Source of the DNA: Ostreococcus lucimarinus | Taxonomy: Eukaryota | DNA: 64,000 nucleotides | Strand: one strand, 5' to 3' | NCBI GenBank assembly: GCA_000092065.1 | Contig: CP000597.1 | In this document: positions 1 through 64,000 of the stretch, one piece after another | Numbering within the stretch: the first letter of the stretch is position 1 | Layout of the letters: the number at the start of each line of letters is the position of its first letter | Notes under the pieces: generated by a model | What the model saw: only the letters and a program-made list of their open reading frames with translations | Told to the model about the DNA's origin: nothing | The model's database searches: none | Program-made: the position numbers and the translations under genes

Positions 1-49
1 GGGCGTCGGACGGTCGATCAAGGGCGTGGGGAATCTGCAGCAGACGCTC

Positions 50-1744
50 ATGACGAACATGATGGTGAAGGTCATCGCGGGGGTGTCGGGAACGCTGAGC
101 GGGTTGTTGCTCGCGGGATTGGCGTATAAGGTGGTGGGAGGATATCAAGATGAGATAAAAGAGGCGAGGCGGGAGGTGCAGCGGCAACACCAGGAGAGGA
201 AGGCGCGATTGGCGCAGGTGAGACGATTGCTGAGCGGACCGCTGCGGGCGGCGGCGAAAGATTTGAGAAACAGATTGGAGTTTATATTAAAGGTGCCGCC
301 GAGACGTTCGAGCGGGGAACCGCCGAAGATTCGGGCGAATTATTTTGCGGCGCATTATCCCGATAATCCCAACGAAGCGGTGAATTCGACATTGTTTCGG
401 TTGTGTCGGTATTTGCACTGGGTCGAGCAGTTTCAACGCGGGGTGCAGTTGGAAGGCGTGAGCGAGCAGGACACGTGGCAGTTCGCGTTGGATCAACAGC
501 TTGATCGCGTGGCGATGGAGTTGGAGGTGAGCAACGAGCGCTACGACGCAACTGTACCGACAGAGCGTTTGACTGAGGTTTTCGCGCTCATACACGTTCG
601 TGAGGTGGAGAAGGAGAAGCGAGTCGAGGGCGACGGCGCTGACGACGGCGGAGACGAAGGTGAAAAGTTAGCGAGTAAACGGTCTATTTTTCGCCGAATC
701 GATTCCTCATTGAATGAGAAAACGACGGCAATGGAACCTTTAGAGGCTGCGGATTCGGCACCGAAGCGTCGCGTCGGACTCCTCAGCGCAGAGCCTCAGG
801 AACGTCTCAGTCGATTTCCGATGCGCTTGTTTCGCGACACGCAAGTCGCACTGGCGGAGGTTTTTGGTAAGCTCCACACACTTGAATCCGGCGCTGGTCA
901 GCCTCAACATGAAGGTAAGGTAAACCCGCACATGTTGTACACAGAGTTCGTCATGAAACTCGAAGAGGCGCAAATGCTCTACGAGCGCACCGTGGAAGAA
1001 CAAGCCTCCGAAGGTCTCGTTGATGCAGCCACAGTCTTGGTCGCGCAGCAAGAAAATCTCCAAGCCGATCCGTGGTTTAGATGGATGCTTCCGCTGCAGC
1101 TTCAAATTCGACGCTTGGCCATGCTACAGTCCCAGACGTCCAAGCTGTTAACGAGGAAGGAGGCTCGCGAACTCCTCGCCGCGAGGGCACGTTTGCGCGG
1201 CGTCCTCGACGGCTTGAACGGTTTACTTGACGTGCTCGACAGACGATTGGACGATCCGTTGTTCAACAAGCCCAAACACAATTTAAAGCAAAAGCACTTG
1301 GCGACGGCTAAAATCGCAACGAAGAAGGTAAAGTTGGAGGCGTTGAAGCGCGAAAAGTCACTGGCGCGATGGAACAAGTTGAAACAAGCGATCCCTTACG
1401 TCGCAAAGTATCGCCGCCTTCCACCTCCACCTGCGAGCAAGAGATATATCCGTTTAGTGACAGGAGATGAGTTACTGGCGTTCGTTCGACGGTATAAAGC
1501 GAAAGCCGTGGCGGGCGTCGTCTCTGCGGTGAGCACCGCCGTCGTGAGCACTGTCATCTCGAAAGTTGTCCAGCATCAAAACAAGCGGCCAAAAGCGGTT
1601 GAAATCGTGAAAACCGAGAGCGAAAGCGCTGAAAGCGAAGGCACGACTAAGGAGAAAAAGACGAACGATGAAGCAATCGAAGGTGAATTCGCACCGCCCA
1701 CGAAGACGCGTCCTAGACTTCGCAATAGTGTGAAAGTCAAGTGA
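50..1744 (+). CDS. Hypothetical membrane-anchored protein, family not recognised
   Basis: Uninterrupted ORF 26..1744. The track start is GTG and the frame has no stop back to nt 2, so the true start may lie upstream of the window. First ATG is at 50. Hydrophobic segments: VKVIAGVSGTLSGLLLAGLAY (N-terminal) and AVAGVVSAVSTAVVSTVIS (near the C-terminus). Long charged, coiled-coil-like middle. Confidence 0.5.
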   Translation: MTNMMVKVIAGVSGTLSGLLLAGLAYKVVGGYQDEIKEARREVQRQHQERKARLAQVRRLLSGPLRAAAKDLRNRLEFILKVPPRRSSGEPPKIRANYFAAHYPDNPNEAVNSTLFRLCRYLHWVEQFQRGVQLEGVSEQDTWQFALDQQLDRVAMELEVSNERYDATVPTERLTEVFALIHVREVEKEKRVEGDGADDGGDEGEKLASKRSIFRRIDSSLNEKTTAMEPLEAADSAPKRRVGLLSAEPQERLSRFPMRLFRDTQVALAEVFGKLHTLESGAGQPQHEGKVNPHMLYTEFVMKLEEAQMLYERTVEEQASEGLVDAATVLVAQQENLQADPWFRWMLPLQLQIRRLAMLQSQTSKLLTRKEARELLAARARLRGVLDGLNGLLDVLDRRLDDPLFNKPKHNLKQKHLATAKIATKKVKLEALKREKSLARWNKLKQAIPYVAKYRRLPPPPASKRYIRLVTGDELLAFVRRYKAKAVAGVVSAVSTAVVSTVISKVVQHQNKRPKAVEIVKTESESAESEGTTKEKKTNDEAIEGEFAPPTKTRPRLRNSVKVK

Positions 1745-1781
1745 AGTAGCGGCGACCCGCGCGAAATGTGTAATTAAAACG

Positions 1782-1995
1782 TAAAATCGTAAAGTCTTTG
1801 TCGCTCGTTTTCATCCTCCTTTAAGTTCTTCTAAAGTCTTCTTATTCGCAATCTTGGTCGCTCTGTTAATGGCTCCCGCGGCGTAGTATAAAATCGTAAA
1901 GTCTTTGTCGCTCGTTTTCATCCTCCTTTAAGTTCTTCTAAAGTCTTCTTATTCGCAATCTTGGTCGCTCTGTTAATGGCTCCCGCGGCGTAGTA
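1782..1995. repeat. Perfect tandem duplication, 2 x 107 bp, covering the 3' end of the minus-strand gene
   Basis: Units 1782-1888 and 1889-1995 read identically by eye. Unit 2 carries the last 25 codons plus the stop (1918-1920) of the 1918..4362 gene. Unit 1 is a silent copy in the convergent 3' spacer. Confidence 0.85.
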
Positions 1996-4362
1996 CCACT
2001 CGGCCCACTGTATGACGCCGTCGCCGTTCAAATCAGCCGCTTTGGCAATTTTCTGAACGGTCGCGTTGTGAGAGTCCCACAACTTGGCACCCGGAACGAG
2101 GGTTTCGATGAACATATCAATCGTCTTCGCGAACTGCTCTTGATTGAGGTAGGGGAACGGAAACTTTTCATCCGGATTGGACGCGTTGGCTTCAAACAAC
2201 GCGAAGACCTCTTTGTCGAAATCGATTGCAACCGCCGACCTTGTCTCCGCAGAACCTCCAGCGTTCAAACCAGTGCGAGAGCCGATGGCGAACACATCTT
2301 GCGCGAAAGCTTCGATCGCTGAAACGAGTGATTCGTTCAATGCATCCGTAACCGCCGGCCCTGCAGATTCCATCACAGTCGCTTCGGCTCTTCTACTCAA
2401 ACCCGTGTTGAGTCGATGACCGACGACGGTCACCTCAAAATCAGAAGCTACTTGAGCGACGAAAGCAAGAACAAAAGCGTAAACGTTGCCCATGATCTCT
2501 TGAACCGAAGGGATGTCAGCAAAGTCCTTGGTGATCTCCCTCAACGCTCGCGCGTCCGGACGGAAGCGGCTGAGGTCCTTGACGTCGCGCTTCGGCGCTT
2601 GGCGCACCAGCATTCGGATTCTTCGCCCGAGCATGTCGAGCTCAAAATCGGACAACACTGTAGATAAAATATCCACTATGAGTTCAAAACAGTTAATGTA
2701 CAGCAAACGCTCAATGTTATCGGGAATAGCCTTGACGTTGTACATGGGATCGCGAAGGAGGTAGTCGACAAATTCCGAAATCGCCTCTCGAGTCTGCTTT
2801 TGTGCCTTTTTTCTCGCAGCTCTGCTCGGGTCTTCATCACCGTCGATGCTCACACCCAAAATTTGACGTGCCTCCGAGGCTATGTTGCTAAAGTCGCCTC
2901 TACGAATTTCGTTCCCCATTTGCTGCAGGAGGTCGCGGGCGCTGGGTGTCTTCTTCGCGGCGTCGCCTTCGTCGAATGTCAAGGCGTCGTCGTCGAACGA
3001 CGCTGACACGTTTGCTCCGCTCGACGGACTGAGCACACGCATAGAAATGTTGAAACCCAAGTTACTCAACACGGGCTCTTTTCCTATCTCACCGAACAAG
3101 CCGGTGAGGAGGTTGATGTACGTGTCGCGCTCGATTCGTCGGGGAAGAAACACTGACGAGATGGCCATCGCTCGAGTGTCCATATATTCATCGACGCACA
3201 CTTCGATAAGTTGCTTCACCGCGCGCTGCGTCTCCAAACGATCCTCGTCGGAAAAGGAGATGTTTGCAAACGCCTCTCGAGTATCGTCGTCGTAAGGCTC
3301 TAACGCAAACTCCACGGTGAATCCTTTAATCTTTGCCTCCATCGTGAGCGCCTCGGATAACATACCCACCGCAACCTTGGCGACGTTTTCTTGGAGATGC
3401 GGGAACAGATTTGTCGGTGGCGGGGCTTTGAGCTCTTCGCGCGCAATCTTGCGGAGCGTTTGATTCGACAGATTCGGCACGATGTCTAAGTAGCCGTCGC
3501 CGCTCGCGACGAGCTTAGTCCTTCGCCCTTCCGCCATGCCATCCTCTTCGCTCGACACTTCAAAGACGAATTCCCGGTCGAAAAGTTGCAACTTGAACGT
3601 TTTTAACGTATCTTCGAACACGGTCCATCCCGTGAGCGCGCCGTTCGTGTAGAGCTTCCTTTCGAGCGGCCCGGGTAACAAGACGGGAATCCCGCTCGTT
3701 TCGCCGACGACGTCGCCGATAAACTTTGCGAGCTCCTGCTCCTTGATACCACTCTTTTCCGGAACGTGTCTGGCGTCCAGATAATCGCTCATGATCAGAG
3801 GATGCCCCAAAACGCTCGCTCCGACGAGGTTCTGTCGTAAGTTCTTCATCGCCGACGCGTACGCCGCCTTGCAAACCTCGCGATACACCTCGCTCTCCGC
3901 GAACTCCGGAACGAACGGAATATCGTACGCATCGTTAATAATCTTCGCGTAACGATCCAAAACCTTCGCCTCCGCGGATTTCTTCTTCCCTCTCGACGCC
4001 CTGGCCAGCGCCACCGCGGCGGCCCCTCCCGCGACCGCGACGCCCGCGCCCGCCGCCGCGCTCGCCCCCGCCCCGCGCGTCCCCTCCCGCGCTCGCGCTT
4101 CCGCCGCCGTCGACACCGACGCCACCATCTTCGTCCCATCGCGCGCGCGCGCCGGTCGCAATCCCTCCATCGCGTCCTTCGCCGTCCTCTTCGCGCCCTC
4201 GTCCGTCTTCTTCGCGTTCGCGTTCGCGTTCGCGTTCGCGTTCGCGCGTCCCGCGCCCCGCGCCGGTCGCCCTCGCCGATCGCGCGTCCGTCCGACCCGC
4301 GCGCGCGTCGTCGACCCGCGTCCGCCGGTCGTCGCGCGCGCGCGAGACGCTCGCGTCGCCAT
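1918..4362 (-). CDS. 814-aa protein with a C-terminal EF-hand, otherwise unassigned
   Basis: ATG at 4362 (cat 4360-4362). Long uninterrupted ORF. Canonical 12-residue EF loop DLNGDGVIQWAE at 1999-2034. Arg/Ala-rich N-terminus with an (Ala-Asn)n run, then non-repetitive protein-like sequence of moderate GC. Confidence 0.7.
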   Translation of the reverse strand: MATRASRARATTGGRGSTTRARVGRTRDRRGRPARGAGRANANANANANAKKTDEGAKRTAKDAMEGLRPARARDGTKMVASVSTAAEARAREGTRGAGASAAAGAGVAVAGGAAAVALARASRGKKKSAEAKVLDRYAKIINDAYDIPFVPEFAESEVYREVCKAAYASAMKNLRQNLVGASVLGHPLIMSDYLDARHVPEKSGIKEQELAKFIGDVVGETSGIPVLLPGPLERKLYTNGALTGWTVFEDTLKTFKLQLFDREFVFEVSSEEDGMAEGRRTKLVASGDGYLDIVPNLSNQTLRKIAREELKAPPPTNLFPHLQENVAKVAVGMLSEALTMEAKIKGFTVEFALEPYDDDTREAFANISFSDEDRLETQRAVKQLIEVCVDEYMDTRAMAISSVFLPRRIERDTYINLLTGLFGEIGKEPVLSNLGFNISMRVLSPSSGANVSASFDDDALTFDEGDAAKKTPSARDLLQQMGNEIRRGDFSNIASEARQILGVSIDGDEDPSRAARKKAQKQTREAISEFVDYLLRDPMYNVKAIPDNIERLLYINCFELIVDILSTVLSDFELDMLGRRIRMLVRQAPKRDVKDLSRFRPDARALREITKDFADIPSVQEIMGNVYAFVLAFVAQVASDFEVTVVGHRLNTGLSRRAEATVMESAGPAVTDALNESLVSAIEAFAQDVFAIGSRTGLNAGGSAETRSAVAIDFDKEVFALFEANASNPDEKFPFPYLNQEQFAKTIDMFIETLVPGAKLWDSHNATVQKIAKAADLNGDGVIQWAEWYYAAGAINRATKIANKKTLEELKGG
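4211..4246. repeat. (TTCGCG)6 hexanucleotide microsatellite inside a CDS
   Basis: Six exact hexamers. They encode the ANANANAN run near the N-terminus of the 1918..4362 protein. Confidence 0.9.
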
Positions 4363-4715
4363 CGCGTCCGCGCTCGCCCTTCGTTCGTGCGTTCGTTCGA
4401 GCGATTAATCGATCGATCGGGTCGATGAATCGATCGATTAATCGAGCGGGCGTTCGCGCGCGCGCGCGCTCGATCCGCCGTGTCGTCGCCGCGCGATCGC
4501 GCTCGATCCGCGCGCGCGCGATCGTCCTCGCGCGCGAACGTCTCGAGCTCGCCGCGCGTCCGCGCGGGGGGGAACGATCGCGCGCGACGCGGAAGAGGTC
4601 TGTGTTTTTAGGAGACGTCGATTTTCGACGCGCGACGCGCGCCGCGGAGACCGACGGCGAAACCGCGCGGGTTCGGAATGGATGACGTCGCGCTGTGTAA
4701 AACTGTGACTTTACG

Positions 4716-4817
4716 AAACTTGAAAAGACTTGAAACGCGCGACGACTGGATAAAACTTGAAAAGACTTGAAACGCGCGACGACTGGATAAAACTTGAAAA
4801 GACTTGAAACGCGCGAC
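4716..4817. repeat. 37-bp tandem repeat, about 2.75 copies, in an intergenic spacer
   Basis: Unit aaacttgaaaagacttgaaacgcgcgacgactggata starts at 4716, 4753 and 4790. Each unit contains ACTTGAAA twice. It lies between the stop of the RCC1-like gene (4956) and the start of the 1918..4362 gene (4362). Confidence 0.85.
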
Positions 4818-4955
4818 GGGCCGCGCCACCGTTTTGTAACCGCGCGCGGTCGTCGGTACGGCTGAAGTTTGTCGCGAGCGCGACGACCTCTTCCATGCAA
4901 ACGCACGACGATGGTATAGCGAGAAGGGCGGTGATTGCGAGGACGACGAGCGCGC

Positions 4956-6284
4956 TCACGTTTGAATAACGATGACTTGCGGCTGTTGCGGCGTAACGGC
5001 GACGGGAGCGCCGCGGGTGGGGATGCCGAGGCGCGCGCGGAGCTTGTCGTCGGCGCGGCGGCGCGACCTGACGCAGAGCCCGATGAGAGTCAAGATGATG
5101 ACGAACGCAATACAACCGACGGCAATACCGGCGATTTCAACGTCGCTCAACGTATCCGCGGAGCGCAACGGAACGATGGTGCCCGGAACGCCGCCGCCAC
5201 CCGAGGAGCCACCCGCGGAGACTGACGTCGTCGTCGTGATGCCCAAAACCTGGACGGGAATATTCGAGCTTGTAGTAGCGTTGTTTCCGAGCTGACCTTT
5301 GTCATTGTAACCCCAGCACTGCACCGTGTCGCCGGCGAGCGTGGCGCAATTGAAGTCGTAACCCGCGGAGACTGACGTCGCCGTCGTGATGTTGGAAACC
5401 TGGACGGGAATATTCGAGCTTGTAGTAGTGCCGTCTCCGAGCTGACTATTGACATTGACACCCCAGCACTGCACCGTGCCGTCGGCGAGCATGGCGCAAT
5501 TGTGGCTGCCACCCGCGGAGACCGACGTCGCCGTCGTGATGCCCGAAACCAGGACAGGAGTAAGTCGGTTTGTCTTAGTGCCGTCTCCGAGCCGACCGTC
5601 GAGATTGTAACCCCAGCACTGCACCGTGCCGTCGGCGAGCATGGCGCACGTGTGGGCGCCACCCGTGGAGACCGACGTCGCCGTCGTGATGCCCGAAACC
5701 AGGACAGGAGTAGGTCGGTGTGTAGTAGTGCCGTCTCCGAGCTGACCTTTGTCATTGTAACCCCAGCACTGCACCGTGCCGTCGGCGAGCGTGGCGCACG
5801 TGTGGCCGCCACCCGCGGAGACTGACGTCGCCGTCGTGATGCCCGAAACCAGGACGGGAGTAAGTCGGTTTGTAGTAGTGCCGTCTCCGAGCTGACCGTT
5901 GGCATTGTAACCCCAGCTCTGCACCGTGCCGTCGGCGAGCAGGGCGCACGTGTGGCTGCCACTCATGGAGCCACCCGCGGAGACTGACGTCGCCGTCGTG
6001 ATGCCCGAAACCAGGACGGGAGTAAGTCGGTATATAGTAGTGCCGTCAGCGAGCTGACCGTCGCCATTGCTACCCCAGCACTGCACCGTGCCGTCGGCGA
6101 GCGTGGCGCACGCGTGGTCGCCGTGTCTCGCGGAGACCGACGTCGCCGTCGTGATGTTGACAACCTGGACGGCGGTATGTCGCTCAACCTTCGACCCGTC
6201 TCCGAGCTAACCGTTGTCATTGATACCCCAGCAATACACCGCGCCGCCGATCTCGACGCACATGCGAGAGTAACCGTTACCCAT
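4956..6284 (-). CDS. RCC1-like seven-blade beta-propeller protein with C-terminal TM anchor; reading frame interrupted by an in-frame TAG at 6207-6209
   Basis: Repeated (Q)CWG(Y/V/S)N..GQLGDGTT blades with a 150-162 bp nucleotide period; the ccccagcact motif occurs at 5311, 5461, 5611, 5761, 5911, 6073 and 6227. TM segment IAGIAVGCIAFVIILTLIGLCV precedes a basic tail. The clean ORF is 4956..6086. Blade 1 and an ATG at 6284 continue in the same frame beyond the TAG. Confidence 0.6.
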
Positions 6285-6803
6285 CGCGCGCGATTCGAAA
6301 ACCCTTCGATCGCCCGCTCGCCCGCGGCTCGTCCGCGCCGCGCGCGTCGCCCGTCGCGCACCGCCCGGGTCTCTCGCGCCGCGCGCGTCGCGATCGGTTC
6401 CTCTCGCACCGACGGTCGCGCGCGCGAGTCCGGCGACGGCGCGCGCGCGACGCGACGCGACGGCGAAAACTCAAAACCCAACGCGGGCGTCCGAGTCCGA
6501 GTCGACGCCCCGTCGACGCGTCGTGTCTGACGCGTAAAATGTTAGAAATCTGAAGAGTAAAATATGACGTATAGCTTTCCCTAGTTAACCTATAATTGTA
6601 ATCATCATCACTCATCGACGCACTAGGCCCGATTGCTCACGATCATATAAGGTATAGCTCGCAAAAACGGGCCTTTTCTGAAACTCGATTTTTGCTAGGG
6701 TTTAGCGACTCCGGTTTTCCGACGGAGGAATTGCGTGCGGGTAGTTCGCATCGTCGGTACTCGTCGACGCCACTCGTCGTTGCGCGAGTTGATCGATATA
6801 CTC

Positions 6804-7085
6804 ATGGGCGCGTGCTTCGGGCGATTCATGGGAGAGACCCAGGCGGAAGAATGGGAACGAAAGCAACGAAAGCTCGAGAAGAAACGAGCCAAGGATGAAC
6901 AGTGCAAACGGGACAACGAAATTTTAAAGGCTGTCTTCAAGGAGGAGGTTCGGGACCTCATCGGTGGCATTCCGGTGCTTCAAAACTTCATCGAGCGACG
7001 GTCGGGGCGAAAAATTACGGCTCGCACAAAAGATGAGAAGATGCGTGACCATGAGGCAGCGCAACGTATAGGGAAGCCCGTTTAA
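6804..7085 (+). CDS. Small hypothetical protein (93 aa) starting MGAC (possible N-acylation)
   Basis: ATG at 6804 inside ORF 6735..7085. Lys/Glu-rich, non-Arg-biased composition unlike the spurious GC-driven ORFs. No family recognised. Confidence 0.35.
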   Translation: MGACFGRFMGETQAEEWERKQRKLEKKRAKDEQCKRDNEILKAVFKEEVRDLIGGIPVLQNFIERRSGRKITARTKDEKMRDHEAAQRIGKPV

Positions 7086-7861
7086 GGCCCGCGGCCTAAC
7101 TGACCGCCAGTAGCTCGCATAAAACGTGACGTGTGATCGCGCGGGGTCGGGTCGAATCCGACGACGCGACGCGCGCGCGAGGCTCGATCGCGCGATTTCT
7201 TCGAAAAAGCGCGCGTTCGGGCGAAAGCGTTCCCCATCGCCGCGCCCCGCGCGCGATAAAAAGAGCAGCATAGGGTTAGGGTTCGGCGACGCCGGCGATC
7301 CGACGATCGCGCGCCGCCGGGCGACGCACGCGCGCGCGCGCGCGCGCGCGGCGTCGACGTCGGGCGCGCGCGGTCGAGGCGCGCGCGATCGGATCGCGAC
7401 GAGGTACGGGCGCGCGTGAAGGGACACCTTCGGTGACGCGAGCGTCGAATCGCGATCGCGAACACGCGCCGCGCGGGTCGACGTTCGTTCGACGCGCGCG
7501 GTGCGGCGGAAAATCGGACGACGCGCGACGACCACCGGGCGAAAATCCCCGGGCGCTGCGGCAGAGAGTGTCGGGTCGCGATGACCAGGACCTGGACGCG
7601 CTCGCGCGCGGGAAACCGCGAGCGGGACGTCGAGTAACTCGCCGAGGCACAGTCATGTGTCCACCGCGGAGACAACGCGGGAACTCAACGGGGTTTACTC
7701 TGAACGCTGACGCCCTCCCCAGTCGTGACGATGCGAACAGGACGCGCGAGAAAACGCGAGGGAACGCGCGAAACGCGGCGTTTGTGAACGCCCGCACTCG
7801 ACGAAAGAATTGTTTTTCGGCGAGAGGCAAACTAATTAACGCTCTAAACGCTTCGACGGAG

Positions 7862-8875
7862 CTACTCGGAGACGGCGCCGTCTTCGTCTTCGTCTTCGTC
7901 TTCGTCTTCGCCGTCTTCGACTCGATCGTCGCCGATTTTTACGCCGTGGCGCGATAAAATATCGATCGCGCACTCGGTCCATATTTGTTTTTTGTCGCCG
8001 TCGCTCACGAAGGCGAACAAGACGTCGTCGACGAGCTCGAACTCGTCCTCCGCGGCGCGCGCGTAGGCGAGCGCGCCGTCGAAGATGACGTCCAGCGCGC
8101 TCGCGCGTCTTCGAGCGCGAGCCTCGTTCGCGGCGGTTTCGTCGCTCAACTCTCTCACGACGAGCTTATCTATGATTCTACGCGCCAGTTTTTCAAATTC
8201 CGCCTTCAACGACGCCTCGACGGCGAGTCGATGCGCCTCGTACAGCGTCCTCGCGCGCGCCTCCCCTCCGCGCAATCTCGACACGTCGTCCCGACCCATG
8301 GGATCGCCCACCAAGTCCCGTCGAAACGCTTCGTCGTACGAACGCGCGTACGTCTTCACGCGTTCGGCGCACAACGCCTGAAACGCCGCCTCCGCCTCGT
8401 CGTCCAACAATCGCTCCTTCCGAAACCGCGCCTCGCGTTCATCCCTTCGCCGTCGTTCGCTCGCCTCCGACTCCCTCGCCCTCAACGCTCGCGCCCTCCG
8501 CGCGTCCGCGTCCGCCTCGTCTTCCCCCCGCGCCGCCCTTCGTCTCTTCTCCCCCTCCCTCTTCTCCTCCGCCGCGCGTCGCCGCAGCGCGTCGAACGCC
8601 GCGCGTCGCTCCGAGTGCGTCTTCAGCGCGCGAAACCGCGCGTCGCGCCGCATCTTCATCAGCGCGCGCTCCCAGCGCGCGTCCGCGAGTCCGTCGCCCA
8701 GCCGCGCGCGCACCATCGCCTCGAACGCCTCGACGTCCGCGCGCTTTTCCGTCGTCGCGCGTCGCCACTGCGCGTCGAAATTCGACGATTCGTCGTCGCG
8801 CGTCCCGTCGGTCGCGTCGTCGTCGTACGCGTCCGGGTCGAGGACGACGCCCGCGGCGTCGGCCGCCGTCGCCAT
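7862..8875 (-). CDS. FF-domain protein (PRP40 / transcription-elongation-regulator-like FF repeats, no WW domain seen)
   Basis: ATG at 8875. FF-like motifs: W..ALMKMRRDARFRALKTHSERRAAFDAL, and AAFQALCAERVKTYARSYDEAFRRDL. Acidic (ED)n tail encoded by a (TCTTCG)n run near 7880-7915. Confidence 0.6.
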   Translation of the reverse strand: MATAADAAGVVLDPDAYDDDATDGTRDDESSNFDAQWRRATTEKRADVEAFEAMVRARLGDGLADARWERALMKMRRDARFRALKTHSERRAAFDALRRRAAEEKREGEKRRRAARGEDEADADARRARALRARESEASERRRRDEREARFRKERLLDDEAEAAFQALCAERVKTYARSYDEAFRRDLVGDPMGRDDVSRLRGGEARARTLYEAHRLAVEASLKAEFEKLARRIIDKLVVRELSDETAANEARARRRASALDVIFDGALAYARAAEDEFELVDDVLFAFVSDGDKKQIWTECAIDILSRHGVKIGDDRVEDGEDEDEDEDEDGAVSE

Positions 8876-9071
8876 CGCCGCGGCGCGGAGTGGCGCGCGT
8901 CGCCGCCTCGTCACTGACACCCATACCCACACGTCCGAACACTCTCGATTTATTTATCGGCCCAACATCAAAAAAGCGTCGCTGGATCACGTACGCCGGT
9001 GCGCGCGAACGCGATGAAGGATTCAGGTCAACTCGCTTTTCCCGCGCGCGCGCACACGACGACGCGCGGCG

Positions 9072-11618
9072 ATGTCGCCGCCCGACGCGCGCGCGGGCGC
9101 GCGCCTGCGCGTCGCCACCATGTTCACCGGCGCCGGCGCGATCGACTACGGGTGCGTCGCGCGCGACGCGCGACGGCGCGACGGCGCGGGAAACGCGCGA
9201 AACGCAAAACCGAACGCCGAACGAACGCGAACGACGACGACGACGGATTCGACGCGCGACGACGACGACGACGACGCGCGACGACGCGAGATCGGGACGA
9301 CAAGGGGAGGATGGCGCGCGAAGACGCGAAGGCGCGCGCGACGGGAGCCCCGGGAGGACGAACGCGCGACTGACGAGACGCGAATTCGGGACGCGCGCGC
9401 GACCAGGCTGACGCGGGCGGGGCACGAGGTGACGCTGCAGTGCGAACGCGACGAGCGCGCGCGGGCGGTGCTGGACGCGCGATTTCAGGGCGTGCGACGG
9501 GCGAGGGAAGCGAGCGAGATCGAGGCGCTGCCGAGGGACGTGGACGTGCTGGTGTGCGGATTGATGACGAGGGAGTACGAGGGGTCGTGGCGAGAGTCGT
9601 GGACGAGAGACGGCGCGGCGGGGGCGCTGAAACACGCGCTGAGGCTGGGGGCGAGCGCGCGCGTGCCGTGGTTGGTGATCGAAGCGAGAGGGAAGATATT
9701 AGATCGTGGAGTCGATGGGAGCGAGGCGCCGTTGATTCATGAGTTTGTGAGCGAGCTGGAGCGAGCGGGGTACGCGTGGGCGCATCGCACGGTGGCGGCG
9801 GCGGCGTTCGGGGTGCCGGATGTCGCCGCGCGGGTGTTGCTCGTCGCCAGTAGATGCGGGGATCCGAGAGATGTGTTATTGACAGAAGACGCGGGGGCGT
9901 TGAAAGTCGATGCGAGGGATCCCGCGGATGAGCACACGTTTGTGTTTAATCGGCACCCCGAACGAGGGTTGTGCGCGTACGCCGACGTGTGCGAAGGATT
10001 TCATCCCGAGCCTGAGGCGTGCATGCTCACCGCCGCGGGTGGTTTGATGCCGCTCACCGTGCATGACGCTGAAAGATTGCAAGGATTGCCTCCGGGATGG
10101 ACGATGACGACGAGACCGAGCGTTCAAGGAAGTCAAGGGGAGGAGCTCACGGCGCGTTGGGACGCTTTGGCGAAGACGTACGGATGCGTCCCAAGTTCAT
10201 ATTGGCTGGGAACTCGGTTAGCGGACCCGTATGCTTTGAAATTTTCTGCCGATGCGGTTCCATTTAGAGAGTCTGTGCCGCACGCTTGGCCGGGGGCGGC
10301 GTACAACGTTGGACACGGGCGTGCGAGCGCCTTGTGCTCGCCGTTTGTCCGTGAAATCACGGAGTTGCCGTGTCTCGGCACGTTTATTTCCACGTCCTTT
10401 TTCGAAGGCGGTCCGCTGGTGCCGAAAGAGACCGCCGTGGCGTGCGCGCGCGTGCTTAGAGAGTCTGGCTGGGAGGTCCCTCCCCAGCTAGAGGCTTTGG
10501 AAAACGGCGAGGGAGAGATCGCCGTCGTCGAGCCGCGGGTGAAGAACGAACAGGCGCCTGCGGTCGAGCCACTGACGATAGCGACTCCGGCGGCACGGGC
10601 GCAGACCTCTCGCTACGATGAGTTTGTTTCAGCGCCACCGGCTTTGGTCGAACGCACGTTGCCTTTGATAAAGACGAAGAGCGGACATTTAATCGTCGAC
10701 CAAGACGAGGTGAAACGTTCGTCCAATTTTCCCATCGACATCGAGGCGAAGCGGTACAAGAGAAGCATCACGCCATCGTCGGCGGATATCGAGCCTGGAT
10801 CGCCAGGATCAACTCCGGGAACCATGACGTTCATCGCCGGCGTCGGTTTAGCTGCGCCAAGACGAAACCAGCTCGTTTGGGCCAAGCTCCCAGGTCATCC
10901 ATTTTGGCCGGGATTGCGAGCGGATTTGGACAAGGACTTCATCCCAGCGGATGCTCTCGCGATGGCGAGAGAAAACGAAGTACTCGTCGTGTTCTTTGGA
11001 GAAAATTCATTCGGTTGGCTGCGGGCGGAGCATTGCTTAGATTTTACCGAGCACTACGCATCGAAGAGTCGGGATCCGGCGAGGAACAAGGCGCGCTTCC
11101 AAGCGGCGGTGAAGCAAGCGAACGAGGAGCTGCAAATACGAGAGACGTTGCACGAGCGCGATAGATTACGTAAAATGGCGACGCAAAGTACTGCGCATAA
11201 GTTCCGTTCGCGCGGTGGCTCACCCATGCCCGAATTGAAGGGTTGTACGTGCAAGTCGTGCACGAGCATCTCCGCCGACGGTTCGGAATCGCCCAAGTGC
11301 ATACGTGTAGAAGCCGCCGAGAAGGCTAGTCGAGGTCACACAGGCGCCAAGCTTACGATTCAAGGTAGAACTATCATCGGTAAGCAAATTTTGGTGTTTT
11401 GGCCTCTCGACCGAGCGTCATATCCGGGTAAAATAGTCGATTACGATCCCGTCGAGCTTAGACATTGCGTCGAGTATGCCGAAGACGGCGTTAAAGAATT
11501 CTTGTCGCTGTGGAAGGAAGATGTAACATTACCGCCGGGTGAAAGACTCGGCCCGACTCTTCCAGAAGCAGATGAAGCTGGTGCTGATTTGTTGCTGGGA
11601 CTCACGGCGAGAGGATAA
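9072..11618 (+). CDS. DNA (cytosine-5) methyltransferase-fold protein with degenerate catalytic motifs, fused to PWWP and Tudor-like domains
   Basis: ATG at 9072. Motif I MFTGAGAIDYG. At the motif IV position, VDVLVCGLMTREY (9552-9578) has no Pro-Cys. Motif VI is IEAR (ENV-like). Motif VIII is FGVPDVAARVLLVAS (the Q.R.R pattern is degraded). Motif IX/X is AERLQGLPPGWT. PWWP: LVWAKLPGHPFWPG at 10869-10913. C-terminal SH3-fold/Tudor-like GKQILVFWPLDRASYPGKIVDYDP at about 11379-11530. Confidence 0.8.
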   Translation: MSPPDARAGARLRVATMFTGAGAIDYGCVARDARRRDGAGNARNAKPNAERTRTTTTTDSTRDDDDDDARRREIGTTRGGWRAKTRRRARREPREDERATDETRIRDARATRLTRAGHEVTLQCERDERARAVLDARFQGVRRAREASEIEALPRDVDVLVCGLMTREYEGSWRESWTRDGAAGALKHALRLGASARVPWLVIEARGKILDRGVDGSEAPLIHEFVSELERAGYAWAHRTVAAAAFGVPDVAARVLLVASRCGDPRDVLLTEDAGALKVDARDPADEHTFVFNRHPERGLCAYADVCEGFHPEPEACMLTAAGGLMPLTVHDAERLQGLPPGWTMTTRPSVQGSQGEELTARWDALAKTYGCVPSSYWLGTRLADPYALKFSADAVPFRESVPHAWPGAAYNVGHGRASALCSPFVREITELPCLGTFISTSFFEGGPLVPKETAVACARVLRESGWEVPPQLEALENGEGEIAVVEPRVKNEQAPAVEPLTIATPAARAQTSRYDEFVSAPPALVERTLPLIKTKSGHLIVDQDEVKRSSNFPIDIEAKRYKRSITPSSADIEPGSPGSTPGTMTFIAGVGLAAPRRNQLVWAKLPGHPFWPGLRADLDKDFIPADALAMARENEVLVVFFGENSFGWLRAEHCLDFTEHYASKSRDPARNKARFQAAVKQANEELQIRETLHERDRLRKMATQSTAHKFRSRGGSPMPELKGCTCKSCTSISADGSESPKCIRVEAAEKASRGHTGAKLTIQGRTIIGKQILVFWPLDRASYPGKIVDYDPVELRHCVEYAEDGVKEFLSLWKEDVTLPPGERLGPTLPEADEAGADLLLGLTARG

Positions 11619-11702
11619 TGATATAGCCGCACGTCACGAACGATACGATCCGAAGATTTTTGTGATAACAAAGCCTGTCTGTACTAAAAGCTTACTTCGC
11701 CG

Positions 11703-13058
11703 CTAAGCTGACGCGGATTCGAAGGTATCGTATATCGAGTCGCTCGATTCGACGTGCTTGAGCGTTTCGTTTACTGTTGTGAAGTGCTCGATTTCGTCGC
11801 TCTGATCGAACGCGGCTGCGCGTTTGACGGAGCTCTCGCTCAATTCAAATGTGTCCAATCGAGAAAGAAACGACGGTGACAAAGAGGTATCGTTCGTCGA
11901 TGGCGACACGATATCATCGGAGACGTGATTCAAGTACGATCGCGTCGCCTTCTGTACGTCCGCTGTGGCTCGCGTCACGCGATCCATGGCATCTATCATC
12001 ACTTTGGCCATCGCGCGACCCTCCTCCGTGGAGACGTCGACAGAGTTGAAAGCCACCATGTTCTCGGGCCTGAGAATCGATGCATTCATAATTTCAGCCA
12101 TATTCTTGCGCATGTCAATAAGCTCGTCTTCGTACTCGCGCGTCACTCGCATTCGCTCCTCGTGCTCAGCCACGAGCTGCTCGCTCAAGTCCCGAATCTT
12201 TGTCTCGTACAAGCGCGTTGACCTCGGCGATGTTGCGCCGCGAAGTCGCTCGATTTCCCTTGCCCGCTCCTCGCTAATCTCATTGATCTTCTCTAATTCC
12301 CATCGAAGTTCTGTAATAGTTTCCCAATCATCGATCGTCATCGTCGCCGGCCGCCCGTCGATCGGCTCGTTCGACTTGCGCTTCTGCTTGGTTTCTCTCG
12401 CGTTTGGCTCGCGCTTCTGCTCAATTTCACTCGCGCTCGCCAAACTCGCTCGACTCGCCTTTCTGCTCGATTTCTTCGCCGCCGTCTCCATCTCCCGTTG
12501 CGCTAGTCGCACCGCGCGCGCGCGCGTCTCCTCGCTCTGACAATACGCCACCGCCCCGGGTCCCAACTTTCTCGCAAACGAAATCGCCGTCGCCGCGCCG
12601 CTCGCCGCATTCGCTCGCACTTCGCACGTCCAATACATCACCGCCAACGCATCAAACGTCGCCTGAAACTCCCCTCGCTCGACACCATCGACCGATATCG
12701 CATTTGCCGGCACCCGCTCTCTCGCTAAAATCCCTCGCAGCGTCTGAAACGGGTGTTTCATCGCCGCGGCGCCGCCGCGCGTCGACGCGCTCGTCCCCGC
12801 TCGCGACGTCCCCGTCAACGCCTCGAACGATTCCGGCCACGCGCGCGCGGCGCACGCCAACGCTCCGACACTACGTTTTAGATCACTCCACACCAGCGCG
12901 CTCGTATCGCTCTCGCCCCCACGCGTCGCGCGCACGGCGTCGACGCTTCGCCGCGCGAACTCGAGCAGTTCAGATTTCCCAACCTCAATCCCCGTCTCCG
13001 TCGTCCGCGCGCGCGTCGACGCGCTGTTCGACGCGCCGTTCGATGCGACGTCGCGCAT
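11703..13058 (-). CDS. Hypothetical coiled-coil protein (451 aa)
   Basis: ATG at 13058. Long ORF with a heptad-like central region (ELEKINEISEERAREIERLR...EHEERMRVTREYEDELIDMRKNM). No family recognised. Confidence 0.55.
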   Translation of the reverse strand: MRDVASNGASNSASTRARTTETGIEVGKSELLEFARRSVDAVRATRGGESDTSALVWSDLKRSVGALACAARAWPESFEALTGTSRAGTSASTRGGAAAMKHPFQTLRGILARERVPANAISVDGVERGEFQATFDALAVMYWTCEVRANAASGAATAISFARKLGPGAVAYCQSEETRARAVRLAQREMETAAKKSSRKASRASLASASEIEQKREPNARETKQKRKSNEPIDGRPATMTIDDWETITELRWELEKINEISEERAREIERLRGATSPRSTRLYETKIRDLSEQLVAEHEERMRVTREYEDELIDMRKNMAEIMNASILRPENMVAFNSVDVSTEEGRAMAKVMIDAMDRVTRATADVQKATRSYLNHVSDDIVSPSTNDTSLSPSFLSRLDTFELSESSVKRAAAFDQSDEIEHFTTVNETLKHVESSDSIYDTFESASA

Positions 13059-13275
13059 ACTTTCGATCCGCGCGCTTCGAGCGCCCGAAATCGCCGCGCG
13101 CGCGTCACCGAGTGCGGATTTAACCGGTTTTCGCTTGAAAAAGATGCCATCTAATCTCGGCGATCGCCATCACATCGCGACGTCGCTCGCGCGCGCGACG
13201 CCTGTCGCGCCCCCGCGCGTCGCGATCGCGAAGAAATCGTAAGTTCGCGCTCGTCGACGGTGAGATCGGGACGAC

Positions 13276-16200
13276 ATGGAGTACGTCGACGCGTCAACGC
13301 TGCGAAAACTGTCGACGTCGGGTGACATCATCATCGTCGACGCGAGCTGGGCGATCGCGAACGACGTCGAGCGCGCGCGCGCGGCGCACGAGAGCGAGCG
13401 CATCCCGAACGCGACGTTTTATGATCACGACGAGGTGTGCGACCTGTCGTCGCCGCTGCCGCAGGCGTTCCCGCCGCGGGAAGCGTTCGCGCGAGGCGTC
13501 GGCGGCGGACTCGGGGCGACGAAGACGCGAGACGTGGCGATATACGCGAAAAACGGCGCGTCTTGCGCGGCGGAGGCGTGTGCGTTCGCGTTCTTGGAAT
13601 ATGGACATCGAGGACGGGTGATGGTGCTCAAGGGAGGGATGGAGGCGTGGAAGGCGGAAGGCTACGAGACGGAGGTCGGGGCGGAGACGATGCGCGAGCG
13701 GGCGACGGTGGAGTACGACGAAGACGGATCGAACGGAACGCGCGAGGGGAAGAAATCGGGATTCGTCGACGCGAAAGATTTGTTGACGAACTTGAGCACG
13801 CAGCGGTTGCAAGTGCTGGATTGCCGACAGTCGGAGGTGTTCGCGGGAGGGGCGAGAGACGCGGCGTACGTTCGGATTCAGGATCGAGCGATTCAGTTCG
13901 AGGGCTTCCGCGAAGGGCACATTCCGGGGGCGAAGAATTTACCGTACACGCGGTTGTTCGACGTCGCGGACGAAAACTTGCGAGAAATATTCGAGGGCGC
14001 GGGGTTGGACCTGTCCATGCCCGTGGCCGTGGTCGGTTCGGGGGGCGTCGACGCGGCGCCGATGGTGGCGTCAGCGCTCACGCGCGCCGGGTGCGCCGAC
14101 GCCGTGGTGCTAAAGAACGGTATGTGTGCGTGGTGCACGGCGCAAGGGAGCTCGTATCCGATGTCCATCGCTAGCACTTCTCCGCACGCTTCGCACAACG
14201 AAAAGCGCCTGATCGTTTGGGCGGTGACTCGATCGCGCGGCACCGCGCTCGAACGCTCGTTCTCTATGCACTCCGAGGCGATGGTCATGCACGAGTTACT
14301 CACGGAGCCGTGCTTGAAGGAGAATAATCCGGAAAATTACGCCAAGATTGTCAGTGGACAATCTGAACATCATGTCGCGAGCAGTGGATGCAGCTATGCG
14401 ACGATGTTAGAGGTGATGACGGCGGATTACTCCGCGCAAGGACGTCCATTCTTCTTCTCCAAAGAGCTGTCGTGTTACTTTGACTTGAAGCAAATGAAGT
14501 CGAGCTGGTTAAAACGGTTCACGCACGTGGTGTTGATTCGACAACCGACGGAAACGATAGAGTCATTTTATCGCGTCTCCATTGAACACAAGGAAGGGAG
14601 CTGCTATTATGATCCATCTGAGGCTGGATTTGCGGAAGCTTTTGGTATCGTAAACGCGTTGAAGCGTATCAATGCCAAGGTTATGGTCGTCGACGCTGAC
14701 GCGGATTTGCTGTCGCGACCAGAGGAGACGCTCCAAGAGATGTGTTCGCTGGCAAACGTGAACTTTGAGAGTTCGATGTTGTCATGGAAGCCCGCAGAGT
14801 TGTCAACGTGGATCAAATTTCGCGGTTGGCACGACGATGCGGCGAGATCGAGCGAGTTCAAAGCTGTCGACAAGGCACCGATGCAAAACGTACCGCCGGA
14901 ACTCTGCGTCGATGCGGCGAAGCAACAACCGTATTACGACGCCATAGGGTGGGAGCGCAAAGAAACTTCCAAGCGTTGGCCGTTCTTACGCCAGCTCACG
15001 AATCCGACGCATCGGTTCTCCGTCGTCGTGTGCGCATCGGATGAAGGCGCTATGGATATGTTCCCTCGTCTTGCCGCCGCGCGTCTGAGCGGCGTCAACT
15101 TGTACGAGTTCAAGCCGAGCGAAGTTGATCAGGCGATGAATAAATGCCCGTATATTTTCGACGACCCGATCGTTCTAGTGGGCGCACACGGACCCACGCT
15201 GCACATGGCCGAGGCACTGCGCGAGCGTGCGCAGAAGGACGGAACTTTGTGCATCGTACGCATAGTTCTCGTCGACGCTTCGGCGCATCGCGTTCGACCC
15301 GAAGGATTCGAGCACAGCTGGGTCCCAGAAGATTCGCTCAAGGATCAAACCAGCATGGACGAAGTTTTACAGAGTATTTTAGTCGACATCGAAACGGCAC
15401 AAAGCAAAAGTGCGAAGGAGATGGCGGATGTGAACGCGTTAGCCTCGACGACGACGTCGGCGGCGACGCACTGGCGCTCGGGTTTGGCGACGGCGTTGCA
15501 AGACGCTCGCTCCGACAAACCTTGCGTTACAGATGCGACGAGTACGTACACGATGAAAGAAGTGTACTCGCGTGCGTATCACGTCGCAGATATGCTCACC
15601 GAACGCGGTGCGCTGAACTCTCGTGTGGGTTTGTTTGTGCAAGCCTCCGCGGCGTCGGTGTGGTGCGCCATGGGTTCACTCTTGTGTGAATCTGTGTTTT
15701 GCGAAATCCCCGCGTGGTATCGCGACACCGACCTCGAACGCGTGTTGCGTTTGAACGAGTCGAAAGTCATAATAACTTCTCGTGATCTCGTGCAGTTCGT
15801 ACCCACCGCGTACAGAGACTTGGTCGTGGTCGTCGAGGACATGGAGTACGACGTCGACTTGAGCGGCGAGCTTCATCCGGCGCTGACGCGTCCTGACACT
15901 CCCGATGCCCCCGGGTTCTCCGTACTCACCAGTGGCACTACTGGTGTGAGTAAAATTCTGTGCTGTCCACAATCCGCGCTGACGGACTCGCAATCGGTCA
16001 TTGGGCCACACATGCGTGGCGACGATGTCATGGGGAGCTTTTGGGTCTATTATTACTTCTTCATTCCGCTCCTCGCTGGTCGCACGCTGAGCGTCATCCC
16101 GAACGATTTCTTCCTCAAGCCCCGAGAGTTGATTTCGTATGTGCGAAGTCAAAAAATGACCATGCTTTACCTCAGTCCGAGTATCCTGGAGAGCTGTTTG

Positions 16201-19200
16201 TTGCACTGCACGCCGCAAGAGTTCTCCGAAGGGATGCAAGACGTGCACACAATTTTATTGACCGGTGAACGCGTGCGAAGAGAGACTCGTATGCTTCTCG
16301 CCGAGCGTCTCACCCGTACGCGTTTGATTGACGTGTACAGCACGAACGAAACGGGTGATTTGGCGATATCTGATTACGGTGGAGCGTTCTTCCTGCGTGA
16401 GGGCACGCAAGCGCGCGTGTTGACGGATGACGGCAAGCCAGCTGTTCGCGGCACCGTCGGCCAGCTTCACGTTAAAAAGAGTGGTTTGCTCGTTGGCTTC
16501 TACACGGATAACGGTTACGCGAAGATCGAAAGCGAGTGGTATCCAACTGGCGATCTCGTTCGTTGGTTAGGTCGCAACAGGTTGACTTTTGAATCTCGTC
16601 AAAAGTCGGCATACGTCAAGATTCGTGGCTTCAAGGTTTCGCCGGTCATGGTACAAGACGTCATGCTCAAGATGCCAGTGATTAAACAGGCCATCGTGAG
16701 CACGATCGGACAGTCTGACATTGACCAGCAACTCGTCGCTGCTATCTCCTTCAACAACGGTGCGCGAGCGAAGGAGAGCGAATTGCGGGCACACATGGCA
16801 GCGCACGTGCCGCACTACATGATTCCGTCGACGTTTTACGACCTCGGCAACAAAGTGTCCACAGCTACCTCTGGTAAAGTGGTCAAGCTTGATGTCGATA
16901 GGCTGGACAAAATCACCGATAGTAACGAAGTGCAACTGACTACAAAGCAAAATGAGGTCGTGGAGGTGTGGCGCCAAGTGTTAGATCAACCGGAGAAGAA
17001 CTTCGCGGCGACGGAGAGCTTTTTCGACTACGGCGGAAGCTTGAAATTTGTTGAGCTTGCGGCGGCACTTTCGAAGAAATGGGGGGTGAGTTTGACGGTT
17101 CCCGAAGTCATCGCCAAGCCGACGCTGGCTGAGATGGCCCTACTTATGGAAGATTATAAAAACGCCAAGTTTGAGCCCGAGGTCGAAGTCGCAAAGTATG
17201 ACTTTTCCGAGTTCAAGCGAGCGCCAAAGAAGAATACTGCGGCGGGCAAGAAGAATATTCTCCTTACCGGCGCTACTGGTTTTCTTGGTGCGTACTTGCT
17301 TCAAGAACTCGCCGCAAGCGATGAAATTGATCAGATTTACGCTATCGTGCGCGCAAAAGACAAGTTTGCGGCGCAAAATCGCGTGCTCGATGTCTTCCGT
17401 AAGCGCGGGCTCACGTTTACCGATCAAATAACGCAAAAGACAACGTTCATGTGTGGTGACATGTCAATGCCGTTGTACGACATACCCGAAGCCACGCTCG
17501 CGCCAGTTTTGGAAGTGATTGACGTTGTCATCAGCGGTGGCGCGGAAGTCAATATGGTGAAGTCTTATTCAGCGTTAGAAAAGGTAAACGTCGGAGGAAC
17601 GTTCAACGGGCTCGAGATCGCGTCGCGCGCCGGCGCTAGACACGTTCTCATTTCCACGCAGTATCCGCTTCCGGGTGAAGTTTCAACGGGATACCGACGA
17701 AGTAAAGAGGTCGCGGAGATGCTATGCGAGCGCGCGCAGAAAGAAGTTGGCGTTGAGTCGGCCGTTTTATTGTTTGGTGACATCGGTATTTCTCGTGCCG
17801 TCGGTTCGCTCGCGCCCGACGATGACTACATCGTCATCTTCCTCCGCGCCTGCCTCGCGACAGGTTTCTTCCCACGTACCGAGTGGGCTGTTAGTATCTT
17901 GTGCGTCGATGATTGCGTGAAGATGCTCACGTCAATCTCATTATCCGGCCAAGTCGATCGTTATGCGTTTGACGGCGTCGCGCGTGAAGTAAAGGGTAAA
18001 CTGATGCCGTTTTCTCAACTTTACGAATGGCTCTCCAAGGAGTACGCGTTGCAGCTGTGCAGCTACGATGGCTGGCTCAATGCAGTTAAGGCTGGCGCCG
18101 CCGAAGGCAACACGATCCTTCAGCGCGCGCTCCTGACGATTGATTCCATGGAAGTCGAACTCAGAGCGGAGGGTGAGCACTTCAACTCGCAGGCGGCGTC
18201 AGATGCGCTCTTCTCCGTGGACGAAGCGTGGGGTAAGAACCTCGTCGGTGCGCTAATTCTCGAACTCTACAGCGAACTTCAAAATGACGACAAAGACACC
18301 ACCATCGGCTTCGCCGCGTTGGCGCAAGGCGAAGATTTGGTTCCGTTCAAGTATCGCCTCCCAGACATGACCCCGACGTCTGTCGAGGTGAAGGTCGAGT
18401 ACTGCGGCTTGTGCGGAAGTGATGATCACTTGATCGTGGGTGACTATGGTGAATATGCGGTGTGGCCGCAAGTTTGCGGACACGAAGTCGTGGGTACGGT
18501 CACCCAAGTTGGCACGGCGGTGACGACGCTAAAAGCCGGTCAACGCGTTGGCGTCGGCTGGCAGAGCTCGTCTTGCCACGATTGCGAGTGGTGCGCGCGA
18601 GGCGATGAGCAGCTGTGCTCTAGTGTCGGTTGTACATGCTGCGAAGGTAACAAAGGTGGTTTCGCCGATCGCATGCGCTTAAACGACTCGCAATTCTGCT
18701 ACAAAATCCCAGACGCGCTGTCTTCCGCGGAAGTCGCGCCGTTGCTATGCGGTGGCCAAACCGTTTGGACGCCTTTGAACGAGCAAACGAAGTCTAGCGA
18801 TCGCGTCGGCATTCTCGGCCTCGGTGGACTCGGTCACATGGCCATCAAGTTCGCCAAGGCGCTCGGTCGAGAAGTCACCGCGATTTCGTCTTCGGCGTCG
18901 AAGCGCGCCGACGCCCTGTCGCACGGCGCGTCGCGCTTTTTGGTGCACACCAACCAAGAAGAGATGGATGCCGCCGCCTCATCGCTCGACTTCATCCTAG
19001 TCACCATCGCCACGAATAAAGAGGTGGACTTCGCGAAGTTTTTCCCCTTGTTACGCCCGCGTGGGACGATTTGTTTCGTCGGCATGTGCCCTCCCATCCA
19101 AGCCGACGTCTTCACTCTCGGCTTCACCATGAACAACATCACAACGAGTAACACCGGGGGCAAAAAGGACATGGTTCAAATGCTCGAATTCTGCGCCCGA

Positions 19201-19374
19201 CACAAGATCGGCGCCTCCGTCGCCGTGAGTCCGCTCAGCGAGATCAACACCGCCATCACGGCTTTGCGCACGGGCGAATCCCACTTCCGACACGTCCTCG
19301 TCAACGACGTCTCGAGCGGTAGTCAACACCGTCGCATGGCCAGCGCCTTCGGCAGCGGCTTCCCTTCCCGTTAA
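13276..19374 (+). CDS. Multidomain megasynthase: rhodanese x2 - sulfotransferase-like - adenylation - carrier - thioester reductase - Zn alcohol dehydrogenase
   Basis: ATG at 13276 and a single 2,032-codon ORF. Rhodanese pair spans about 13276-14150. Sulfotransferase-like PAPS motifs: VTRSRGTAL (about 14220) and VVLIRQPTETIESFYR (about 14527-14575). A-domain cores: TSGTTGVSK (15928-15954), YSTNETGD, YPTGDL, KIRGFKV, SGKVVKLD. Carrier FFDYGGSLKF with Ser codon at 17038-17040. R domain LLTGATGFLGAYL (about 17260) and YRRSK (about 17691). ADH motifs GLCGSDDH (about 18405), CGHEVVG, GLGGLGH (about 18817). Confidence 0.9.
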   Translation: MEYVDASTLRKLSTSGDIIIVDASWAIANDVERARAAHESERIPNATFYDHDEVCDLSSPLPQAFPPREAFARGVGGGLGATKTRDVAIYAKNGASCAAEACAFAFLEYGHRGRVMVLKGGMEAWKAEGYETEVGAETMRERATVEYDEDGSNGTREGKKSGFVDAKDLLTNLSTQRLQVLDCRQSEVFAGGARDAAYVRIQDRAIQFEGFREGHIPGAKNLPYTRLFDVADENLREIFEGAGLDLSMPVAVVGSGGVDAAPMVASALTRAGCADAVVLKNGMCAWCTAQGSSYPMSIASTSPHASHNEKRLIVWAVTRSRGTALERSFSMHSEAMVMHELLTEPCLKENNPENYAKIVSGQSEHHVASSGCSYATMLEVMTADYSAQGRPFFFSKELSCYFDLKQMKSSWLKRFTHVVLIRQPTETIESFYRVSIEHKEGSCYYDPSEAGFAEAFGIVNALKRINAKVMVVDADADLLSRPEETLQEMCSLANVNFESSMLSWKPAELSTWIKFRGWHDDAARSSEFKAVDKAPMQNVPPELCVDAAKQQPYYDAIGWERKETSKRWPFLRQLTNPTHRFSVVVCASDEGAMDMFPRLAAARLSGVNLYEFKPSEVDQAMNKCPYIFDDPIVLVGAHGPTLHMAEALRERAQKDGTLCIVRIVLVDASAHRVRPEGFEHSWVPEDSLKDQTSMDEVLQSILVDIETAQSKSAKEMADVNALASTTTSAATHWRSGLATALQDARSDKPCVTDATSTYTMKEVYSRAYHVADMLTERGALNSRVGLFVQASAASVWCAMGSLLCESVFCEIPAWYRDTDLERVLRLNESKVIITSRDLVQFVPTAYRDLVVVVEDMEYDVDLSGELHPALTRPDTPDAPGFSVLTSGTTGVSKILCCPQSALTDSQSVIGPHMRGDDVMGSFWVYYYFFIPLLAGRTLSVIPNDFFLKPRELISYVRSQKMTMLYLSPSILESCLLHCTPQEFSEGMQDVHTILLTGERVRRETRMLLAERLTRTRLIDVYSTNETGDLAISDYGGAFFLREGTQARVLTDDGKPAVRGTVGQLHVKKSGLLVGFYTDNGYAKIESEWYPTGDLVRWLGRNRLTFESRQKSAYVKIRGFKVSPVMVQDVMLKMPVIKQAIVSTIGQSDIDQQLVAAISFNNGARAKESELRAHMAAHVPHYMIPSTFYDLGNKVSTATSGKVVKLDVDRLDKITDSNEVQLTTKQNEVVEVWRQVLDQPEKNFAATESFFDYGGSLKFVELAAALSKKWGVSLTVPEVIAKPTLAEMALLMEDYKNAKFEPEVEVAKYDFSEFKRAPKKNTAAGKKNILLTGATGFLGAYLLQELAASDEIDQIYAIVRAKDKFAAQNRVLDVFRKRGLTFTDQITQKTTFMCGDMSMPLYDIPEATLAPVLEVIDVVISGGAEVNMVKSYSALEKVNVGGTFNGLEIASRAGARHVLISTQYPLPGEVSTGYRRSKEVAEMLCERAQKEVGVESAVLLFGDIGISRAVGSLAPDDDYIVIFLRACLATGFFPRTEWAVSILCVDDCVKMLTSISLSGQVDRYAFDGVAREVKGKLMPFSQLYEWLSKEYALQLCSYDGWLNAVKAGAAEGNTILQRALLTIDSMEVELRAEGEHFNSQAASDALFSVDEAWGKNLVGALILELYSELQNDDKDTTIGFAALAQGEDLVPFKYRLPDMTPTSVEVKVEYCGLCGSDDHLIVGDYGEYAVWPQVCGHEVVGTVTQVGTAVTTLKAGQRVGVGWQSSSCHDCEWCARGDEQLCSSVGCTCCEGNKGGFADRMRLNDSQFCYKIPDALSSAEVAPLLCGGQTVWTPLNEQTKSSDRVGILGLGGLGHMAIKFAKALGREVTAISSSASKRADALSHGASRFLVHTNQEEMDAAASSLDFILVTIATNKEVDFAKFFPLLRPRGTICFVGMCPPIQADVFTLGFTMNNITTSNTGGKKDMVQMLEFCARHKIGASVAVSPLSEINTAITALRTGESHFRHVLVNDVSSGSQHRRMASAFGSGFPSR

Positions 19375-19527
19375 ATCGCGTCATCATCGCACACGTTATT
19401 AATCCACACCTATCGCAGCCCATCGCCGCCGCCCTCCGTCGCGAACGCGTCCCGCTGGAAAATCTCCGGCTGCACTCCACAACCGATCGCGCACCTCACA
19501 TCGCGCCTCGCGCGCGCGTTCGCCGCG

Positions 19528-21192
19528 ATGGCGCCCGAGGACGCGCACGCAAACGACCATTCCGCCGCACGTTCGCAATCTGCCGAACGCGCCCGCGCGC
19601 CCGCGAACGCCGCACCCAAACGCACGAAAAGCAACAAAGGACTGAAGCTGATCAACAAACTCGCGCGAGACGCCGTGGACGACGCCGCCGGTGCGCTCAC
19701 GCGCGGGTTCAGCTTCACCAAACAACGGATTACTAAGCAAATGAAGCGCCTGAACGTCGGACGGGCGAGTCGGCGCACGAAACAAATGCGAAGACTGTGG
19801 ACAAAGGTGCACCGCGGCAACCGGTTGGGGACGGCGGACGGCGACGTGCTGACGAATCATCTCGGATTGTGCCTCCAGTTGGCGTTCACGGCGCAAAGTA
19901 GGGGTGCAAGTGGTGACGCTAGCGGTGGTGGTGAGGCGGCGGAGGAAACGGTGAAGCGGGAAGTGTATGCGGTGAAGAAGATGGAGATGGCGAACGGGGA
20001 GCTGCTGCCGAATTTCTCGTACACGGTGGAGGCGCCGAAGAAGTTCGAGGAGTTGAGGTTGTTGTGGGGAATGGATGCGCACTCGTACAGGAGTGCGTTC
20101 GCGATTCCGGATGTAAGGACGGTTTGTGATGACGTACAGACTCAGAACGGCGAGATCCGCGGGAACATGCGCACGGAAACTGGGAAGTTGGAGGCGACGT
20201 CGACGTCGTTGCGGGTGATTTCGCAGGCGCTCGCGAGCGGCAAGTCGAGGAGTTGGTTCTTTTGTAGCGAAGACGGCACACTGCTGGTGAAGACGTGCAA
20301 CGTAGCGGAAAAACGGACGCTACTGAAAATGTTGCCTGAATACACTGAGTACGTGAGAGAAAACAGCACGGTGAGCATGCTGCCGCAATTTTATGGATTG
20401 TACACGATTAAATTCAACGGCACGCGGCCGTTGTCCTTCATCGTAATGAATTATTGGTTCGCGTCGACGAAAATCATTCAGAAGAGGTTTGATCTCAAAG
20501 GTAGCACGTTCGGTCGGCGCGCAAGCGCGCGCGAGCTCGCCAAGGGCTCGGTGTGTATTTATAAAGACAACGATTTTCGCGAGGAGGACGCCGTGCACAC
20601 GCGACATTCGCAAAATATTTGCGACGTATTGAAGAAGGACAGCGAGTTTCTTGCCAAGAGAAATCTCATAGACTATTCACTAGTATTCGGCGAGTACCAA
20701 GCGGTGACGCCAACAGATATTTTCGAGGCTAACAAGGCGTTTGAAGAGTTTGAGACGGATCATGCGGATTGGAAGGACCAGCGCGCCGCCGCCGTCGCCG
20801 TCGCCGAATCCGACGAAGGCAAGAGCGACACGAATAGCTTGGCGGACAGCGATGCCGTATCCGAAAAAAGCGAAGAGTTCTTGATGTTGGAAAAAGCCTC
20901 GATGTTCACTCCATTCTTGCACGACGTCGCGCGCTTGAACCAGTTGCGCATGGTGAACAAACCCAAGGGCGCGGTGTTTTGCGGCATCATCGACATCTTG
21001 ACTGAGTGGGGACCGAGGAAGAAGTTGGAGCGATTTTTCACCAGCCAAATTTGCTGCGGTCGGGACGTTTCGTGTCAACGACCCGATGTCTACGCGAAGC
21101 GATTCAGCGCTTTCATGAATCAGAATGTCTTCCTCCCCGCGATTGAGCGCGCAACTGCAGACGACGTCGGGTTCACGCTCGCGGAGCGCTGA
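19528..21192 (+). CDS. PIP5K: Phosphatidylinositol phosphate kinase (PIP5K-type catalytic core)
   Basis: ATG at 19528. PIPK core motifs: GKSRSWFFCSEDGTLLVKT, LLKMLPEYTEYV, MLPQFYGLYTIKF, FIVMNY, FDLKGSTFGRRAS, LIDYSLV, GIIDILTEWGPRKKLE. Confidence 0.85.
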   Translation: MAPEDAHANDHSAARSQSAERARAPANAAPKRTKSNKGLKLINKLARDAVDDAAGALTRGFSFTKQRITKQMKRLNVGRASRRTKQMRRLWTKVHRGNRLGTADGDVLTNHLGLCLQLAFTAQSRGASGDASGGGEAAEETVKREVYAVKKMEMANGELLPNFSYTVEAPKKFEELRLLWGMDAHSYRSAFAIPDVRTVCDDVQTQNGEIRGNMRTETGKLEATSTSLRVISQALASGKSRSWFFCSEDGTLLVKTCNVAEKRTLLKMLPEYTEYVRENSTVSMLPQFYGLYTIKFNGTRPLSFIVMNYWFASTKIIQKRFDLKGSTFGRRASARELAKGSVCIYKDNDFREEDAVHTRHSQNICDVLKKDSEFLAKRNLIDYSLVFGEYQAVTPTDIFEANKAFEEFETDHADWKDQRAAAVAVAESDEGKSDTNSLADSDAVSEKSEEFLMLEKASMFTPFLHDVARLNQLRMVNKPKGAVFCGIIDILTEWGPRKKLERFFTSQICCGRDVSCQRPDVYAKRFSAFMNQNVFLPAIERATADDVGFTLAER

Positions 21193-21266
21193 GAGTAACG
21201 CCATGTTTCGGAAAATCGAACTCGGCATCGTGTGACGACCATACCGCACAACGCCGACCACCCAAA

Positions 21267-21725
21267 ATGCCGAAAGACAATCGCGGCCTAAGCGGCGTTC
21301 GCGCCACGGCCGTCTTCCTACTGCTCCGCGCGTGGTACTGCGAAGCCGCGCGTCCGCTGCGTCCGTACGAAGCGCCGCTGGTCGCGCCTTTCGTCGCGCC
21401 GGAGGCGTTGATCAAATGGCAACCCGCGGAGTGGTCCATCGCGCTCGCCCCGTCGTCCGAAGATCCATACGTTCCATCGACGAACGCCGACGACGCCATC
21501 GTCGCCGAATCACTCGATCTCACCGACGAATCGCTCGATCTCACCGACGTTTCGCGCGTCTCCCACGGCCACGCGGCGCGTCTCTGGCGCGCGTTCGCGA
21601 ATCGCGCCCGCGACGTCTCCATCGAACCCATCGCCGCCGCGGTCGCCATCAAGCGCGAGGGTTGGACCGGCGGCTCGATACAATCTTCCGCTTCGTTCGC
21701 CGTCGTCGACGACGCGCGCGATTGA
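21267..21725 (+). CDS. Hypothetical small protein with signal-peptide-like N-terminus
   Basis: ATG at 21267. N-terminal segment AVFLLLRAWYCEA. Contains a 21-bp tandem duplication encoding ESLDLTD twice (about 21508-21549). An overlapping ORF in another frame (21332..) makes the model uncertain. Confidence 0.3.
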   Translation: MPKDNRGLSGVRATAVFLLLRAWYCEAARPLRPYEAPLVAPFVAPEALIKWQPAEWSIALAPSSEDPYVPSTNADDAIVAESLDLTDESLDLTDVSRVSHGHAARLWRAFANRARDVSIEPIAAAVAIKREGWTGGSIQSSASFAVVDDARD

Positions 21726-21856
21726 GCGCGTCGTCTCTTAATACCTCTCCGGCGACGCTTCGTCTTTTAATACCTCAGAAGTGCTTCGTCGCGAACCGTC
21801 ACCGACACTCATCGACGCTTCGTCGCGACGCCGGCGCCGTCTTCGTCGCGATCGGC

Positions 21857-22498
21857 ATGCGGCGTCGCGACAGAGACGTCCCGCGCGACGAGAATCCGCG
21901 GCGCGTCATCGACGCGCACTTCGGACGACGCGACGACGACGACGCGCCGCCGCTCCTGGACTCGAGCGAACAGCGCGACGCGCTCCGCGCCTTCGACGAC
22001 GCGATCGCGACGCATCGACGGCGCGCGAGCGCGCTGCTGGGCGCGAGCGGACTCGCGATCGGCGTGGGATGGTTTTGGGGACGGTGCGCGCTCGGCGCGC
22101 TCGGCGGCGGCGACGTGTGGGCGCGGTGCCCGGCGCACCGAAGCGTGTACGGCGAACGCGCGTCGGCCGAGGCGCTGGTGCTCGCGTGCGACGCGCTCGC
22201 GGGCGGGACGTTCGCGCTGTCCGGGGCGGGATGTTGGCGGTTGCGCGTCGGCGACGACGCCGGCGACGCGGCGGCGAGACGCGCGGGACGCGCGGCGACG
22301 CGTTTGGGCGCCGTCGCGGGGGGGCTGTGGGTCGTCGCGGCGATCGCGGCGTCGTCGTCGAGCGGCGCGACGACGTTGCAGGCGGCGGTACCGGTGGTGT
22401 ACGCGTGGCTGTGCGCGTCGGTGGCGTCGGCGACGGCGGAGCAGACGCGAACGATTCGGCGACTGCGAGCTTCGACGTACGCGCACAAAAAGGTGTGA
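21857..22498 (+). CDS. Hypothetical multi-pass membrane protein (213 aa)
   Basis: ATG at 21857 inside ORF 21332..22498. Hydrophobic segments ALLGASGLAIGVGWFWGRCALGALG and LGAVAGGLWVVAAIAA. The upstream part of this ORF looks like GC-driven noise. Confidence 0.3.
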   Translation: MRRRDRDVPRDENPRRVIDAHFGRRDDDDAPPLLDSSEQRDALRAFDDAIATHRRRASALLGASGLAIGVGWFWGRCALGALGGGDVWARCPAHRSVYGERASAEALVLACDALAGGTFALSGAGCWRLRVGDDAGDAAARRAGRAATRLGAVAGGLWVVAAIAASSSSGATTLQAAVPVVYAWLCASVASATAEQTRTIRRLRASTYAHKKV

Positions 22499-22575
22499 GC
22501 CGGCGGAGCGTGCGCGCGTAGAATGATAGAACGTAGATTGTAGAACGATTGACTAAGTGGTGAGCGTTATCGCGT

Positions 22576-23649
22576 TCACGCGAACCCGCCGCCGGGGTTG
22601 GAGAGCAAGCGTTCGACGGCGGCGTGGACGTTGCCGCCCGTCGCCTGCAAGGCGCGAATGTTTTCCTCTTGCGAGAAAAATCCCATGTCGTTCAATTGCG
22701 AGAGTTGCGAAGCGTACACTTCTTCGGGTGGACCCGCCGGTGCGACGGGAGGCGCGAACATCGATCCCCCGAGACCGCCGCCCAATCCACCGCCCGGCAT
22801 CGCGTCGCCGAACAACTGTTGCATTTGCGCCATCGCGCGCAAATTTTCAGGATTCATCATTTGGCGAAGAAATTCCGGATTGGAGAGCGTCTCGCGCATT
22901 TGCGGGTTCGCCTCCATCATTTGACGCGCCTGGGGGTGCATGTTCAGCATGGACTCTAGCATTTGCGGGTTCGACATCACGCTATCCATCGCCGCGCGCA
23001 TTTGCGGATTTTGCATCATCTCCGCCATTTGCTCAATCTGCGAAGCCCCAGCGCCGCCGCCGATACCGCCCATGGAAAATCCCCCGCCCGCGGGCGGCAT
23101 CGCGGCGCCGCCGCCGCCCGCGCCGCCGCCCGCGCCGCCCCACGGGTTCGGCAAAGGCTCATCGGGATTCACCGTCCTCGTCGCCGTCGGCGCCGCGGCG
23201 TCCATATCGCGTTCCGCCGCGCGTTCCATCGGCGCTTGCACATCCGTGTACATCCTTCGCAGCGCGTTAAATCCACCCGGCATCATTTCAATGTTCGACA
23301 TCGCGCGATCGTTATTCCGCATCTGTTCCGCCATCAAAGACGGATTCGTCATCGTATTCATCATCCGCCTCAACGTCTCCGGATCCGTCAACGCGCTCGC
23401 GAGTTCCGGATTCGCCGCCATCGCCTCCCGCATCCCGGGCTGACTCTCCATCATCTCCCTCAACGTCTCCGGCCGCTCGCTCAACAGCGCCTCCATCTGC
23501 GACCGCACGAATGGATTATTCATCAAATCGAGCGCCCCCGAACCGCCGAGCGCCGCGCCGCCGCCGCCGAATCCCCCGAACGGCGCGTCGCTCGCCGTCG
23601 CCGTCCCTCGACCGCCGATCGCCGTCGCCGCCGTCGCCGCCGCGGTCGC

Positions 23650-23700
<51 letters not shown>

Positions 23701-23946
23701 CGTCACGACGTGCACCACGCTCTCGTTCGCGCATCCGCACGCCGCCAGCGTCGCCTCGTCCCTGAGCACGCGCCCCTTAAAGATCAACCGCACGTTCGCG
23801 CTCGCGTCGATCGTCGCGTCGCTCTCGGCGAGTCGCGCGGCGACGCGCGCGCGCGCGTCGCGCACGGTGAGCGTCGTCGCGTCGACGTCCTCGAGCGTGA
23901 TTTTCGCGCCGTTCGCGCGCTTGAAGTGGAGCGCGATCGTCGACAT
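22576..23946 (-). CDS. Ubiquilin / DSK2-like shuttle factor (UBL - STI1 repeats - UBA)
   Basis: ATG at 23946. N-terminal ubiquitin-like domain (IALHFKRANGAKITLEDV...VRLIFKGRVLRDEATL). Met/Gln/Pro-rich STI1-like repeats (NPQMRAAMDSVMSNPQMLESMLN). C-terminal UBA (YASQLSQLNDMGFFSQEENIRALQATGGNVHAAVERLL). Confidence 0.85.
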
Positions 23947-24275
23947 GAGGCGCGGTCGAGCGCGTCGCGGTCGCGTCGACGCGTGCGCGCGTCGCGGTGC
24001 GCGGCGACGGCGACGCGCGCGCGCGCGACGCGACGGGGCGATGCGCGGGGTCCTACAGGCAAACAGTGAGAATGCAAATACGAGTCCAGTGGGCTTCGTA
24101 GAGTAATGATGGTGCGAACTCGAGATATAGATACACGGTGTTTGACTTTGATGGTATACGTGTCGAATGTCCGGTAACGTGTGTTTATGTTATCGCGCGC
24201 GCGCGCGACGACGCGCGCCGTCGGCGCGGTAAATCGCGACGCTCGGCGCGCGACGACGGACGACGGACGACGGCG

Positions 24276-24302
24276 ATGTCGATCACCGCGCTCACGAACA
24301 CG
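24276..24302 (+). CDS. Putative 27-nt first exon (MSITALTNT) of the organellar uL15 gene
   Basis: The uL15 ORF at 24589 has no ATG and begins right after an AG. ATG at 24276 followed by donor ACG|GTACGC at 24303 joins in phase 0 to 24589. ACTGAC branch motif lies at 24556-24561, 28 nt before the acceptor. Confidence 0.45.
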
Positions 24303-24588
24303 GTACGCATCGATTCGCGCGACGCGGCGAGCGAACGGCGCGCGCGTCGCGACGCGCGGACGCGACGCCGCGCGACGTCGCGCGTTACCCTAGGGCTTCG
24401 CGACGACGCGATGACGACGGCGCGCGGCGCGGACGCGGCGCGCGGAAGGGCGGCGCGGGACGCGCGCGCGGCGGGAAAAATTATTGCGGACGCGGCGACG
24501 GGCGATGGGCGACGGCGACGGCGAATCGAGGACGCGCGAGAGGCTGGAACGCACGACTGACGACTGAGGGTACGGCGACGCGACGCAG

Positions 24589-24803
24589 GTGTCCGCGCTC
24601 TCGTTGAGCTCGCGTGGGAACGCTCGCGGGACGTTCCGGGTGCGCGCGGTGCGACCGACGAAGAGTTTCTCTTCGGCGGTCGTCGCGTCGGATGATGAAC
24701 GATTGCGATTGCACAACTTGAGCCCGCTCAAGGGGTCGCGTCGCGAGAAGAAGCGCATCGGTCGCGGTTACGGCGCGGGTCAAGGTGGCTCTTGCGGCGA
24801 CGG
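24589..24803 (+). CDS. Organellar ribosomal protein uL15, middle exon
   Basis: Transit-like S/R/A-rich sequence followed by the uL15 signature [29 protein letters not shown]. Donor G|GTAAGT with GT at 24804-24805. Confidence 0.8.
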
Positions 24804-25006
24804 GTAAGTGGTTTTTTTGTTTTTGTGCGCGCGCTGAATCGCGCGCGCGACCTCGTTCGGACATCGCGAGACAACAGTGGATTGTTTTTGCGTGCGCGAC
24901 CTGTCGGGCAAACGCGGAACATCGCGGGACAACTGTGGTTTTTTTGTGCGCGCGACCTCGTCCTGACATCGCGAGACTGACGTACGCCCAAAATCCGGGA
25001 ACTTAG
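24804..25006 (+). other. Spliceosomal intron (203 nt, GT-AG, phase 2) composed of three degenerate internal tandem repeats
   Basis: Removing 24804-25006 joins GG|C to give ...GDG-MRGQRARSG..., matching the bacterial uL15 spacing GRG.KGQK.RSG exactly. ACTGAC at 24976-24981. Repeat units start at 24808, 24878 and 24936, each GTGG(T/A)TT.TTTG..GTGCGCGCGACCT...ACATCGCG.GAC. Confidence 0.8.
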
Positions 25007-25433
25007 CATGCGCGGTCAACGCGCAAGGAGCGGCCCTGGCGTGCGCCCCGGCTTTGAGGGCGGGCAAACACCCATGTACCGCCGCTTCCCCAAACTCAAG
25101 GGCATCGCCGGCGGCATGGGCGCCGGCAAACCGAAGTTTGTCACTGTGAACGTCGGCGACCTCGAGGCGGCCGTCCAAGCGAAGAAACTCGACGCGAGCG
25201 CCGAGATCACGATCGAAGCGCTCAAGAGCGCCGGCGTGATCAAAGCGACTGGCTACTACAGAAACTTGCCGTTGAAGGTTTTGGGTGAGGGCGAGGTGTC
25301 GGGCTTGAAGGTGAAGGCGGCCTCCTTTTCTCAAAGCGCCTCGGAGAAGCTCACCGCGGCTGGCGGTGCGGCGGAAGTTTTGCCGGCGAAGGAAAAGTGG
25401 AGTCGTCAGGCTGCCGCCGCGGCCAAGGCGTAA
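25007..25433 (+). CDS. Organellar ribosomal protein uL15, last exon
   Basis: MRGQRARSGPGVRPGFEGGQTPMYRRFPKLKG matches the conserved uL15 core (KGQ.ARSG...GFEGGQ.P..RR.PK). Stop at 25431-25433. Confidence 0.85.
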
Positions 25434-25537
25434 ACGTCTTCGTACGTTTCGTCGAGGTCGAACAATCATTCATCCTGTAGAACTGAGTCGGGCTTAACCC
25501 GCGCGCATTCAATTACAACAACCTAAAAATATCTCAA

Positions 25538-26068
25538 CTACCGACCGTCCAAAACGCTCGCGTCCACGCCGTCGAGGTTCATCTTATTGCGCACCGCCTG
25601 CGCGGGCACGCCCATCTTCAGCATCTTGAAGTAAATGGAGTACTTCGGATCGCTCGCGCGCGCGTTCGTCTCCGGCGTCGCCGCCGTCGCCGCCTCCGCC
25701 GTCGCCGCCTCCGCCGTCGCCGTCGCCGCCGTCGCCGCCGCCGCCGTCGCCGTCGCCGCCTCCGCCGTCGCCGCGTCCGCCGCGTCCGCCGCGTCCGCGC
25801 CCCGACCGTCGTCCTCGCGCGTCGCCGCCTCCGCCGTCGTCGTCGTCGTCGTCGCCGTCCCCGCCTCGAGCGCGCGCTCCAACAGCGCCGTCCTCGCCTC
25901 CGCCTCTCGCAGCGCGCGCGCCGCCGCGCCCAGCTTCGCCTCCGCGCTCGCGCACAGCGCGTCGAGCGTCGTCGCCGTCCGCGCCGCCCGCGCGTTCAGC
26001 GCGCTCGCCATCGCCTGGTCGTTCGCCGCGGGCAAGCGCGCGCGAAGTCTCGCCAGCGCGTCGCCCAT
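25538..26068 (-). CDS. WASHC3: WASH complex subunit 3 (CCDC53)-like protein
   Basis: ATG at 26068 (first ATG not overlapping the divergent neighbour). N-terminal coiled coil LDALCASAEAKLGAAARALREAEARTALLERAL resembles the CCDC53 helix (C.EEKL...R...E..L..L..KL). C-terminal DPKYSIYFKMLKMGVPAQAVRNKMNLDGVDASVL resembles human DPRYARYLKMVQVGVPVMAIRNKMISEGLDPDLL. Ala/Thr low-complexity linker. Confidence 0.5.
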   Translation of the reverse strand: MGDALARLRARLPAANDQAMASALNARAARTATTLDALCASAEAKLGAAARALREAEARTALLERALEAGTATTTTTTAEAATREDDGRGADAADAADAATAEAATATAAAATAATATAEAATAEAATAATPETNARASDPKYSIYFKMLKMGVPAQAVRNKMNLDGVDASVLDGR

Positions 26069-26133
26069 GCGTCGGTCGTCGCGCGCGCGTCGCGACGTGC
26101 GGACGACGCGCGCGTTCGAATTCAAACGCGCGC

Positions 26134-26188
26134 GGCATCGCTCGACGCGCGCGGCATCGCTCGACGCGCGCGGCATCGCTCGACGCGC
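26134..26188. repeat. 19-bp tandem repeat x3 in a bidirectional promoter spacer
   Basis: ggcatcgctcgacgcgcgc starts at 26134, 26153 and 26172. It lies between start codons 26068 (-) and 26238 (+). Confidence 0.8.
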
Positions 26189-26237
26189 CGTCTTCGCGCC
26201 GACGCGCGCGTCGGCGGGCGCCATAATACACGTCGCG

Positions 26238-26930
26238 ATGTCGGCGTCGCCGCGATTGAGCGCGGTGCGGCTCGCGGCGAGCGTCGAGGCGCGCATCGAC
26301 GAGACGCGCGAATCGATCGAACACGTGCGAATCGCGTGCGAAGCGGCGACGGAGGCGGCGCGGATCGCCGAACGGGACGCGAGAGGGTCGTCGAAGGCGC
26401 TGCGAGCGAAGGTGGAGGCGCTGTGCGAGCTGAAGCGGGAGAAGCTGGCGCGGGTGGACGCGCTGGAGGCGCTGCGGCGAGAGTACGAGTGCGCGGCGAC
26501 GACGGAGTTTAATTTTGAGGAATACCTGACGAAGAAGACGAAACATTACGCGAGTAAGCGTCGACAAGAGTTGGAATACTTGATAGCGTTCGATGAGGCG
26601 GTGCGGGGGGTGGATGGGGACGATTTGGACGCGGATTTGGTGTTGGACGAAGAAGACGGGACGGCGGGGGCGAGAAACGCGAAGTGTCCGCTGACGGCGA
26701 AACGGATCGAGGCGATCGATGAGCCGGTGGAGGATAAGATGGGATTCATCTACGAGAAGGACGCGATCATGAGGTACATCGGGTCGAAAAAATCGGTGGA
26801 TTGCCCAGAGGCGGGGACGAGGCACAAGGTGAGTAAGGCGGATCTCAAGCCTTCGCGGACGGCGCTCAAGATGAAACAAAGAGCCGAGGGACTGGACGAG
26901 GACGATTCCGGGCAGTTACTGTCGCCGTGA
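26238..26930 (+). CDS. NSE2: NSE2/MMS21-like SP-RING protein (SMC5/6 SUMO ligase family) with degenerate zinc ligands
   Basis: ATG at 26238. N-terminal coiled coil. SP-RING-like KCPLTAKRIEAIDEPVEDKMGFIYEKDAIMRYIGSKKSVDCPEAGTRHKV at about 26681-26831, compared with human [30 protein letters not shown]...CPQIGCSH. Confidence 0.6.
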   Translation: MSASPRLSAVRLAASVEARIDETRESIEHVRIACEAATEAARIAERDARGSSKALRAKVEALCELKREKLARVDALEALRREYECAATTEFNFEEYLTKKTKHYASKRRQELEYLIAFDEAVRGVDGDDLDADLVLDEEDGTAGARNAKCPLTAKRIEAIDEPVEDKMGFIYEKDAIMRYIGSKKSVDCPEAGTRHKVSKADLKPSRTALKMKQRAEGLDEDDSGQLLSP

Positions 26931-27048
26931 GCGAGCGCGCGAGCGAGCGAGCACGAAACGATGTACGACCGATCGCGCGACCACATAGGAGAGGAAAAAT
27001 ATGTTATTAGATGTGATTATTACCGAGAACAGAAAAATTCACGCCCCA

Positions 27049-28773
27049 CTAATAAAGACCGATCACCTTCCACCAAAGACCGCCGAAGACGAGCCAGATG
27101 AGAACGTTGGCGACGCCACAGATGGCGCCGATGCGGAAGTAATCCTTAAGCTCGACGAAGCCGGCGCCGAAGTAGCACGCGGATTGCCCCGAGGCGTAGT
27201 GCGTGATGCCGCCGAAGAGGTTGGTGTGGAAAGCCATGGTGAGGCCGACCAATATGGGCGGCGCGCCGGCAGCCATCATCATCGCCATGAACGCCGTGGA
27301 AAGCGCGGCGACTTGCGCGGTTTGAGACGCGAACAAGTAGTGAATGGAAAAGTAGCAACCGTGGAGCAAAAGCATGACTTGCGGCCACGCCAAGTTGGCC
27401 GCCGTCAATGCGCCGGCGACGGTGGTGGAGAGATAATCGATGAAACCCAGGGCGTTGAGCTGACCAGACATACCGATCAAGACGGCGAACCACAACAACG
27501 TATCCCAAGCGCCCTTTTCGTTCAAGCACTCGGCCCAGGAAATGACGCCGGAGATGAGTTGAAGGGACATCCCGAACATGGCGGCGACGACGGGCGCGAT
27601 GCCAAAGGGTTGGAAAATCCACATGAACACCGTGATGCTCATCGTAGCGACGACCATGAGCTCATCTTGAGACAAAGGACCGAGTTCTTTCAGCTTTGCC
27701 GCCGCCTCCGCGGGAGCGTCGGGCGTGCTTTGCACCTCCGGTGGGTACAACTTGTACACCAAGAGCGGGGTGACGAGCAAACCGATGATCGCCGGGACGC
27801 ACGCCGCCTTGAACCACGTGATCCACGGCGAAGCGACGATGATGCCGAGAGAAGCCGCGAGCTTGAGACTCAACAAGTTTTGAGCCGCCGCGGTCATGCA
27901 CATCGCGCTCGAGTGTCCGCTCGATTGCAGTTGCGTTTGCACCAAAAACGCCCCGAGCTTGCGCGACGTCGGCCCCGGCTCTGACCCCGCCTGCTTGGCG
28001 AGGGACGTGATGATGGGCAAGTACACCCCACCCGCGCGCGCCGTCGTGGACGGCATCGCGGGCGCGAGCAAAGCCTCAGAGATGGTCAGACCGTAAGACA
28101 GACCGAGCGTAGACTTGCCGAGCGCGCGCACGAACATCGTCGCCACGCGGTCGCCCAACCCCGTGCGCACGAAACCGCGCGCGAAGAAGAACGCGAGCAC
28201 GATGAGCCAAATCACATCATTCGTCATCGCTCCGAACGCCGCTTGAAAGCTCAGCGTCTTCGTCACCACCGCCGTGGTCAACCCGACGAACGCCCACGCC
28301 CCCACCGGCAACGGCCCCAACACGAGCCCGCAAATCGTCGACAAAAAAATGCTCAACAGCGCCCACGCCTGCGGCACGACCGCCTCCGGTCGCGGCACAA
28401 TAAAGTTCACCACCAACCCCACGCCCACGGACGCGGCGAGCGGGACCAAATTCGCTCCCTTCCACACGAACGGCGTCGCCGCCGCGCTCGCGTTCGCCGC
28501 GCGCGCCGCGCCCGCGACCACCGCCTCTCGCCGTCGCGCTCGCGTCGCGCCCGCCGCGCCTCGCGCGCTCGCGCACGTCGCACACGCGCACGCGCGCGCG
28601 TGCGCGTCTCCGCGCGTCGTCGGCAGCGCCATCGTCGTCGCCGTCGTCGTCGTTCGCGCGCGTCGTCCCGTCGTCGTCGTCGTCGTTCGCGCGCGTCGTC
28701 CCTTCGTCGCGCCGTCGCGCGCGCGCGCGTCGACGCGCGCGCCGATCGCTCTCGCGCTCATCACCGCGCGCAT
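27049..28773 (-). CDS. DiT: Plastidic 2-oxoglutarate/malate (dicarboxylate) translocator, DASS/DiT family
   Basis: ATG at 28773 (MRAVMSARAIG, Thr/Arg-rich transit-like leader). About 12 TM segments with DiT-type conserved blocks: FARGFVRTGLGDRVA, APAMPSTTARAGGVYLPII, HTNLFGGITHYASGQSA. The upstream part of ORF 27049..29352 is Arg-rich noise. Confidence 0.9.
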   Translation of the reverse strand: MRAVMSARAIGARVDARARDGATKGRRARTTTTTTGRRARTTTTATTMALPTTRGDAHARACACATCASARGAAGATRARRREAVVAGAARAANASAAATPFVWKGANLVPLAASVGVGLVVNFIVPRPEAVVPQAWALLSIFLSTICGLVLGPLPVGAWAFVGLTTAVVTKTLSFQAAFGAMTNDVIWLIVLAFFFARGFVRTGLGDRVATMFVRALGKSTLGLSYGLTISEALLAPAMPSTTARAGGVYLPIITSLAKQAGSEPGPTSRKLGAFLVQTQLQSSGHSSAMCMTAAAQNLLSLKLAASLGIIVASPWITWFKAACVPAIIGLLVTPLLVYKLYPPEVQSTPDAPAEAAAKLKELGPLSQDELMVVATMSITVFMWIFQPFGIAPVVAAMFGMSLQLISGVISWAECLNEKGAWDTLLWFAVLIGMSGQLNALGFIDYLSTTVAGALTAANLAWPQVMLLLHGCYFSIHYLFASQTAQVAALSTAFMAMMMAAGAPPILVGLTMAFHTNLFGGITHYASGQSACYFGAGFVELKDYFRIGAICGVANVLIWLVFGGLWWKVIGLY

Positions 28774-29022
28774 CGTTCGCGTCGAGCGTCGCGCGCGCGC
28801 GTGTGCGGCGTCGCGCGCGTCGAGGTCGTTAGGGCAAATCGAGGCCCCCTCGGAGATAAATGCCGGGAATCGCGTATTCGACGCGTTCGAACGCCGTGTA
28901 TATATATCCGAATGTCCGAATTCATACATCACCGCGCACTGAATGCCCACACGAAGGCGCGCCGACGTCGCCCGCCCCCGCGCCGCGCGCGCGCGCGTCG
29001 CCACACGTCGACGCCCGTCGAC

Positions 29023-29238
29023 ATGTTCACGCTCGCGACGCGCCCGACGACGACGCGCGCGACGCGCGTCCCGACCGCGAGCCGACGCCGCTCGACCGCC
29101 GTCGCGCTGACGATGCGCGCGTCGACGACGCCGAACGCGCTCGCGCTCGGCGACACGCCGCGCCGAGTCGCGCTGCAGCGCCGACGGATGACGACGACGA
29201 CGGCGGCGGCGCCGCGAGGCGTCGTCGCGGCGACGGAG
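29023..29238 (+). CDS. Putative first exon (transit peptide) of the organellar uL22 gene
   Basis: The uL22 ORF starts right after an in-frame TAG that doubles as a 3' splice site (ttttaccgcgcgtag|GTT). ATG at 29023 through donor GAG|GTGCGC at 29239 is phase 0. TACTGAC at 29614-29620 lies 28 nt before the acceptor. The exon encodes a Thr/Arg/Ala-rich leader. Confidence 0.45.
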
Positions 29239-29647
29239 GTGCGCGCGCGCGAGCGATGCGATCGACAAAAATTTGCGCGAGCGATCGGGGAGGCGCGGGA
29301 GGCGCGGAGACGCGCGCGGCGCGCGGGGGGGGGCGAGACGACGCGCGAACAAACCCTGGATGGGGTTTCGAGGCGTCGCGCGCGATGGCGCGATGGCGCG
29401 GTGACGCGCGCGGGGGGGGCGACGCGGACGCGCGCGCGCGGTGGAGAAGAAACGAGCGCATCGCGCGGGCGATGCGGGGGACGACGCGCGCGCGAGGAAG
29501 GGGTGGGAGGCGCGAGAGAACGAGAAGGCGATAGGGTTGGCGCTCGGCGGCGAGGACGGCGAGGACGCGGGCGCGAGGGGCGCGCGCGCGATGGACGCGC
29601 GTGGGATATGGAGTACTGACGATGTGTTGATGTTTTACCGCGCGTAG

Positions 29648-30001
29648 GTTGAAGCCGAGAAGAAGGAGGCGGTGTGCTACTTGCGAGGCGTGCGCATGTC
29701 GGCGTCGAAGATTCGTCGCGTGTTGGACGTCATTCGCGGGAAGAGCTACGAGGAGTGCTTGATCATGCTTGAATTCATGCCGTACCGCTCGTGCGAACCG
29801 ATTCTTAACGCGCTGTTCTCTTGCGCGTCGAACGCGAAGAACAACATGGGGATGAACAAGGCGAAGCTGTACGTCTCGGAGTGCTACGCGGACGGCGGGG
29901 CGACGATGAAGCGTTTCCGCCCGCGCGCGCAAGGGCGTCCGTTCTCCATCCGTAAGCGCACGGCGAGCATCACGCTTAAGATGGCTGAGCGTGAAGATTG
30001 A
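29648..30001 (+). CDS. Organellar ribosomal protein uL22, main exon
   Basis: YLRGVRMSASKIRRVLDVIRGKSYEECLIMLEFMPYRSCEPI...RFRPRAQGRPFSIRKRTASITL matches plastid/bacterial uL22 (.RMS..KARRV.D.IRG.SY.EAL..L...P.RA...PRA.GR...I.K.T.HIT). Confidence 0.85.
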   Translation, partial: VEAEKKEAVCYLRGVRMSASKIRRVLDVIRGKSYEECLIMLEFMPYRSCEPILNALFSCASNAKNNMGMNKAKLYVSECYADGGATMKRFRPRAQGRPFSIRKRTASITLKMAERED

Positions 30002-30304
30002 GCGAACACACATTTATTTGGCATGAGACGTTAGTAGGCTTAGCAACGAACACACCTTAAAATCCGCGAGCGCGCTCGCGTTGTAACGCACGACGCGCGT
30101 TCATTGAATCGATCGAACGAATCACCGAATCGCCGCACCTCCGACGCCATCGCCCGAGCACGCTTCCGCGCGCGCAACCGTCTACATATTTCATTACATC
30201 ACGACGCCGCGCGACGCGCTCGCGCGCCGACGACGCGTCCTCGCCCGCGCCGCTCCGTCGCGTCGCGTCGATCGCCGCCCGACGTCCCGGCGCCGTCCTC
30301 GCGC

Positions 30305-30475
30305 CTACCGCGCGCCCTTCGCCTTGGCCTCGCGTCGCTCGATCGCGACGTCCATCTCGTCCTTTCGCACCTTCATCACGGTGTACCAGTACGCCGCCCC
30401 GCAAAACGTCAACAGCGCCCCCGCGATCGCGGCGTTCCCCGTCGCGCGCGCCGCGTGTCGCTCGCTGAACGCCAT
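30305..30475 (-). CDS. Small single-pass membrane protein (56 aa), hypothetical
   Basis: ATG at 30475 within ORF 30305..30808. MAFSERHAARATGNAAIAGALLTFCGAAYWYTVMKVRKDEMD... has one clear TM segment. The upstream part of the ORF is Arg-rich noise. Confidence 0.3.
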   Translation of the reverse strand: MAFSERHAARATGNAAIAGALLTFCGAAYWYTVMKVRKDEMDVAIERREAKAKGAR

Positions 30476-31239
30476 CTCGCGCGCGCGCGTCGAGCGATGC
30501 TTCGCGCGTGTCGACGCGCCGCGCGCCGCGGACGCCGTCGCGCGACGCGAGCGACCGTCGCGCGCGTGGGAGTGGCGCGAACCGGGCTTCGTTCGTCGGA
30601 CGGCGAACGTCAGTCGTCGTCGCGCGGCGCGACGCGCGGCGCGACGCGCGGAGGCGATCGTTCGACGCGAAAAAATGTTTCGGTGCGTTCGACGCGCGCG
30701 AGGGCGCGTCGAGGACGTCGCGCGAGGTGGACGAGGGGTGAATGCGGCGACGCGCGAACGCATCCGCGCCGCCGGACGACGCGCGAATGAACGGCGTGAC
30801 GACCACACATGCCGCCCCAGTCAGACGACGTTTCGGCGTACGTGGTGATTGGTTTAAGTATACAGTCATGCACGCATGATCGGACCGTTCGTTCGCGACG
30901 TCGGCGCGGAAGGGGCGCGAGGATGGAGAGGTGGAGATGGAGGCGGCGACGACGCGGCGGCGCGGCGGCGCGGCGCGTTTTTCGTTCGTTCGTTCGTTCG
31001 TCATCTGAGCTCGGGAACGCGCGATGCGCGTCGTGAAGAATCGCGAGGAAGATCGAACGCTATTAACCCAGCTCGCTTTGAGCCTCGGCTTTGAAGAGAC
31101 TTGTTCCAAACTACACGACAATTGTCTGAGCGAAATTCGCGCCGACCCGCGCGCGGGAACGAGGAAGATGACGAACGGACGAATGAATGCATCGATGAAC
31201 GCGGGAGATGAGACGGGATGAAGTTTGTTTGTTTCGCGC

Positions 31240-33050
31240 ACTGACGTTGGATTCGGTCGTCGCGAATTCGCGAAATCGCAGAGAACGAACGCGCTCGGAG
31301 ACGCAGAGGCGGGTGGACGTTTGTTTGGTTAAATGAGGTGCGTCTCGGACGTTCTTGTGTTTTCTCTCTTCTTCGCCGAAAAGCGAATCGTTACGGAAAT
31401 GAGGACCTCTCTTTCCCCAATTGATCGAAGATGAAAAGCATATAGAAGGCCGGTGCCACCGGCTATACTTGCCAGTATTATCTGATCCGTCAACGATTCG
31501 CCGAACGCATTCGGCGAAGAATGGTTTTTCTTTTTTCTGTGACCGAACGAGGGACGACGCGGACGACGACGCGGGCGCGACGAGCGCGCCCAAAGATTCT
31601 CTGGGGCGTCGCGCGAGTGGAGATGAGGAAATTGATGGTCCGTGTTTACGAATTACGGTGATGAGACAACAAACATCGGGTGTGACAACCCAGTTCCGAT
31701 CTGTTTACGTTCTCGAAGGCCCCCATTGGTCGATGCGTCGTCATCGTCGTCCACGTTATTCGCGTTTTCACATCACTCGTTTGTTTGCTTCGCTAAGTTG
31801 GGCACTTTACTCCGTCAGTGTTTCTTTGCCCCGTTCCCTAGAAGCTAGAACGATAGGTCGGCCCGTTGAATCGAAGCTTCGGGTTCGGTCGCGCAACTGG
31901 TTTCTCGCTATGTTTATTCGCTGCTTACCGCGGGTAAATACATTGAGGCCAGACATCTATCGATGCATTTACGATGACCATTTCGTCGCGCGGGATCGCC
32001 GAGTGGTTTGCGGGCTGTTACTTCAGGCAGCCGGGCGTGGAATCCCATCCATGTTTGGCGTTAATCAGCCCGTAAAGTAACGAGCTCGCATTCTGAGCGG
32101 CCGCGGGGAAGTTACTTACTATCTCGGCCCCGATGCAGTTTGCTCTGGAAACCGGGCTTACACCTACTTCTGCCTTACCTCTGTTTTCGAATCTCTCATC
32201 TCGCGCGTTTTCTCGGTCACTCACCGAGTTGTTTAATTTTCCCATCGCAGAAATCGCTAGCGTCGAGCTTTCCAAGACGACGCGAGCGTACACGGGTAGA
32301 AGTTTTATAGGTGCGTGCATCGTCGAACGGCGCGAATGTTTCGTTTATTTTCTATGGATGCGCGTCATGGCGAGAGTGATGAAATGGTGATGATTGCGAT
32401 GATTATAACCTCGAGGCTGTTTGTTAGAAGGCCATGTGCCTGTGCGCTCAATCACTTCAAAAACGACTTCTCCTTTCGCTGAGCAATCATCACTTCAATG
32501 TTAAGAACTCTCGTCGGCACAGCCGATGATGCAGCAATTTCGTGTGCAGCGCAGTACGTCGTCGGGGAATCTGGATTTCCAGGCGAACCTTCCTCGATCG
32601 CGGCGTATGAGAATCCGTTCTCGGCTTGGCACAAATCGCGCGGTTACGCCGCTGTCTGAGGCTTGTCGCTGACCATCTTTTTTCTTTACTCGTGGCGAAC
32701 AAATTTCACCATACTGACCCCGATCGTTTGGGTTTGCGCTCCACTCAGTACACATAGGATATAGACGGTTAGATGCATAGATGATTAGAGATTTGGTTAC
32801 GACTCGAGCGCGAACGACTTCGCGAGCGGCGCAAGGACATGACGAAATACCATTGTTTCACGACGGTCTTCTGATGCCTCGGTTTTGATGACTTGCATGG
32901 TGCTAGTACTCCGATCCTTTCTGTCGCTCGCACGTCGTTCGTACGACGAATCATTAGCGCGCGCGCGCACCGTTTGTAAAAATAACGTCGCGCACAAAAA
33001 AACTTGTCTGGCAATTTAGCGCAAAGCCGCGTCTCGTGTTACAAAAAAAC
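31240..33050. other. About 1.8-kb ORF-poor island with about 50% GC (unassigned: intron-rich or decayed gene, or non-coding RNA locus)
   Basis: Hand counts on sampled 60-nt lines gave 47-55% GC, against 70-80% in other spacers of this window. The only long ORF is 31421..32080 (+), which has a non-ATG start, atypical codon use and no recognisable family. This is the largest stretch of the window without a convincing gene. Confidence 0.4.
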
Positions 33051-33053
33051 TAA

Positions 33054-33668
33054 TCAAGGACACATCAAACTCAGCGCCGTGATGTTCCCAGTCACCGGAT
33101 TCTCCCCATCAGCCACCTTACACAGTCCCGTCAGCACATCCTTTCGCACGATCACATCCGACCAGTCACTATTCGTAAGCTTCACCTCGTCCAACTGCGC
33201 GCTGCTCACGATGGCGCCGCTAAGAATCGCGTTCGTGAAATCCGCTCCCGTCAGGTTCGCCTGCCCCAGGTTTGCGTTGCTCAAATTCGCGTTCACAAAC
33301 GTCGCGTTGGATAAATCCGCCCCGAACAGCGTGATTCCGGTCAAATTCGCGTCGTTGAAGTTCGCGCGCTTGAGCGACCCCTTCGTGAAGTACTCGCCGG
33401 TGCCCTCGAAGTTCTTCCCGCTGTAGTCGTACCCATCGCACGAGTTCGTCGCGCACTCGCTCGTCTGCGGGATCGCCAGCGCGACGGGCGCCGCGGACGC
33501 GCTCATCGCGAGCGCGGCGAGCGCGGCGACGAGCGCGGGCGCGGCGTCGGACCGCGGTGACGTCGTCGGGACGGCGCGCGGCGGGACAGCGCGCGCGCGC
33601 GGCGCGGTGACGCGGTGCGCGGGCGCGCGGGCGATGGGAGCGAACGTCGTCGTCGCGGTGGCGCGCAT
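33054..33668 (-). CDS. Thylakoid-lumen-type pentapeptide-repeat protein (TL15-like)
   Basis: ATG at 33668. Bipartite transit-like leader ending in a hydrophobic segment ALVAALAALAMSASAAPVALA. Pentapeptide run ANFNDANLTGITLFGADLSNATFVNANLSNANLGQANLTGADFTNAILSGA. Confidence 0.8.
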   Translation of the reverse strand: MRATATTTFAPIARAPAHRVTAPRARAVPPRAVPTTSPRSDAAPALVAALAALAMSASAAPVALAIPQTSECATNSCDGYDYSGKNFEGTGEYFTKGSLKRANFNDANLTGITLFGADLSNATFVNANLSNANLGQANLTGADFTNAILSGAIVSSAQLDEVKLTNSDWSDVIVRKDVLTGLCKVADGENPVTGNITALSLMCP

Positions 33669-33746
33669 TCGGCGAGCGTGGGGCGGTGCGCGCGGAGATG
33701 TGAGGTGGTTTAAAGAATCGGTGAGTTGGAGTAAAAAATGCAAGCG

Positions 33747-35132
33747 TCAACGTCGCCGCTTGACGCCGTGGATGATGGAGGCGTACAAATCGAACTGAAA
33801 GCTCGCGGCGACGTCGTCAGCGAATGGATAAGGCGCACCACAGCGGTACGCGGCGACGAGACCGGAAATGATGGCGATCTCGTGCGTGTTGACCGAAGTG
33901 TACGAGCCGGCGTAGAGCGTACGACGCTTGTTTTGGACGAAACGCCAAAAAGGTACGGCGCGCGTGAAATGCCGAACCGTGTGGCCGAATTGTCGCCACC
34001 ACTTGACGAGTAAAACGCGATTTGGGTCGATTTCGTCGCGAGTCCATCGCGATTTGTCTTTTGCGGCGTTCAAGAAGATGGATTGATACACTCGCTCGCC
34101 GTTCGCGCCCTTGGCGAACGGTTGGTACGCCGTCAGGTCGAAGCTCATCTCGCACAGCGACGGATCATCGTCGTAAGATTTGATAAAGTACATATCGCGC
34201 ACGTCTTCCGCGACTTCGTAGTGCTTCTTCATGTAAGCCTCATCGGAATGCGTGACGGAGACGTCGTCAAAGTACTCGATGTTGTTGAAAATGTGGCGCT
34301 CCATCATCGACGTCCCCGTGCCCGCATCGAGCATCGCCTTCGACTGCTCGGTGTTACACGCGAAAATCACGCGATCGCACTCTCGCACCTCGATCGCCCC
34401 TTCGGCGTTTTCAAAGTGCACTCGAACGCACTTTTTCTCGCGCTCAACCTTGACCACGCGCGCGTTCAACGTCACCCGACCCCCGTGACTCGTTATGTCC
34501 TCCCCGATCCGACGATACATCTCCGAAAACTTTGGAAACGCAAACATTTTCGGCGCTTCGCTCATAAACCGCACGGGATCGTAATCATACAACCGCAATC
34601 GATCATCGTTGAACACGCGCGCGAGCACGATGCTGCTCACCTTGCGCGTGCAGTTCCCCGTCCCAAAAAACAACGCCGTCGTCGCGTACACCATCCGATC
34701 CCGAAACGCCTTCGAGTGTCCGTGCCATCGCAGCGCTCGCTCCACGCTCACGAACGCGTACAGCGCCTCGAACCGTTTTATGCGTTTCAGCGTCTTTTCA
34801 AACCTCGCGATGTCGTCTCGCAGCGCTCGCGTCAGCGCCGTCGCCTCCCCGTGATTCCGCCAGTGCGCCTCTCCTCGCCCGAAGCTCACTCGGACGTCCA
34901 CCCAATGCGGCGTCTCCGTCCCGCACGCCTCCATGATCGCTCGCGCGTTCGCGTAGCTCGTCGCGCCGCCCTGCACGCCGTCGTTGATGGTCGTCCCGCC
35001 CACGACCTCGCTCGTCGCGACGCCGCCGAGCGCGTCGCCGCGCTCGAGCGTCTCCACGTCCGCGCCCGCGCGCGCGAGCGCGAACGACGCCGCGCACCCG
35101 GCCGCGCCGCCGCCGACGACGACGACGCGCAT
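33747..35132 (-). CDS. FAD/NAD(P)-binding oxidoreductase (amine-oxidase-fold family)
   Basis: ATG at 35132. N-terminal Rossmann dinucleotide motif MRVVVVGGGAAGCAASFALARAGADVETLERGDALGG. 461 aa of non-repetitive sequence. Confidence 0.75.
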   Translation of the reverse strand: MRVVVVGGGAAGCAASFALARAGADVETLERGDALGGVATSEVVGGTTINDGVQGGATSYANARAIMEACGTETPHWVDVRVSFGRGEAHWRNHGEATALTRALRDDIARFEKTLKRIKRFEALYAFVSVERALRWHGHSKAFRDRMVYATTALFFGTGNCTRKVSSIVLARVFNDDRLRLYDYDPVRFMSEAPKMFAFPKFSEMYRRIGEDITSHGGRVTLNARVVKVEREKKCVRVHFENAEGAIEVRECDRVIFACNTEQSKAMLDAGTGTSMMERHIFNNIEYFDDVSVTHSDEAYMKKHYEVAEDVRDMYFIKSYDDDPSLCEMSFDLTAYQPFAKGANGERVYQSIFLNAAKDKSRWTRDEIDPNRVLLVKWWRQFGHTVRHFTRAVPFWRFVQNKRRTLYAGSYTSVNTHEIAIISGLVAAYRCGAPYPFADDVAASFQFDLYASIIHGVKRRR

Positions 35133-35318
35133 CGCGCGCGTCGCTCGCGCGTCGGCGTGTCCCGACGGTTCGCGTCGCGTGACGTCACCCCGCACACGAC
35201 GACGCGCGCGCGCGCGCGCGATCGCGCGCGCGCGACGGCGGCGAGGCGCGCGCGACCGACGCGCGGCGACCGACGCGCGGCGAACGCGCGCGACGCGACG
35301 CGCGCGCGAGCGAGAGAG

Positions 35319-36767
35319 ATGGATTCGTTGGTGAATGATGACGCGGCGGCGGCGGCGGCGGCGATGACGCGCGAGGACGACGCGACGGCGGCGATCGACG
35401 GCGCGGAGACGCGCGAGACGGGCGATGGCGGTGACATCGACGCACCGCGCGCGGACGAAGCGCGGAAACCGCCGACGAATCCGAATAAGAAACGGAAGTG
35501 CGCGGTGACGTTTGCCTACGTCGGCGCCGGGTACGCGGGCATGCAGCGAAACCCGGGCGTGCGGACGATCGAGGGGGAGCTGGAGGGCGCGATCGCGCGC
35601 GCGGGAGGGATATCCGATGCGAATGCGGGCGATTTCGCGAAAGTGCAGTGGACGCGGGCGGCGAGGACGGATAAGGGGGTGTCGGCGGTGGGGCAGGTGG
35701 TGGCGCTGAAGATGGTGTTGGAACCGAGCGGGATGGTGGAGAGGATTAACGCGGCTTTGCCGGAGCGATTTGAGGTGTTTGGGATCGATCGAGTCACCGG
35801 GGGGTTTAACGCGAAGACGATGTGCGATCGGCGACGGTATGAGTACGTGATACCGACGCGGGCGTTTGATCCGAATCTCGGCGCCGAGGGCGCGGCGGAG
35901 GCGTTCGCGTTTACGGAGGAGACGCGCTCGCGGGTGGACGGTGTGCTAAAAAATTACTGCGGGACGCATAATTTTCATAACTATACGGTTAAGGTGAAAC
36001 CAACGGACGCGCAAGCGAAGCGCTACATCATAAGCTTCGAATGCTCGGCGCCGTTTGAGGTGGAGGGCGAGCAATTCGTTCGGTGCCAAGTCGTCGGGCA
36101 GTCGTTCATGTTGCACCAGATTCGCAAGCTCATCGGCACCATGCTCGCCGTCGTTCGAGGTGAGCTGACCGAGGACGACCAGAAATTTGCACTGCTCACG
36201 CACGAATTCGTGCCGACGCCCATGGCGCCCGAACTCGGGCTCTTCCTTTGCGAGTGCATCTACAAGGCGTACAACGACAAATTCGGCGGCGTGCACGAAA
36301 ACTTTGAACTGGCCAAGTACAGCGAGCGAAGCGAGTCGTTCAAGCAAACGCACGTGTACCCGCACATCGCGAAACAAGAGCGAGAGGAATCAACCATGCA
36401 AAACTGGATCCGCGACGTCCTCTGCGGGCGCGATTTACGCGACCAATTCGACGCCGCCATGGCCGCCTCGCTCGCCCGAGACGAAACCCTCGACGTCTCG
36501 CGCGTCGGCCACAGACAATCAAAGAAGCGTCAATCCCTCGAGGATTCCCGCGCCGCGCGCGCCGACGCCGACGCCTTTCGAGACGTCCTCCTCGCCGGCG
36601 CCGATCGCGCCAAGTCTCGCAAGCTCTCCGTTCGTTTCAACGACAGGAGCGCCGAAATCGACCGCGCCGCGTCCGCCGCGCGCGTCGTCCCCATCGCGCC
36701 CCCCCCGCCCCCGACTTCTCGCGCTCGCGCGCTCGACGACGCCGAGCTCAGCGACGGTTCGCTGTAA
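35319..36767 (+). CDS. PUS1: tRNA pseudouridine synthase, TruA/PUS1 family
   Basis: ATG at 35319 (the ORF 34083.. extension is antisense to the neighbouring gene). Motifs: CAVTFAYVGAGYAGMQRN, catalytic RTDKGVSA, RRYEYVIP, GTHNFHNYT, FMLHQIRKLIG. Confidence 0.85.
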   Translation: MDSLVNDDAAAAAAAMTREDDATAAIDGAETRETGDGGDIDAPRADEARKPPTNPNKKRKCAVTFAYVGAGYAGMQRNPGVRTIEGELEGAIARAGGISDANAGDFAKVQWTRAARTDKGVSAVGQVVALKMVLEPSGMVERINAALPERFEVFGIDRVTGGFNAKTMCDRRRYEYVIPTRAFDPNLGAEGAAEAFAFTEETRSRVDGVLKNYCGTHNFHNYTVKVKPTDAQAKRYIISFECSAPFEVEGEQFVRCQVVGQSFMLHQIRKLIGTMLAVVRGELTEDDQKFALLTHEFVPTPMAPELGLFLCECIYKAYNDKFGGVHENFELAKYSERSESFKQTHVYPHIAKQEREESTMQNWIRDVLCGRDLRDQFDAAMAASLARDETLDVSRVGHRQSKKRQSLEDSRAARADADAFRDVLLAGADRAKSRKLSVRFNDRSAEIDRAASAARVVPIAPPPPPTSRARALDDAELSDGSL

Positions 36768-36950
36768 CGCCCATCGACGCCCATTTTCATCGCTTCGCCT
36801 CCCTCGCGCCTCGCGTCCCGCGTCCGTCGCTCCCGCCTAACCACCCCTGACGAGTCGTGACCCATCGGGACCCCCGTCGAGTTTAAACCGTGCGCGCGAG
36901 CCGCGGGCGGTCGCGCACTTCGCGACGCGCCGTCGCGCGCTACGACGCGC

Positions 36951-39900
36951 ATGCGGCTCGACGACGGCGACGACGCGCGACGAAGGGACGCGCGCGCGGT
37001 TCGAGCGCGCGCGACGCGGACGCCGACGCGCGCGGCGACCACGCGCGGCGATGTCGTCGACGCCGCTGCCGCCGATGATGACATCGACGACGACGCCGTC
37101 GCGCGACCGGACGCGACGCGACGACGACGACGCGACGACGACGCGACGACGACGACGCGCGATGATGAGACGACGCGCGCGCGAGAGGGCGCGAGCGGAC
37201 GCCGGCGAGCGCGGGAACGAGGGAGAGCGACGAGGCGTCGTCGACGGCTCGGGACGGCGGCGGCGGCGGCGGCGACGGCGGCGTTGGCGGCGACGGTCGA
37301 GCGCGTCGGCGTGGACGCGTCGACGGCGCTCACGAAGGGGGTGGCGAGGAATGGTTTCGTGTCGTCGAGCGGGTATAAGTACTATAAGGTGAATGTGGCG
37401 TGCGTGGAGGCGGCGCAGCCGCTGACGTTGGAGCTGACGACGAGCAACGGGGACGCGAACTTGTACGTGTCTCGATCGGCGCAGCCGACGACTTCGTCGT
37501 ACGAACAGCGGAGCGTGAACGTTGGAAATGCGTTGGATTCGGTGACGATCACGAGTCCGGTGAATGGGTACTATTACGTGAGCGTGTACGGCGCGCTGTC
37601 CAGCACGTACAAGCTTCGAGCGCTCACGACGATGTTTACCGGGAAACATCCGTGCACGGGATTTCGAATCACCGATAGCGACGTCTCGAGCGTTGGCTCG
37701 GGATCTGGAAATCAGTTCATACTGCAAGAAGCGCTCACCGCGAGCGCGGCGGCGGGATTCACCGCGGATGTGTCCGTCGACGGCGACGTCATCCTCGGCG
37801 ACGCGTACACCGATTCGGTGACGGCGAAAGGAGAGCTCAAGCTCGGCGTGACGGACAGTACGTACTACGCCATCACGCGACAATCGCCGAGCGCACCGAG
37901 CAGCAACCCGGGCGGCGCTTTGTCGATCGTCGGCGCGAACGCGACCTATCAGGGGGGATCGGTAAAGATTCTCGGCGGAACGGGCGGTTCGGGGGCGGGC
38001 GGCGACGTCGTGATCGAGGCGGGGTCGGCGTCTGGCGGCAACGGTGGCGATTTGAAGTTACGTGGCGGCACGTCGAACTCAGGAACGGGCGGCGACGTCG
38101 TCATAGATGCCGGAGATAGCACGACACAAGCATCTTCGTACGAGGGCATCATTCACATAGGTCCAACTTCTGCGTCGTTTGTGCGCGTCGGCGAGAGTTC
38201 AAATAAGCAAGTTCAAACCGATATTTTCGGCGACTTGACGGTGCACGGAAATCTCTTGACAACGAATGATGTGGTGTACGCGAACAGCTACACGAGTTAC
38301 GTGCAGGTTTCAACCTCTCAAGACGGCATGTTTCATCAAGAAGTGCGCGCGCCAAAGATTACAGGTCTGGACGCGGAGGACATCACGGGCACTCCAACGA
38401 GCACGTTGACTTTAGACGCTGGCATGCGAGGGAGTCAGCAACACGTCGTGATCGCTCCGAGCGAGGCAACGGCGGTTTACATAGGTAGCAGCACATCCAC
38501 GATTCCGGTCTCGATAAGGCAAGGCGCGAACGCAGGAGACGTGCGAGTGCACGCTGATGGCAGCGGCGCGCTGTCCGTGACTTCGGCCGCAGGGCAGGAC
38601 CTGACGCTCGCGTCCGGCGACGACGTGGTGGTGACCACCGCGGCGAGTAAGACGCTCGCGCTGAAGCAGGACTCGACGAGCATTTTGAGCTGGGACGCGG
38701 CCGGCGCTGTGACTGTGAACTCCGTGAGCGGGCAGGACCTGACGCTGAGCACGGGCGGTAGCGCGGCCGTGACTGTGGACTCGACCGGGCAGGTGGGCAT
38801 CGGGACGACGACGCCGGGGAAGACGCTGGACGTCACCGGGACGGCGCGCGTGAGTGGCGCGACGACGCTGAGTAGCACGCTTGACGTGACTGGCGCTACG
38901 ACGCTCGCATCCGTGGGCGTGACCGGTGCGGCCACCGTCGGCGGGACTTTAGGTGTGACTGGCGCTACGACGCTCGCATCCGTGGGCGTGACCGGCGCGG
39001 CCACCGTCGGCGGGACTTTAGGTGTGACTGGCGCTACGACGCTCGCATCCGTGGGCGTGACCGGCGCGGCCACCGTCGGCACGACGCTCGGCGTGACTGG
39101 CGCTACGACGCTCACCGGCGACGTGACGATGAGCAACGACTTGACCGTGAGCGGTGCGCTTACTGTGACATCTGATGCCGCTGTGAGTTTGACCTCTGCA
39201 AGTGGTTCGGACGTGAGCTTGACGAGCGCCGGTACGGGTGGCATCGTGTTGACGTCGACGGACGACATCACGCTCGATGCTGCCGATGATGTGACGATCG
39301 ATGCCGCCGGTGCTTTGTCTTTGGAGCAGGGCGGGACGAGTATTTTGAGCTGGACCGACACCGGCGCTGTGACTTTGAACTCCTTAGGCGGGCAGACCCT
39401 GAGCGTGTCGAGCCTCAGCTCGGCCGGGAACGCGGGCGCCGTGAGCGTGTCCGGCGGCACGACGACTGGGACGTCCTCGAACACCGGCGGCGACTTGACG
39501 CTGCAATCTGGCGGCGCGCCCGCTGGCAGCGTGAACGGTGACGTTCTGGTGGACTCGGCCACTGGTCTAGGCACCGCCGGCTCGATCACGCTTCGCCAGG
39601 GGGTGGGCGGTGAGCGTGTTTCTGTGGACGCGAACGGCGCCGTGAGTCTGGACACGCACTCCGGGCAGGACCTGACGCTGAGCACGGGCGGTAGCGCGGC
39701 CGTGACTGTGGACTCGACCGGGCAGGTGGGCATCGGGACGACGACGCCGGGGAAGACGCTGGACGTCACCGGGACGGCGCGCGTGAGTGGCGCGACGACG
39801 CTGAGTAGCACGCTTGGCGTGACTGGCGCTACGACGCTCGCATCCGTGGGCGTGACCGGTGCGGCCACCGTCGGCGGGACTTTAGGTGTGACTGGCGCTA

Positions 39901-42900
39901 CGACGCTCGCATCCGTGGGCGTGACCGGCGCGGCCACCGTCGGCACGACGCTCGGCGTGACTGGCGCTACGACGCTCACCGGCGACGTGACGATGAGCAA
40001 CGACTTGACCGTGAGCGGTGCGCTTACTGTGACATCTGATGCCGCTGTGAGTTTGACCTCTGCAAGTGGTTCGGACGTGAGCTTGACGAGCGCCGGTACG
40101 GGTGGCATCGTGTTGACGTCGACGGACGACATCACGCTCGATGCTGCCGATGATGTGACGATCGATGCCGCCGGTGCTTTGTCTTTGGAGCAGGGCGGGA
40201 CGAGTATTTTGAGCTGGACCGACACCGGCGCTGTGACTTTGAACTCCTTAGGCGGGCAGACCCTGAGCGTGTCGAGCCTCAGCTCGGCCGGGAACGCGGG
40301 CGCCGTGAGCGTGTCCGGCGGCACGACGACTGGGACGTCCTCGAACACCGGCGGCGACTTGACGCTGCAATCTGGCGGCGCGCCCGCTGGCAGCGTGAAC
40401 GGTGACGTTCTGGTGGACTCGGCCACTGGTCTAGGCACCGCCGGCTCGATCACGCTTCGCCAGGGGGTGGGCGGTGAGCGTGTTTCTGTGGACGCGAACG
40501 GCGCCGTGAGTCTGGACACGCACTCCGGGCAGGACCTGACGCTGAGCACGGGCGGTAGCGCGGCCGTGACTGTGGACTCGACCGGGCAGGTGGGCATCGG
40601 GACGACGACGCCGGGGAAGACGCTGGACGTCACCGGGACGGCGCGCGTGAGTGGCGCGACGACGCTGAGTAGCACGCTTGGCGTGACTGGCGCTACGACG
40701 CTCGCATCCGTGGGCGTGACCGGTGCGGCCACCGTCGGCGGGACTTTAGGTGTGACTGGCGCTACGACGCTCGGCGGGACTTTAGGTGTGACTGGCGCTA
40801 CGACGCTCGCATCCGTGGGCGTGACCGGCGCGGCCACCGTCGGCACGACGCTTGGCGTGACTGGCGCTACGACGCTCGGCGGGACTTTAGGTGTGACTGG
40901 CGCTACGACGCTCGCATCCGTGGGCGTGACCGGCGCGGCCACCGTCGGCACGACGCTCGGCGTGACTGGCGCTACGACGCTCGCATCTGTGGGCGTGACC
41001 GGTGCGGCCACCGTCGGCGGGACTTTAGGTGTGACTGGCGCTACGACGCTCACCGGCGACGTGACGATGAGCAACGACTTGACCGTGAGCGGTGCGCTTA
41101 CTGTGACATCTGATGCCGCTGTGAGTTTGACCTCTGCAAGTGGTTCGGACGTGAGCTTGACGAGCGCCGGTACGGGTGGCATCGTGTTGACGTCGACGGA
41201 CGACATCACGCTCGATGCTGCCGATGATGTGACGATCGATGCCGCCGGTGCTTTGTCTTTGGAGCAGGGCGGGACGAGTATTTTGAGCTGGACCGACACC
41301 GGCGCTGTGACTTTGAACTCCTTAGGCGGGCAGACCCTGAGCGTGTCGAGCCTCAGCTCGGCCGGGAACGCGGGCGCCGTGAGCGTGTCCGGCGGCACGA
41401 CGACTGGGACGTCCTCGAACACCGGCGGCGACTTGACGCTGCAATCTGGCGGCGCGCCCGCTGGCAGCGTGAACGGTGACGTTCTGGTGGACTCGGCCAC
41501 TGGTCTAGGCACCGCCGGCTCGATCACGCTTCGCCAGGGGGTGGGCGGTGAGCGTGTTTCTGTGGACGCGAACGGCGCCGTGAGTCTGGACACGCACTCC
41601 GGGCAGGACCTGACGCTGAGCACGGGCGGTAGCGCGGCCGTGACTGTGGACTCGACCGGGCAGGTGGGCATCGGGACGACGACGCCGGGGAAGACGCTGG
41701 ACGTCACCGGGACGGCGCGCGTGAGTGGCGCGACGACGCTGAGTAGCACGCTTGGCGTGACTGGCGCTACGACGCTCGCATCCGTGGGCGTGACCGGTGC
41801 GGCCACCGTCGGCGGGACTTTAGGTGTGACTGGCGCTACGACGCTCGGCGGGACTTTAGGTGTGACTGGCGCTACGACGCTCGCATCCGTGGGCGTGACC
41901 GGTGCGGCCACCGTCGGCGGGACTTTAGGTGTGACTGGCGCTACGACGCTCGGCACGACGCTCGGCGTGACTGGCGCTACGACGCTCGCATCCGTGGGCG
42001 TGACCGGCGCGGCCACCGTCGGCACGACGCTCGGCGTGACTGGCGCTACGACGCTCACCGGCGACGTGACGATGAGCAACGACTTGACCGTGAGCGGTGC
42101 GCTTACTGTGACATCTGATGCCGCTGTGAGTTTGACCTCTGCAAGTGGTTCGGACGTGAGCTTGACGAGCGCCGGTACGGGTGGCATCGTGTTGACGTCG
42201 ACGGACGACATCACGCTCGATGCTGCCGATGATGTGACGATCGATGCCGCCGGTGCTTTGTCTTTGGAGCAGGGCGGGACGAGTATTTTGAGCTGGACCG
42301 ACACCGGCGCTGTGACTTTGAACTCCTTAGGCGGGCAGACCCTGAGCGTGTCGAGCCTCAGCTCGGCCGGGAACGCGGGCGCCGTGAGCGTGTCCGGCGG
42401 CACGACGACTGGGACGTCCTCGAACACCGGCGGCGACTTGACGCTGCAATCTGGCGGCGCGCCCGCTGGCAGCGTGAACGGTGACGTTCTGGTGGACTCG
42501 GCCACTGGTCTAGGCACCGCCGGCTCGATCACGCTTCGCCAGGGGGTGGGCGGTGAGCGTGTTTCTGTGGACGCGAACGGCGCCGTGAGTCTGGACACGC
42601 ACTCCGGGCAGGACCTGACGCTGAGCACGGGCGGTAGCGCGGCCGTGACTGTGGACTCGACCGGGCAGGTGGGCATCGGGACGACGACGCCGGGGAAGAC
42701 GCTGGACGTCACCGGGACGGCGCGCGTGAGTGGCGCGACGACGCTGAGTAGCACGCTTGGCGTGACTGGCGCTACGACGCTCGGCGGGACTTTAGGTGTG
42801 ACTGGCGCTACGACGCTCGCATCCGTGGGCGTGACCGGCGCGGCCACCGTCGGCACGACGCTCGGCGTGACTGGCGCTACGACGCTCGCATCCGTGGGCG

Positions 42901-45900
42901 TGACCGGCGCGGCCACCGTCGGCACGACGCTCGGCGTGACTGGCGCTACGACGCTCACCGGCGACGTGACGATGAGCAACGACTTGACCGTGAGCGGTGC
43001 GCTTACTGTGACATCTGATGCCGCTGTGAGTTTGACCTCTGCAAGTGGTTCGGACGTGAGCTTGACGAGCGCCGGTACGGGTGGCATCGTGTTGACGTCG
43101 ACGGACGACATCACGCTCGATGCTGCCGATGATGTGACGATCGATGCCGCCGGTGCTTTGTCTTTGGAGCAGGGCGGGACGAGTATTTTGAGCTGGACCG
43201 ACACCGGCGCTGTGACTTTGAACTCCTTAGGCGGGCAGACCCTGAGCGTGTCGAGCCTCAGCTCGGCCGGGAACGCGGGCGCCGTGAGCGTGTCCGGCGG
43301 CACGACGACTGGGACGTCCTCGAACACCGGCGGCGACTTGACGCTGCAATCTGGCGGCGCGCCCGCTGGCAGCGTGAACGGTGACGTTCTGGTGGACTCG
43401 GCCACTGGTCTAGGCACCGCCGGCTCGATCACGCTTCGCCAGGGGGTGGGCGGTGAGCGTGTTTCTGTGGACGCGAACGGCGCCGTGAGTCTGGACACGC
43501 ACTCCGGGCAGGACCTGACGCTGAGCACGGGCGGTAGCGCGGCCGTGACTGTGGACTCGACCGGGCAGGTGGGCATCGGGACGACGACGCCGGGGAAGAC
43601 GCTGGACGTCACCGGGACGGCGCGCGTGAGTGGCGCGACGACGCTGAGTAGCACGCTTGGCGTGACTGGCGCTACGACGCTCGCATCCGTGGGCGTGACC
43701 GGTGCGGCCACCGTCGGCGGGACTTTAGGTGTGACTGGCGCTACGACGCTCGCATCCGTGGGCGTGACCGGCGCGGCCACCGTCGGCACGACGCTCGGCG
43801 TGACTGGCGCTACGACGCTCGCATCCGTGGGCGTGACCGGCGCGGCCACCGTCGGCACGACGCTTGGCGTGACTGGCGCTACGACGCTCGGCGGGACTTT
43901 AGGTGTGACTGGCGCTACGACGCTCGCATCCGTGGGCGTGACCGGCGCGGCCACCGTCGGCACGACGCTCGGCGTGACTGGCGCTACGACGCTCGCATCT
44001 GTGGGCGTGACCGGTGCGGCCACCGTCGGCGGGACTTTAGGTGTGACTGGCGCTACGACGCTCACCGGCGACGTGACGATGAGCAACGACTTGACCGTGA
44101 GCGGTGCGCTTACTGTGACATCTGATGCCGCTGTGAGTTTGACCTCTGCAAGTGGTTCGGACGTGAGCTTGACGAGCGCCGGTACGGGTGGCATCGTGTT
44201 GACGTCGACGGACGACATCACGCTCGATGCTGCCGATGATGTGACGATCGATGCCGCCGGTGCTTTGTCTTTGGAGCAGGGCGGGACGAGTATTTTGAGC
44301 TGGACCGACACCGGCGCTGTGACTTTGAACTCCTTAGGCGGGCAGACCCTGAGCGTGTCGAGCCTCAGCTCGGCCGGGAACGCGGGCGCCGTGAGCGTGT
44401 CCGGCGGCACGACGACTGGGACGTCCTCGAACACCGGCGGCGACTTGACGCTGCAATCTGGCGGCGCGCCCGCTGGCAGCGTGAACGGTGACGTTCTGGT
44501 GGACTCGGCCACTGGTCTAGGCACCGCCGGCTCGATCACGCTTCGCCAGGGGGTGGGCGGTGAGCGTGTTTCTGTGGACGCGAACGGCGCCGTGAGTCTG
44601 GACACGCACTCCGGGCAGGACCTGACGCTGAGCACGGGCGGTAGCGCGGCCGTGACTGTGGACTCGACCGGGCAGGTGGGCATCGGGACGACGACGCCGG
44701 GGAAGACGCTGGACGTCACCGGGACGGCGCGCGTGAGTGGCGCGACGACGCTGAGTAGCACGCTTGACGTGACTGGCGTTACGACGCTCGCATCCGTGGG
44801 CGTGACCGGTGCGGCCACCGTCGGCACGACGCTCGGCGTGACTGGCGCTACGACGCTCGCATCCGTGGGCGTGACCGGTGCGGCCACCGTCGGCGGGACT
44901 TTAGGTGTGACTGGCGCTACGACGCTCGGCACGACGCTCGGCGTGACTGGCGCTACGACGCTCGCATCCGTGGGCGTGACCGGCGCGGCCACCGTCGGCA
45001 CGACGCTCGGCGTGACTGGCGCTACGACGCTCACCGGCGACGTGAGCGTCGGGACTTCCTCGGCTTTGAGTTTTGGTTCTGCAACCCGGCAGATGATCAA
45101 CTTATATGGAACAAACAACGCCATCGGCGTGCAATCGTCCACGATGTATTTTCGTAGTGCTTATAACTTTGCCTTTTTTGAAGGCGGCGTGTACACCAAC
45201 ACAGAGCTCGATCCGGGTTCGGGTGGCACTTTGCGCATGATGATTCAGAAAACCACGGGCAACGTCGGTATCGGGACGGCGAGTCCAGATTATGAACTCG
45301 ACGTGGTAGGCGATATCAACTTTTCTGGGAATCTCTATCAGGGTGGTTCGCTGTTTGCCTCCCCCTGGACGGAGAGCAGCGGTAACGTGTATCGCAGTAG
45401 CGGTAACGTCGGCATCGGGCTGACGAATCCGACCTACAATCTGCACGTTGCTGGAACGGGGCGCGTTAGTACGACGCTATCGGTGGGTCAAGATTTAACC
45501 ATCGACACGGCTGGCGACTTGAACTTTGCGGCGACGCATCGTCAGATGATCAACCTCCGCGTCGGCGCCGAGGGTTTCGGGATCGGGACGCAGATGGACA
45601 CGACGTACTTTCGCTCTCCGGGCCACTTTGCGTTCTACGAAGACGGAACGCACAGCACCACTGACTTGGACGCGAACGGTGGCACCGCGCGTCTGGTGAT
45701 CAGGAGCGGCGGGAAGGTGGGCATCGGGCGGACGAATCCGAGCTATGATCTCGACGTGGTAGGCGATATCAACTTTTCTGGGAATCTCTATCAGGGCGGT
45801 TCTCTGTTCCCGTCCCCCTCCCCCTGGACGGAGAGCGGCAGTAACGTGTATCGTAGTAGCGGTAACGTCGGCATCGGGCTGACGAATCCGAGCTACAAAC

Positions 45901-47045
45901 TGGACGTCACTGGAACAGGACACTTCACGGGCGCGACGACGATCGATGACCAACTCACCGTTGGCGGTAACGTATTGATCCAAAGTACAACCAATAAGAT
46001 TTCGTTTGGCAGCACAGCGCGTCAGTTTATTGAAACGAATAACGGTGGAATCGGAACGCAGTCAAAGACGCTGTATTTTCGTTCACAGGATTTTTTCGGC
46101 TTTTACAAAAATGGCGGTCACAACAGCGCCGATCTGAACCCAGGCGGAAGCGGGACTCTCCTTGTCGCCATTCGCGGTGACATCTCTGGTGCTCGAATGG
46201 CGATTGGATCTTCAGACACAGATAGTGGCTACGCTTTTAAGGTCACCGGGTCGGCGCAAGCGACCGCTGCGCTCGACGTAGGCACGACGCTTAATGTGGC
46301 GTCGTACGCGACAATTCGCGGCGACTTGCGCCTCAATACCGGTACTCAGCAAATAAATTTTGGTACCCAGCACCGTCAGGTTGCTGCGCTCGCGACTGGC
46401 GGCATCGGAACGCAGTCGAACACTGTATACTTTCGTTCACAGGACTTGTTTGGCTTTTATAAAGGTGGCGGCCATAGCTCTACCGCTCTTGATCCAGGCG
46501 GAAGCGGGACTCTCCTTGTCACCATTCGCGGTGACGTCTCTGGTCCTCGATTAGGAGTCGGAGTCACGAATCCCTCCTACGCTCTCGAAGTCAATGGAGC
46601 GGCGCACGTGTCTGGCGCACTGAGCAAGGGAAGTGGCTCTTTCAAGATCGATCATCCACTTCCTGAAATGAAAGACACGCATAATTTGTATCACTCCTTC
46701 ATCGAGGGACCACGGGCGGATCTCATCTACAGAGGCAAGGTTCGTTTGCAGAACGGTAGGGCGATGATAGACATCGATGCCGCATCAAACATGACGACAG
46801 GGACATTTGAAGCACTCAATCGCGACGTGCAGTCGTTCACGTCAAATGAAAGCGACTGGGACCCCGTCCGAGGTTCTGTCGTGGGCAACGTCCTCACCAT
46901 TGAGTGTCAAAACCCCACTTCGACGGCACTCATCAGCTGGCTTGTCATCGGTGAGCGTCACGATCAGCACATGTACGACACAGATTGGACCGATGAAAAC
47001 GGTCGTGTCGTTCCGGAACAATTGAAAAAGAGTGCGACGACGTGA
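36951..47045 (+). CDS. Giant (3,364 aa) repeat protein: PPC-like domain, nested tandem repeats, tail-fibre-like C-terminal region
   Basis: ATG at 36951. Arg/Asp leader followed by an Ala-rich hydrophobic anchor (about 37240-37300). PPC-like segment YKYYKVNV...LELTTSNGDANLYVSRS...GYYYVSVYG at about 37371-37630. Repeat array at 38730-45040. Four divergent repeats containing GNVGIG...P.Y.LDV.GDINFSGNLYQGG at 45040-46560. C-terminal FKIDHPLPEMKDTHNLYHSFIEGPRADLIYRGK. Confidence 0.85.
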   Translation: MRLDDGDDARRRDARAVRARATRTPTRAATTRGDVVDAAAADDDIDDDAVARPDATRRRRRDDDATTTTRDDETTRAREGASGRRRARERGRATRRRRRLGTAAAAAATAALAATVERVGVDASTALTKGVARNGFVSSSGYKYYKVNVACVEAAQPLTLELTTSNGDANLYVSRSAQPTTSSYEQRSVNVGNALDSVTITSPVNGYYYVSVYGALSSTYKLRALTTMFTGKHPCTGFRITDSDVSSVGSGSGNQFILQEALTASAAAGFTADVSVDGDVILGDAYTDSVTAKGELKLGVTDSTYYAITRQSPSAPSSNPGGALSIVGANATYQGGSVKILGGTGGSGAGGDVVIEAGSASGGNGGDLKLRGGTSNSGTGGDVVIDAGDSTTQASSYEGIIHIGPTSASFVRVGESSNKQVQTDIFGDLTVHGNLLTTNDVVYANSYTSYVQVSTSQDGMFHQEVRAPKITGLDAEDITGTPTSTLTLDAGMRGSQQHVVIAPSEATAVYIGSSTSTIPVSIRQGANAGDVRVHADGSGALSVTSAAGQDLTLASGDDVVVTTAASKTLALKQDSTSILSWDAAGAVTVNSVSGQDLTLSTGGSAAVTVDSTGQVGIGTTTPGKTLDVTGTARVSGATTLSSTLDVTGATTLASVGVTGAATVGGTLGVTGATTLASVGVTGAATVGGTLGVTGATTLASVGVTGAATVGTTLGVTGATTLTGDVTMSNDLTVSGALTVTSDAAVSLTSASGSDVSLTSAGTGGIVLTSTDDITLDAADDVTIDAAGALSLEQGGTSILSWTDTGAVTLNSLGGQTLSVSSLSSAGNAGAVSVSGGTTTGTSSNTGGDLTLQSGGAPAGSVNGDVLVDSATGLGTAGSITLRQGVGGERVSVDANGAVSLDTHSGQDLTLSTGGSAAVTVDSTGQVGIGTTTPGKTLDVTGTARVSGATTLSSTLGVTGATTLASVGVTGAATVGGTLGVTGATTLASVGVTGAATVGTTLGVTGATTLTGDVTMSNDLTVSGALTVTSDAAVSLTSASGSDVSLTSAGTGGIVLTSTDDITLDAADDVTIDAAGALSLEQGGTSILSWTDTGAVTLNSLGGQTLSVSSLSSAGNAGAVSVSGGTTTGTSSNTGGDLTLQSGGAPAGSVNGDVLVDSATGLGTAGSITLRQGVGGERVSVDANGAVSLDTHSGQDLTLSTGGSAAVTVDSTGQVGIGTTTPGKTLDVTGTARVSGATTLSSTLGVTGATTLASVGVTGAATVGGTLGVTGATTLGGTLGVTGATTLASVGVTGAATVGTTLGVTGATTLGGTLGVTGATTLASVGVTGAATVGTTLGVTGATTLASVGVTGAATVGGTLGVTGATTLTGDVTMSNDLTVSGALTVTSDAAVSLTSASGSDVSLTSAGTGGIVLTSTDDITLDAADDVTIDAAGALSLEQGGTSILSWTDTGAVTLNSLGGQTLSVSSLSSAGNAGAVSVSGGTTTGTSSNTGGDLTLQSGGAPAGSVNGDVLVDSATGLGTAGSITLRQGVGGERVSVDANGAVSLDTHSGQDLTLSTGGSAAVTVDSTGQVGIGTTTPGKTLDVTGTARVSGATTLSSTLGVTGATTLASVGVTGAATVGGTLGVTGATTLGGTLGVTGATTLASVGVTGAATVGGTLGVTGATTLGTTLGVTGATTLASVGVTGAATVGTTLGVTGATTLTGDVTMSNDLTVSGALTVTSDAAVSLTSASGSDVSLTSAGTGGIVLTSTDDITLDAADDVTIDAAGALSLEQGGTSILSWTDTGAVTLNSLGGQTLSVSSLSSAGNAGAVSVSGGTTTGTSSNTGGDLTLQSGGAPAGSVNGDVLVDSATGLGTAGSITLRQGVGGERVSVDANGAVSLDTHSGQDLTLSTGGSAAVTVDSTGQVGIGTTTPGKTLDVTGTARVSGATTLSSTLGVTGATTLGGTLGVTGATTLASVGVTGAATVGTTLGVTGATTLASVGVTGAATVGTTLGVTGATTLTGDVTMSNDLTVSGALTVTSDAAVSLTSASGSDVSLTSAGTGGIVLTSTDDITLDAADDVTIDAAGALSLEQGGTSILSWTDTGAVTLNSLGGQTLSVSSLSSAGNAGAVSVSGGTTTGTSSNTGGDLTLQSGGAPAGSVNGDVLVDSATGLGTAGSITLRQGVGGERVSVDANGAVSLDTHSGQDLTLSTGGSAAVTVDSTGQVGIGTTTPGKTLDVTGTARVSGATTLSSTLGVTGATTLASVGVTGAATVGGTLGVTGATTLASVGVTGAATVGTTLGVTGATTLASVGVTGAATVGTTLGVTGATTLGGTLGVTGATTLASVGVTGAATVGTTLGVTGATTLASVGVTGAATVGGTLGVTGATTLTGDVTMSNDLTVSGALTVTSDAAVSLTSASGSDVSLTSAGTGGIVLTSTDDITLDAADDVTIDAAGALSLEQGGTSILSWTDTGAVTLNSLGGQTLSVSSLSSAGNAGAVSVSGGTTTGTSSNTGGDLTLQSGGAPAGSVNGDVLVDSATGLGTAGSITLRQGVGGERVSVDANGAVSLDTHSGQDLTLSTGGSAAVTVDSTGQVGIGTTTPGKTLDVTGTARVSGATTLSSTLDVTGVTTLASVGVTGAATVGTTLGVTGATTLASVGVTGAATVGGTLGVTGATTLGTTLGVTGATTLASVGVTGAATVGTTLGVTGATTLTGDVSVGTSSALSFGSATRQMINLYGTNNAIGVQSSTMYFRSAYNFAFFEGGVYTNTELDPGSGGTLRMMIQKTTGNVGIGTASPDYELDVVGDINFSGNLYQGGSLFASPWTESSGNVYRSSGNVGIGLTNPTYNLHVAGTGRVSTTLSVGQDLTIDTAGDLNFAATHRQMINLRVGAEGFGIGTQMDTTYFRSPGHFAFYEDGTHSTTDLDANGGTARLVIRSGGKVGIGRTNPSYDLDVVGDINFSGNLYQGGSLFPSPSPWTESGSNVYRSSGNVGIGLTNPSYKLDVTGTGHFTGATTIDDQLTVGGNVLIQSTTNKISFGSTARQFIETNNGGIGTQSKTLYFRSQDFFGFYKNGGHNSADLNPGGSGTLLVAIRGDISGARMAIGSSDTDSGYAFKVTGSAQATAALDVGTTLNVASYATIRGDLRLNTGTQQINFGTQHRQVAALATGGIGTQSNTVYFRSQDLFGFYKGGGHSSTALDPGGSGTLLVTIRGDVSGPRLGVGVTNPSYALEVNGAAHVSGALSKGSGSFKIDHPLPEMKDTHNLYHSFIEGPRADLIYRGKVRLQNGRAMIDIDAASNMTTGTFEALNRDVQSFTSNESDWDPVRGSVVGNVLTIECQNPTSTALISWLVIGERHDQHMYDTDWTDENGRVVPEQLKKSATT
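38730..45040 (+). repeat. Near-identical nested tandem array inside the giant CDS (6 full units plus 1 partial)
   Basis: The QDLTLSTGGSAAVTVDSTGQVGIGTTTPGKTLDVTG landmark recurs at 38730, 39663, 40527, 41601, 42606, 43506 and 44613. Unit lengths are 933, 864, 1074, 1005, 900 and 1107 bp. All length differences are sums of 69-bp (ASVGVTGAATVGGTLGVTGATTL) and 36-bp (GGTLGVTGATTL) sub-repeats. Units are almost identical at nucleotide level by eye. Confidence 0.9.
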
Positions 47046-47163
47046 ACGCGCGTCAGTGTAACACTGACAAACGAGTCGCCGAAACACGCACCTTGAAAAC
47101 GCACGCACGATCAACGGCAAAACGTTACGGCTGTGTGGCGCATTGAGTCTTAATATTGTAAAT

Positions 47164-50100
47164 CTATAGTCTAAAAGATAGCTTTGCGAACTCTCCGTCG
47201 GACACCGCGTCGCTCGTCTGCCCCCCCGTCGCGCCGTCATCGCTCGTTTCGCTTCCGAGCAACGAAGACGCCTTTCGCCGGCGCTCAGGCGAATCGTCCG
47301 CGTCCCGAAAATCGTAGAGATAATCGCTATGCCTTGCATAATGCACCCGCGTCGCTTCTTCTCCTGAGGCATTAAATCTATACGACTCGGGAGAAAATGA
47401 TGACTGAGCGAATCTGTCCTCATCTGACGCGCTCTCTTCGGCGTCGTACGATTCACCCATGGAATACGCCAGTTCGCTCGGTTCACGTTCACTCAGTCCA
47501 TCATTCGGTGTATTCAGCCCTGGTTGGCGTCCACTAGATGGGTCTTTCATCTCAAACGCGTAATGATCGTCATCCGAGTCAGCATCCGTGGAAGATGCGT
47601 AAGCACGCCGCGACTCAAACCTGTTCTCACCAAAAAATGCGGCGCCGCGTAGAGGTTCCGGTGGTTCCAGTTCTAGTTCGGGTTCCGGTTCCGGTCGCAC
47701 TTCCCGTTCTGCTGTCACATCCGTCTCTGGTGCGAGATCTAAGATGGACTGGTTCCGTCCGGGCACGACGTTACCCTGCTCTCCATTCGTCTCGAATGCG
47801 GCGAGCGTCGCGACGTGATCGCGAGCGACACTCCCGCCTCGGTGACCCTTTACGACGGCACGTTCTTCCTGAGCGCTGTGGGTGAATCTCTCAATCACGC
47901 TACGCGCTTTGGTTGATGCGTCAAATAACGCGCCACCAGGTTCGCGCGACCGCACGACTTTCTTTTTAATTCTGATTGCGAGTCGTCGAAGCTGAATCGT
48001 GTGCTTGATAATTTCCACCACCTCCTCGGTGTCGTACAGTCCCTCGTCGTCCGCTGATACTGAGAATCTTTCGAGAATGATCGCCACAAATAAATTTCCG
48101 AGCAAAAATATAGAGATGATGACAAATGATATAAAGTATGGGACCGCAGCAGCGTTATACGAGCAGTCGATGCTGGATTCCAACATGAACGGTGCTTCTG
48201 TGCGTAAGCACGCCTCTGTTTGGTACACCTCGCCGAACGTGCCAACCCAGCCACCCGTGTACACCCCGATGAGAGATGAGCAAGCTGTGGTGAATCGTTG
48301 AAAGTTCGAGTACTTCGATAGCACGCCGCCTTCGAAAGGGCCGGTTTCATCGCCGAAAAGTGAAACACCCATGATGGCGTACGAAAAGATCGCGAGGGAC
48401 GATAGCGCGGCGACGTTTCCGACACCCGGAAGACTCATTATGAACGTGTTGAAGAGCGACCGCAGCCCAGAATGTGCCTTTACCAGTTTCAGTAATCTCA
48501 ACAATCTCACCAATTGTAGGTAATTCATGACACCGCCTGCGTTTAGACTTTGTCCGATCGCCTGTACGATGGAAACTACGACGACGAAGGCGTCCAGCCA
48601 ATTCCAATAATTCCTAAAGTAACGCGTCCGACCTTGCGCCATGAGCAAAAGCATCATTTCCAAAGAGTACACCGCAGTGAACGCGATAGACATGCAGAAG
48701 TGAGCATATTCTGCTGAACTGCTCATATTCGCCGTTTGTGTCAAGAGCTCGATTAAATTTGCGCACACTACCACGAGGATGAAGTACGCAAACTTTTTCG
48801 GCTTTGAGATATGATGCGCAAGTAGACGAGCTCGCGACCAAAGGCTTTTGCCTGGCGGCGGTACGATTCTGCGCCATGCCTCTGAATCTTGCGTGCTTGC
48901 ACGTAGTATAGCCTGCTGCCAGCGCCGCTGCGCTGGGGTGACAAACGTAAGCTTGTCTTGCGAAGCCATCTTGTTAAAGTTGTCCACGAGCGCCGTGACT
49001 AATAAATTCAACCAAAAGAAATTCCCGATGGCGACCGTCAATACAAAATAAAGAGCGGCGGCTTGGTTGTTATCTGTTTTCAAGCCGGTCCCGACGCCTG
49101 TGGTATCCATGGCGACCCACATGATTTCTTGCCAGTCATCGCCGGCGTGCAGTAGAAACGTCGATAAAAGTGCAGCGCCAAAGTTATCAAAGTTGAACTT
49201 TGCATTTCGCCACTTTCCTCCCGCTGCCTCGCACGTTGCTTGTGTAGTGTAGCTACTCGCATCATTCACCACTCGACACGACCAAAACTTACCCATAAAG
49301 AGCTCCATACCAAGAAGTGCGAAAATTGACATGGAAACTAAACCGATGAAGCACACGTAACTTACGGCTGGGATCGCGGAAAGTACAGTGTTAACGACAA
49401 GGCGGAGACCAGGGAAACGACGAATGGATCGAAGCGGGCGCATGATTCGCAAAAGTCGAAGTGCTCGCACGCTTCCGCTGCCATCGTCTGCCGCGGTGAG
49501 CGAAATGATTGATGTAAAGACGACGACGCCATCGAGAATGTTGAAGGAATTCTTCAGATACGCAGTCGGTCGCTCGTACAACCCGTAGGCGAATAACTTT
49601 AATACCATCTCTGCGCCAAATAAAGTCGTAAAAGTAATATCAACCGCGGTGTACACTTTTGCAGTATGAGATCCCGCCACTGGCCAAGTCTTTGTTTCTG
49701 TCGCGAGTAACACGCTACCAGCGATGATCATGCATAGAATGGCGTTCTCAAAGAGGTTGTGTGAAACAATTTTGTGCACCAAGTATTTGTATCTCTCGAC
49801 GGGAATCGTATCGTCGTACAGCGGTATAAAGTCGCCATCTTTTGTGACGATCACGCCCGGTATCTCTGACGACTGTTTCTTCACGCGTGAGGAGATGGAT
49901 CTCGTGATTGTCGCCGCCCAAGGACCGTGCGCGTCAAAGACGACATGCTCGTCTTCCTTACTCTTATCCTCGATGCTTAAACGATTGTTTTGCGCCGCAA
50001 ATCTTTTCGTCATACTGTGCCTAATAGAACTTTTGATAGAGCTAGTCACCCCGAACGCTTTGTCTTGATAGTCTTGATACTCCACAAACTTTGGCGTCAG

Positions 50101-52740
50101 GCGAAGTTGAGCCTCCTTAAGAGCGTGCTCGCTTATGGTCAGTACTTGCGCCGGTGTCTTCAACTTGAATCCGATCGAATCTAGAAATATCCTGCACGCA
50201 GCAACATCTTCGACTGTTTGCTTTCTCAAGCGGTCCTTCTTGACCTGCGCGAGCTTGCCACCGTGATCCGGAGGCTTTAATGCTGCGAGTACGGATGAAA
50301 TCGCCGTAGGCGTACTGCCATCGGCCGTCTTTAAACTCTTTTTCGCTTGCGATTGTATTGCTTGTTCGGCACATTCTTGTTTCCTGGCCGCATCCAAAAG
50401 ATTAAACTTGAAGCTCGTATCACCTCTGTCTTTTATCGAGTCGCCGCGCTTGCTGCGCGCATGTTTTCGCAACGTACTCCTGAATGCGTTCGCCGCGAAT
50501 GTCATGTTTTGCAGTACCCGTTTCGCTTTCCGATTCGGATCTAGCACGATATCACCCGCACGTTCGATGGCAGACCTCAGTCTGCCATCTTCAAGCTCGT
50601 CTTGCGCGCGTTGCTCTTCCTCGATGTCGACGAGCGAACACGAGTCGATTAAAATCCCGAGCACGAGCGACAAGATGACGGTGGATAAAAAAATCCACGC
50701 GATGGTGTACAGAACGACGACGTCGTTACCGGACGCTACCATAGTATTCCACGCGACAACAAACGAGTCCTCTCCCGTGGCGACAACAAACAGCGTCAAC
50801 GCGCTGCGCAAAAAGTTCCTAAACGTCAAGCGCTCGTCGTCGAGCGCTCCTAACCCGGTGAAGAGTTGAAATCCGTAAATGGCAAATATGACTTGAAATA
50901 ATAGCCAAACGATCAAAAACGGCCACATGTCTTGGAAACCGAGATACGCGCTTGAAATGATCTTCCTAAATTCTCTGTTGTTTCTGATGACGCGAAACGT
51001 TCGCAGCGCCCTTCCTATTCGCAAGAGACGAATGAATGACGCGCTCACGCCTTGACTCGTCACCGCCGTACTGATGACACCGGTAAACACGATCAACCCA
51101 TCGACAACGTTTTGCTTTGAGCTCCAGTATCCTCTAAAGCCGTATCCGATGTGTTTAATCGCCATTTCTACAGCAAAACATCCGAGGAAAACATATTCTA
51201 AAATTTCAGAAGCCTTGACGAATCCCGACGACGCCGCGTGATGCTGCGACATCATCAAAATTGTATTAAATATAATAACCACCGTGATGCTGGCATCAAA
51301 ACGTCGGTCTTCAGCGATTTTCCAGCACATTTGACGCGTTGCATCAGACACAAAGAGACGAAAAAAACGCTCACCATTCTTGTGAAAGTTGTTTCCGCGT
51401 CCATCGCTTTCGCCGCGACTGAGCGCCGTCTCGTCGTCCAAGCTTTCTAGTACTTTCTCTGTCTTCGCCTGGCTCGAGTCTTCGGGCGCTTCGTCTTCGT
51501 CGCGAATACCCATTTGCGTCAACGTCGCGCAAATGACGGATGTAAAGAGTTCCATCATAAAAAACCCACCCATCAGAACGACGACGATGAACCAAAGAAA
51601 CGCCGCGGGATAGCCAACCGCGTACGCCGTGGGATTGAGCAACTCATTCCAACCGTCGATGGTCATTCCATTTAACGCGACAATTGAACTTCTCCCAGCG
51701 TTCGCAAAGCTCAGAAATCCGTCATACGGCTCGATGCCCGAATCACAGCACCACTCCGTCGCGCTTCTGTTTGTGTTCCATTCCTTGTAGTTGCACGTGC
51801 TGTCGTACTCATTTGGGTACGTTCCTTCGGCGCCCAACGCGAGAGCGCCCATCCACGCGCCGACCAAGTTCGCACACGTCTCACTCCCCGTCCCCACGGG
51901 AAACACGTAGCTCGCGTTCGTCGCTTGATCCGGCGGCGTCCCGTACCACCGTCCCGTCATCCGACCGCCGAACATCGTCACGCCGCTCACCGCGAAGAAT
52001 ATTAAAAACCACAGCAAAAACAACAGCACGTCCCCCAACAACGGCAGCGCTCGAGCGATCGTTTTCATCGCCAACCTCGCGCTGCGGTACTTCGCGAACA
52101 ACTTGAACGCGTACAACGACCGCAACAGTCGCACCGTCACCACCTGCGAGCCTCCGATCGGCATCAACATCAACGACAGCACGACGAGCGTGAAATCGAA
52201 CCGATGCCAATTCGTCGTCAAGTACGCCCCCTCGCCCAGCGCGAATCCCAGCGCCACGCTCTTCACCAGCGCCTCCGCCGCGAACACCCCCGCGACGACG
52301 TAATTCGCCGCCGTCGCCGCCGTCGCCTCCGCCGCGCCATCCCTCGCCGGTTTCACCACCGCGACGATCGCGCTCGAGCCCACGACGCACATCGCGACGA
52401 CGGCGTGAAACGCGCGCGCCTCGATCGCGCGCGCGCAGAACCGTCGCGTCGCGCCGTCGCGCCGGAACATCAACAGCGACGCGTCGTTCGCGCGCCATCG
52501 CTCGAGCGTCCTCGCGACGCGTCGCGTCACCGCGCCTCCCGCGTCGTCGTCGCCGTCGCGCGCGTCGTCGTCGTCGTCGTCGCGCGCGCGCGCGCCGTCG
52601 CGCGCGTCGCGCGCGTCGCCGTCGTCGTCGTCGTCGTCGCTCGTCGAGCTCGCGCGCGCGCTGTCGTCCACCTTCCGCGCGCGCGCCTCGCGCGCGTCGC
52701 GCGCGCGCGACACGAACGCGTCCGTGAACTGAAAGTTCAT
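47164..52740 (-). CDS. Four-domain voltage-gated cation channel (Cav/Nav superfamily)
   Basis: ATG at 52740. Four 6-TM repeats with Arg/Lys-every-third S4 helices: VRLLRSLYAFKLFAKYR, IRLLRIGRALRTFRVIR, VRALRLLRIMRPLRSIRR, LQLVRLLRLLKLVKAHSGLR. Pore loops: MTIDGWNEL, ATGEDSF, HAGDDWQEI, YTGGWVG. Confidence 0.9.
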   Translation of the reverse strand: MNFQFTDAFVSRARDAREARARKVDDSARASSTSDDDDDDGDARDARDGARARDDDDDDARDGDDDAGGAVTRRVARTLERWRANDASLLMFRRDGATRRFCARAIEARAFHAVVAMCVVGSSAIVAVVKPARDGAAEATAATAANYVVAGVFAAEALVKSVALGFALGEGAYLTTNWHRFDFTLVVLSLMLMPIGGSQVVTVRLLRSLYAFKLFAKYRSARLAMKTIARALPLLGDVLLFLLWFLIFFAVSGVTMFGGRMTGRWYGTPPDQATNASYVFPVGTGSETCANLVGAWMGALALGAEGTYPNEYDSTCNYKEWNTNRSATEWCCDSGIEPYDGFLSFANAGRSSIVALNGMTIDGWNELLNPTAYAVGYPAAFLWFIVVVLMGGFFMMELFTSVICATLTQMGIRDEDEAPEDSSQAKTEKVLESLDDETALSRGESDGRGNNFHKNGERFFRLFVSDATRQMCWKIAEDRRFDASITVVIIFNTILMMSQHHAASSGFVKASEILEYVFLGCFAVEMAIKHIGYGFRGYWSSKQNVVDGLIVFTGVISTAVTSQGVSASFIRLLRIGRALRTFRVIRNNREFRKIISSAYLGFQDMWPFLIVWLLFQVIFAIYGFQLFTGLGALDDERLTFRNFLRSALTLFVVATGEDSFVVAWNTMVASGNDVVVLYTIAWIFLSTVILSLVLGILIDSCSLVDIEEEQRAQDELEDGRLRSAIERAGDIVLDPNRKAKRVLQNMTFAANAFRSTLRKHARSKRGDSIKDRGDTSFKFNLLDAARKQECAEQAIQSQAKKSLKTADGSTPTAISSVLAALKPPDHGGKLAQVKKDRLRKQTVEDVAACRIFLDSIGFKLKTPAQVLTISEHALKEAQLRLTPKFVEYQDYQDKAFGVTSSIKSSIRHSMTKRFAAQNNRLSIEDKSKEDEHVVFDAHGPWAATITRSISSRVKKQSSEIPGVIVTKDGDFIPLYDDTIPVERYKYLVHKIVSHNLFENAILCMIIAGSVLLATETKTWPVAGSHTAKVYTAVDITFTTLFGAEMVLKLFAYGLYERPTAYLKNSFNILDGVVVFTSIISLTAADDGSGSVRALRLLRIMRPLRSIRRFPGLRLVVNTVLSAIPAVSYVCFIGLVSMSIFALLGMELFMGKFWSCRVVNDASSYTTQATCEAAGGKWRNAKFNFDNFGAALLSTFLLHAGDDWQEIMWVAMDTTGVGTGLKTDNNQAAALYFVLTVAIGNFFWLNLLVTALVDNFNKMASQDKLTFVTPAQRRWQQAILRASTQDSEAWRRIVPPPGKSLWSRARLLAHHISKPKKFAYFILVVVCANLIELLTQTANMSSSAEYAHFCMSIAFTAVYSLEMMLLLMAQGRTRYFRNYWNWLDAFVVVVSIVQAIGQSLNAGGVMNYLQLVRLLRLLKLVKAHSGLRSLFNTFIMSLPGVGNVAALSSLAIFSYAIMGVSLFGDETGPFEGGVLSKYSNFQRFTTACSSLIGVYTGGWVGTFGEVYQTEACLRTEAPFMLESSIDCSYNAAAVPYFISFVIISIFLLGNLFVAIILERFSVSADDEGLYDTEEVVEIIKHTIQLRRLAIRIKKKVVRSREPGGALFDASTKARSVIERFTHSAQEERAVVKGHRGGSVARDHVATLAAFETNGEQGNVVPGRNQSILDLAPETDVTAEREVRPEPEPELELEPPEPLRGAAFFGENRFESRRAYASSTDADSDDDHYAFEMKDPSSGRQPGLNTPNDGLSEREPSELAYSMGESYDAEESASDEDRFAQSSFSPESYRFNASGEEATRVHYARHSDYLYDFRDADDSPERRRKASSLLGSETSDDGATGGQTSDAVSDGEFAKLSFRL

Positions 52741-52976
52741 CGAATCCCGGCGCGTCGCGCGCCGCGCGTCGCGCGCGCGCGCCGCTGTGCCGACGAATCG
52801 AATCGAAACCGCATTCGCATTCGCGAATCGCGCGCGTCAGAGCGCCGCGCGACACGCCGCTCGACGCGACGCGCCGCGTCGCGACGCGCGACGCCGCGCT
52901 CGACGCGCGCGCGCGCGCGCGACGCGCTGAAAACGACGCGACGCGCTGAAAACGGCGCGTTCGATCGCGCGCGGGC

Positions 52977-53468
52977 ATGTCGCGGAAACACCTCACGGAC
53001 GAGGAGCTCGCGAGCGCGTGGCCGTACCTCACGCGCGCGCAGGTGCAGGAGTTCAAGGAGGCGTTCGATATATTCGACGTCGACGGCGGCGGGACGATCA
53101 CGGCGGAGGAGCTCGGGGAGGTGATGAAGTCGCTCGGGCAGAAACCGACGAGGGCGCAGCTGGAGGCGATGGTGCGGGAGATCGACGCGGACGGGGACGG
53201 GGCGATCGATTTTCCAGAGTTTTTGACGATGATGCTGCGGAAGATGAACGAGGGTGATCCGGAGAGGGAGCTCAGGGACGTGTTCACGGTGTTCGATAAG
53301 GATCAGAGCGGGACGATTAGCGCGGATGAGCTGAAGAGCGTGATGAAGGTCATCGGGGAGAAACTGACGGAGCAAGAGATCGAGGACGCGATTCGGTTGG
53401 CGGATACCACGGGAGACGGAGAGGTTGATTACGATGAGTTCATCGCGTTCGTGCTGTCGTCGAATTAA
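52977..53468 (+). CDS. Calmodulin-like protein with four EF-hands and a 20-aa N-terminal extension
   Basis: ATG at 52977. EF loops [48 protein letters not shown]. Colinear with calmodulin (EFKEAF.IFD...TI...ELG.VM.SLGQ.PT.A.L..M..E.DADG.G.IDFPEFL.MM). Confidence 0.9.
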
Positions 53469-53633
53469 GATGAAGCGGCGGTGGCGAGCGCGGGGAAAGC
53501 GTTGAGCTAACGACGAACGCGGAGACGCGTTCGTCGGTGTAATGGTATTCTATTGTCTTGAGCTACTCGCGCGCGCGCCCGCGCGCGCTTCTAAATCGCT
53601 AACGACGCGTTCGCGCCTCGCTTCGTCGTCGCG

Positions 53634-54038
53634 CTACGGCGCGTCACCACCACCTCGTCGCCGTCGGTCCTCGCGAAACGCCTCGACGCTCCGCTCGTAC
53701 TCGCGAGGAACGACGTACAAGAACAGGAACCACCACGCCAGGACGGCGGCGCCGACGATGGTGGTGGATAGCGTTCCGAACCAGCCGGCGACGCGCTCGT
53801 CGAGGTGGAGCACGTTCACTGGCGTCGCGGTGGCGAGCACGCCAGTGGCCACGATTGAGTACGGCTGGCACCACGCGGGTTTCGTCTTCCACATATCTGT
53901 CGGCAGATCGTCGTCGCCCTGGGACGACGCGCGAGCAGGGATGGAAACGATACGACGGTGCGCGCGCGTTCCCGGCGCACGCGCGCGGCAACGAAGCCCC
54001 GCTCGCGTGGGCGCCGGTGGGCGCGCGACGCCGCGCAT
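53634..54038 (-). CDS. Small putative plastid-targeted membrane protein, family not recognised
   Basis: ATG at 54038. Arg/Ala/Pro-rich leader, then WKTKPAWCQPYSIVATGV and a TM segment LSTTIVGAAVLAWWFLFLYVV. Confidence 0.45.
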   Translation of the reverse strand: MRGVARPPAPTRAGLRCRARAPGTRAHRRIVSIPARASSQGDDDLPTDMWKTKPAWCQPYSIVATGVLATATPVNVLHLDERVAGWFGTLSTTIVGAAVLAWWFLFLYVVPREYERSVEAFREDRRRRGGGDAP

Positions 54039-54101
54039 GGCGCTGCTAATTGTGAGGCCAACCCGGCTTCGGTTCGGTGGTGAAAGGTTCGGTGATGATT
54101 A

Positions 54102-55676
54102 TCAATTCGAGCGTCGTTGCTGCTTGCTTCTATTTTCCTGCGGGTCGTTGGCTCCTTTGTCCCCTTTATCCCCATCGCGGTGATGACGCTCGCCGCCGAA
54201 CCGCCGCTCGCCGTCGCCGCGCCCTCCTCTGCCCGCGCGCCCGCCGTCGCCGCGCCCGCCCCTGCCGCCGCGCCCGCCGTCGCCGCGCCCGCCGCCTTGG
54301 CGAAACTTACTCGGCTGGCTCAGTTTGTAATTACCATCCCTCCACATATCGCTTCGATGAATTTCGCCGATGCCTTCGAATATGATTTCTCGAAGCTCGA
54401 CGAAGTTTCGCTCGACGAGCGGTAGCGGATACTTTTCGGCGCCTTCGAGCGCATTCTCTAGCACGAAAGCTGCAGCACCGGAGGCGATCGCGAGAGCTTC
54501 TTCGGCCGAAAACTTGAAACAAATATTCCGCACGGTGTCCGCGATGTGCGGCGGTAAACTGCTCGGCTCAAAACGCGCGGCGCGAACCAACTGACCGGGC
54601 GGCAACGGCGGCGGCGCTTGGTCTCGCTCTCGCTTATGACCCGTAATTTTTGCATCAGCATTCGCCGCCGCGACGGCGGCGTACGTCGTCACCGGTGGCG
54701 GTGGTGGCGCTCCCTTGGTCGTTTGCAGCGACGGCGGCGGCGCCGCGCCCGCTTCCCAGTCCAAAGGCGTGTCGCCGGCGTTGCGCACGACGTCTTCAAA
54801 CGGCGCCCGCAGCGCGGCGTAATCTGGGGTTTGCCCATACTCCAACGTCGCGATCGCGCGTGCGAAAGTTTCTATGGCTGTCGGGCACCCGTGTTTCGGG
54901 CACAACAACGCCGGATTCTTCACGCATTTCTTCTTTTCGCGCTCGACGTTTTGCTTGCTCATCTTTTCTTCGCCCGCCTTCCAGGGCAAAACACCCTCGT
55001 GTGCTTCGACCAAGACGTACAAAGCGCTAAACAAGTCGTCACGCGCGCTCTGTTCCTTGTTTTCGTGCGCGTACACGCTCGCGTACGTCGTCGTCCCTCG
55101 AAACGTCGCGTCGTCCCGCTCCGGCAACACGTTTCCGTCGTCGTCGGTGAACTTGCGCGCCAAACCGAAATCGATCAAATACAACCGCTTCATCCCCTCT
55201 TTACCGTTCCCCACGCACACGTTCCCTGGTTTAATATCTCTGTGCACGTATCCCGCGCCGTGCATGCTCTCCAGCGCGTCCAGCATCGCGATCGCGATCG
55301 CGCACGTCGTCCTCGGCCCGAACCGTCCGCCCCGCGCGCGACTTCGCAAATCCGCCAAATTCTCCCCCACCAGTTCCATCGCCAGGAACGGCTTCCCCTC
55401 GTGCGACGATTCCAGCAGTAACTCCGCGAAGTGTTCCTTCCCCGCCATCGCTCGCATCACCCGCGCCTCTCGCGCGCTCGTCCTGTGTTCGCTCTCCACC
55501 TTGACCGCGACGCGCGCGCCGTCCCGCGTCGCGTCGTTCGCCGCGTACACCTCCGCGAACTGTCCTCGTCCCAGCTTCGGCGCCGACGCCACCGTGAACC
55601 GTCCGTCCGCGCCCAATCGCGCGCCCGGTTTCAGCAGATTGTGCGGCTGCGCGAACTGCGTCGTCGATTTGCTCAT
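54102..55676 (-). CDS. Ser/Thr protein kinase, casein kinase 1 / TTBK-like, with RGG-rich tail
   Basis: ATG at 55676. Kinase motifs LGRGQFAEVY, VAVKVE, YVHRDIKPGN, LIDFGLARKF, FRGTTTYAS. C-terminal GGGRGDGGRGGRGGRGDGGRAGRGGRG. Confidence 0.85.
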   Translation of the reverse strand: MSKSTTQFAQPHNLLKPGARLGADGRFTVASAPKLGRGQFAEVYAANDATRDGARVAVKVESEHRTSAREARVMRAMAGKEHFAELLLESSHEGKPFLAMELVGENLADLRSRARGGRFGPRTTCAIAIAMLDALESMHGAGYVHRDIKPGNVCVGNGKEGMKRLYLIDFGLARKFTDDDGNVLPERDDATFRGTTTYASVYAHENKEQSARDDLFSALYVLVEAHEGVLPWKAGEEKMSKQNVEREKKKCVKNPALLCPKHGCPTAIETFARAIATLEYGQTPDYAALRAPFEDVVRNAGDTPLDWEAGAAPPPSLQTTKGAPPPPPVTTYAAVAAANADAKITGHKRERDQAPPPLPPGQLVRAARFEPSSLPPHIADTVRNICFKFSAEEALAIASGAAAFVLENALEGAEKYPLPLVERNFVELREIIFEGIGEIHRSDMWRDGNYKLSQPSKFRQGGGRGDGGRGGRGGRGDGGRAGRGGRGDGERRFGGERHHRDGDKGDKGANDPQENRSKQQRRSN

Positions 55677-56101
55677 CGCGACGCGAATCGCTCGACCGTC
55701 GGCGATCCCGTCCCGTCGCGCCCCGTCGCGTCGCGCCCGCGTCCCGCGTCGCGTCGCGTCGCGCGCGTCGCGCGTCCGCGTTCGCTCGCGCGTCGCGCGT
55801 CGCTCGCGCGGGCGTCGCTCGCGCGGGCGTCGGATTCTGTCGTCACTCCGCGCCGCTCGGTCCGACCGTCATGAGCGACAATCCCGCGATGACGATCGTC
55901 GTCGTCTGCGTCGCGGTCACGGTGACGTTCCTCGCCGCGTGCGTCGCGCTGTTCGCGCGCGCCGAGCGCGCGCGACCGACGCCGAGGCCGAGGAAGAGGC
56001 TGAGCGCGAAGAAGCGCGCGCGCGAGCTCAAGCGACGCTCGACGCGCGAGATCGGGTGACGCGCGCGCGAAGAGCGACGACGCATGGTCGATATCGATCG
56101 A

Positions 56102-57892
56102 TTAATCATCGGCGTCGGAGGGGACGTCGTCGTCGCCGGAGGAGGAGGACGGACGGGAGGAGGCGCGCGCGCGGACGACGAAGGAAGCGTCGCGACGAGC
56201 GACGGCGTCGGGAGCGTCGCGAAGCCGGAGGACGAGGGCGAGGGAGGCGGACGCGGCGAGGGCGCCGATGAGGAAGGTGAAGGGTAAATTCCCGGCGCGG
56301 GGGGTCTGGATCCAGACGTAGACGCCGGATTTCGTGTGGAGGACGAGGTCGGTGAAACCGTCGCCGTCGACGTCTCGAGCGACGAGCGGAGCCGCGGGAG
56401 GGGAGGGGAGCTCGATCGGTGCCGTCGCGCGGTAGCCCTTGGAGTTGACGATGACCATCGAACTCGCGCCGGTGGCGATGGCGAGGTCCAAGTATCCATC
56501 GACGCGTATGGGGAACGACGTCAGCGACGGTTTGACGACGTCGTCGCTCGGCGTCCAATCCGCGGTGGTGCGAATTTGCCAACGCTTTTGCTCACCGTCT
56601 CGCGCGTTGTAACACGTCATCTCACCGCGACTGTTGAGAAAAATCGCGTCCCTTCCCATGCGATCGAGCGGTTTCGCGAGCTCGCTCGATGTTTCCGGTA
56701 ACCTGCGAAGCGAAATCGGCGAAACGACTTCGACGGCGCGAATGTCTCGCCCCGCGGCTTGCGCGGCGCGATGACCGGCCAAGCCGCTCCCGCCTCTGCA
56801 AATACTCGCACTGAGCGTGCGTCCCTCGTCGGGCACTCCCGACGTCACGGTCGCCCAACAGTGCGGAATGTCCTCGGCGCTGCGTAAGTTTCGGCCGTGC
56901 GCCTCGACGTGGTCGACGACGCCGTCGCCGTCGAGATCGACGTGCAATCCCGGACTCTTCAATTTCATTTCGCACACCTTGACGCCCGAGTACAAGTGCA
57001 ACACGTCGATGCCCTCGGCGTGATGTGAGACGACGACGTTCGGTGGTTCTCGTTTTCTCACGCGCCGCGCGTGCGTCGACGCGTGCGGCGGATGCGCGTC
57101 GTCGTCGTCGAGTCTACGTTTCGACTCGCCTTTCAGCGCGTCCAACGCGCGTCCGAACGCGCGCGTCGCCGCGTTCGACGGCACGGCTTTCGCCGCCGCC
57201 GCGCCGCGTTTGCGTTTGCCCGCGCTCGCCTTGTCGCGCGCCATCGCGTTTGCGCGAGATTTGTGTCGTCTAAAGTGCGCCAAACGCATCTTCGTATCCA
57301 CCGGGTGCCGCCACAGATGCGGTAGCCCATCCTGCACGATGCTCTCTCTAAAATCTCGACACGCGCGCTCCACGGCGCCGTCGATCTCGTCGTCGTCCAA
57401 GTTTCTCAGGCTCAACCTCGCGCGCGCGCGCCGACGGTGTTCGTCCTCGCCGCTCGTCTCCGTCCAACGCCTCGCGCCCGTGCGAGCGTCGAACGCGTAA
57501 TATTCAAACTCTCCGCCCTCCTCGTCCTCGAGAACCTCGCGCTCGACCTCATCCACCGCGTCGACCCCCCCGAATCCCCGCGTTCGTCCCCGTCGCGTCT
57601 CCATCGTCATCCGCCGCAGCGCCTCGTCGCTCAACCCGCGTCTCGCCCGTCTCTCGCGCCGCACGCCCACGACGACCAGCCCATCGTCCCCTACCTCCGT
57701 GCCCTCGTTCGTCACGACGATCGACGCCTCCGTCGCTCGCCATCGTCCCGTCGGCGCCGTCTCCGCGCGCCACAGCTCGCGCAGCCCGTCGTCGAACGCC
57801 ACCGCGCGCGCGTCTCGCGTCGCCGCCACGACGATCCCGCGCTTCTCTCGCCCCCGTCCGACGATCCCACGCTCGATGACGATCGCGCCGTA

Positions 57893-57933
<41 letters not shown>

Positions 57934-58267
57934 GCGCCAGACTCGCCGTCGCGCGCGTCGACCGCGTCCGACCAACCACCCCTCCGTACTGTTTACCCAT
58001 ACGTCTTCGCCCAAGCGCGTCCTCCCGCGCCTCGCGCGTCACGCCCTCGCGAATCCGCGCGCCCGCGACGTACGCGTGCGTCCGCGACATCGCCGGCGCG
58101 ACGCCCGCGATCGCGCGCCCCCGTTCGTCGCGTCCCGCGCCTCGGCGCGCGCCGAATCCGTCGTCGAATCGCGCGCTCGGCGCGAACGTCACGCCCTCCC
58201 GCGCGCGCGCGGCGACGAAGCACGCGAGCGCGGCGACGCACAGCGCGAGGACGTCCCTCGCGAGCAT
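56102..58267 (-). CDS. FG-GAP/VCBS-repeat type I membrane protein
   Basis: ATG at 58267 gives a signal peptide MLARDVLALCVAALACFVAARA. Ca-binding-like loops DLDGDGVVDHV and DVDGDGFTDLV. C-terminal TM segment LPFTFLIGALAASASLALVL. The upstream 230 codons of ORF 56102..58957 are antisense to the KH gene. Confidence 0.7.
57894..57932. repeat. (GTC)13 trinucleotide run encoding Asp12 in the FG-GAP gene
   Basis: Uninterrupted cgtcgtcgtc... run. The protein shows DDDDDDDDDDDD. Confidence 0.9.
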
Positions 58268-58379
58268 CGCCGCGCGCGCGCGGCGCGATTCGACGCGCGT
58301 CGACGCGCCGGCGCGTCGCGATGTGATTTCGCGCGCGCGACCGACGACGCGCGCGACGCGCGATTTCGCGACGCGCGCG

Positions 58380-58653
58380 ATGCGCGAGCGCCGCGCGTCG
58401 ACGCGAAGCGACGACGACGACGACGACGCGTGCGGCGCGAAGGCGAGCGCGGGCGACGCGGTGACGGACGCGGAAACGGCGCCGACGCGCGAAGATTCGG
58501 ATTCGGCGCGCGACGGCGCGACGACGACGCGCGACGCGCGAGCGCGCGACGACGCGCGCGACGACGACGGCGACGACGACGGCGAGGTCGCGGACGCGCG
58601 GACGCGGAAACGGCGACGCGCGGACGCGCGGGAGGGGCGGGAGGCGAGACGAC

Positions 58654-58715
<62 letters not shown>

Positions 58716-59666
58716 GCGCGGACGACGCGACGCGACGACGAGGCGGAGGACTCGGTGATCGGGGAAGACCCCGCGGTGACGGCGGCGAAAAACGCGGCGC
58801 GCGCGGGACCGACGGCGGCGGAGGCGGCGGCGGCGGCGGAGGCGGAGGCGGCGCGAAGACGCGCGGAGGAGGCGGCGAACGCGCTCGTCACGCGGACGAT
58901 CGATTGTCCGCAGAGCATGGTGGGGAGAATAATCGGTCGGGGTGGGGAGACGATCAAGGGGCTGCAAGCGTCGTCGGGAGCGCACGTCGCGATCGATCAA
59001 AACGTCGGCGAGGGCGAACCGAGGAAGATTACGATCGCGGGCGCGGCGGCGTGCGTGGACGTCGCGAGCGAGTTGGTGGAGAATTTGCTCCTGGGCACGG
59101 GCGTGGGAGGCGGGTTGTTGGTCACCCCGGGACAGATCACGCGGTCGATCGAGTGCCCGAAGGAATCGGTGGGGAAACTCATCGGGCGCGGCGGCGAGAC
59201 GATTCGCGGGATACAAACAGCCACCGGCGCGCGCATGCAAATCGATCAGACCCGTCAGCCGTGTCAGGTCATCCTCGCCGGTTCCGAGGCGTGCGTGGAA
59301 GCTGGCGCGCAGGTGGTTCAAGAAATCATCGACGGCGGCTCGACGGCGGTGTTTAACGAAATCGCTCGAGGCGGTCAAGGATTCGGCGGTCAAGGATTCG
59401 GCGGTCAAGGATACGGCGCGCAAGCCGCCGGTTGGGGCGCGCCTCAAGCGCAAGCCGCCGCCTACGCCAATCCCGCGGCGTACGCGCAGCAACAAGCGAT
59501 GTACGCGCAAATGTACGCGCAGCACTACGGGCAGCAGTACGCCGCCGTCGCCCCCGTCGCCGCCGCCAACCCGTGGCGCGCGCTCGACGACGGCAAGGGC
59601 AACGTCTACTACTACAACGCCCTCACCGGTGTGTCCCAGTGGGAGAAACCGAGCGAATTGACTTGA
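58380..59666 (+). CDS. RNA-binding protein with two KH domains and a C-terminal WW domain (FUBP/KSRP-like)
   Basis: ATG at 58380 is the most proximal in-frame ATG. KH GXXG loops VGRIIGRGGETIKGLQ and VGKLIGRGGETIRGIQ. Gly/Gln/Tyr-rich region. WW domain PWRALDDGKGNVYYYNALTGVSQWEKP. Confidence 0.75.
58656..58712. repeat. (GAC)19 trinucleotide run encoding Asp19 in the KH-domain gene
   Basis: Uninterrupted gacgacgac... run. The protein shows 19 consecutive Asp. Confidence 0.9.
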
Positions 59667-59832
59667 TTTATAGACGGTGTAATCGATGCCTCGCATCGCG
59701 CGACGGGTCCGACTCGACTTTTTCCTTCGCCGTCGCGAGTCGCCGCACTTCGCGCCTCGCGCCGCGTCGCCGCGCTCGCGCGGCGCGCGCCGATCGCCGC
59801 GCGGCGCCGCCTCTCGCGCGCGCGCATCGCGC

Positions 59833-60015
59833 ATGCGCGTCTCCTCGCGCGCGCTCGCGCCGCGCGACACCGCGCGCGGCGCGCGAGCGCGTCGAAAGCG
59901 CGTCGGCGGCGGCGCCGTCCGCGCGGTGTCGCGCTCGACCGCGCGCGAAAACCGCCGCGAGGAGCTCGTGTGCTACTGGGATTTAGATAACATGCGACCG
60001 CCGTGCGGCGTGGAG
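59833..60015 (+). CDS. NYN-domain protein, exon 1 (start uncertain)
   Basis: The frame of ORF 59686..60282 encodes ELVCYWDLDNMRPPCGVE, the typical start of a limkain-b1/MARF1-type NYN domain. Donor GAG|GTGCGT at 60016. ATG at 59833 was chosen because 59686 lies only 20 nt after the previous stop. Confidence 0.45.
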
Positions 60016-60301
60016 GTGCGTCGACGCCTCGCGCGCGGTTCGTCGACGCGTTTCGTTTGGCTCGTCGCGCGCGCGCCCGGCTTACCAGCTCCACGTTCCG
60101 AACCGAATGAACCGCGAGTTAAACGGCCGGGCAACATCGACGTCGATCATCAGAAGCTCGCTCGTCCTTTTCCGTGGGTGAATGAGTTCATGAGGTCGCG
60201 ACATTCCATCTTTGACGCGCTCGGCGCGACGCGCTCGGCGCGACGAATTTCTTCGAGCCGACGCGCGCGAACGAATTACTGACGCGCGCTTTCACTCGCA
60301 G
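60016..60301 (+). other. Spliceosomal intron (286 nt, GT-AG, phase 0) in the NYN-domain gene
   Basis: Donor GTGCGT at 60016. TACTGAC at 60277-60283. Acceptor ttcactcgcag ends at 60301. Splicing joins ...PPCGVE to ALWAARIVEAS... and restores one continuous NYN domain from two ORFs in different frames. Confidence 0.75.
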
Positions 60302-60958
60302 GCGCTTTGGGCGGCGAGAATAGTCGAAGCGTCGAAATCGTTCGCGAAGAAGTGCGTGGTTCGCGCGTACGCGAATAAGACGACGCTCTCCGCGCCGCGA
60401 TTGCGCGAACGGTTGACGCGCGCCGGCGTCGACATCGTGGAAGTGAGCGACGTCTCGCAGGCGGCGGATGAGAGGTTAATGAGCGACGTATACGTTCGCG
60501 CGCGAGACGCGAATGACGCCGGCGTGGCGAACGAGCTCGCGACGATGGTGATGACGTGCGACGCGCGATTGTCGATTTGCGTAGAACAGAGCCGCGTTCG
60601 CGGGTTGCTCACTATCGCTCTCTCGGATTATCTGCGAACGTGGCGCTCGAGACCAGAGTTCAGACACTTGTTTCAAAAGTTTGCCAAAGTCCACGCGTTG
60701 TATGACGCCAGCTCCTACGAGCGCGCTTTGCAGACGATCGCGCGGAACGGGAAGATGTTCTCACAGAGCAAACTCGCCAAATCCGCCGACGTCGCCCTGG
60801 TGTGGGATCCACGTCGCGTCATGACAGTGACGCCCGCCGAACTCAAGGTCCACAACCGAGTGCACGAGCGCGGCGACGACGATTTCGGTTCCCCCGTGGC
60901 GGCGCCCGGCGGCGTCGTCGGCACCCTTCTCGACGGCGCCATCGTGGTTTGGGCGTAA
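60302..60958 (+). CDS. NYN-domain protein, exon 2
   Basis: CVVRAYANKTTLSAPRLRERLTRAGVDIVEVSDVSQAADERLMSD fits the NYN pattern (rayan...r..l...Gv.....v....aaD..l..d). Stop at 60956-60958. Confidence 0.75.
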   Translation, partial: ALWAARIVEASKSFAKKCVVRAYANKTTLSAPRLRERLTRAGVDIVEVSDVSQAADERLMSDVYVRARDANDAGVANELATMVMTCDARLSICVEQSRVRGLLTIALSDYLRTWRSRPEFRHLFQKFAKVHALYDASSYERALQTIARNGKMFSQSKLAKSADVALVWDPRRVMTVTPAELKVHNRVHERGDDDFGSPVAAPGGVVGTLLDGAIVVWA

Positions 60959-61172
60959 CGCGCGACGAATCGAGCGTCGCTTCGGCAACGACCGCGCGCG
61001 CAAAAACGAAACATTCATTCATTCGCTCACCGATTGTTCGATTCTTCTGTATGCTGCCATGTATTCATTTGTTTGTATTGCTAAAAGTACGAAATGTAAA
61101 ATGTATAAACGCGCGACCTCGCGTCGACGAAACCGCGTCCCTCGCGCGTCCCACCCGCGTCCCTCGCGTCCC

Positions 61173-61658
61173 TCAATTCAACGTGTACAACCCGATCGCC
61201 GGTCCGATGAACCTGAACACCACCCAAAAAAATGCCAATCCTCCCGCGCCGTACAGCGACGCTTGATTCATCCAGTACATCCATCCTTTCTCTCCCGTCC
61301 ACACCGTCCACGCGCGTTCGCCCGCGGGCGTCTCTTCCCACGCCGCCGGGTCCGCCTCCCACATCGCGTACTGCCCGTTCGCTCCCGCGCGCACGCGATT
61401 CTTCTTCGCCGCGGTGTCCAGGTACCCGAACGCGGGATTCGCGCCTCGCGCGCGCGCGTCGCGCGCGTCCGCCGTCGTTTTCGCGTTCGCGCGCTTCGGT
61501 TTCAGTCTCGCCTCGAGGGCTTCGATCGAGTCTCGGTCGTCGCTCGACGCGCGGACGCGCGCGCGGGACGCGCGCGCGGACGCGCGAGACTCTTTACGCG
61601 CGCGGGGACGCGCGAGCGCGGCGCGCGGCGCGGACGGCGCGATGGAGGACGGCGACAT
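61173..61658 (-). CDS. Small putative plastid-targeted protein with one C-terminal TM helix
   Basis: ATG at 61658. Ser/Ala/Arg-rich leader. Trp-rich region WTVWTGEKGWMYWMNQASLYGAGGLAFFWVVFRFIGPAIGLY. Family not recognised. Confidence 0.45.
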   Translation of the reverse strand: MSPSSIAPSAPRAALARPRARKESRASARASRARVRASSDDRDSIEALEARLKPKRANAKTTADARDARARGANPAFGYLDTAAKKNRVRAGANGQYAMWEADPAAWEETPAGERAWTVWTGEKGWMYWMNQASLYGAGGLAFFWVVFRFIGPAIGLYTLN

Positions 61659-61720
61659 GTCGCGGCGAGGCGATAAGTGCGGGGTCGGGCGGAACGCGAG
61701 ACGCGAATACGAATACAAAG

Positions 61721-63643
61721 TCACGAAGACGGCGCGAGCGCGGCGCTGAGCTCGCGCTCGCGAGCGACGGCGTCGCGAAGCTCCTTGACGAGGGCGACGT
61801 ATTGACGCTGAAGACGGACGGCGTCGTCGTGACGCGCGCGACATTCGGCCTCGGCGTCGCGCTCGGATTTGAGCTTGGCGTCGACGAGCTTGATGTTCGC
61901 CGTGACGCCGTCCTGAATCGCGGCTAGGGCGGTGACGAGGGACGATTTCCCGGATAACGTCTCCAACGCCGGCGCGACTTGCTGCTGGACGGAGTTCAGG
62001 AGGGAGATTTCTTTTCGAAGATACTTTTTCGTGTCGGCGAGGACGTTGTACGCGGCAAAGTACTTGCGCGTTTCCTTGAGCTTGGCCTGCACGGTGTCGT
62101 AGAGCTCTTCGAAGCGACGTTCGTATTGAATCAACTCCGGACGCGTTGGGATGTCCTCGAGCTTGCGCCGCAGGAGCGCCACCGCGCGCGAGCGTTTGTT
62201 CAGCATCGCGCGTTCGCCTTCAAATTTTTCCCGTTCGCGGCGGTGCGTCGCGTCCACTTCTTCAATCTGCGCGCGCTCTTCCTCGGTGAGCGTGTGCTCG
62301 CCGCCGCGTTCGATTTCGTCTTTAAGCTCGAGCATGCGCTTTTTACACTCGGCTTTGAACTCTTTTTCGTCCGCCTTGGTGCTCGACGCTCTCTTTATCA
62401 GCGCCATGACGCGCTCGACGGATGCGCGTTGCCCGGGATCGGCGACGGATTCCATGAGACTTTTAGTCTCCGTCTCGCACTTGTCGTTGTACGCCGTCAC
62501 CTTTTCTAACTCTTCCAGCGCGGCGACGACCTCGGCTTGCGCGGCTTCGGCGCGTTGACGCGCCTCGCTCGCCGCCGCGGTCTCCGCCGCGAGCTTGCGC
62601 TCCATGGCGGCGATTTTCCGCTCCACCGCGAGCATCTTCCCCACCGTCCCACCGATCGCGATCTCCCCCCCGAACTTCTCCGCCGCCGCTAAAATTTCCT
62701 CGCCACCGCGCGCGCCTAAAATCGCGCGCGCGACGGCGCTCGAAAGCGTATCCTCGCCGTCCGCGACGGCGAGTTCGGATTCCAAATCCCGCAACGCGTT
62801 CAATTCGCTCACCGCCGCCTCGTCCTCCTCCTCGTCGTCCTCGTCCCCCCCCGCCCCCCCCGCTCCCGGCGCGACGACGAGCGCGCTCACCTTGCTCACC
62901 AACGACGCCGCGCCCTCTCGCCCGCCCTCTCCCGCCTCGCTCGCCCGCGTCGCTCCCGCCGCCTTACCCGCCCGCGTCCTCCGCCTCCATCGAGTCGCCG
63001 CCAACACCGCCGTCGCCGCGCTCGCGAACGCCTCCAACCCCGCGAGTTTATGCCCGTACTCCATCATCACCGATTTCGCCCACCGCGACGCGTTCTCTCG
63101 CGGCGGTTCCTTCCCCGCCGCGCGCTTGTACCGCCGTCTCGCGCCGTACTCTTCGCGCAGCGCGCGTCTCGCTCTCGCCGCCCGCTCGCGCGTCCGCGCC
63201 GTCCCCAGCGCCTCCCGTCCGCACGTTCGTTTGTACGCATACATCGCCCGCGCTCTCGCGTCCCGTTTTCGCCGCTCGCGCGTCTCCAACACCCGCGTTA
63301 TCAACCACCGCGCCGTCGGCAGCAGCGCGTCCGCGTCCAGTCCCCCGATCTGGTGCGCCCTGAGCGCGCCCGGCGCGCCCATGTCCCGCAGCGCGCGCTC
63401 GATCGCCTCGCACGCGCGCAATCGCTCGCCCATCGTCGCGTACAGCGCGTCGGCGTCGACGTCGTCCAGCGCGCCGTCCGCCGCGCGCACCGCCCACGCG
63501 AGCGCGCCGAGCACGCGGTCGAACGGCGCGAGCGACGCGAAGCGCGCGCGGTGGCACCCGGCGGCGACGAACAGGTCGGTGATCTCGTCGACGCGGCTCG
63601 CGTCCGTCGCGCGCGACGCCGCGATCGCGTCGTCGACCGTCAT
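61721..63643 (-). CDS. CCDC93: CCDC93-like coiled-coil protein (CCC/commander complex component)
   Basis: ATG at 63643. N-terminal EITDLFVAAGCHRARFASLAPFDRVLGALAWAV...AHQIGGLDADALLPTARWLITRVLETRE parallels human CCDC93 ([29 protein letters not shown]...[28 protein letters not shown]). Long C-terminal coiled coil. Confidence 0.7.
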   Translation of the reverse strand: MTVDDAIAASRATDASRVDEITDLFVAAGCHRARFASLAPFDRVLGALAWAVRAADGALDDVDADALYATMGERLRACEAIERALRDMGAPGALRAHQIGGLDADALLPTARWLITRVLETRERRKRDARARAMYAYKRTCGREALGTARTRERAARARRALREEYGARRRYKRAAGKEPPRENASRWAKSVMMEYGHKLAGLEAFASAATAVLAATRWRRRTRAGKAAGATRASEAGEGGREGAASLVSKVSALVVAPGAGGAGGDEDDEEEDEAAVSELNALRDLESELAVADGEDTLSSAVARAILGARGGEEILAAAEKFGGEIAIGGTVGKMLAVERKIAAMERKLAAETAAASEARQRAEAAQAEVVAALEELEKVTAYNDKCETETKSLMESVADPGQRASVERVMALIKRASSTKADEKEFKAECKKRMLELKDEIERGGEHTLTEEERAQIEEVDATHRREREKFEGERAMLNKRSRAVALLRRKLEDIPTRPELIQYERRFEELYDTVQAKLKETRKYFAAYNVLADTKKYLRKEISLLNSVQQQVAPALETLSGKSSLVTALAAIQDGVTANIKLVDAKLKSERDAEAECRARHDDAVRLQRQYVALVKELRDAVARERELSAALAPSS

Positions 63644-63706
63644 CGTTTTAATTTTAATGTAATTCGCATCCGATTCGCGCCGCGCCGCACTGTGACGCGC
63701 CTCGCG

Positions 63707-64000
63707 ATGCGCGACGTCGCGATGCGCCCGCGCGCGATCGCCAAGGCGGTCTCGCACGCGCTCGCGCACCCGACGCGCGAGTGCGCGGGCGCGCTGCTCG
63801 TCGACGCGCGCGCGATGGACGACGACGCGCGCGCGGTCGTCGACGCGCAACCGCTGTTCCACGGCGACCGCGCCGCGACGGCGTACGAGGAGATCGCGCT
63901 GGAACAGACGGCGCGGTGCGCGGCGACGCGCGGACGCGTCGTCGTCGGGACGTATCGCGCGCGCGCGCGACGAGGCGACAACGAGGACGCGACGACGAGC
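63707..64000 (+). CDS. EMC8: EMC8/EMC9 (UPF0172)-like protein, 5' partial (runs off the window)
   Basis: ATG at 63707 and open to the window end (98 codons), so absent from the ORF track. AIAKAVSHALAHPTRECAGALL, VVDAQPLFHG and VVVGTYRA parallel human EMC8 ([40 protein letters not shown]). Confidence 0.5.
   Translation, partial: MRDVAMRPRAIAKAVSHALAHPTRECAGALLVDARAMDDDARAVVDAQPLFHGDRAATAYEEIALEQTARCAATRGRVVVGTYRARARRGDNEDATTS

Follow-up and report, generated by a model that had tools for sequence, protein, structure and literature searches.

The window analyzed here, 64,000 nt of Ostreococcus lucimarinus DNA from contig CP000597.1, contains an ORF of 3,364 codons that is probably a genuine nuclear gene of the alga, vertically inherited and chimeric, encoding a very long fibre-adhesin of the phage tail-fibre/MAT type. 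The best reading of the sequence is that the product would be a trimeric adhesin fibre, either secreted or anchored in the membrane, with a distal part that would stem from the marine virus fibre pool. Trimeric adhesins of the tail-fibre/MAT type are known from phages, tailocins, and predatory bacteria and, as predictions, from genomic islands of giant viruses; our literature search found no description of one conserved in a eukaryotic nuclear genome. The gene would clearly illustrate how a cell puts a module of the virus fibre pool to new use. Little is known of the surface molecules through which Ostreococcus adsorbs viruses, contacts bacteria, and mates, and the giant-fibre gene provides a specific, clonable candidate for contacts of this alga with viruses, bacteria, or other Ostreococcus cells. 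The features of the locus, all on the plus strand, are as follows:

36951..47045 (+), complete ORF of 3,364 aa plus stop codon, starting with ATG, uninterrupted, and containing no Ns
36951..37247 (+), low-complexity leader rich in Arg, Asp, Ala, and Thr (aa 1-99), encoded by CGA-type DNA repeats
37248..37298 (+), hydrophobic segment LGTAAAAAATAALAATV (aa 100-116) that follows RRRRR, a candidate signal anchor or signal-peptide core
37374..37592 (+), beta-sandwich domain of the PPC (pre-peptidase C-terminal) type (aa 142-214), Pfam PF04151
37638..38786 (+), 'unique' rod region rich in Gly, Ser, and Thr (aa 230-612), restricted to Ostreococcus-like proteins
38787..45110 (+), repeat block of seven tandem units (aa 613-2720), matching phage proteins of PHROG, tail fibre 9942 among them
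45111..46622 (+), four fibre modules that differ from one another (aa 2721-3224), all having a '..YFRS..' segment and GNVGIG..P.Y.L.V.G capping loops
46623..47042 (+), C-terminal tip of 140 aa (aa 3225-3364), with a beta-sandwich fold of the kind typical of distal domains in phage fibres

The probability that such a stop-free run arose by chance is ~1e-37 across the whole ORF, or ~5e-20 if only distinct sequence is counted. An antisense ORF (38477..45142) was dismissed as a shadow ORF. Upstream, the gene is separated by 183 nt from a pseudouridine synthase gene and, downstream, by 118 nt from the gene of a four-repeat cation channel (Ion_trans). A further ORF in the flanks (11703..13058) matches XP_001422204.1 of O. 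lucimarinus CCE9901 exactly, and the junctions of the locus recur in independent metagenome contigs. The intact frame, the eukaryotic flanks, and this identity bear out the original observation of a single giant ORF in an alga, and the close neighbours and repeated junctions likewise uphold its view that contamination is unlikely. An exact look-up in a collection of 15 billion proteins did not retrieve the 3,364-aa protein, so that the gene is probably absent from the reference annotation or wrongly modelled there; it becomes broken or collapsed in short-read assemblies. A look-up of the partial O. tauri product was likewise negative, and the NCBIfam library gave no matches.

The N-terminal part begins with the leader, which was correctly recognized at the outset as an Arg/Asp stretch. 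It carries the sole in-frame ATG ahead of aa 228, and it is found in three same-species metagenome proteins (P0167, P0172, and P0174), identical save one residue. We propose that the leader forms a cytosolic tail or a long n-region of a signal sequence. The Ala-rich anchor postulated behind it was confirmed as to the presence of a hydrophobic segment, less so as to its strength: LGTAAAAAATAALAATV is the most hydrophobic 19-residue window of the protein, yet weakly so (Kyte-Doolittle 1.29), and lies 100 residues from the sole start codon. Paralogues have signal-peptide-like segments at the matching position, directly ahead of a conserved DGST.L.KGVARNGFVS motif. Judging from its position after the Arg-rich leader and from these paralogues, the segment would bring about entry into the secretory pathway, serving as a type-II anchor or being cleaved off as a signal.

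The predicted PPC domain was recovered by PF04151 with an E-value of 1.5e-9 and 39.1 bits (profile positions 2-70 of 70), above the curated gathering threshold of 25.9 bits. The accompanying notion that this domain is a bacterial hallmark did not hold, as PPC is not diagnostic of bacteria: the same region also matches the eukaryote-type UPF0669/C6orf120 model PF17065, more weakly and below the threshold of that model, and the same PPC domain is present in 10-18 copies in very long proteins whose origin is unknown. In bacterial proteases PPC is C-terminal, whereas in the algal protein it is N-terminal, within a fibre, and accompanied by no protease domain. We propose that it constitutes the base of the fibre.

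The unique region that follows PPC shows a weak relation to the constant repeat block described below, and an exhaustive HMMER search found matches to it in Ostreococcus-like proteins only. Twelve indexed relatives, nearly all of them Ostreococcus-like, were found for the part ahead of the repeat block, made up of PPC and the unique region. The N-terminal part is present at at least three loci in Ostreococcus-like algae; paralogues of the N-terminal half reside at other host loci and form a small family. The AF2 model of aa 116-612 has a pLDDT of 40 and is unusable apart from the PPC core (pLDDT 50-71).

The repeat block is rich in T (17%), G (17%), S (11%), A (11%), and V (10%), in agreement with the kilobases of Gly/Thr/Val-rich repeats initially described. 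Its seven large units begin at aa 613, 924, 1212, 1570, 1905, 2205, and 2574, the period varying from 864 to 1107 nt. All units are built according to the same plan, namely GQVGIGTTTPGKTLDVTG, then a variable run of 23/35-aa sub-repeats (69/105 nt), and then a constant block of 202 aa. The six copies of the constant block (606 nt each) are 100% identical, with no DNA differences, whereas the variable blocks range from 86 to 167 aa; the unequal length of the blocks lying between identical segments favors distinct, real copies. The repeat number is known from a single assembly, and the short-read metagenome proteins P0172 and P0174 (1,329 aa) contain approximately one unit. Paralogues have tandem amplifications of their own. 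Identical repeats and differing amplifications in paralogues together suggest that rod length would be set by tandem modules expanding, contracting, and being homogenized via unequal recombination. Such perfectly homogenized repeats make the gene a candidate contingency locus for surface variation.

Modules with a GNVGIGT..P.Y.LDV.G motif of the tail-fibre-like kind had been noted at the outset, and they were confirmed. The motif [VL]G[IV]G..P...L occurs in 12 copies, compared with 0.004 expected from shuffles. The C-terminal 664 aa match PHROG 9942 ('tail fiber protein') with an E-value of 4e-14, and the loop-bearing modules, without coverage of the tip, match the sequences of PDB entries 8OND (Bd2133) and 8OJN (Bd3182) with E-values of 1e-4 to 5e-4. 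The capping-loop consensus of MAT fibres is V-G-G/N-pi-x-x-P-x-x-x-L (Caulton et al., 2024, PMC10769870). Some uncultured phage proteins (P0032, P0021, and P0028) share, besides the tip, the modules that precede it. Relatives bear either the S74 chaperone-protease (Peptidase_S74, PF13884), as many of them do, or the same tip as the giant fibre; in the C-terminal 664 aa of the algal protein, PF13884 has no match even at E ≤ 1.

The tip is predicted to fold independently as a beta-sandwich cap (pLDDT 89). It was found in at least 530 viral contigs, with phage structural-gene contexts. In tblastn comparisons with cyanophages, the terminal ~145 aa show 50-56% identity (E 1e-41 to 1e-44), and the tip-bearing cyanophage proteins are annotated as 'tail fiber' or 'virion structural protein'. 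Structure comparison against BFVD gave a TM-score of 0.85 with the cyanophage protein Q58M60, the best matches being E5ES67 and A0A6G6XMY7; accessions beginning with E5E presumably belong to the prasinovirus genomes of 2010, and a literature search on E5ES67 returned nothing. Among the fold neighbours of the tip are C-terminal domains of tailspikes and depolymerases as well as domains that bind receptors, namely the R2 pyocin foot, the Pam1 RBD, and the Oekolampad RBP in complex with LptDE. The R-type pyocin foot and the phage tailspike or depolymerase C-terminal domains (PDB 6CL6, 7EEA, 9K4A, and 7W1C) share 11-16% identity with the tip, which is a resemblance in fold and not family membership. 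A search of the tip profile against PDB sequences produced weak or spurious matches, e.g., to CD276 Ig domains. The scan of GTDB genomes yielded six loci, all on short MAG contigs, and therefore says little about bacterial carriers. Overall, the homology of modules and tip to phage tail fibres, Bdellovibrio MAT, and giant-virus adhesin-like proteins substantiates the phage/bacterial fibre-adhesin architecture that had been inferred for the gene.

The giant-virus carriers are uncultured contigs of prasinovirus-like NCLDV, in which a 1,254-aa adhesin-like protein ends in one capping-loop module and the tip. The host tips are 71-76% identical to the NCLDV tips; the last ~180 aa of the algal and viral proteins align, and the viral body is unrelated. 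Next to the viral gene lie an NCLDV capsid gene, DUF5767, and genes for F5/8C and FG-GAP proteins, and among members of the viral family lectin-type F5/8C domains and the tip replace one another. A link between the FG-GAP gene neighbouring the algal locus and the viral FG-GAP adhesin was rejected (E 0.13). The hypervariable region, or genomic island, of prasinoviruses has been described as containing adhesin-like proteins typed as 'cell wall surface anchor family/FhaB', tail-fibre, F5/8C, and FG-GAP (Thomy et al., 2026, PMC12906663; PMC13620141), and genes for host recognition that evolve under diversifying selection are proposed to reside in such islands. The GC content of the tip-bearing NCLDV loci is 0.36-0.40, versus 0.52-0.68 in the host gene. 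The algal locus is a single gene with host-like GC3, where an endogenous giant-virus element would comprise contiguous viral genes of viral composition.

A syntenic orthologue of the algal gene (L004) shares the ion channel, EF-hand, and FG-GAP neighbours; its flanking genes are 67-69% identical and its tip 81% identical to those of O. lucimarinus. The tip of the O. tauri homologue is 93% identical. Another candidate 81% orthologue (L003) was rejected because it represents a nearly identical lineage whose tip contains frameshift errors. The GC3 of the gene (0.60-0.79) is host-like (host range 0.63-0.83). Estimated dN/dS is ~0.05-0.08 for the tip and ~0.27 for the module, and the tip is under purifying selection. 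In a tip tree built by neighbor joining on 135 columns, not by maximum likelihood, the host tips group together in a single clade (97% bootstrap) that lies among the viral ones. The phylogenetic check suggested earlier therefore places them inside viral diversity, whereas their sister grouping with NCLDV has 48% bootstrap, other viral tips being equally close (74%). The idea of horizontal transfer survives in part: the distal modules and tip are of viral type, but the gene as a whole is inherited vertically within Ostreococcus-like algae, as indicated by synteny, GC3, and dN/dS. Since the gene is vertical, syntenic, ameliorated, and a member of a paralogous family, with a tip under purifying selection, any foreign origin would be old and limited to the distal part.

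These data can be assembled into a tentative scheme of the fibre. By analogy with the N-terminal domain of MAT, which sits at the cell surface, PPC would be the cell-proximal base. Three chains may intertwine into a beta-helical rod, as suggested by the homology to trimeric fibres, the trimer itself being putative. Published MAT dimensions, at ~0.4-0.6 Angstrom per residue, would give a fibre of ~125-185 nm. The distal beta-sandwich tip would touch another surface by way of a ligand, most probably a glycan, in view of its fold class and of the MAT and pyocin precedents. The C-terminal ~600 aa (modules and tip) would have come from the marine virus fibre pool and been joined to the alga-specific N-terminal part before the split of the lineages whose flanking genes are now 67-69% identical. 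A role as a scale component, also considered in the original prediction, is unlikely, since Ostreococcus is a naked, wall-less picoalga of ~1 micrometre without scales.

Other readings of the gene differ mainly in what they assign to the tip. It is conceivable, if rather unlikely, that the terminal domain acts mainly as a folding or trimerization cap and that any binding specificity lies along the rod or in PPC. Such a role would be analogous to that of tailspike C-terminal domains and non-S74 MAT caps, and it agrees with the position of the tip, which sits where relatives have PF13884, as well as with its structural neighbours among tailspike and depolymerase C-terminal domains. Its high conservation across very different carriers points the same way: an identity of 50-76% across cyanophages, giant viruses, and algae is unusual for a specificity determinant, so that a folding or trimerization cap, or a very common ligand, fits at least as well as a specific receptor. 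However, genuine receptor-binding domains are also among the top fold matches (R2 pyocin foot, Oekolampad RBP-LptDE, Pam1 RBD), and the swapping of the tip with lectin-type F5/8C domains in the viral family is expected of a binding module. We give still less weight to antiviral interference, in which the virus-derived tip on the cell surface would occupy or mimic the ligand of the giant-virus adhesin, or bind virions, and lower prasinovirus adsorption, much as endogenous retroviral env genes block receptors in vertebrates. The 71-76% identity to adhesin-like tips from capsid-flanked islands, the host-recognition role and diversifying selection proposed for such islands, the discussion of adsorption-step resistance of Ostreococcus in the literature, and the conservation of the gene with a tip under purifying selection all speak for a decoy. 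On the other hand, strong purifying selection is not the signature expected of an arms race, the 48% sister relation to NCLDV tips is weak, and the GC of the NCLDV loci is closer to that of viruses of the Bathycoccus or Micromonas type (37-39%) than to that of Ostreococcus viruses (41-45%). Moreover, the presence of the same tip in cyanophages implies that recognition of an algal ligand is not required, and a 3,364-aa rod is needless for receptor masking.

In its fuller form, equally doubtful, the antiviral reading states that a virus fibre's receptor-binding end has been domesticated by Ostreococcus and is displayed on a ~0.15 micrometre fibre that masks or mimics the ligand of the prasinovirus adhesin or captures virions, with recombination-driven changes in rod length providing rapid surface variation. 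If true, this would be the first description of a virus-derived system that interferes with adsorption in a eukaryotic alga, and it would provide a handle on the still unknown prasinovirus receptor. By far the least probable is an inert endogenous viral fragment, a contaminant, or an assembly artefact devoid of host function, a reading that is largely refuted. The viral and bacterial homology of the distal part, the identical repeats, which could reflect an assembly problem, and the missing database entry can be cited in its favor. Against it stand the eukaryotic neighbours 183 and 118 nt away, the same junctions in independent metagenome contigs, the intact 10-kb ORF with dN/dS far below 1 and host-like GC3, the alga-specific N-terminal half with paralogues at other host loci, and the differing lengths of the variable blocks between identical segments.

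Among known systems, the proposed fibre-adhesin can be compared with the MAT fibres of Bdellovibrio bacteriovorus, which are cell-encoded and proposed to reach outward from the cell surface (PMC10769870). Both share a layout of secretion signal, N-terminal base, long rod, and exchangeable C-terminal beta-sandwich tip without S74, and the non-S74 MAT subgroup (Bd2133, 8OND; Bd3182, 8OJN) has the same repeated beta-helix modules with a capping loop. With a MAT C-terminus being either S74 or an independent adhesive cap, the algal protein corresponds to the non-S74 type. It differs in its eukaryotic carrier, in being ~3.3 times longer with an internally amplified rod, and in its tip domain, which is unlike the solved MAT tips; the trimeric state of the algal fibre is predicted from homology. 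The MAT base is a ~130-aa beta-rich domain after the signal peptide, and as PPC takes this position in the alga, that MAT feature is probably lacking. The same terminal domain as in the alga occurs in cyanophages P-SSM2 (PSSM2_295 'tail fiber protein', Q58M60), S-TIM5/54/61/66, and P-SSM5, whose proteins are virion components encoded among tail genes, whereas the algal gene lies among housekeeping genes. The algal protein further departs from cyanophage fibres in its alga-specific N-terminus with PPC and its far longer rod, and its locus, outside any viral genome or tail-gene context, is syntenic in other algal contigs. Like the algal protein, the adhesin-like proteins of prasinovirus islands combine modular tip swapping with variation in rod length.

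The fibre gene (36951..47045, + strand) is a single, N-free open reading frame spanning 3,364 codons. Given a stop-codon frequency of ~0.025 per codon at the local GC content, the chance of such a frame staying open is ~1e-37, and it is still ~5e-20 when restricted to the 1,758 distinct 30-mers. The domain layout of the original prediction was recovered in this single frame, including the PPC domain, the repeats, and the modules:

Layout of the fibre protein (positions in aa, all on the + strand)
1-99: leader, Arg/Asp/Ala/Thr low complexity, on CGA-type DNA repeats
100-116: hydrophobic stretch, RRRRR-LGTAAAAAATAALAATV
142-214: PPC domain (Pfam, 39.1 bits, above the curated threshold of 25.9)
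up to 612: Gly/Ser/Thr-rich region
613 to ~2720: repeat block, seven large tandem units
2721-3224: four non-identical fibre modules
last 140 aa: terminal domain (tip)

In each large repeat unit, the motif GQVGIGTTTPGKTLDVTG is followed by a variable stretch (86-167 aa) built from 23/35-aa sub-repeats and then by a constant 202-aa block; the six 606-nt copies of this block have zero nucleotide differences. Tandem amplification in the fibre family is recurrent, with complete homogenisation. The pattern [VL]G[IV]G..P...L occurs in 12 copies in the protein (0.004 expected from shuffles). A 2,221-aa antisense ORF (38477..45142, - strand), located wholly within the repeat block, was rejected as a shadow ORF: it is Val/Pro-rich, holds only 625 distinct 30-mers, and has its third codon position in common with the sense frame.

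An exact match to XP_001422204.1 of O. lucimarinus CCE9901 is encoded at 11703..13058, and the neighbourhood of the fibre gene is eukaryotic: 183 nt upstream lies a pseudouridine synthase, 118 nt downstream a four-repeat Ion_trans cation channel, and PIP5K and protein kinase genes are further away. Because of this exact match and these neighbours, contaminant DNA is excluded as the source of the locus, as had been anticipated in the original prediction. The exact 3,364-aa product had no match in a collection of 15 billion proteins, in which the flanking O. lucimarinus proteins were found; therefore, the gene model is probably missing from the reference annotation, or is different or wrong there. 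Short-read metagenome assemblies contain gene fragments or ~1,329-aa versions with a single repeat unit (P0172, P0174). The voltage-gated-type channel gene (47164..52740, - strand, 1,858 aa) has a GC content of 0.50-0.54, clearly below its surroundings.

The fibre gene is an intact, conserved, and compositionally native algal gene. Together with the channel it is syntenic in two metagenome contigs, L003 (a near-identical lineage) and L004. The latter carries a true divergent orthologue, with flanking kinase, channel, and FG-GAP genes 67-69% identical to those of the window and a tip 81% identical, and a partial product from O. tauri has a tip 93% identical to that of the window. GC3 values of the tip (0.60) and the modules (0.62) are level with that of the neighbouring channel gene (0.63) and within the host range. 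Nei-Gojobori comparisons, in which dS is saturated and the dN/dS ratios are rough, gave dN 0.126 and dS 1.66 for the tip against L004, dN 0.099 and dS 2.1 for the tip against locus L001, and dN 0.31 and dS 1.14 for the modules against L004; the tip is clearly under constraint. In L003:344-2440 (long-read), a compensated frameshift garbles ~40 residues of the tip-coding region, which follows modules that share ~99% identity with the window; the probable cause is an assembly error rather than pseudogene formation.

The two ends of the protein, whose search had been suggested with the original prediction, gave different pictures: the C-terminal part matches phage, MAT (mosaic adhesive trimer), and giant-virus proteins; for the N-terminal part (PPC plus unique region), the indexed search yielded just 12 relatives, of which all but one are Ostreococcus-like. 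This exception is weak (E 7.6e-4) and limited to the PPC domain of a protein with subtilase and PA domains. In exhaustive HMMER searches, the unique region matched Ostreococcus-like proteins only, and the PPC-like domain alone matched hundreds of proteins, including P0342, P0344, P0351, and others (2,400-2,600 aa) with 10-18 tandem PPC/UPF0669-like domains ~30% identical to that of the fibre. The PPC domain, originally read as a bacterial signature, is thus no evidence for bacterial origin.

Homologues of the N-terminal part occupy at least three distinct algal loci, adjoining the ion channel (L003, L004, as in the window), the BRR2 helicase (L010, L011), or isoamylase (L002). Family members range from short proteins of 778 aa (P0009: PPC, unique region, one module, and tip) and 723 aa (P0178, without the tip) to L002, a giant by its own amplification (8.3-kb homologous span). 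At L010:9600-21854 (527-kb long-read contig, GC 0.64), next to BRR2, a segment matching window aa ~335-555, which differs from the window's repeat, is amplified in at least six tandem copies with a ~1.65-kb period; the reading frame shifts between copies, perhaps through sequencing errors or decay. Directly before the conserved DGST.L.KGVARNGFVS, paralogues have a signal-peptide-like segment (MGRAMAAACAACAALGGA in P0178, LALTLCVARA in P0009), which supports putative secretory targeting of the family.

The C-terminal 664 aa match PHROG 9942 "tail fiber protein" (E 4e-14), and their GNVGIG..P...L.V.G segments match the solved Bdellovibrio fibres Bd2133 (8OND) and Bd3182 (8OJN). The paper on these structures defines the MAT superfamily by its intertwined trimeric beta-helical rods, the capping-loop consensus V-G-G/N-pi-x-x-P-x-x-x-L, a conserved base domain at the N-terminus, close to the cell, and C-terminal tips that can be exchanged and are either S74 chaperone-proteases or independent beta-sandwiches (PMC10769870). 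Capping loops are present in the algal protein, but its cap is of a non-S74 type (no PF13884 match in the Pfam search). By these sequence matches the distal ~600 aa are homologous to trimeric phage and MAT fibres. The phage, bacterial, and giant-virus architecture originally proposed therefore holds for this part and the tip; the gene itself is native and conserved in Ostreococcus-like algae, and its proximal part is alga-specific.

The last ~145 aa form a separate, widespread domain that ends many otherwise unlike proteins at 50-70% identity. Its carriers include uncultured phages, in structural-gene blocks with S74 and C1q fibre proteins (L005/L006) or with capsid and adaptor genes (L007), one bacterial genome (6 Mb), and the cultured cyanophages P-SSM2 (PSSM2_295, "tail fiber protein"), S-TIM5 group ("virion structural protein"), and P-SSM5 (50-56% identity to the algal tip, E 1e-41 to 1e-44). 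At least 530 tip loci were confirmed in the IMG/VR scan and only six in the GTDB genome scan, every one on a short MAG contig. The tip gave a high-confidence AlphaFold2 model (38 homologues; pLDDT 89, pTM 0.78), whose nearest folds are distal domains of phage fibres and spikes: the cyanophage Pam1 tailspike RBD (7EEA, score 9.9), the R2 pyocin fibre (6CL6, 7.6), Klebsiella phage depolymerase C-termini (6.9-7.2), Oekolampad RBP (6.7), and AP22 gp53 (6.3). Foldseek agrees, and matches to the model in BFVD include the P-SSM2 fibre (TM 0.85) and two further viral entries (73 and 67% identity). The tip is common to cyanophage and giant-virus proteins, with a predicted fold of the fibre distal domain type.

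The best IMG/VR tip matches are giant-virus loci, not phages. In L025, from a 100.5-kb contig with a GC content of 0.38, the tip lies at the end of a 1,254-aa ORF (L025:4707-8471). Its neighbours are an NCLDV major-capsid-type gene (PF04451 + PF16903), a DUF5767 gene, and genes for an F5/8-type-C protein of 1,367 aa and an FG-GAP protein of 1,065 aa, a context common to ~24 of the top loci. In layout this matches the capsid-bounded hypervariable region of prasinoviruses, which encodes "cell wall surface anchor/FhaB", tail-fibre, S74, and lectin proteins with a proposed host-recognition role (PMC12906663); F5/8 and FG-GAP adhesins are typical of islands in Ostreococcus viruses (PMC13620141). 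The NCLDV adhesin-like family (contigs up to 168-240 kb) has a conserved body of ~800-1,100 aa and a C-terminus swapped among the tip, F5/8 type C, Peptidase_S74, and FG-GAP_2, a modular tip swapping similar to that of MAT fibres. Only the last ~180 aa of the viral and algal proteins align (one loop module plus tip; 65% identity, E 7e-74).

The suggested phylogeny, a neighbour-joining tree of 83 tips, separated a host clade and an NCLDV clade (97% bootstrap each) and gave no firm donor, since their sister grouping has just 48% and other viral tips (L037, L048) are as close to the host tip, at 74%. The GC content of tip-bearing giant-virus loci (0.36-0.40) fits Bathycoccus/Micromonas viruses (37-39%) better than Ostreococcus viruses (41-45%). 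On these grounds the donor cannot be named more closely than the marine virus fibre pool, and either direction of exchange between alga and NCLDV would be possible. In L037 (IMGVR_UViG_3300020178_001354, GC 0.49), a 699-aa ORF carrying the tip adjoins genes for a 2,000-aa Laminin_G_3+C1q protein, an S74 protein, an RCC1-repeat protein of 1,432 aa, and a Phage_tail_APC chaperone; its gene content is similar to that of the reported expanded hypervariable region of OtV type 2b, but the contig could equally be a phage.

The hydrophobic segment would direct the protein into the secretory pathway, and its chains may form a homotrimer. By analogy with MAT fibres (PMC10769870), PPC would be the base and the tip distal, and scaling from their dimensions (370 aa for 150 Angstrom; about 920 aa for 550 Angstrom) suggests a fibre of ~125-185 nm. 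The tip would bind a ligand; its unusual conservation across very different carriers leaves open a role mainly as a trimerisation cap, or as a binder of a very common ligand. Interference with virus adsorption, the most interesting reading of the gene, is improbable because selection is purifying and Ostreococcus is not a demonstrated host of the tip-bearing giant viruses.

Prasinovirus adhesin-type proteins (PMC12906663) and Bdellovibrio MAT fibres (PMC10769870) are already known; the literature search found these papers, and none that describes a homologue encoded by Ostreococcus itself or by another member of the Mamiellophyceae. What appears to be new is that a eukaryotic nuclear genome encodes and conserves an adhesin of the tail-fibre/MAT type, here with a PPC base fused to it and a length expanded to 3,364 aa.

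Elsewhere in the window, a 2,032-aa ORF (13276..19374, + strand) contains rhodanese, sulfotransferase, AMP-binding, PP-binding, NAD_binding_4 reductase, and ADH_N/ADH_zinc_N domains, an unusual combination in which a carboxylate-reductase-like enzyme is fused to sulfur-transfer domains.

Follow-up and report, generated by a model that had tools for sequence, protein, structure and literature searches.

In a stretch of 64,000 nucleotides from contig CP000597.1 of the minute marine alga Ostreococcus lucimarinus (hereafter, the window), some 6.3 kb are occupied by tandem repeats that are themselves built of shorter repeats. The locus raises the question of whether this block is a satellite or part of a gene and, if the latter, what the gene encodes and how its copies have stayed so similar.

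The repeat block is the in-frame centre of a single gene

The full units of the block start at 38730, 39663, 40527, 41601, 42606 and 43506, and the partial seventh at 44613. An identical 60-mer, GGGCAGGACCTGACGCTGAGCACGGGCGGT..., opens all seven landmarks, and within the window their first 30 bases have seven occurrences on the + strand and none on the - strand. The six full units are 933, 864, 1074, 1005, 900 and 1107 bp long; hence, the landmarks and spacing proposed by an earlier sequence-only reading hold. Each unit consists of a 156-bp constant head, a variable array and a 570-bp constant tail (726 bp constant in all), the arrays being formed by two parts, L (69 bp, 23 aa, VTGATTLASVGVTGAATVG[G/T]TLG) and S (36 bp, 12 aa), where S is L without an internal 33 bp. 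The order of the parts is LLL, LL, LSLSLL, LSLSL, SLL, and LLLSLL in units 1–6, respectively, and LLSL in the partial seventh; this composition reproduces exactly each length excess that had been explained by sums of sub-repeats (+69, +210, +141, +36, and +243 bp). The left edge of the block is sharp, the 150 nt preceding 38730 being only 37% identical, and the right edge lies 34 nt into the seventh tail, at 45045. TRF, the check suggested by that reading, recovered the 69- and 36-bp periods along with those of 105, 138, and 174 bp, and the period of about 0.9–1.1 kb, exceeding the TRF limit, was demonstrated by a separate repeat search. The repeat structure is far beyond chance. Its features are as follows.

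38730–45045, + strand: nested tandem repeat block, six full units and a partial seventh (44613–45045), from repeat search and alignment
38886–39092, + strand: variable array 1, L1 L2 L3
39819–39956, + strand: variable array 2, L1 L3
40683–41030, + strand: variable array 3, L1 S1 L4 S1 L3 L5
41757–42035, + strand: variable array 4, L1 S1 L1 S2 L3
42762–42935, + strand: variable array 5, S1 L3 L3
43662–44042, + strand: variable array 6, L1 L3 L4 S1 L3 L5
44769–45011, + strand: variable array 7 (partial unit), L6 L1 S2 L3
39957–40682, + strand: example of the 726-bp constant part, tail of unit 2 (570 bp) and head of unit 3 (156 bp), from cross-copy identity
36951–47045, + strand: single 3364-codon ORF of a giant fibre-like protein, holding the whole block, from the ORF list and translation
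38477–45142, - strand: antisense 2221-codon ORF, from the ORF list

Relative to the ORF 36951–47045, every landmark falls in frame 0, and all unit lengths, as well as all length differences (69, 36, and 33 bp), are multiples of three. With all these lengths inside one ORF, the block is an in-frame intragenic tandem repeat (coding minisatellite), the central part of one gene of about 10 kb and 3364 aa in O. lucimarinus CCE9901, and not a satellite.

The reading that the real gene is the antisense ORF, or that the block is a non-coding satellite, has a negligible probability. The - strand frame is long and open, and its GC3 is equally high (0.79); however, the third positions of its codons fall on those of the + frame, so that GC3 cannot tell the two apart. 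The antisense product is of low complexity (Pro/Val/Thr) and limited to the repeat, whereas only the + frame reaches the unique N- and C-terminal domains and has homologs in PDB, PHROG, and phages. We rejected the antisense ORF as a gene, considering it a by-product of stop-free, repeated, G+C-rich sequence, with all homology found in the + frame.

The genomic setting is that of an algal chromosome. The window ORF 9072–11618 is XP_001422099.1 of O. lucimarinus CCE9901; the neighboring genes are eukaryotic (a four-domain ion channel, PIP5K, a PWWP protein, and pseudouridine synthase), and orthologs of the 3364-codon gene (51–81% identity) keep synteny with ion channel, EF-hand, DUF6737, and kinase genes. 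Both termini of the ORF recur in syntenic environmental contigs. The exact 3364-aa product is absent from a collection of 15 billion proteins, and thus the publicly annotated gene model may be a different one; a literature search found no paper describing it.

Homogenization of the copies and alternative haplotypes

The 726-bp constant part has no differences among units 2–6 and one in unit 1, the sole variant being A at column 154 in unit 1 and in the seventh head, which yields Asp instead of Gly. Whole units are 98.1–100% identical over aligned columns, in agreement with the near-identity previously judged by eye. The codon variants listed at that time are real as well: GGT/GGC distinguishes L1/L2, TCC/TCT is found in L5, and CTC/CTT in L4, the differences between sub-repeat variants being mostly synonymous. 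The longest exact repeat (967 nt) has an offset of 3012, and the rare variants L4, L5, and S2 are common to units 3–4 and units 6–7, revealing a further level of nesting.

40527–45045, + strand: third nesting level, super-repeat of about 3.0 kb (units 3–4 resembling units 6–7), from the 967-nt exact match and array composition

In all, three or four levels are nested: an 11/12-aa motif (VTGATTLxxxLG), 23-aa and 12-aa sub-repeats, units of 288–369 aa, each with one capping-loop motif (see below), and a super-repeat of about 1000 aa. Neither this 3.0-kb level nor the in-frame coding status of the whole block had been noticed in the sequence-only reading.

Another family of coding repeats known in Ostreococcus, palindromic amphipathic repeat coding elements (PARCEL), consists of WDTSNVTNMxxMF-type repeats, some 25 residues each, that follow one another in tandem and are encoded by palindromic sequence (PMC2996958). 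It was considered and rejected, as the quoted motif is absent from the translation and the repeat described here is 11/12/23 aa long and Gly/Thr/Val-rich.

The gene's flanks diverge by about 0.4–0.6% between related environmental lineages. A flank divergence of about 0.45–0.6% predicts about three differences per pair of 726-bp copies, compared to zero or one observed. The copies are homogenized well beyond the divergence of the surrounding DNA, which fits the earlier suggestion of recent expansion or concerted evolution.

Alignment of environmental contigs to the window shows that the block itself is replaced in related haplotypes.

38724–45254, + strand: segment whose place is taken by a different sequence in related environmental haplotypes, from contig alignment
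38592–38729, + strand: single-copy 45-aa sub-module, GQDLTLASGDDVVV...ILSWDAAGAVTVNSVS, from blastn

Contigs L002 and L003 align to the window at 99.5–99.6% up to position 38723, and the alignment resumes at 45255 in L002, L006, and L168 (at 99.4–99.5% in L002 and L006), both junction types being present in environmental contigs. In between, these contigs carry not another count of the reference unit, but a different block: L003 and L168 have 13 or more units, in which another body is accompanied by between one and eight sub-repeats of 135 bp, and L002 has a single body. The 135-bp sub-repeat of the alternative allele is an amplified form of the 45-aa sub-module that is single-copy in the reference: blastn of L003 against the window yields dozens of matches to 38587–38750.

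These contigs also bear on the possibility, which we consider unlikely but by no means trivial, that the repeat family is real while assembly, by collapsing, expanding, or shuffling units, produced their number and order in the reference. At 817–967 nt, the exact repeats equal or exceed a typical Sanger read in length. Short-read metagenome contigs of the gene and its orthologs all start or stop at the repeat, indirectly bearing out the earlier expectation that it would be hard to assemble, and even a 229-kb contig begins within the alternative array. The copy number and order in the reference rest on one assembly, with no second assembly of its unit type found in the databases searched, and independent assemblies reproduce only the last array-to-C-terminus junction of the reference allele, not its units. 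On the other hand, two environmental contigs, P0001 and P0175, independently contain this junction; the seven arrays differ in their L/S composition and private variants, yielding a unique signature for each unit; the frame is intact across 10 kb; and independent large contigs show a similar nested repeat style in the other haplotype.

Predicted fibre modules and their relatives

Outside the repeat block, the translation can be divided into the following segments.

36951–37373, + strand: low-complexity charged N-terminal stretch (R/D/T/A-rich) with an Ala-rich end, LGTAAAAAATAALAATV, from translation
37374–37592, + strand: PPC (bacterial pre-peptidase C-terminal) domain, aa 142–214, Pfam PF04151
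37593–38591, + strand: unique Gly/Ser/Thr-rich beta-type N-terminal region, from translation
45033–46550, + strand: four C-terminal fibre modules (...RQMINL...YFRS...GNVGIG..P.Y.L), from phmmer and motif positions
46551–47042, + strand: C-terminal tip domain, 164 aa, predicted beta-sandwich common to phage tail fibres, from tblastn, AF2, and Foldseek

The 5′ end of the gene is predicted from the ORF. The N-terminal stretch, encoded by CGA/CGG simple repeats (TRF rows 36923–37296), is a possible but weak candidate for a membrane anchor or signal sequence: neither a signal peptide nor a transmembrane segment could be identified convincingly, the maximum Kyte–Doolittle 19-residue mean being 1.29. 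The PPC domain is matched by PF04151 (E=1.2e-8, 36.2 bits with a cutoff of 25.9) and PDB 2luw (E=0.003). The Gly/Ser/Thr-rich region has no relatives among Pfam, PHROG, and viral sequences; the 190-aa unit tail lacks a characterized relative, matching only an O. tauri partial protein (54% identity), and no viral relatives of either were found.

The closest parallels to the remaining parts come from fibres. Mosaic adhesive trimer (MAT) fibres of Bdellovibrio bacteriovorus feature a capping-loop motif with consensus V-G-G/N-pi-x-x-P-x-x-x-L and a trimeric beta-helix (PMC10769870). The same motif, VGIGTTTPGKTL, is present in every unit head (seven occurrences across units), and the capping loops between the C-terminal fibre modules are at 45264, 45408, 45717, and 45867. 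Overall, the predicted protein contains 12 capping-loop motifs, recurring along its length as in MAT/phage-type fibres, and 65 VTGATTL-type motifs. The unit head is similar to PDB 8ojn (Bd3182-type MAT tip) across the capping-loop motif (phmmer E=1.4e-5), while the C-terminal 670 aa match PDB 8ond (Bd2133; phmmer E=1.4e-4) and the PHROG 9942 tail fibre (E=4.6e-14). The AF2 monomer model of the shaft unit was uninformative (pLDDT 52), and a trimeric beta-helical shaft is something we infer solely from the short motif match.

The tip was modeled with pLDDT 86.3, and Foldseek matched the model to C-terminal domains of phage tailspike, pyocin fibre, and phage receptor-binding proteins. In tblastn, it shows 50% identity to the end of PSSM2_295, a tail fibre of the cyanophage P-SSM2, and 56% to that of the virion structural protein of S-TIM5. 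Its relatives occur in at least 588 IMG/VR contigs, always have the tip at the extreme C-terminus and, in the single viral contig checked, adjoin tail-fibre genes. The 23-aa L motif, VTGATTLASVGVTGAATVGTTLG, is found unchanged in podophage-like tail fibres of about 435 aa (P-SSP7-like, from metagenomes).

The unit also has relatives among proteins of 3000–6000 aa that terminate in S74 domains and come from metagenomes and, in one case, from the green alga Chlamydomonas eustigma (GAX83325.1). The head and array motifs recur many times in these giants, with 15–48 matched stretches per protein. Near the C-terminus, P0177 and P0182 match the Pfam peptidase S74 intramolecular chaperone and P0178 is named an S74 protein in UniRef, unlike the Ostreococcus protein, which has no Pfam match to S74 (PF13884). 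A terminal tip predicted to be beta-rich thus takes the place of S74, an arrangement resembling the NS74 type and falling outside the S74 subgroup.

Taken together, these comparisons establish the predicted protein as a mosaic of phage tail-fibre and Bdellovibrio MAT modules, comprising the PPC domain, a shaft, four fibre modules, and a tail-fibre-type tip. With MAT proteins (the non-S74 Bd2133 and Bd1334, and Bd3182 with its capping loops), it shares the recurring motif, the modular mosaic build, and an exchangeable C-terminal tip instead of the S74 chaperone. It differs from them in being encoded in a eukaryotic nucleus, by a gene about three times as long, in having an N-terminal PPC domain, and in a shaft of near-identical tandem units with nested sub-repeats, its trimeric state and display being predictions; moreover, its tip is unrelated in sequence to those of Bd2133 and Bd1334. 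With marine cyanophage tail fibres, it shares the C-terminal 150 aa, 50–56% identical to myophage fibre ends; however, it is host-encoded, lies among algal genes with phage genes absent nearby, and is syntenic across Ostreococcus lineages. A role as a virion tail-fibre component was rejected given the algal neighbors and the synteny in orthologous algal contigs.

Could the gene be a non-functional relic, that is, a piece acquired from a phage or virus and expanded by neutral slippage, with no working protein? The lack of functional annotation, the odd, low-complexity N-terminus, and the missing exact product in protein collections would agree with that, but we find it very improbable. No stop interrupts the 3364 codons of the frame; from base composition, we estimate that roughly 0.025 stops per codon would be expected at such a G+C content, and thus the probability that about 1600 non-redundant codons stay open by chance is of the order of 1e-18. 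All indels are in frame, the differences between sub-repeat variants are, as noted, mostly silent, and orthologs with a conserved tip (81–100% identity) are syntenic across Ostreococcus lineages, including O. tauri.

Proposed remodeling of the shaft

Probably, then, the gene encodes a phage-like mosaic fibre of the host, a giant protein similar to viral tail fibres, whose shaft is most likely formed by the repeat block and remodeled by in-frame unequal recombination. The underlying events would be unequal homologous recombination, slippage during replication, and gene conversion, acting both between the identical 726-bp blocks and between the sub-repeats, S being a putative recombinant of two L half-motifs. 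Such events would add or remove whole structural modules in frame and keep the copies homogenized.

Yeast adhesins of the FLO/ALS type and bacterial surface genes also contain in-frame homogenized units, whose number is changed by recombination, altering the length of the exposed protein, and adhesin-type repeat genes are hard to assemble. Compared to these, the nesting in Ostreococcus goes three or four levels deep, the units resemble whole phage-type fibre modules, and the alternative haplotype amplifies another module rather than another number of copies.

The product would be a long, probably trimeric, beta-structured extracellular fibre. Given that 370 aa of the Bd2133 tip span about 15 nm (PMC10769870), each unit may extend over about 12–15 nm, and the fibre over roughly 0.1 µm in total. 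The conserved tip may bind a ligand, with the shaft setting reach and length. At least two deeply different shaft haplotypes appear to exist in populations with flanks of about 99.5% identity, which suggests diversifying or balancing pressure on the shaft, as in surface-recognition genes.

A nested in-frame repeat block inside a giant fibre-like gene

The sequence-only reading had placed seven landmarks (38730, 39663, 40527, 41601, 42606, 43506, and 44613) in a block of nearly identical tandem repeats, and one identical 60-mer indeed begins at each of them, its first 30 bases occurring seven times on the plus strand and nowhere else in the window. All landmarks lie in frame 0 of one ORF. Parsing of the translation shows that each unit is formed by a 156-bp constant head, a variable array, and a 570-bp constant tail, the array being composed of two sub-repeats, L (69 bp, 23 aa) and S (36 bp, 12 aa). 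S equals L minus an internal 33 bp, and thus is a hybrid between the two half-motifs of L, which are 11 and 12 aa long.

36951–47045 (+), fibre gene, giant ORF of 3364 codons
38730–45045 (+), repeat block inside the fibre gene, with an abrupt start
Unit 1, 933 bp, array LLL
Unit 2, 864 bp, array LL
Unit 3, 1074 bp, array LSLSLL
Unit 4, 1005 bp, array LSLSL
Unit 5, 900 bp, array SLL
Unit 6, 1107 bp, array LLLSLL
Partial seventh copy, array LLSL

The unit lengths between landmarks agree with those first reported, and the parsed arrays reproduce all the sums of 69 and 36 bp by which the units had been said to exceed 864 bp. The outer spacings of 864, 1074, 1005, 900, and 1107 bp were found in a repeat search of the window, and the inner periods of 69, 36, 105, 138, and 174 bp were recovered by TRF, proposed earlier as a check. 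The near-identity of the units, previously judged by eye, amounts to 98.1–100% over the aligned columns of whole units, and the six copies of the 726-bp constant part (tail plus head) differ at one single base; the synonymous variants are real as well, GGT/GGC distinguishing L1 from L2, TCC/TCT marking L5, and CTC/CTT marking L4. An additional level of nesting is seen in the rare variants L4, L5, and S2, common to units 3–4 and units 6–7, and in an exact match of 967 nt between these pairs at an offset of 3012. The interpretation offered for the block, that is, very recent expansion or strong concerted evolution, with a copy number likely to be polymorphic and hard to assemble, is supported; the reference copy number of units is that of one assembly with exact repeats of up to 967 nt.

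The GC skew of the repeat region is steadily positive (+0.10 to +0.13), which may be a consequence of the Gly/Val/Thr-rich codon content. A 2221-codon antisense ORF was rejected as a real gene: it has third codon positions in common with the plus frame, is confined to the repeat, and has a Pro/Val/Thr low-complexity product, and thus is a mirror artefact across the repeats.

Similarity of the protein to phage and Bdellovibrio fibres

The exact full-length product of the giant ORF is absent from the protein collection searched, and a Pfam search with the whole protein yielded the PPC domain only (aa 142–214), with no S74, collagen, or adhesin family match. The N-terminus is of low complexity and has only a weak hydrophobic segment. 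At 36923–37296, simple repeats of the (CGA)n and (CGG)n type encode the Arg/Asp/Thr/Ala-rich first ~110 residues, the start codon being predicted and a 5' intron possible.

In each unit, the head (LTLSTGGSAAVTVDSTGQVGIGTTTPGKTLDVTG...) matches the tip, known from its crystal structure, of a Bdellovibrio mosaic adhesive trimer (MAT) fibre (PDB:8ojn, E = 1.4e-5). The match falls on the capping loop, a motif with the consensus V-G-G/N-pi-x-x-P-x-x-x-L that was defined in trimeric beta-helix fibres akin to phage adhesins (PMC10769870). The giant protein contains 12 capping-loop motifs, of which each unit has one and the C-terminal region has five; its 11/12-mers of the VTGATTL type number 65. The 23-aa L motif recurs letter for letter in ~435-aa metagenomic proteins whose C-termini resemble the P-SSP7 tail fibre.

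A HMMER scan with one unit yielded 561 proteins at E ≤ 1e-10, and many of the best-scoring ones are 3000–6000 aa long, with 15–48 matched stretches. Among three large relatives checked, two (P0177 and P0182) have a Pfam S74 match near the C-terminus, and the third, P0178 (GAX83325.1, 3075 aa), which comes from Chlamydomonas eustigma, a green alga, is listed in UniRef under the name of an S74-domain protein. In this chlorophycean protein, 24 stretches match the head and array of the unit; judging by its sequence, phage-type giant fibres may be more widespread among green algae.

The C-terminal region is formed by four fibre modules and the tip, the last 164 aa of the product. The C-terminal 670 aa of the product match the Bdellovibrio MAT fibre Bd2133 (PDB:8ond) and PHROG tail-fibre families. 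Identity of the tip is 50% with the C-terminus of PSSM2_295, a tail fibre of P-SSM2, and 56% with structural proteins of S-TIM5, and at least 588 viral contigs of IMG/VR carry a relative of it, with identity up to 74%; in the one tip-bearing viral contig checked, the adjoining gene is a tail-fibre gene. The relatives invariably have the tip domain at their very C-terminal end, and the N-terminal parts preceding it differ widely. The tip model (31 sequences) has pLDDT 86.3, and in the PDB it comes closest to C-terminal domains of phage tailspikes and R-pyocin fibres, at low TM-scores of ~0.35. The tip domain is also present, with 67% identity, in two very large IMG/VR viral contigs, L122 (280,878 bp) and L126 (388,218 bp), which may belong to giant viruses of algae or to jumbo phages.

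Viral searches with the unit gave matches confined to the capping-loop part of the head, and no viral relatives were found for the 190-aa unit tail and the N-terminal region. For the 242-aa constant block, a search of 5.8 billion clusters yielded essentially one relative, the partial protein of O. tauri (54% identity), plus one TARA fragment. A search for a second assembly of the window's unit type, made with a 358-aa unit query, gave array-level matches only. The AF2 monomer of one unit (tail, head, and array) is an unusable model (pLDDT 52, pTM 0.31). The PARCEL repeats reported for O. lucimarinus were rejected as the identity of the block, having a different motif and occurring in different genes (PMC2996958).

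Genomic setting and an alternative haplotype

The window is eukaryotic, its ORF products including a four-domain voltage-gated-type cation channel, PIP5K, a PWWP protein, a pseudouridine synthase, and an Nse2-type zinc finger, and the ORF at 9072–11618 exactly matches XP_001422099.1 of Ostreococcus lucimarinus CCE9901. Rfam and tRNA scans of the window yielded no matches. The G+C content of the window varies from ~50% to 72% (2-kb windows). Directly downstream of the fibre gene, an intron-free gene (47164–52740, minus strand) encodes the 1858-aa cation channel with four Ion_trans repeats; it forms a low-G+C patch (~50% vs. ~65% around), and its exact sequence is absent from the protein collection. 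Elsewhere, a single ORF at 13276–19374 (plus strand) encodes a 2032-aa NRPS-like enzyme of the carboxylate-reductase type with rhodanese, sulfotransferase, AMP-binding, PP-binding, NAD_binding_4 (reductase), and zinc-ADH domains. The sole NCBI/UniRef member among the 15 cluster members listed for it is XP_001422100.1, a 408-aa O. lucimarinus fragment, and hence the reference model looks truncated.

Orthologous contigs retain the genes found downstream (ion channel, EF-hand protein, DUF6737, and kinase), and the C-terminal region is 51–81% identical. This synteny indicates that the fibre gene is an old resident of Ostreococcus genomes, and an endogenous virus or prophage was rejected, as host synteny is conserved. 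Nearly all short-read contigs start or stop just upstream of the C-terminal region, and the O. tauri homologue is listed as "partial." In a more distant orthologue (51% identity, contig L007, 1–3822), 12-aa VTGATTLSSTLG/VTGTSTLTGDVTMSGAATVG arrays lie between the C-terminal modules; hence, the same small motif is used at different positions in different lineages.

The environmental contigs L002 and L003 are 99.5–99.6% identical to the window up to 38723, and L002, L006, and L168 rejoin it at 45255 (99.4–99.5% in L002 and L006). Between these points, the related contigs do not have the window's units. L003, taken from a 361,732-bp JGI contig, and L168 have at least 13 copies of a different unit, a ~121-aa (~363-bp) body followed by one to eight 135-bp sub-repeats.

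L003 11765–22442 and L168 1–6570, alternative haplotype of the fibre gene, gene >13 kb

The body is ~46% identical to part of the window's tail, and the 135-bp sub-repeats are homologous to window positions 38587–38750, single-copy in the window. The spacings of 498, 717, 768, 852, 987, and 1173 bp follow the same nested style, and some units have a 51-bp deletion. L003 has frame breaks at 12442 and 14156, possibly sequencing errors, and due to such breaks the array details of the JGI contigs are not reliable; the difference in array pattern between L168 and L003 was not counted as polymorphism, since both have frame breaks and possibly assembly or read errors. L002 has a single body between the flanks and may be a collapsed assembly.

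The alternative haplotype lacks the first C-terminal module, its junction being at a capping-loop motif. Environmental junctions of the window's type are found in the environmental sequences P0001, P0175, and P0169, and those of the alternative type, in P0002 and L006. The O. tauri fragment contains module types of both haplotypes together.

Evolution of the shaft and possible roles of the fibre

The repeats are in-frame, homogenised, nested, and made of fibre modules, and in related haplotypes the block is exchanged as a whole. The 726-bp blocks, and likewise the L/S elements, would undergo unequal recombination, slippage, and gene conversion with one another, by which modules are gained and lost and the copies stay identical. 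The sequence-only observation is confirmed, and the block belongs to a real and interesting giant fibre gene of putative function; its product would be a long, probably trimeric beta-type fibre with a putative ligand-binding tip, and the shaft may be under diversifying or balancing pressure. Ostreococcus is a naked picoalga of ~1 μm. With the tip of Bd2133 as a yardstick (370 aa for ~15 nm; PMC10769870), each unit might add ~12–15 nm and the whole fibre might be of the order of 0.1 μm, as a scaling guess.

A broader reading, tentative and in our judgement rather unlikely as a whole, is that a phage-derived receptor-binding fibre has been kept as an Ostreococcus host gene, and that a single population, with flanks ~99.5% identical, preserves at least two shaft haplotypes that diverged deeply and were amplified independently (~46% amino acid identity in homologous parts), with module types common to O. 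tauri. The gene would then be a balanced or diversifying cell-surface recognition locus, evolving as different fibre modules are amplified like cassettes and joined at capping-loop motifs, with possible roles as a prasinovirus adsorption determinant or decoy, in bacterial attachment, or in mating/self-recognition. In prasinoviruses of Ostreococcus, a hypervariable region includes genes of the tail-fibre, S74, and FhaB-like kinds (PMC12906663), which makes a host–virus connection worth considering as a hypothetical possibility.

Neither tandem repeats within the coding sequence of fibre and adhesin genes nor mosaic fibres of the phage-like type are new as such. Literature searches revealed no paper on this host gene, nor any describing a eukaryotic host-encoded mosaic phage-like fibre, a three- to four-level nested fibre shaft, or the amplification of alternative modules at a single locus. 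Assembly and annotation are easily misled here: the protein collection searched does not contain the product, only a partial homologue is listed for O. tauri, and all the short-read assemblies examined have the gene in pieces. The locus could also serve as a high-resolution strain marker, and it would be a case of a eukaryote having domesticated fibre modules of phages. Mamiellophyceae are among the most abundant marine picoeukaryotes, and, to our knowledge, the surface molecules deciding their virus susceptibility, grazing, and cell–cell contact are largely unknown. The present host gene offers a concrete candidate for a molecule of this kind: it is conserved and syntenic, its product looks like a giant tail fibre of a phage, and its shaft has been rebuilt between lineages that are otherwise near-identical.

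Follow-up and report, generated by a model that had tools for sequence, protein, structure and literature searches.

A giant Ostreococcus lucimarinus gene ends in a predicted beta-sandwich shared with cyanophage and prasinovirus fibre proteins

Ostreococcus belongs to an algal group infected by prasinoviruses, and this pair of host and virus is a leading marine model of coevolution; to our knowledge, the receptors and attachment proteins of the system are still unknown. Among the closest described relatives of the gene product analyzed here are cyanophage virion proteins of 1170-1600 aa encoded in phage structural clusters, namely the 'phage tail fiber-like protein' PSSM2_295 of P-SSM2 (Q58M60) and the virion structural proteins of S-TIM5, S-TIM54, S-TIM61 and S-TIM66. 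Also related are the prasinovirus 'putative tail fibre' proteins (metagenomic contigs L015-L048; BFVD entry E5ES67), which are 1100-1830 aa long and whose genes adjoin capsid paralogues. In bacteria, Peptidase_S74 (PF13884) proteins such as W03_10340 of Nitrosomonas sp. PY1 and proteins from Nostoc MAGs end in an intramolecular chaperone that follows a beta-repeat shaft. C-terminal beta-sandwiches are typical of tailspikes, where they act in folding, trimerisation and/or host recognition (PMC8822698, PMC10653864). Tail fibre genes of prasinoviruses have also been noted in PMC12906663 and PMC12584671, and these may belong to the same family.

The analyzed window, a stretch of 64,000 nucleotides from O. 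lucimarinus CCE9901, harbors a giant ORF of 3364 aa (36951..47045, + strand, from the ORF list). Its last 2 kb had been noted in a preliminary description as resembling bacterial and phage tail-fibre termini. An exact look-up of the 3364-aa protein returned no record, the public gene model presumably being different, and a literature search found no paper discussing the gene. The neighboring PWWP ORF is an exact match to XP_001422099.1. The flanking genes are ordinary eukaryotic ones, encoding a pseudouridine synthase, a four-domain ion channel, a kinase, PIP5K and ubiquilin, and no viral hallmark was detected among the window genes examined (Pfam on 10 further ORFs and the translated ion channel), all of which are cellular in type. 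The giant gene does not lie inside a viral structural gene cluster, and in this respect it is not a virion component as a phage tail fibre is.

The protein starts with 100 Arg/Asp-rich residues, which precede an Ala-rich hydrophobic segment (aa 103-121, 37257..37313, + strand). The Kyte-Doolittle mean of the protein (19 aa) peaks in this segment at 1.29, which is low for a transmembrane helix, and the segment is possibly a signal peptide or signal anchor. A PPC (pre-peptidase C-terminal) beta-sandwich domain follows (aa 142-214, 37374..37592, + strand; PF04151, E 1.6e-9, exceeding the Pfam cut-off), and a Gly-rich region is also part of the N-terminal section. When aa 105-640 were used as query, only eight relatives with 46-98% identity were obtained, the identifiable ones being algal; the four closest are 71-98% identical, while one is a marginal match on the PPC domain (E 1.4e-4). 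The alga-specific N-terminus and the giant repeat array set this 3364-aa nuclear gene product apart from the P-SSM2 and S-TIM proteins, and the prasinovirus fibres have neither the PPC/N-terminal region nor the YFRS modules described below.

The repeat array or shaft (38886..45032, + strand) was characterized by TRF, amino-acid composition and GC3. About seven super-repeats, each 0.9-1.1 kb long and containing nested repeats of 36, 69 and 105 bp (TRF), make up the array, which is rich in Thr, Gly, Ala, Val and Ser. Weak similarity was found to prasinovirus-like fibres (26-35% identity), with which VGIG..P..LDV.G motifs are shared, and to cyanophage fibre proteins. Resemblance to viral fibres is thus not confined to the last 2 kb.

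The start of the C-terminal region had been placed accurately at 45040, as TRF puts the end of the array at nt 45032, and the four related modules reported behind it are present (aa 2698-3226). All lie on the + strand: M1 (aa 2698-2848, 45042..45494), M2 (aa 2849-3007, 45495..45971), M3 (aa 3008-3125, 45972..46325) and M4 (aa 3126-3226, 46326..46628). The motifs quoted for them, RQ.I, YFRS, F.FY..G.H, LD..G.GT and VGIG..P.Y.LDV.G, were found as well. A module size of 90-100 aa holds for the cores, which are about 100 aa long, but not for the spacing of 151, 159, 118 and about 100 aa, since M1 and M2 are each extended by a tail of about 50 aa (in M1 LYQGGSLF...NVGIG...). Pairwise identity is 59% for M1/M2, 54% for M3/M4 and 34-47% for the cross-pairs. 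M1 matched the tail fiber protein family phrog_9942 (E 4e-14) and bacterial proteins, and M2 matched fibre proteins of cyanophages, Thermus phages and bacteria; identity of the modules to bacterial 'tail fiber domain-containing' proteins, and to the repeats of the PF13884 proteins named above, is 30-40%. Over the full module region (nt 45042-46628, coverage 100%), the metagenomic protein P0343 has an identity of 100%. Module content differs between close strains, and the O. tauri copy has no modules.

M4 runs straight into the junction LSKGSGSF and the terminal domain (aa 3224-3364, about 140 aa, 46620..47042, + strand). The sequence GSGSFKIDHPL starts at aa 3227 (nt 46629), and the stop codon of the ORF lies directly behind the domain. 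In a tblastn search against INPHARED, marine cyanomyoviruses gave the only matches (50-56% identity, 85-93% query coverage, E 1e-41 to 1e-44), which stop 9-17 aa before the end of a 1170-aa 'tail fiber protein' and a 1597-aa 'virion structural protein'. The likeness to PSSM2_295 and the S-TIM group accordingly concerns the extreme C-terminal domain, and the phage and algal versions are predicted to have the same fold (TM 0.83). IMG/VR gave at least 600 matches with 61-74% identity, and more than 600 marine viral contigs are 65-75% identical in this domain. In the best-scoring viral group (33 of the 80 loci), NCLDV capsid paralogues and DUF5767 lie beside a fibre gene encoding up to 1832 aa, and the two contigs checked in this group also encode NMT and an AEP primase. 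Going by their gene content, the best viral relatives are prasinovirus-like giant viruses, and the terminal domains of their putative tail fibres are 72-75% identical to the algal one (E5ES67, 72%). Overall, matches reach E 1e-41 to 1e-103 and, judged by sequence similarity, the resemblance of the C-terminal region to viral fibres is not due to chance. The proposed tail-fibre resemblance thereby reflects homology of the terminal domain, to phage fibre or virion proteins as well as to prasinovirus-like fibre proteins.

A profile search recovered 10,641 cluster representatives (50% clusters) of the domain, 2,867 of them at E<=1e-30. The family is very large, mostly viral and uncurated, and has no Pfam model. 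Of the 150 best proteins (280-1950 aa), nearly all have the domain at or near the C-terminus, and across 97 loci 0-26 residues lie downstream of it. An alignment of 51 sequences including the window gene showed K23, S25, G26, F28, I30, H32, P33, H45, E49, Y57, D73, N96, E97, W100, W127 and E132 to be invariant; when two cyanophage sequences were added (53 sequences), K23, S25 and G26 were conserved to at least 90% and the other core residues stayed invariant. In similarity, C-terminal placement and core residues the domain is of the FKIDHPL type (P-SSM2 gp295 / S-TIM5 type). The bacterial side of the proposed resemblance holds for the modules and for one prophage-borne terminal domain, obtained in a plasmid search and located in the prophage tail block of a bacterial replicon. 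In bacterial and archaeal genomes the terminal domain is otherwise rare: a scan with two narrow peptide patterns, which divergent or prophage copies could escape, retrieved it in nine short MAG contigs. The protein P0011 on a '72-Mb contig' was considered as a copy from another eukaryote and dropped, its neighbors being a mix of bacterial and phage genes. Viral and bacterial matches were thus obtained, whereas the preliminary description had named their absence as grounds for giving up the idea.

Pfam and NCBIfam searches with the C-terminal region gave nothing meaningful, and the terminal domain of the window remained below every Pfam threshold. Sub-threshold matches to K1-lyase_C (PF24146) were seen in 10 of the 51 relatives (best E 0.0013) and not for the window sequence. 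An AF2 model (pLDDT 87.8) predicts that the terminal domain is a beta-sandwich of the tailspike/fibre C-terminal type. It matched solved tailspike C-terminal domains over part of its length, with coverage of about 75-100 of 161 residues and TM values of 0.27-0.38 to solved structures. The sandwiches concerned, those of K1-lyase_C, the Pam1 tailspike (7eea), the R2 pyocin fibre (6cl6) and AP22 gp53, are 11-15% identical to the algal domain, with aligned cores of about 75-100 residues. A weak match to 7eea in the PDB sequence search was later upheld by this fold comparison. The Ig domains of CD276 (B7-H3), also obtained from the PDB sequence search (E 1e-5), were taken as a chance or compositional match of beta-strands because the per-domain E is about 0.8.

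The Peptidase_S74 domains of endosialidases and of many bacterial tail-fibre-domain proteins offer another way to understand the terminal domain, as an intramolecular chaperone that would be cleaved off at LSKGSG/SF after aiding trimer folding. The domain sits exactly where PF13884 sits in the bacterial homologues of the modules, its placement at or near the C-terminus fits this role, and the K-G-S-G-S-F junction is (nearly) invariant across relatives regardless of the upstream sequence. However, PF13884 gave no match to the C-terminal region at E<=1, and the predicted beta-sandwich resembles the C-terminal domains that are retained in tailspikes and pyocin fibres, not the S74 chaperone. The bacterial and algal proteins are alike in that a beta-repeat shaft leads into a C-terminal assembly domain, but this is the S74 chaperone in the former and the FKIDHPL beta-sandwich in the latter. 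We therefore regard a cleaved chaperone as unlikely.

Orthologous giant ORFs were identified in O. tauri (L005) and in the metagenomic algal contigs L095-L097, and at least five algal loci carry the terminal domain; synteny holds for three of these. Gene order of the window is kept in L095 and L096; the downstream neighbors of the O. tauri copy differ, and orthology is assumed there from sequence. The terminal domain is 71-81% (L097, L095) and 92% (O. tauri) identical among the algal orthologues, comparable to the divergence of the N-terminus. A dN of 0.046 and a dS of 0.93 (dN/dS about 0.05) were obtained from the one comparison made, that with O. tauri, and the gene is under purifying selection. 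Synteny, the comparable N- and C-terminal divergence and the low dN/dS indicate that the gene is old in the lineage.

The relationships of the terminal domain were analyzed in a neighbor-joining (NJ) tree with bootstrap, in which sampling is biased to the best matches. The algal clade was placed inside the viral radiation, with 99% bootstrap for the window sequence and O. tauri and 85% when L095 is included; monophyly of the four algal sequences reached 42% and a sister relationship of algae and prasinoviruses 29%. A cross-kingdom origin of the fibre part is likely, so that this element of the earlier idea of a horizontally acquired module is retained. In our view, the region is probably the distal end of a domesticated, anciently acquired virus-type fibre that was fused to an alga-specific N-terminus, and would serve in tip and trimer formation. 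The source of the fibre part would have been a virus (a phage or a prasinovirus) or a bacterium, and the recipient an ancestor of these Ostreococcus lineages; full adaptation to host composition, expansion of the array and reshuffling of module number would have followed.

Transfer in the opposite direction was also considered, prasinoviruses having captured the terminal domain, and perhaps pieces of the shaft, from an algal host that had obtained it earlier from phages or bacteria. Prasinoviruses acquire host genes, and the algal and core prasinovirus clades are neighbors in the NJ tree, both of which are compatible with such a capture. The viral fibre genes furthermore lie in a variable region beside capsid paralogues, and 'phage tail fibre' genes are part of a published hypervariable region in the genomes of OtV (PMC12906663). 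On the other hand, the grouping of algae with prasinoviruses has the low support given above, some phage contigs match the algal domain as closely as the prasinovirus ones do (L055, 74.6%), and the viral copies, with a GC3 of 0.28, bear no trace of host composition. Capture from the host thus appears rather improbable.

The lower GC of the last 2 kb had been taken as a sign of horizontal acquisition. The step itself is real: GC falls from 0.680 in the array (GC3 0.79) to 0.547 in the C-terminal 2 kb (GC3 0.61), the N-terminal part of the gene having values of 0.641 and 0.75. A bacterial or phage module acquired separately and fairly recently would also agree with the overwhelmingly viral or bacterial homologues and with the variable module content and its absence in O. 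tauri, which point to a recombinationally mobile region. However, in 150-codon windows of the other window genes GC3 has a median of 0.66 and a 10th-25th percentile of 0.56-0.63, so that 0.61 is within their range. In every gene of the 64-kb window GC3 declines from 5' to 3', from about 0.85-0.95 to 0.45-0.65, and the adjacent ion-channel gene is equally GC-poor (GC 0.47-0.52 over 4.8 kb), with GC and GC3 like those of the C-terminal 2 kb. The drop is therefore not evidence of foreign origin. The orthologues show no dip: with a GC3 of 0.71 (O. tauri) and 0.79 (L095), their terminal domains match or exceed the remainder of the gene and are far from the viral value. The C-terminal region does not have the composition of a recently transferred segment, and the argument from GC is largely refuted. 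Together with the distribution of the domain over the algal loci, the low dN/dS and the viral-fibre-like shaft upstream of 45040, this makes a recent acquisition very unlikely. The step at nt 45040 is best read as the edge between a homogenized GC-rich array and the ordinary GC level of a 3' end. An intragenic GC step is thus no evidence of transfer in this genome, where GC3 falls from 5' to 3' in every gene of the window and tandem arrays stay GC-rich.

That the closest non-algal relatives are viral could also be explained by contamination with viral DNA, a chimeric assembly, or an integrated element of giant-virus or prophage type. This is hardly credible given the one uninterrupted ORF that joins the alga-specific N-terminus to the terminal domain, the host-like composition, the cellular character of the window genes examined and the recurrence of the same junctions in O. 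tauri and in independently assembled metagenomes.

Judged by phage tailspikes and fibres, the most likely role of the C-terminal sandwich is to bring three chains into register, lock them as a trimer and form the distal tip, where the invariant His, Glu and Asp residues might build a metal-binding or lectin-like site. The modules and the array would then make up the shaft of this trimer, with the N-terminus targeting the protein to the cell surface or anchoring it there. Identity of 60-75% between cyanobacterial viruses, algal viruses and algae is unusually high, however; conservation of this degree is atypical for a host-specific receptor-binding tip and could point to another activity, such as that of an enzyme or a self-processing site. 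More speculatively, and with little probability, the alga would display at its surface a fibre whose tip is of the same family as that of its viruses (72-75% identity). The host fibre might then share the ligand of the virion fibres or assemble together with them, serving as a receptor mask or decoy in a kind of antiviral mimicry, or it might be a self-recognition adhesin copied by the viruses for docking onto cells. With a conserved fibre-end domain shared with viruses, synteny and purifying selection, the host gene is a candidate for surface interactions. It also offers a way into a viral domain family that is very large (about 10,600 cluster representatives) and uncurated.

The region under study closes, at its 3' end, one uninterrupted ORF of 3364 aa (36951..47045, + strand), the giant gene, which is surrounded by eukaryotic genes of ordinary kinds. 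Upstream lies a gene for pseudouridine synthase and downstream, in convergent orientation, one for a four-domain voltage-gated cation channel (47164..52740, - strand), while genes for a protein kinase, PIP5K, ubiquilin and others are found farther away. In the same window, a PWWP-domain ORF (9072-11615, + strand) is identical to XP_001422099.1 of O. lucimarinus CCE9901. A 2032-aa ORF (13276-19371, + strand) combines rhodanese, sulfotransferase, AMP-binding, PP-binding, NAD_binding_4 (reductase) and zinc-ADH domains and is an NRPS-like carboxylate reductase fusion; XP_001422100.1 (P0491) of O. lucimarinus, from the same 90%-identity cluster, has just 408 aa.

The giant protein starts with a charged tail, followed by a weak hydrophobic segment and then a PPC domain. 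Only eight relatives of the N-terminal 540 aa were obtained, one of them marginal on the PPC domain, and the identifiable ones are algal. The shaft follows (38886-45032, + strand), comprising about seven super-repeats of 0.9-1.1 kb with nested 36/69/105-bp repeats, whose 88-100% matches imply recent homogenisation or expansion. A 2221-aa antisense ORF (38477-45142, - strand) is probably a side effect of the repeat structure. As had been accurately noted in the preliminary description, the array ends (nt 45032 by TRF) ahead of four modules, M1 (aa 2698-2848), M2 (aa 2849-3007), M3 (aa 3008-3125) and M4 (aa 3126-3226), together nt 45042-46628, which share a common core of about 100 aa with the motifs quoted there, including YFRS. 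M1 and M2 (59% identical) carry an additional tail of about 50 aa; M3 and M4 are 54% identical, and cross-pairs 34-47%. The terminal domain starts at an invariant LSKGSGSF junction, with GSGSFKIDHPL at aa 3227 (nt 46629).

The terminal domain had no match in Pfam or NCBIfam and matched only weak phage families in PHROGs. A search of 5.8 billion proteins yielded 582 relatives, most of them 60-80% identical and from marine metagenomes. They include an O. tauri entry named 'phage tail fiber-like protein, partial' by NCBI, so automated annotation had picked up the similarity before. When 1.84 billion cluster representatives were searched exhaustively with a profile, the family grew to 10,641 members (2,867 at E<=1e-30). 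The 150 best proteins are 280-1950 aa long, and in nearly all of them the domain is C-terminal or nearly so. At the 97 loci examined it was last in the ORF in every case, with 0-26 residues beyond, and the ORFs at viral and MAG loci reach 1902 aa. One relative, P0077 (272 aa, JGI metagenome), fuses a cytidylyltransferase-like domain (PF01467) to the terminal domain, an unusual non-fibre context or possibly a gene-calling merge. The ENA records of three proteins (P0011, P0312, P0498; 72.5 and 104 Mb) bring together genes of phages, actinobacteria and other sources, and are probably metagenome records joined end to end rather than chromosomes.

The search against bacteria, phages and prasinoviruses envisaged in the preliminary description led to matches in marine cyanomyoviruses, prasinovirus-like contigs and a prophage block. 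Among 50,697 phage records only ten matched (50-56% identity), all from marine cyanomyoviruses or a related marine virus, among them S-TIM5/54/61/66, P-SSM2 and P-SSM5. The match stands at the end of the 1170-aa 'tail fiber protein' PSSM2_295 in P-SSM2 and of a 1597-aa 'virion structural protein' in S-TIM66. IMG/VR marine viral contigs gave at least 600 matches, with 61-74% identity among the matches listed. The best-scoring viral group (33 of 80 loci, GC 0.36-0.40, 72-75% identity) is prasinovirus-like: the fibre gene adjoins NCLDV major-capsid paralogues and DUF5767, and two contigs checked (L020, L002/P0074) also carry N-myristoyltransferase and AEP primase. Other loci are from tailed phages with PHROG virion and tape-measure matches, at equally high identity (e.g. 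74.6% for phage contig L055). A fixed order was seen in the prasinovirus-like contigs L015-L038, L040, L042, L045, L047, L048 and L073, in which the large fibre gene is followed by a DUF5767 protein on the opposite strand, a 160-170-aa ORF and a 344-aa capsid paralogue, often with a second large protein after it. Contig L018 has an FG-GAP (integrin-alpha-like) protein upstream. Prasinovirus 'tail fibre' genes have been noted previously (PMC12906663, PMC12584671); our literature search found no paper discussing the host gene itself.

In cellular genomes, two narrow peptide patterns scanned against 185,579 species of bacteria and archaea detected only nine copies, on GTDB MAG contigs of 1.7-10 kb from unrelated phyla (L006-L014). 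One of these (L013) also matches an NCLDV-type AEP primase, and all nine look like viral contigs mis-binned with cellular genomes. A further copy, 41% identical, ends a 735-aa hypothetical protein on the 464-kb plasmid NZ_CP084393.1 of Pseudochrobactrum sp. XF203 (L098, 223479-225686), between genes for a 'tail fiber protein', an M15 peptidase and a GH108 lysozyme, i.e. in a prophage tail/lysis block. The terminal domain is a member of a very large, uncurated and essentially viral C-terminal domain family.

M1-M4 matched phrog_9942 'tail fiber protein' (E 4e-14), cyanophage and Thermus-phage fibre proteins (25-42% identity) and many bacterial proteins (30-40% identity), including 'tail fiber domain-containing protein' of Nitrosomonas and Nostoc. 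The likeness to bacterial tail-fibre termini proposed in the preliminary description thus stands well for the modules, and for the terminal domain by way of phage and prophage copies; in bacterial module homologues the C-terminal slot is usually occupied by Peptidase_S74 (PF13884), whereas the giant gene has the FKIDHPL-type domain instead. Array and modules also align weakly with prasinovirus-like fibres (35% identity, E 3e-17; 26% over 770 aa), indicating that the virus-like character extends beyond the last 2 kb.

An AlphaFold2 model from 51 sequences showed an all-beta sandwich (pLDDT 87.8), with which Foldseek results against PDB were consistent. In BFVD the model superposed on P-SSM2 Q58M60 (TM 0.83) and further matched an unnamed entry 72% identical and several 'K1 capsule-specific polysaccharide lyase C-terminal domain' proteins; Pfam PF24146 (K1-lyase_C) gave sub-threshold matches in 10 of 51 family members. 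Such C-terminal beta-sandwiches have been described as typical of tailspikes, where they aid folding and the formation of trimers and/or recognition of the host (PMC8822698, PMC10653864). That the domain is a self-cleaving chaperone of the S74 type would fit its C-terminal position and the invariant KGSGSF junction, but the fold is unlike S74 and we regard this as unlikely.

Neighbour joining on 74 distinct terminal domains, sampled with a bias to the best matches (140 columns, 100 bootstraps), grouped the window with O. tauri (99%), these two with the metagenomic algal contig L095 (85%) and all four algal sequences (42%), next to a core prasinovirus clade (96%). The full set lies inside a radiation of viral contigs, and the algal copies are thus embedded in viral diversity. 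As to the horizontal origin proposed in the preliminary description, algae and prasinoviruses were sisters in just 29% of replicates. The donor may have been a phage or a prasinovirus, and transfer between alga and prasinovirus may have run in either direction.

In O. tauri RCC1115, a giant ORF of >3515 aa ends in a terminal domain 92% identical to that of the window. A dN of 0.046 and a dS of 0.93 between the two terminal domains indicate strong purifying selection. The gene order of the window recurs on two metagenomic eukaryotic contigs (L095, 81% identical terminal domain; L096, from a 78%-identical cluster), where the pseudouridine synthase and a PPC-bearing giant gene are followed by the ion channel, an EF-hand gene and a kinase. 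A third algal contig (L097, 71%) has different neighbours. In O. tauri (L005, KZ155793.1) AATF, PsaD and rubrerythrin-domain genes lie downstream instead of the ion channel of the window, L095 and L096; the difference reflects either rearrangement of the locus or paralogy of the two genes. N-terminal and terminal parts of the algal orthologues have diverged similarly. YFRS modules number zero in O. tauri, four in L095 and three in L097, and zero to four in near-identical metagenomic variants of the window gene (P0343-P0347, P0001-P0003, P0268), counts to be read cautiously as the assemblies are fragmentary. This variation suggests frequent recombination among modules.

GC drops from 0.680 in the array to 0.547 in the last 2 kb (GC3 0.79 and 0.61; N-terminal part, GC 0.641, GC3 0.75). 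The lower GC of this region had been described correctly, yet its reading as a mark of horizontal acquisition did not hold. In all verified genes of the window (1918-4359, 9072-11615, 13276-19371, 22576-23943, 25635-26927, 47164-52737, 54102-55673) GC3 is about 0.83-0.96 in the first 150 codons and then 0.45-0.65 toward the 3' end, so that GC oscillates along the window on a kb scale. The adjoining ion-channel gene is equally low (GC 0.47-0.52, GC3 0.5-0.65, across 4.8 kb), and the C-terminal region falls inside the distribution of other genes' windows (median GC3 0.66). It is the array that stands out, in that it maintains its GC3 over 6 kb, probably because near-identical repeats are homogenised and rich in GC-rich Gly/Ala/Thr/Val codons. 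Terminal-domain GC3 in the orthologues (O. tauri 0.71, L095 0.79, L097 0.64) is equal to, above or close to the rest of the gene; in prasinovirus copies it is 0.28. The low GC of the last 2 kb is no sign of transfer.

Taken together, we favour a reading in which the region is the far end of a virus-type fibre that has been domesticated. The C-terminal sandwich would most likely register and lock a homotrimer and form its tip, which may hold a putative metal- or sugar-binding site built from invariant His, Glu and Asp residues. Modules and array would build the shaft, and the alga-specific N-terminus would target or anchor the protein at the surface of the wall-less cell. The terminal domain is very highly conserved across viruses with unrelated hosts, which favours a structural or assembly role over host-specific receptor recognition. 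A reading in which the attachment fibres of the alga's own viruses are hindered by the host fibre, or make use of it, appears quite improbable. The region represents a phage-type fibre in a giant eukaryotic form adapted to its host, and its terminal domain belongs to a large, uncurated family.

Follow-up and report, generated by a model that had tools for sequence, protein, structure and literature searches.

The window analysed, a 64,000-nucleotide stretch of Ostreococcus lucimarinus DNA (contig CP000597.1), contains a complete and intronless coding sequence of 5577 nt on the minus strand (47164..52740), which runs without interruption and encodes a protein of 1858 amino acids. The product is a four-repeat voltage-gated cation channel of the Cav/Nav/NALCN superfamily, as a preliminary description of this algal locus had proposed: four Ion_trans repeats are recognised by Pfam (E 5e-171), all of them six-transmembrane repeats within one polypeptide that folds as a pseudo-tetramer (Pfam, Foldseek), and the solved structures of Cav3, Cav1 and Nav1 match the protein at E 1e-130 to 1e-92, with Cav3 matching best by sequence (E 1e-130 to 1e-120) and NALCN far more weakly (E about 1e-32). 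The protein itself is not new. An identical 1858-amino-acid sequence (P0001) was among the homologue search matches, and the S4 strings and a TFVT motif correspond to O. lucimarinus Ostrel3 (XP_001422214.1) in Tables S2 and S3 of the 2018 catalogue of 277 four-repeat channels by Pozdnyakov (PMC5824947), in which Ostrel3 was catalogued and not characterised. Figure 3 of that catalogue maps the filter of each channel; the term 'DEDG' was found neither in its supplement nor in the PMC4436565 main text, the term search covering the unslashed form.

From the model helices and the sequence, the four repeats were placed at amino acids ~109-410 (repeat I, with a long Cys-containing S5-P turret; 51511..52416), ~466-701 (repeat II; 50638..51345), ~995-1260 (repeat III; 48961..49758) and ~1315-1566 (repeat IV; 48043..48798), all on the minus strand. 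The S4 of repeat I, VTVRLLRSLYAFKLFAKYR (52084..52140, minus strand; PMC5824947 Table S2 row 206), carries the in-register charges R204, R207 and K213 with a Tyr at the third position; those of repeats II (50971..51033) and III (49417..49470) have six Arg each, and that of repeat IV (48478..48516) reads R, R, K, K, the basic residues recurring every three positions in each of these segments (minus strand; Table S2). With 3, 6, 6 and 4 S4 charges in repeats I-IV, the predicted voltage sensors are intact. T-F-V-T in the III-IV linker (48937..48948, minus strand) is a candidate fast-inactivation particle, the Nav motif of which it is the counterpart being IFMT. Table S3 of PMC5824947 lists 'TFVT' for Ostrel3 as the counterpart of the Nav inactivation-gate motif. 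In the closest relatives (subgroup a, below) it is mostly kept as [LM]TFV-T, with the variants TFA, TLA and TFT. The linker spans ~54 residues in the model (repeat III S6 ends at ~aa 1260, repeat IV S1 starts at ~aa 1315), within the short range of about 53-57 residues given for the superfamily (PMC6259924).

The structural model was built with AF2 from a linker-deleted query as the first alignment row and full-length homologues as the other rows. It is of moderate confidence, with a pLDDT of 69 overall, 74-81 at the pore loops and below 50 in the I-II linker (construct residues 307-359), the region that in Cav3 channels holds a helix-loop-helix 'gating brake'. Foldseek aligned it to Cav3.3 and Nav1.7 with TM-scores of 0.77-0.81, the top fold match being 7wli (TM 0.77/0.81; identity about 25-27%). 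The AlphaFold check suggested in the preliminary description thus gave, in the DSSP string of this moderate-confidence model, a normal P1-turn-P2 arrangement in all four repeats.

A second gene is arranged head-to-head with that of the channel at a distance of 236 bp. It encodes a calmodulin-like protein of 163 amino acids with four EF-hands (52977..53468, plus strand; Pfam EF-hand_7, 1.6e-35), ~60% identical to calmodulin (by eye on the alignment; phmmer E about 1e-53). The same divergent pairing is found at the orthologous loci L001-L004 and L007, across which the calmodulin-like protein is 87-90% conserved; no such neighbour was seen at the one subgroup b locus examined. Pfam detected no IQ, GPHH or Ca_chan_IQ domain in the channel, and pre-IQ and IQ are given as 'Not identified' for Ostrel3 in the 2018 catalogue (PMC5824947). 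Just past the repeat IV S6 there is a conserved, basic, amphipathic IQ-like stretch, EIIKHTIQLRRLAIRIKKK (47959..48015, minus strand), recognised from sequence only, which is a candidate binding site for the calmodulin-like protein. Because there is no canonical IQ or pre-IQ motif, the gene arrangement is the only link between the calmodulin-like protein and the channel, of which the neighbouring gene may be a co-regulated partner. The conserved head-to-head arrangement hints at how a channel without a canonical IQ might still be regulated by Ca2+.

The filter ring and the shortened loop of repeat IV

The four filter codons named in the preliminary description are all in frame and translated as claimed. 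In repeat I, the clade-invariant pore loop T-I-D-G-W (51649..51663) places D362 (GAC, 51655-51657) at the filter (high-field-strength, HFS) position, and HMMER aligns it without gaps to repeat I of Cav1.1 (mtiDgw / itmEgw). In repeat II, the HFS residue of the loop T-G-E-D-S (50764..50778) is E657 (GAG, 50770-50772), again in an ungapped alignment, to repeat II of Cav1.2, Cav1.3 and Cav2.x (atgEds / ltgEdw); D658, the 'beacon' Asp at HFS+1, aligns to the D of TGEDW, and its Trp is replaced by S659, as had been remarked earlier. In repeat III, the loop A-G-D-D-W (49132..49146) presents D1201 (GAT, 49138-49140) opposite the Asp of Cav3 repeat III (SKDGW), likewise ungapped (hagDdw / askDgw), and adds a second HFS+1 Asp, D1202. 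The HFS+3 residues, read from the sequence, are N365, F660, Q1204 and V1499, so that the outer acidic ring of Nav type is absent. All these loops, and that of repeat IV, lie on the minus strand.

The loop of repeat IV, T-G-G-W (48247..48258, with G1496 encoded by GGT at 48253-48255 within YTGGW), is one residue shorter than the T-G-[E/D]-x-W of nearly all other channels, in which profile alignments treat the acidic residue as an insert relative to the query. HMMER opens a gap here opposite the filter Asp of Cav3 (vytg.gw / vstgDnw) and opposite a Ser in Nav1.5 (vyt.ggw / ittsAgw). In the DSSP string of the model, the P1 helix ends at T1495 and the P2 helix begins at W1498, leaving only G1496-G1497 as the turn. 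The rule by which the filter residues had originally been chosen, two positions before the pore-loop Trp, therefore holds in repeats I-III and is not rigorous in repeat IV, where the loop is shorter than in Cav and Nav channels. The D/E/D/G reading stands in either register, since G1496 and G1497 are both Gly, and in either case repeat IV offers backbone and no side chain. The Gly of repeat IV is the footprint of a one-residue deletion and not of a substitution; the channel owes its unusual ring to this shortening of the fourth pore loop.

The D/E/D/G ring of the Ostreococcus channel is real. That it might be an alignment artefact hiding a canonical filter (EEEE, EEDD, DEKA or DEEA) draws on the ambiguous placement of the repeat IV gap and on the fact that in Nav repeat II the profile alignment puts the known filter Glu in the wrong position, and we give it a negligible chance: repeats I-III are gap-free against solved structures, every clade member is read identically, and VYTGGWVGTF of repeat IV contains no D, E, K or A, so no register supplies a canonical residue. 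Re-alignment, which the preliminary description had named as the way to overturn its ring, yields neither EEEE, DEKA, DEEA nor EEKE in any register, and a canonical ring is essentially refuted.

Conservation within a picoalgal clade

The relatives of the channel fall into a clade, monophyletic in 93 of 100 bootstraps, whose assignable sequences come from Ostreococcus and Micromonas: the orthologues (subgroup a) are 51-62% identical overall and invariant in all four pore loops; the paralogues (subgroup b, the sister group of a) are 30-41% identical and likewise have a D/E/D ring, a repeat IV loop shortened by the deletion and a Ser or Thr in repeat II. Word-indexed homologue searches had returned 16-17 proteins, and the wider diversity came from an exhaustive representative search with repeats III-IV. 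An earlier hmmalign of 166 full-length proteins against a single-sequence query model placed repeats III and IV well and lost repeats I and II for many proteins; the rings were surveyed repeat by repeat with a profile pooled from pore loops and S6 segments, in which EEEE is the dominant ring (85 of the 154 surveyed representatives), as it also is in PMC5824947.

Within this clade the positions singled out in the preliminary description are kept by relatives, a point it had proposed to check, with four invariant loops in subgroup a and the D/E/D residues and repeat IV deletion clade-wide. Since the same loops are invariant in orthologues only 51-62% identical, the ring is not due to chance or sequencing error; the D/E/D ring with the repeat IV deletion is a conserved trait of the clade, as judged from the aligned sequences. 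The same holds for repeat II. The superfamily typically has a Trp at HFS+2 in every repeat, and in repeat II, where it is near-universal, this Trp is kept in 137 of 138 representatives outside the clade and replaced by Ser or Thr in all clade members (Ser659 here). Replacing this Trp is a clade-specific departure which leaves superfamily membership unaffected.

Two near-universal pore features are therefore missing, the repeat II Trp and a repeat IV residue, and the S4 of repeat I has a Tyr replacing its third charge, as might be expected if the filter had collapsed or become distorted and the protein served as a voltage sensor, a scaffold or a small leak. This we consider very unlikely, given that the S4 segments of repeats II-IV are fully charged, that AF2 keeps the normal P1-turn-P2 arrangement in every repeat, and that nothing else in the protein is as well conserved as the pore loops among relatives 30-62% identical; with such conservation, dispensable conduction is not expected.

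Comparison with known channels and predicted ion selectivity

The preliminary description set the ring against EEEE (Cav), DEKA (Nav) and EEKE (NALCN), none of which fits; its list omitted the two most relevant filters, EEDD (Cav3) and the Nav2 rings DEEA, DEES, DEEG and DEET. D/E/D/G is a conservative variant of these and lies close to filters known to be calcium-permeable: against EEDD, repeat I has exchanged Glu for Asp and the Asp of repeat IV is gone, and against the published Nav2 DEEG the sole change is an Asp for the Glu of repeat III. The likeness to Cav3 includes the exact alignment of the repeat III filter Asp and an Asp (D658) at HFS+1 of repeat II (TGEDx). The two are set apart by an Asp for Glu in repeat I, the deleted Asp of repeat IV, a Ser where repeat II normally has its Trp, and an additional HFS+1 Asp in repeat III. 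Cav3 channels are not known to have an IFM-type gate. The Ostreococcus channel differs here too in possessing TFVT, which is listed as the inactivation-gate counterpart. Cav3 channels have been described only from choanoflagellates to humans and their HFS ring is 'always' EEDD (PMC10120453); membership is ruled out on the ring, which here is D/E/D/Gly with a repeat IV deletion.

Nav2 channels (BSC1/DSC1/NvNav2 type; filter DEEA with the variants DEES, DEEG and DEET, PMC6259924), reported to be Ca2+-permeable or non-selective, share with the Ostreococcus channel the pattern of Asp, Glu, an acidic and a small neutral residue, with positions I, II and IV fitting, no Lys, and TFVT as a listed Nav-type feature. 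They differ in shortening repeat II (CGEW) with a Glu 'sodium beacon' at HFS+4, whereas the Ostreococcus channel shortens repeat IV, has a full-length repeat II (TGEDS-F-V, with Asp at HFS+1, Phe at HFS+3 and Val at HFS+4) and lacks the outer acidic ring. Nav2 membership is ruled out by the Asp, not Glu, of repeat III and the full-length repeat II. The remaining families fit no better: Nav1 needs a Lys in the ring (DEKA or DKEA) and there is none at any HFS position; NALCN and fungal Cch1 are marked by a Lys in the ring (EEKE/EKEE) or by charge-poor, voltage-insensitive S4 segments, and the S4 segments here are charge-rich; the high-voltage-activated (HVA) Cav1/Cav2 channels are marked by EEEE or EDEE, an AID in the I-II linker and C-terminal pre-IQ/IQ motifs. 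The ring here is neither of these, GPHH and Ca_chan_IQ are absent in Pfam, and the 2018 catalogue reports an AID only for the HVA clade (PMC5824947). Chlamydomonas CAV2 and other EEEE channels of algae and protists belong to the same superfamily and also occur in green algae, and differ by a full-length repeat IV loop and a Trp in all four repeats. The G-D-D-W of repeat III and G-E-D-S of repeat II also resemble CavAb, the engineered bacterial channel (filter TLDDWSD) whose Asp-Asp-Trp filter reportedly creates stacked Ca2+ sites (Tang et al. 2014); CavAb assembles symmetrically from four identical subunits, with each Asp present four times, whereas the acids of the Ostreococcus channel are distributed asymmetrically over three of the four repeats.

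According to published work, selectivity for Na+ depends on a Lys in either repeat II or repeat III (PMC6259924); another study names the HFS+1 Asp as the main determinant of Ca2+ selectivity (PMC10120453). These rules predict a Ca2+-permeable and not a Na+-selective channel, placed with the Ca2+-selective or Ca2+-permeable pores because it has no Lys, three carboxylates and HFS+1 Asp residues in repeats II and III; the 'beacon' scheme behind this prediction derives mostly from animal and bacterial channels and not from pores in which the repeat IV loop is shortened or the repeat II Trp is missing. The earlier caution that selectivity cannot be assumed was right in that the ring is unlike EEEE, DEKA and EEKE, and overstated in that the carboxylates, the beacons and the missing Lys constrain the prediction.

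The reading we prefer, with a probability of roughly 0.6, is that of a functional, depolarisation-gated four-repeat cation channel of Ostreococcus, belonging to a green picoalgal clade, whose ring conducts Ca2+. Repeats I-III each place one carboxylate (D362, E657, D1201) at the constriction, and in repeats II and III the next position outward is also an Asp (D658, D1202). Repeat IV has lost its normally acidic residue and turns on Gly-Gly, which leaves bare backbone on that side of the pore, and the Trp by which the repeat II loop is normally braced is a Ser. Three carboxylates and two outer Asp residues with no Lys are expected to bind divalent ions and to conduct Ca2+, probably with an affinity below that of EEEE channels; in seawater this would let some Na+ through, as DEEA/DEEG Nav2 channels and certain EEDD Cav3 channels do. 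For the alga, the result would be a fast, voltage-triggered and quickly inactivating entry of Ca2+, possibly tuned by the calmodulin-like protein encoded head-to-head.

How far Na+ would pass bears on the reading that the channel is mainly permeable to monovalent ions (Na+ or non-selective), carrying the depolarising current of Na+-based action potentials in seawater and not serving for Ca2+ entry, with the missing fourth carboxylate and the short repeat IV loop weakening divalent binding until Na+ dominates. In L-type mutagenesis (Yang 1993, Ellinor 1995), the removal of one carboxylate from EEEE reportedly lowers Ca2+ affinity; as seawater contains about 470 mM Na+ and the ring has only three carboxylates, monovalent flux could dominate there. 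A filter loop shorter by one residue is a hallmark of repeat II in Nav1 and Nav2 ('Class IV', PMC10120453), and the profile that gaps the query repeat IV likewise gaps Nav repeat II; here, however, it is repeat IV and not repeat II that is shortened. The listing of TFVT as an inactivation-gate counterpart (PMC5824947) and the description of Nav2 DEEA channels as non-selective between Na+ and Ca2+ (PMC6259924) point the same way, against which stand the absence of Lys from the filter positions of all repeats, the absence of the Nav-type outer acidic ring, and the HFS+1 Asp residues in II and III, associated with Ca2+ selectivity or strong Ca2+ block (PMC10120453). A mainly monovalent channel is accordingly a serious but doubtful alternative to the Ca2+-conducting channel that we favour.

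It is less likely still, and frankly speculative, that three coupled changes create a new pore architecture in the Cav/Nav superfamily: repeat IV lacks its filter residue, repeat II lacks its bracing Trp, and repeats II and III carry a doubled Asp. The filter of such a pore would be asymmetric, acidic on three sides and closed on the fourth by a glycine wall of backbone only, and its selectivity and conductance might defy prediction from animal channels, for example as a wide, high-throughput Ca2+/Na+ seawater pore or as one permeable to Mg2+ or larger cations; a dedicated calmodulin-like subunit would work with the channel, expressed from a shared bidirectional promoter and bound via the non-canonical IQ-like helix beside the repeat IV S6.

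Many non-canonical rings are already known among the four-repeat channels of algae and protists; for this reason, and because the protein has an earlier catalogue entry, we regard the finding as a useful lead and no surprise. Few marine eukaryotic phototrophs are as small or as abundant as Ostreococcus and Micromonas, which gives the channel ecological relevance for how such algae use electrical and Ca2+ signalling. The clade constitutes a natural experiment in which one of four filter side chains and one of four bracing Trp residues were removed while strong constraint was kept, and its selectivity bears on rules for ring charge, HFS+1 'beacon' and loop length that derive almost entirely from animal and bacterial channels.

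Subgroup b, from Ostreococcus and Micromonas, corresponds by its S4 strings to the catalogue rows Ostret4, Micros4 and Microp5, and differs from subgroup a in its loops TGENT, TGDNW and [TS]GNW, in which the HFS+1 Asp residues are absent; its repeat IV may contribute an Asn, unlike the Gly-Gly of the Ostreococcus subgroup a channel.

Identity of the four-repeat channel

The ORF scan gave an uninterrupted frame of 1858 aa (47164..52740, minus strand) encoding four Ion_trans repeats (Pfam, E 5e-171). The best solved-structure matches in the sequence search were the human T-type channels Cav3.2, Cav3.3 and Cav3.1 (E 8e-130 to 2e-120), followed by Cav1, Nav1 and Cav2, with NALCN far weaker (~1e-32). 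The protein clearly belongs to the four-repeat voltage-gated cation channel superfamily and to none of the named animal subfamilies. The memberships rejected were: Cav3 (ring other than EEDD); Cav1/Cav2 (no EEEE, AID or IQ); Nav1 (ring without Lys); Nav2 (repeat III Asp instead of Glu, full-length repeat II loop, no filter+4 Glu); and NALCN/Cch1 (no Lys, S4 segments charged). It can probably be likened to Cav3 and Nav2 in its mode of action, as a member of neither.

The S4 strings and the III-IV linker identify the channel with sequence 206, "Ostrel3" (O. lucimarinus XP_001422214.1), so it was already part of the survey of 277 channels by Pozdnyakov et al. 2018 (PMC5824947), and the window comes from O. 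lucimarinus or a near-identical strain. Of the four S4 strings in Supplementary Table S2 of this survey, two (repeats II and III) agree exactly with ours and the other two (I and IV) differ by apparent text-extraction slips only; the strings of the next-closest orthologue, P0002, differ from Ostrel3. In Table S3 the entry has "TFVT" as inactivation motif, T/N/N as docking residues and "Not identified" under pre-IQ and IQ; the linker of our channel reads DKL-TFVT-PAQ. Each channel's filter is mapped in Figure 3 of the survey, whose text covers E/E/E/E, Lys-, Arg- and His-containing and D/D/D/D rings and does not discuss D/E/D/G.

The putative start gives a protein length in agreement with the orthologues (96–99% coverage). 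The first 100 aa (52441..52740, minus strand) are low-complexity and Asp/Arg/Ala-rich (DDDDDDGDARDARDGARARDDDDDD...); in this GC-rich segment the other frames contain several long but spurious ORFs. GC of the channel gene is low compared with its surroundings (overall 0.54; GC3 0.63, versus 0.85 in the neighbouring calmodulin-like gene and 0.75 in a giant ORF at 36951..47045): aa 400-1600 are at ~0.50, and high GC (0.72) is confined to the first 200 codons, which are rich in Asp and Arg. The low GC may reflect low expression or codon bias, or regional composition.

Filter residues and pore model

The preliminary description had assigned an apparent D/E/D/G selectivity filter to repeats I-IV, one filter position (HFS site) per pore loop. 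The four codons it gives lie in frame and encode, as claimed, D362 (T-I-D-G-W), E657 (T-G-E-D-S), D1201 (A-G-D-D-W) and G1496 (Y-T-G-G-W). Each pore module was then aligned on its own to all PDB chains (HMMER). Repeats I-III paired ungapped: "mtiDgw" with "itmEgw" of Cav1.1; "atgEds" with "ltgEdw" of Cav1.2, Cav1.3, Cav2.2 and Cav2.3, making E657 the filter Glu, D658 the filter+1 residue and S659 the occupant of the conserved Trp site (filter+2); and "hagDdw" with "askDgw" of Cav3.1, Cav3.2 and Cav3.3, making D1201 equivalent to the repeat III Asp of Cav3.

The repeat IV loop lacks one residue relative to all solved Cav or Nav channels, a deletion whose exact position is ambiguous. In the Cav3 alignment the gap lies directly across from the filter Asp ("vytg.gw" / "vstgDnw"), and in the Nav1.5 alignment one position earlier, where G1496 pairs with the Ala of DEKA. 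A profile of all pore loops places the gap at the filter column (TG-GW), and writes Nav repeat II as CG-EW. Structures show that the Nav repeat II Glu is the filter residue. The missing residue of Nav repeat II has been placed at the beacon position (filter+1), after the filter Glu (PMC10120453). The gap placement is therefore arbitrary; by this analogy G1497 would be the repeat IV filter residue of the channel. Since Gly stands at both candidate positions and D, E, K and A are all absent from VYTGGWVGTF, D/E/D/G holds in every register. A shift to EEEE, DEKA or DEEA was sought by alignment and no register yields such a ring; misalignment is all but excluded as the source of the odd ring.

A linker-deleted construct (aa 106-712 + 986-1572) was modelled with full-length homologues as alignment (AF2), giving a mean pLDDT of 69 (74–81 in the pore-loop blocks) and a pTM of 0.66. 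Foldseek matched the whole pseudo-tetramer to Cav3.3 (7wli, TM 0.77/0.81), Nav1.7 (TM ~0.80) and Cav3.2. The non-helical turn between the pore helices (DSSP) consists of T-G-E-D (repeat II), G-D-D (repeat III) and, for repeat IV, G1496-G1497 alone; in this model the repeat IV turn agrees with a deletion leaving bare backbone on that side.

Conservation of the ring among green picoalgae

The ring is shared by a clade of green picoalgal relatives. In subgroup a, which includes the channel, the marine-metagenome orthologues P0002-P0010 (51–62% overall identity) keep all four loops unchanged; P0235, a partial protein named Ostreococcus tauri by NCBI, has TIDGW and SGEDS. Subgroup b (P0011-P0013, P0088-P0091, P0115, P0175; 30–41% identical) has the loops TIDGW, TGENT, TGDNW and [TS]G-NW, and thus has the D/E/D ring in common with subgroup a, along with the deletion in repeat IV and the missing repeat II Trp. 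Micros4, Microp5 and Ostret4, Micromonas and O. tauri entries of PMC5824947, have S4 strings matching those of this subgroup.

The wider survey was an exhaustive HMMER search with repeats III-IV, from which the best 150 representatives of 14,595 relatives were taken. Four pore loops could be detected in 154 proteins, the ring being EEEE in 85, D/E/D/gap in 16 (all belonging to the clade), EEDD in 11, EDEE in 9 and another in 33 (D/-/D/D 4, D/-/E/A 2, remainder singletons). The repeat II Trp is kept in 137/138 non-clade representatives, the lone exception being an unaligned row. In a neighbour-joining tree (repeats III-IV, 75 taxa, 588 columns) bootstraps out of 100 were 93 for the clade, 100 for subgroup a and 96 for subgroup b. 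Together, these data make the D/E/D ring with the repeat IV gap a conserved, clade-defining trait; noise or a pseudogene is ruled out by this conservation. A degenerate, non-conducting pore is improbable, since no other part of the protein is as conserved as its pore loops.

Subgroup a has Ala (A1199, 49144..49146, minus strand; H-A-G-D-D-W) two positions before the repeat III filter residue, where Thr/Ser is usual, alongside its loss of the repeat II Trp (S659, 50764..50766, minus strand); in subgroup b the repeat III Thr is kept and the repeat II Trp is replaced by Thr. In NavAb-type structures the pore-loop Trp is hydrogen-bonded to the Thr of the neighbouring repeat, and for this reason the two changes of subgroup a could be coupled.

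Outside the clade, unusual rings also occur in P0094 and P0095: Q/S/D/D and Q/N/D/gap, the latter ring going with a repeat IV loop shortened to 'TL-TW'. Repeat I of P0094 has Ser in place of Trp. Shortened repeat IV loops may have more than one origin.

Predicted gating, permeation and a calmodulin-like neighbour

S4 segments carry R/K every third position in all repeats (3, 6, 6 and 4 charges for I-IV), and the 54-aa III-IV linker contains the largely conserved TFVT, listed as the Ostrel3 counterpart of the Nav inactivation-gate motif in PMC5824947. From these features we infer a channel that would open on depolarisation and inactivate fast.

The preliminary description is confirmed as to the ring, with the refinement that the repeat IV Gly reflects a deletion, and its interpretation is partly supported: the ring is unusual, but it departs only conservatively from rings known to be Ca2+-permeable and belongs to a catalogued protein. 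It differs from the Nav2 variant DEEG solely by Glu to Asp in repeat III. Na+ selectivity has been linked to the presence of Lys in repeat II or repeat III (Fux et al., PMC6259924). The beacon Asp has been argued to be the main determinant of Ca2+ selectivity, and a one-residue-shorter loop is characteristic of Nav repeat II (Spafford 2023, PMC10120453); the channel has beacon Asp in repeats II (D658) and III (D1202), and its shortened loop is in repeat IV instead. The beacons, the DEEG-like ring and the position of the shortened loop predict, by analogy, a Ca2+-permeable pore without Na+ selectivity. Divalent affinity is probably below that of EEEE channels, and Na+ may thus contribute in seawater; a mainly monovalent or non-selective conductance is less likely but plausible.

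A calmodulin-like gene (52977..53468, plus strand; 163 aa, four EF-hands) lies head-to-head with the channel gene across a 236-bp spacer (52741..52976), its product roughly 60% identical to calmodulin by eye from the alignment (phmmer E ~1e-53). The divergent pair recurs at the loci of P0002, P0005 and P0009 even with other neighbours differing (EF-hand gene at L001 5322-5810; L003 4748-5236; L007 4321-4812), with 87–90% conservation of the EF-hand protein and 51–62% of the channel; the EF-hand gene was absent at the one subgroup b locus examined. A canonical IQ domain or pre-IQ/IQ motif was not found in the channel by Pfam or in Table S3 of PMC5824947. Directly after repeat IV S6 there is a conserved basic amphipathic IQ-like helix (EIIKHTIQLRRLAIRIKKK, aa 1576-1594, 47959..48015, minus strand; conserved form IKHTIQLR[RK]LA), a candidate binding site for the neighbouring protein. 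It is reasonable to hypothesise that the channel has a dedicated calmodulin-like partner, and the neighbouring protein may be a co-regulated auxiliary subunit.

On the other side, the channel gene faces the convergent giant ORF (36951..47045, plus strand; 3364 aa, ORF scan). Pfam matched the N-terminal part of this ORF to the PPC (pre-peptidase C-terminal) domain (E 2.8e-9). The ORF also contains numerous long repeats, nearly identical to one another and rich in 'GVTGATTLASVGVTGAATVGGTL' units, and a distinct C-terminal ~1000 aa without Pfam match; PseudoU_synth_1 and DAO genes take its place at the orthologous channel loci.
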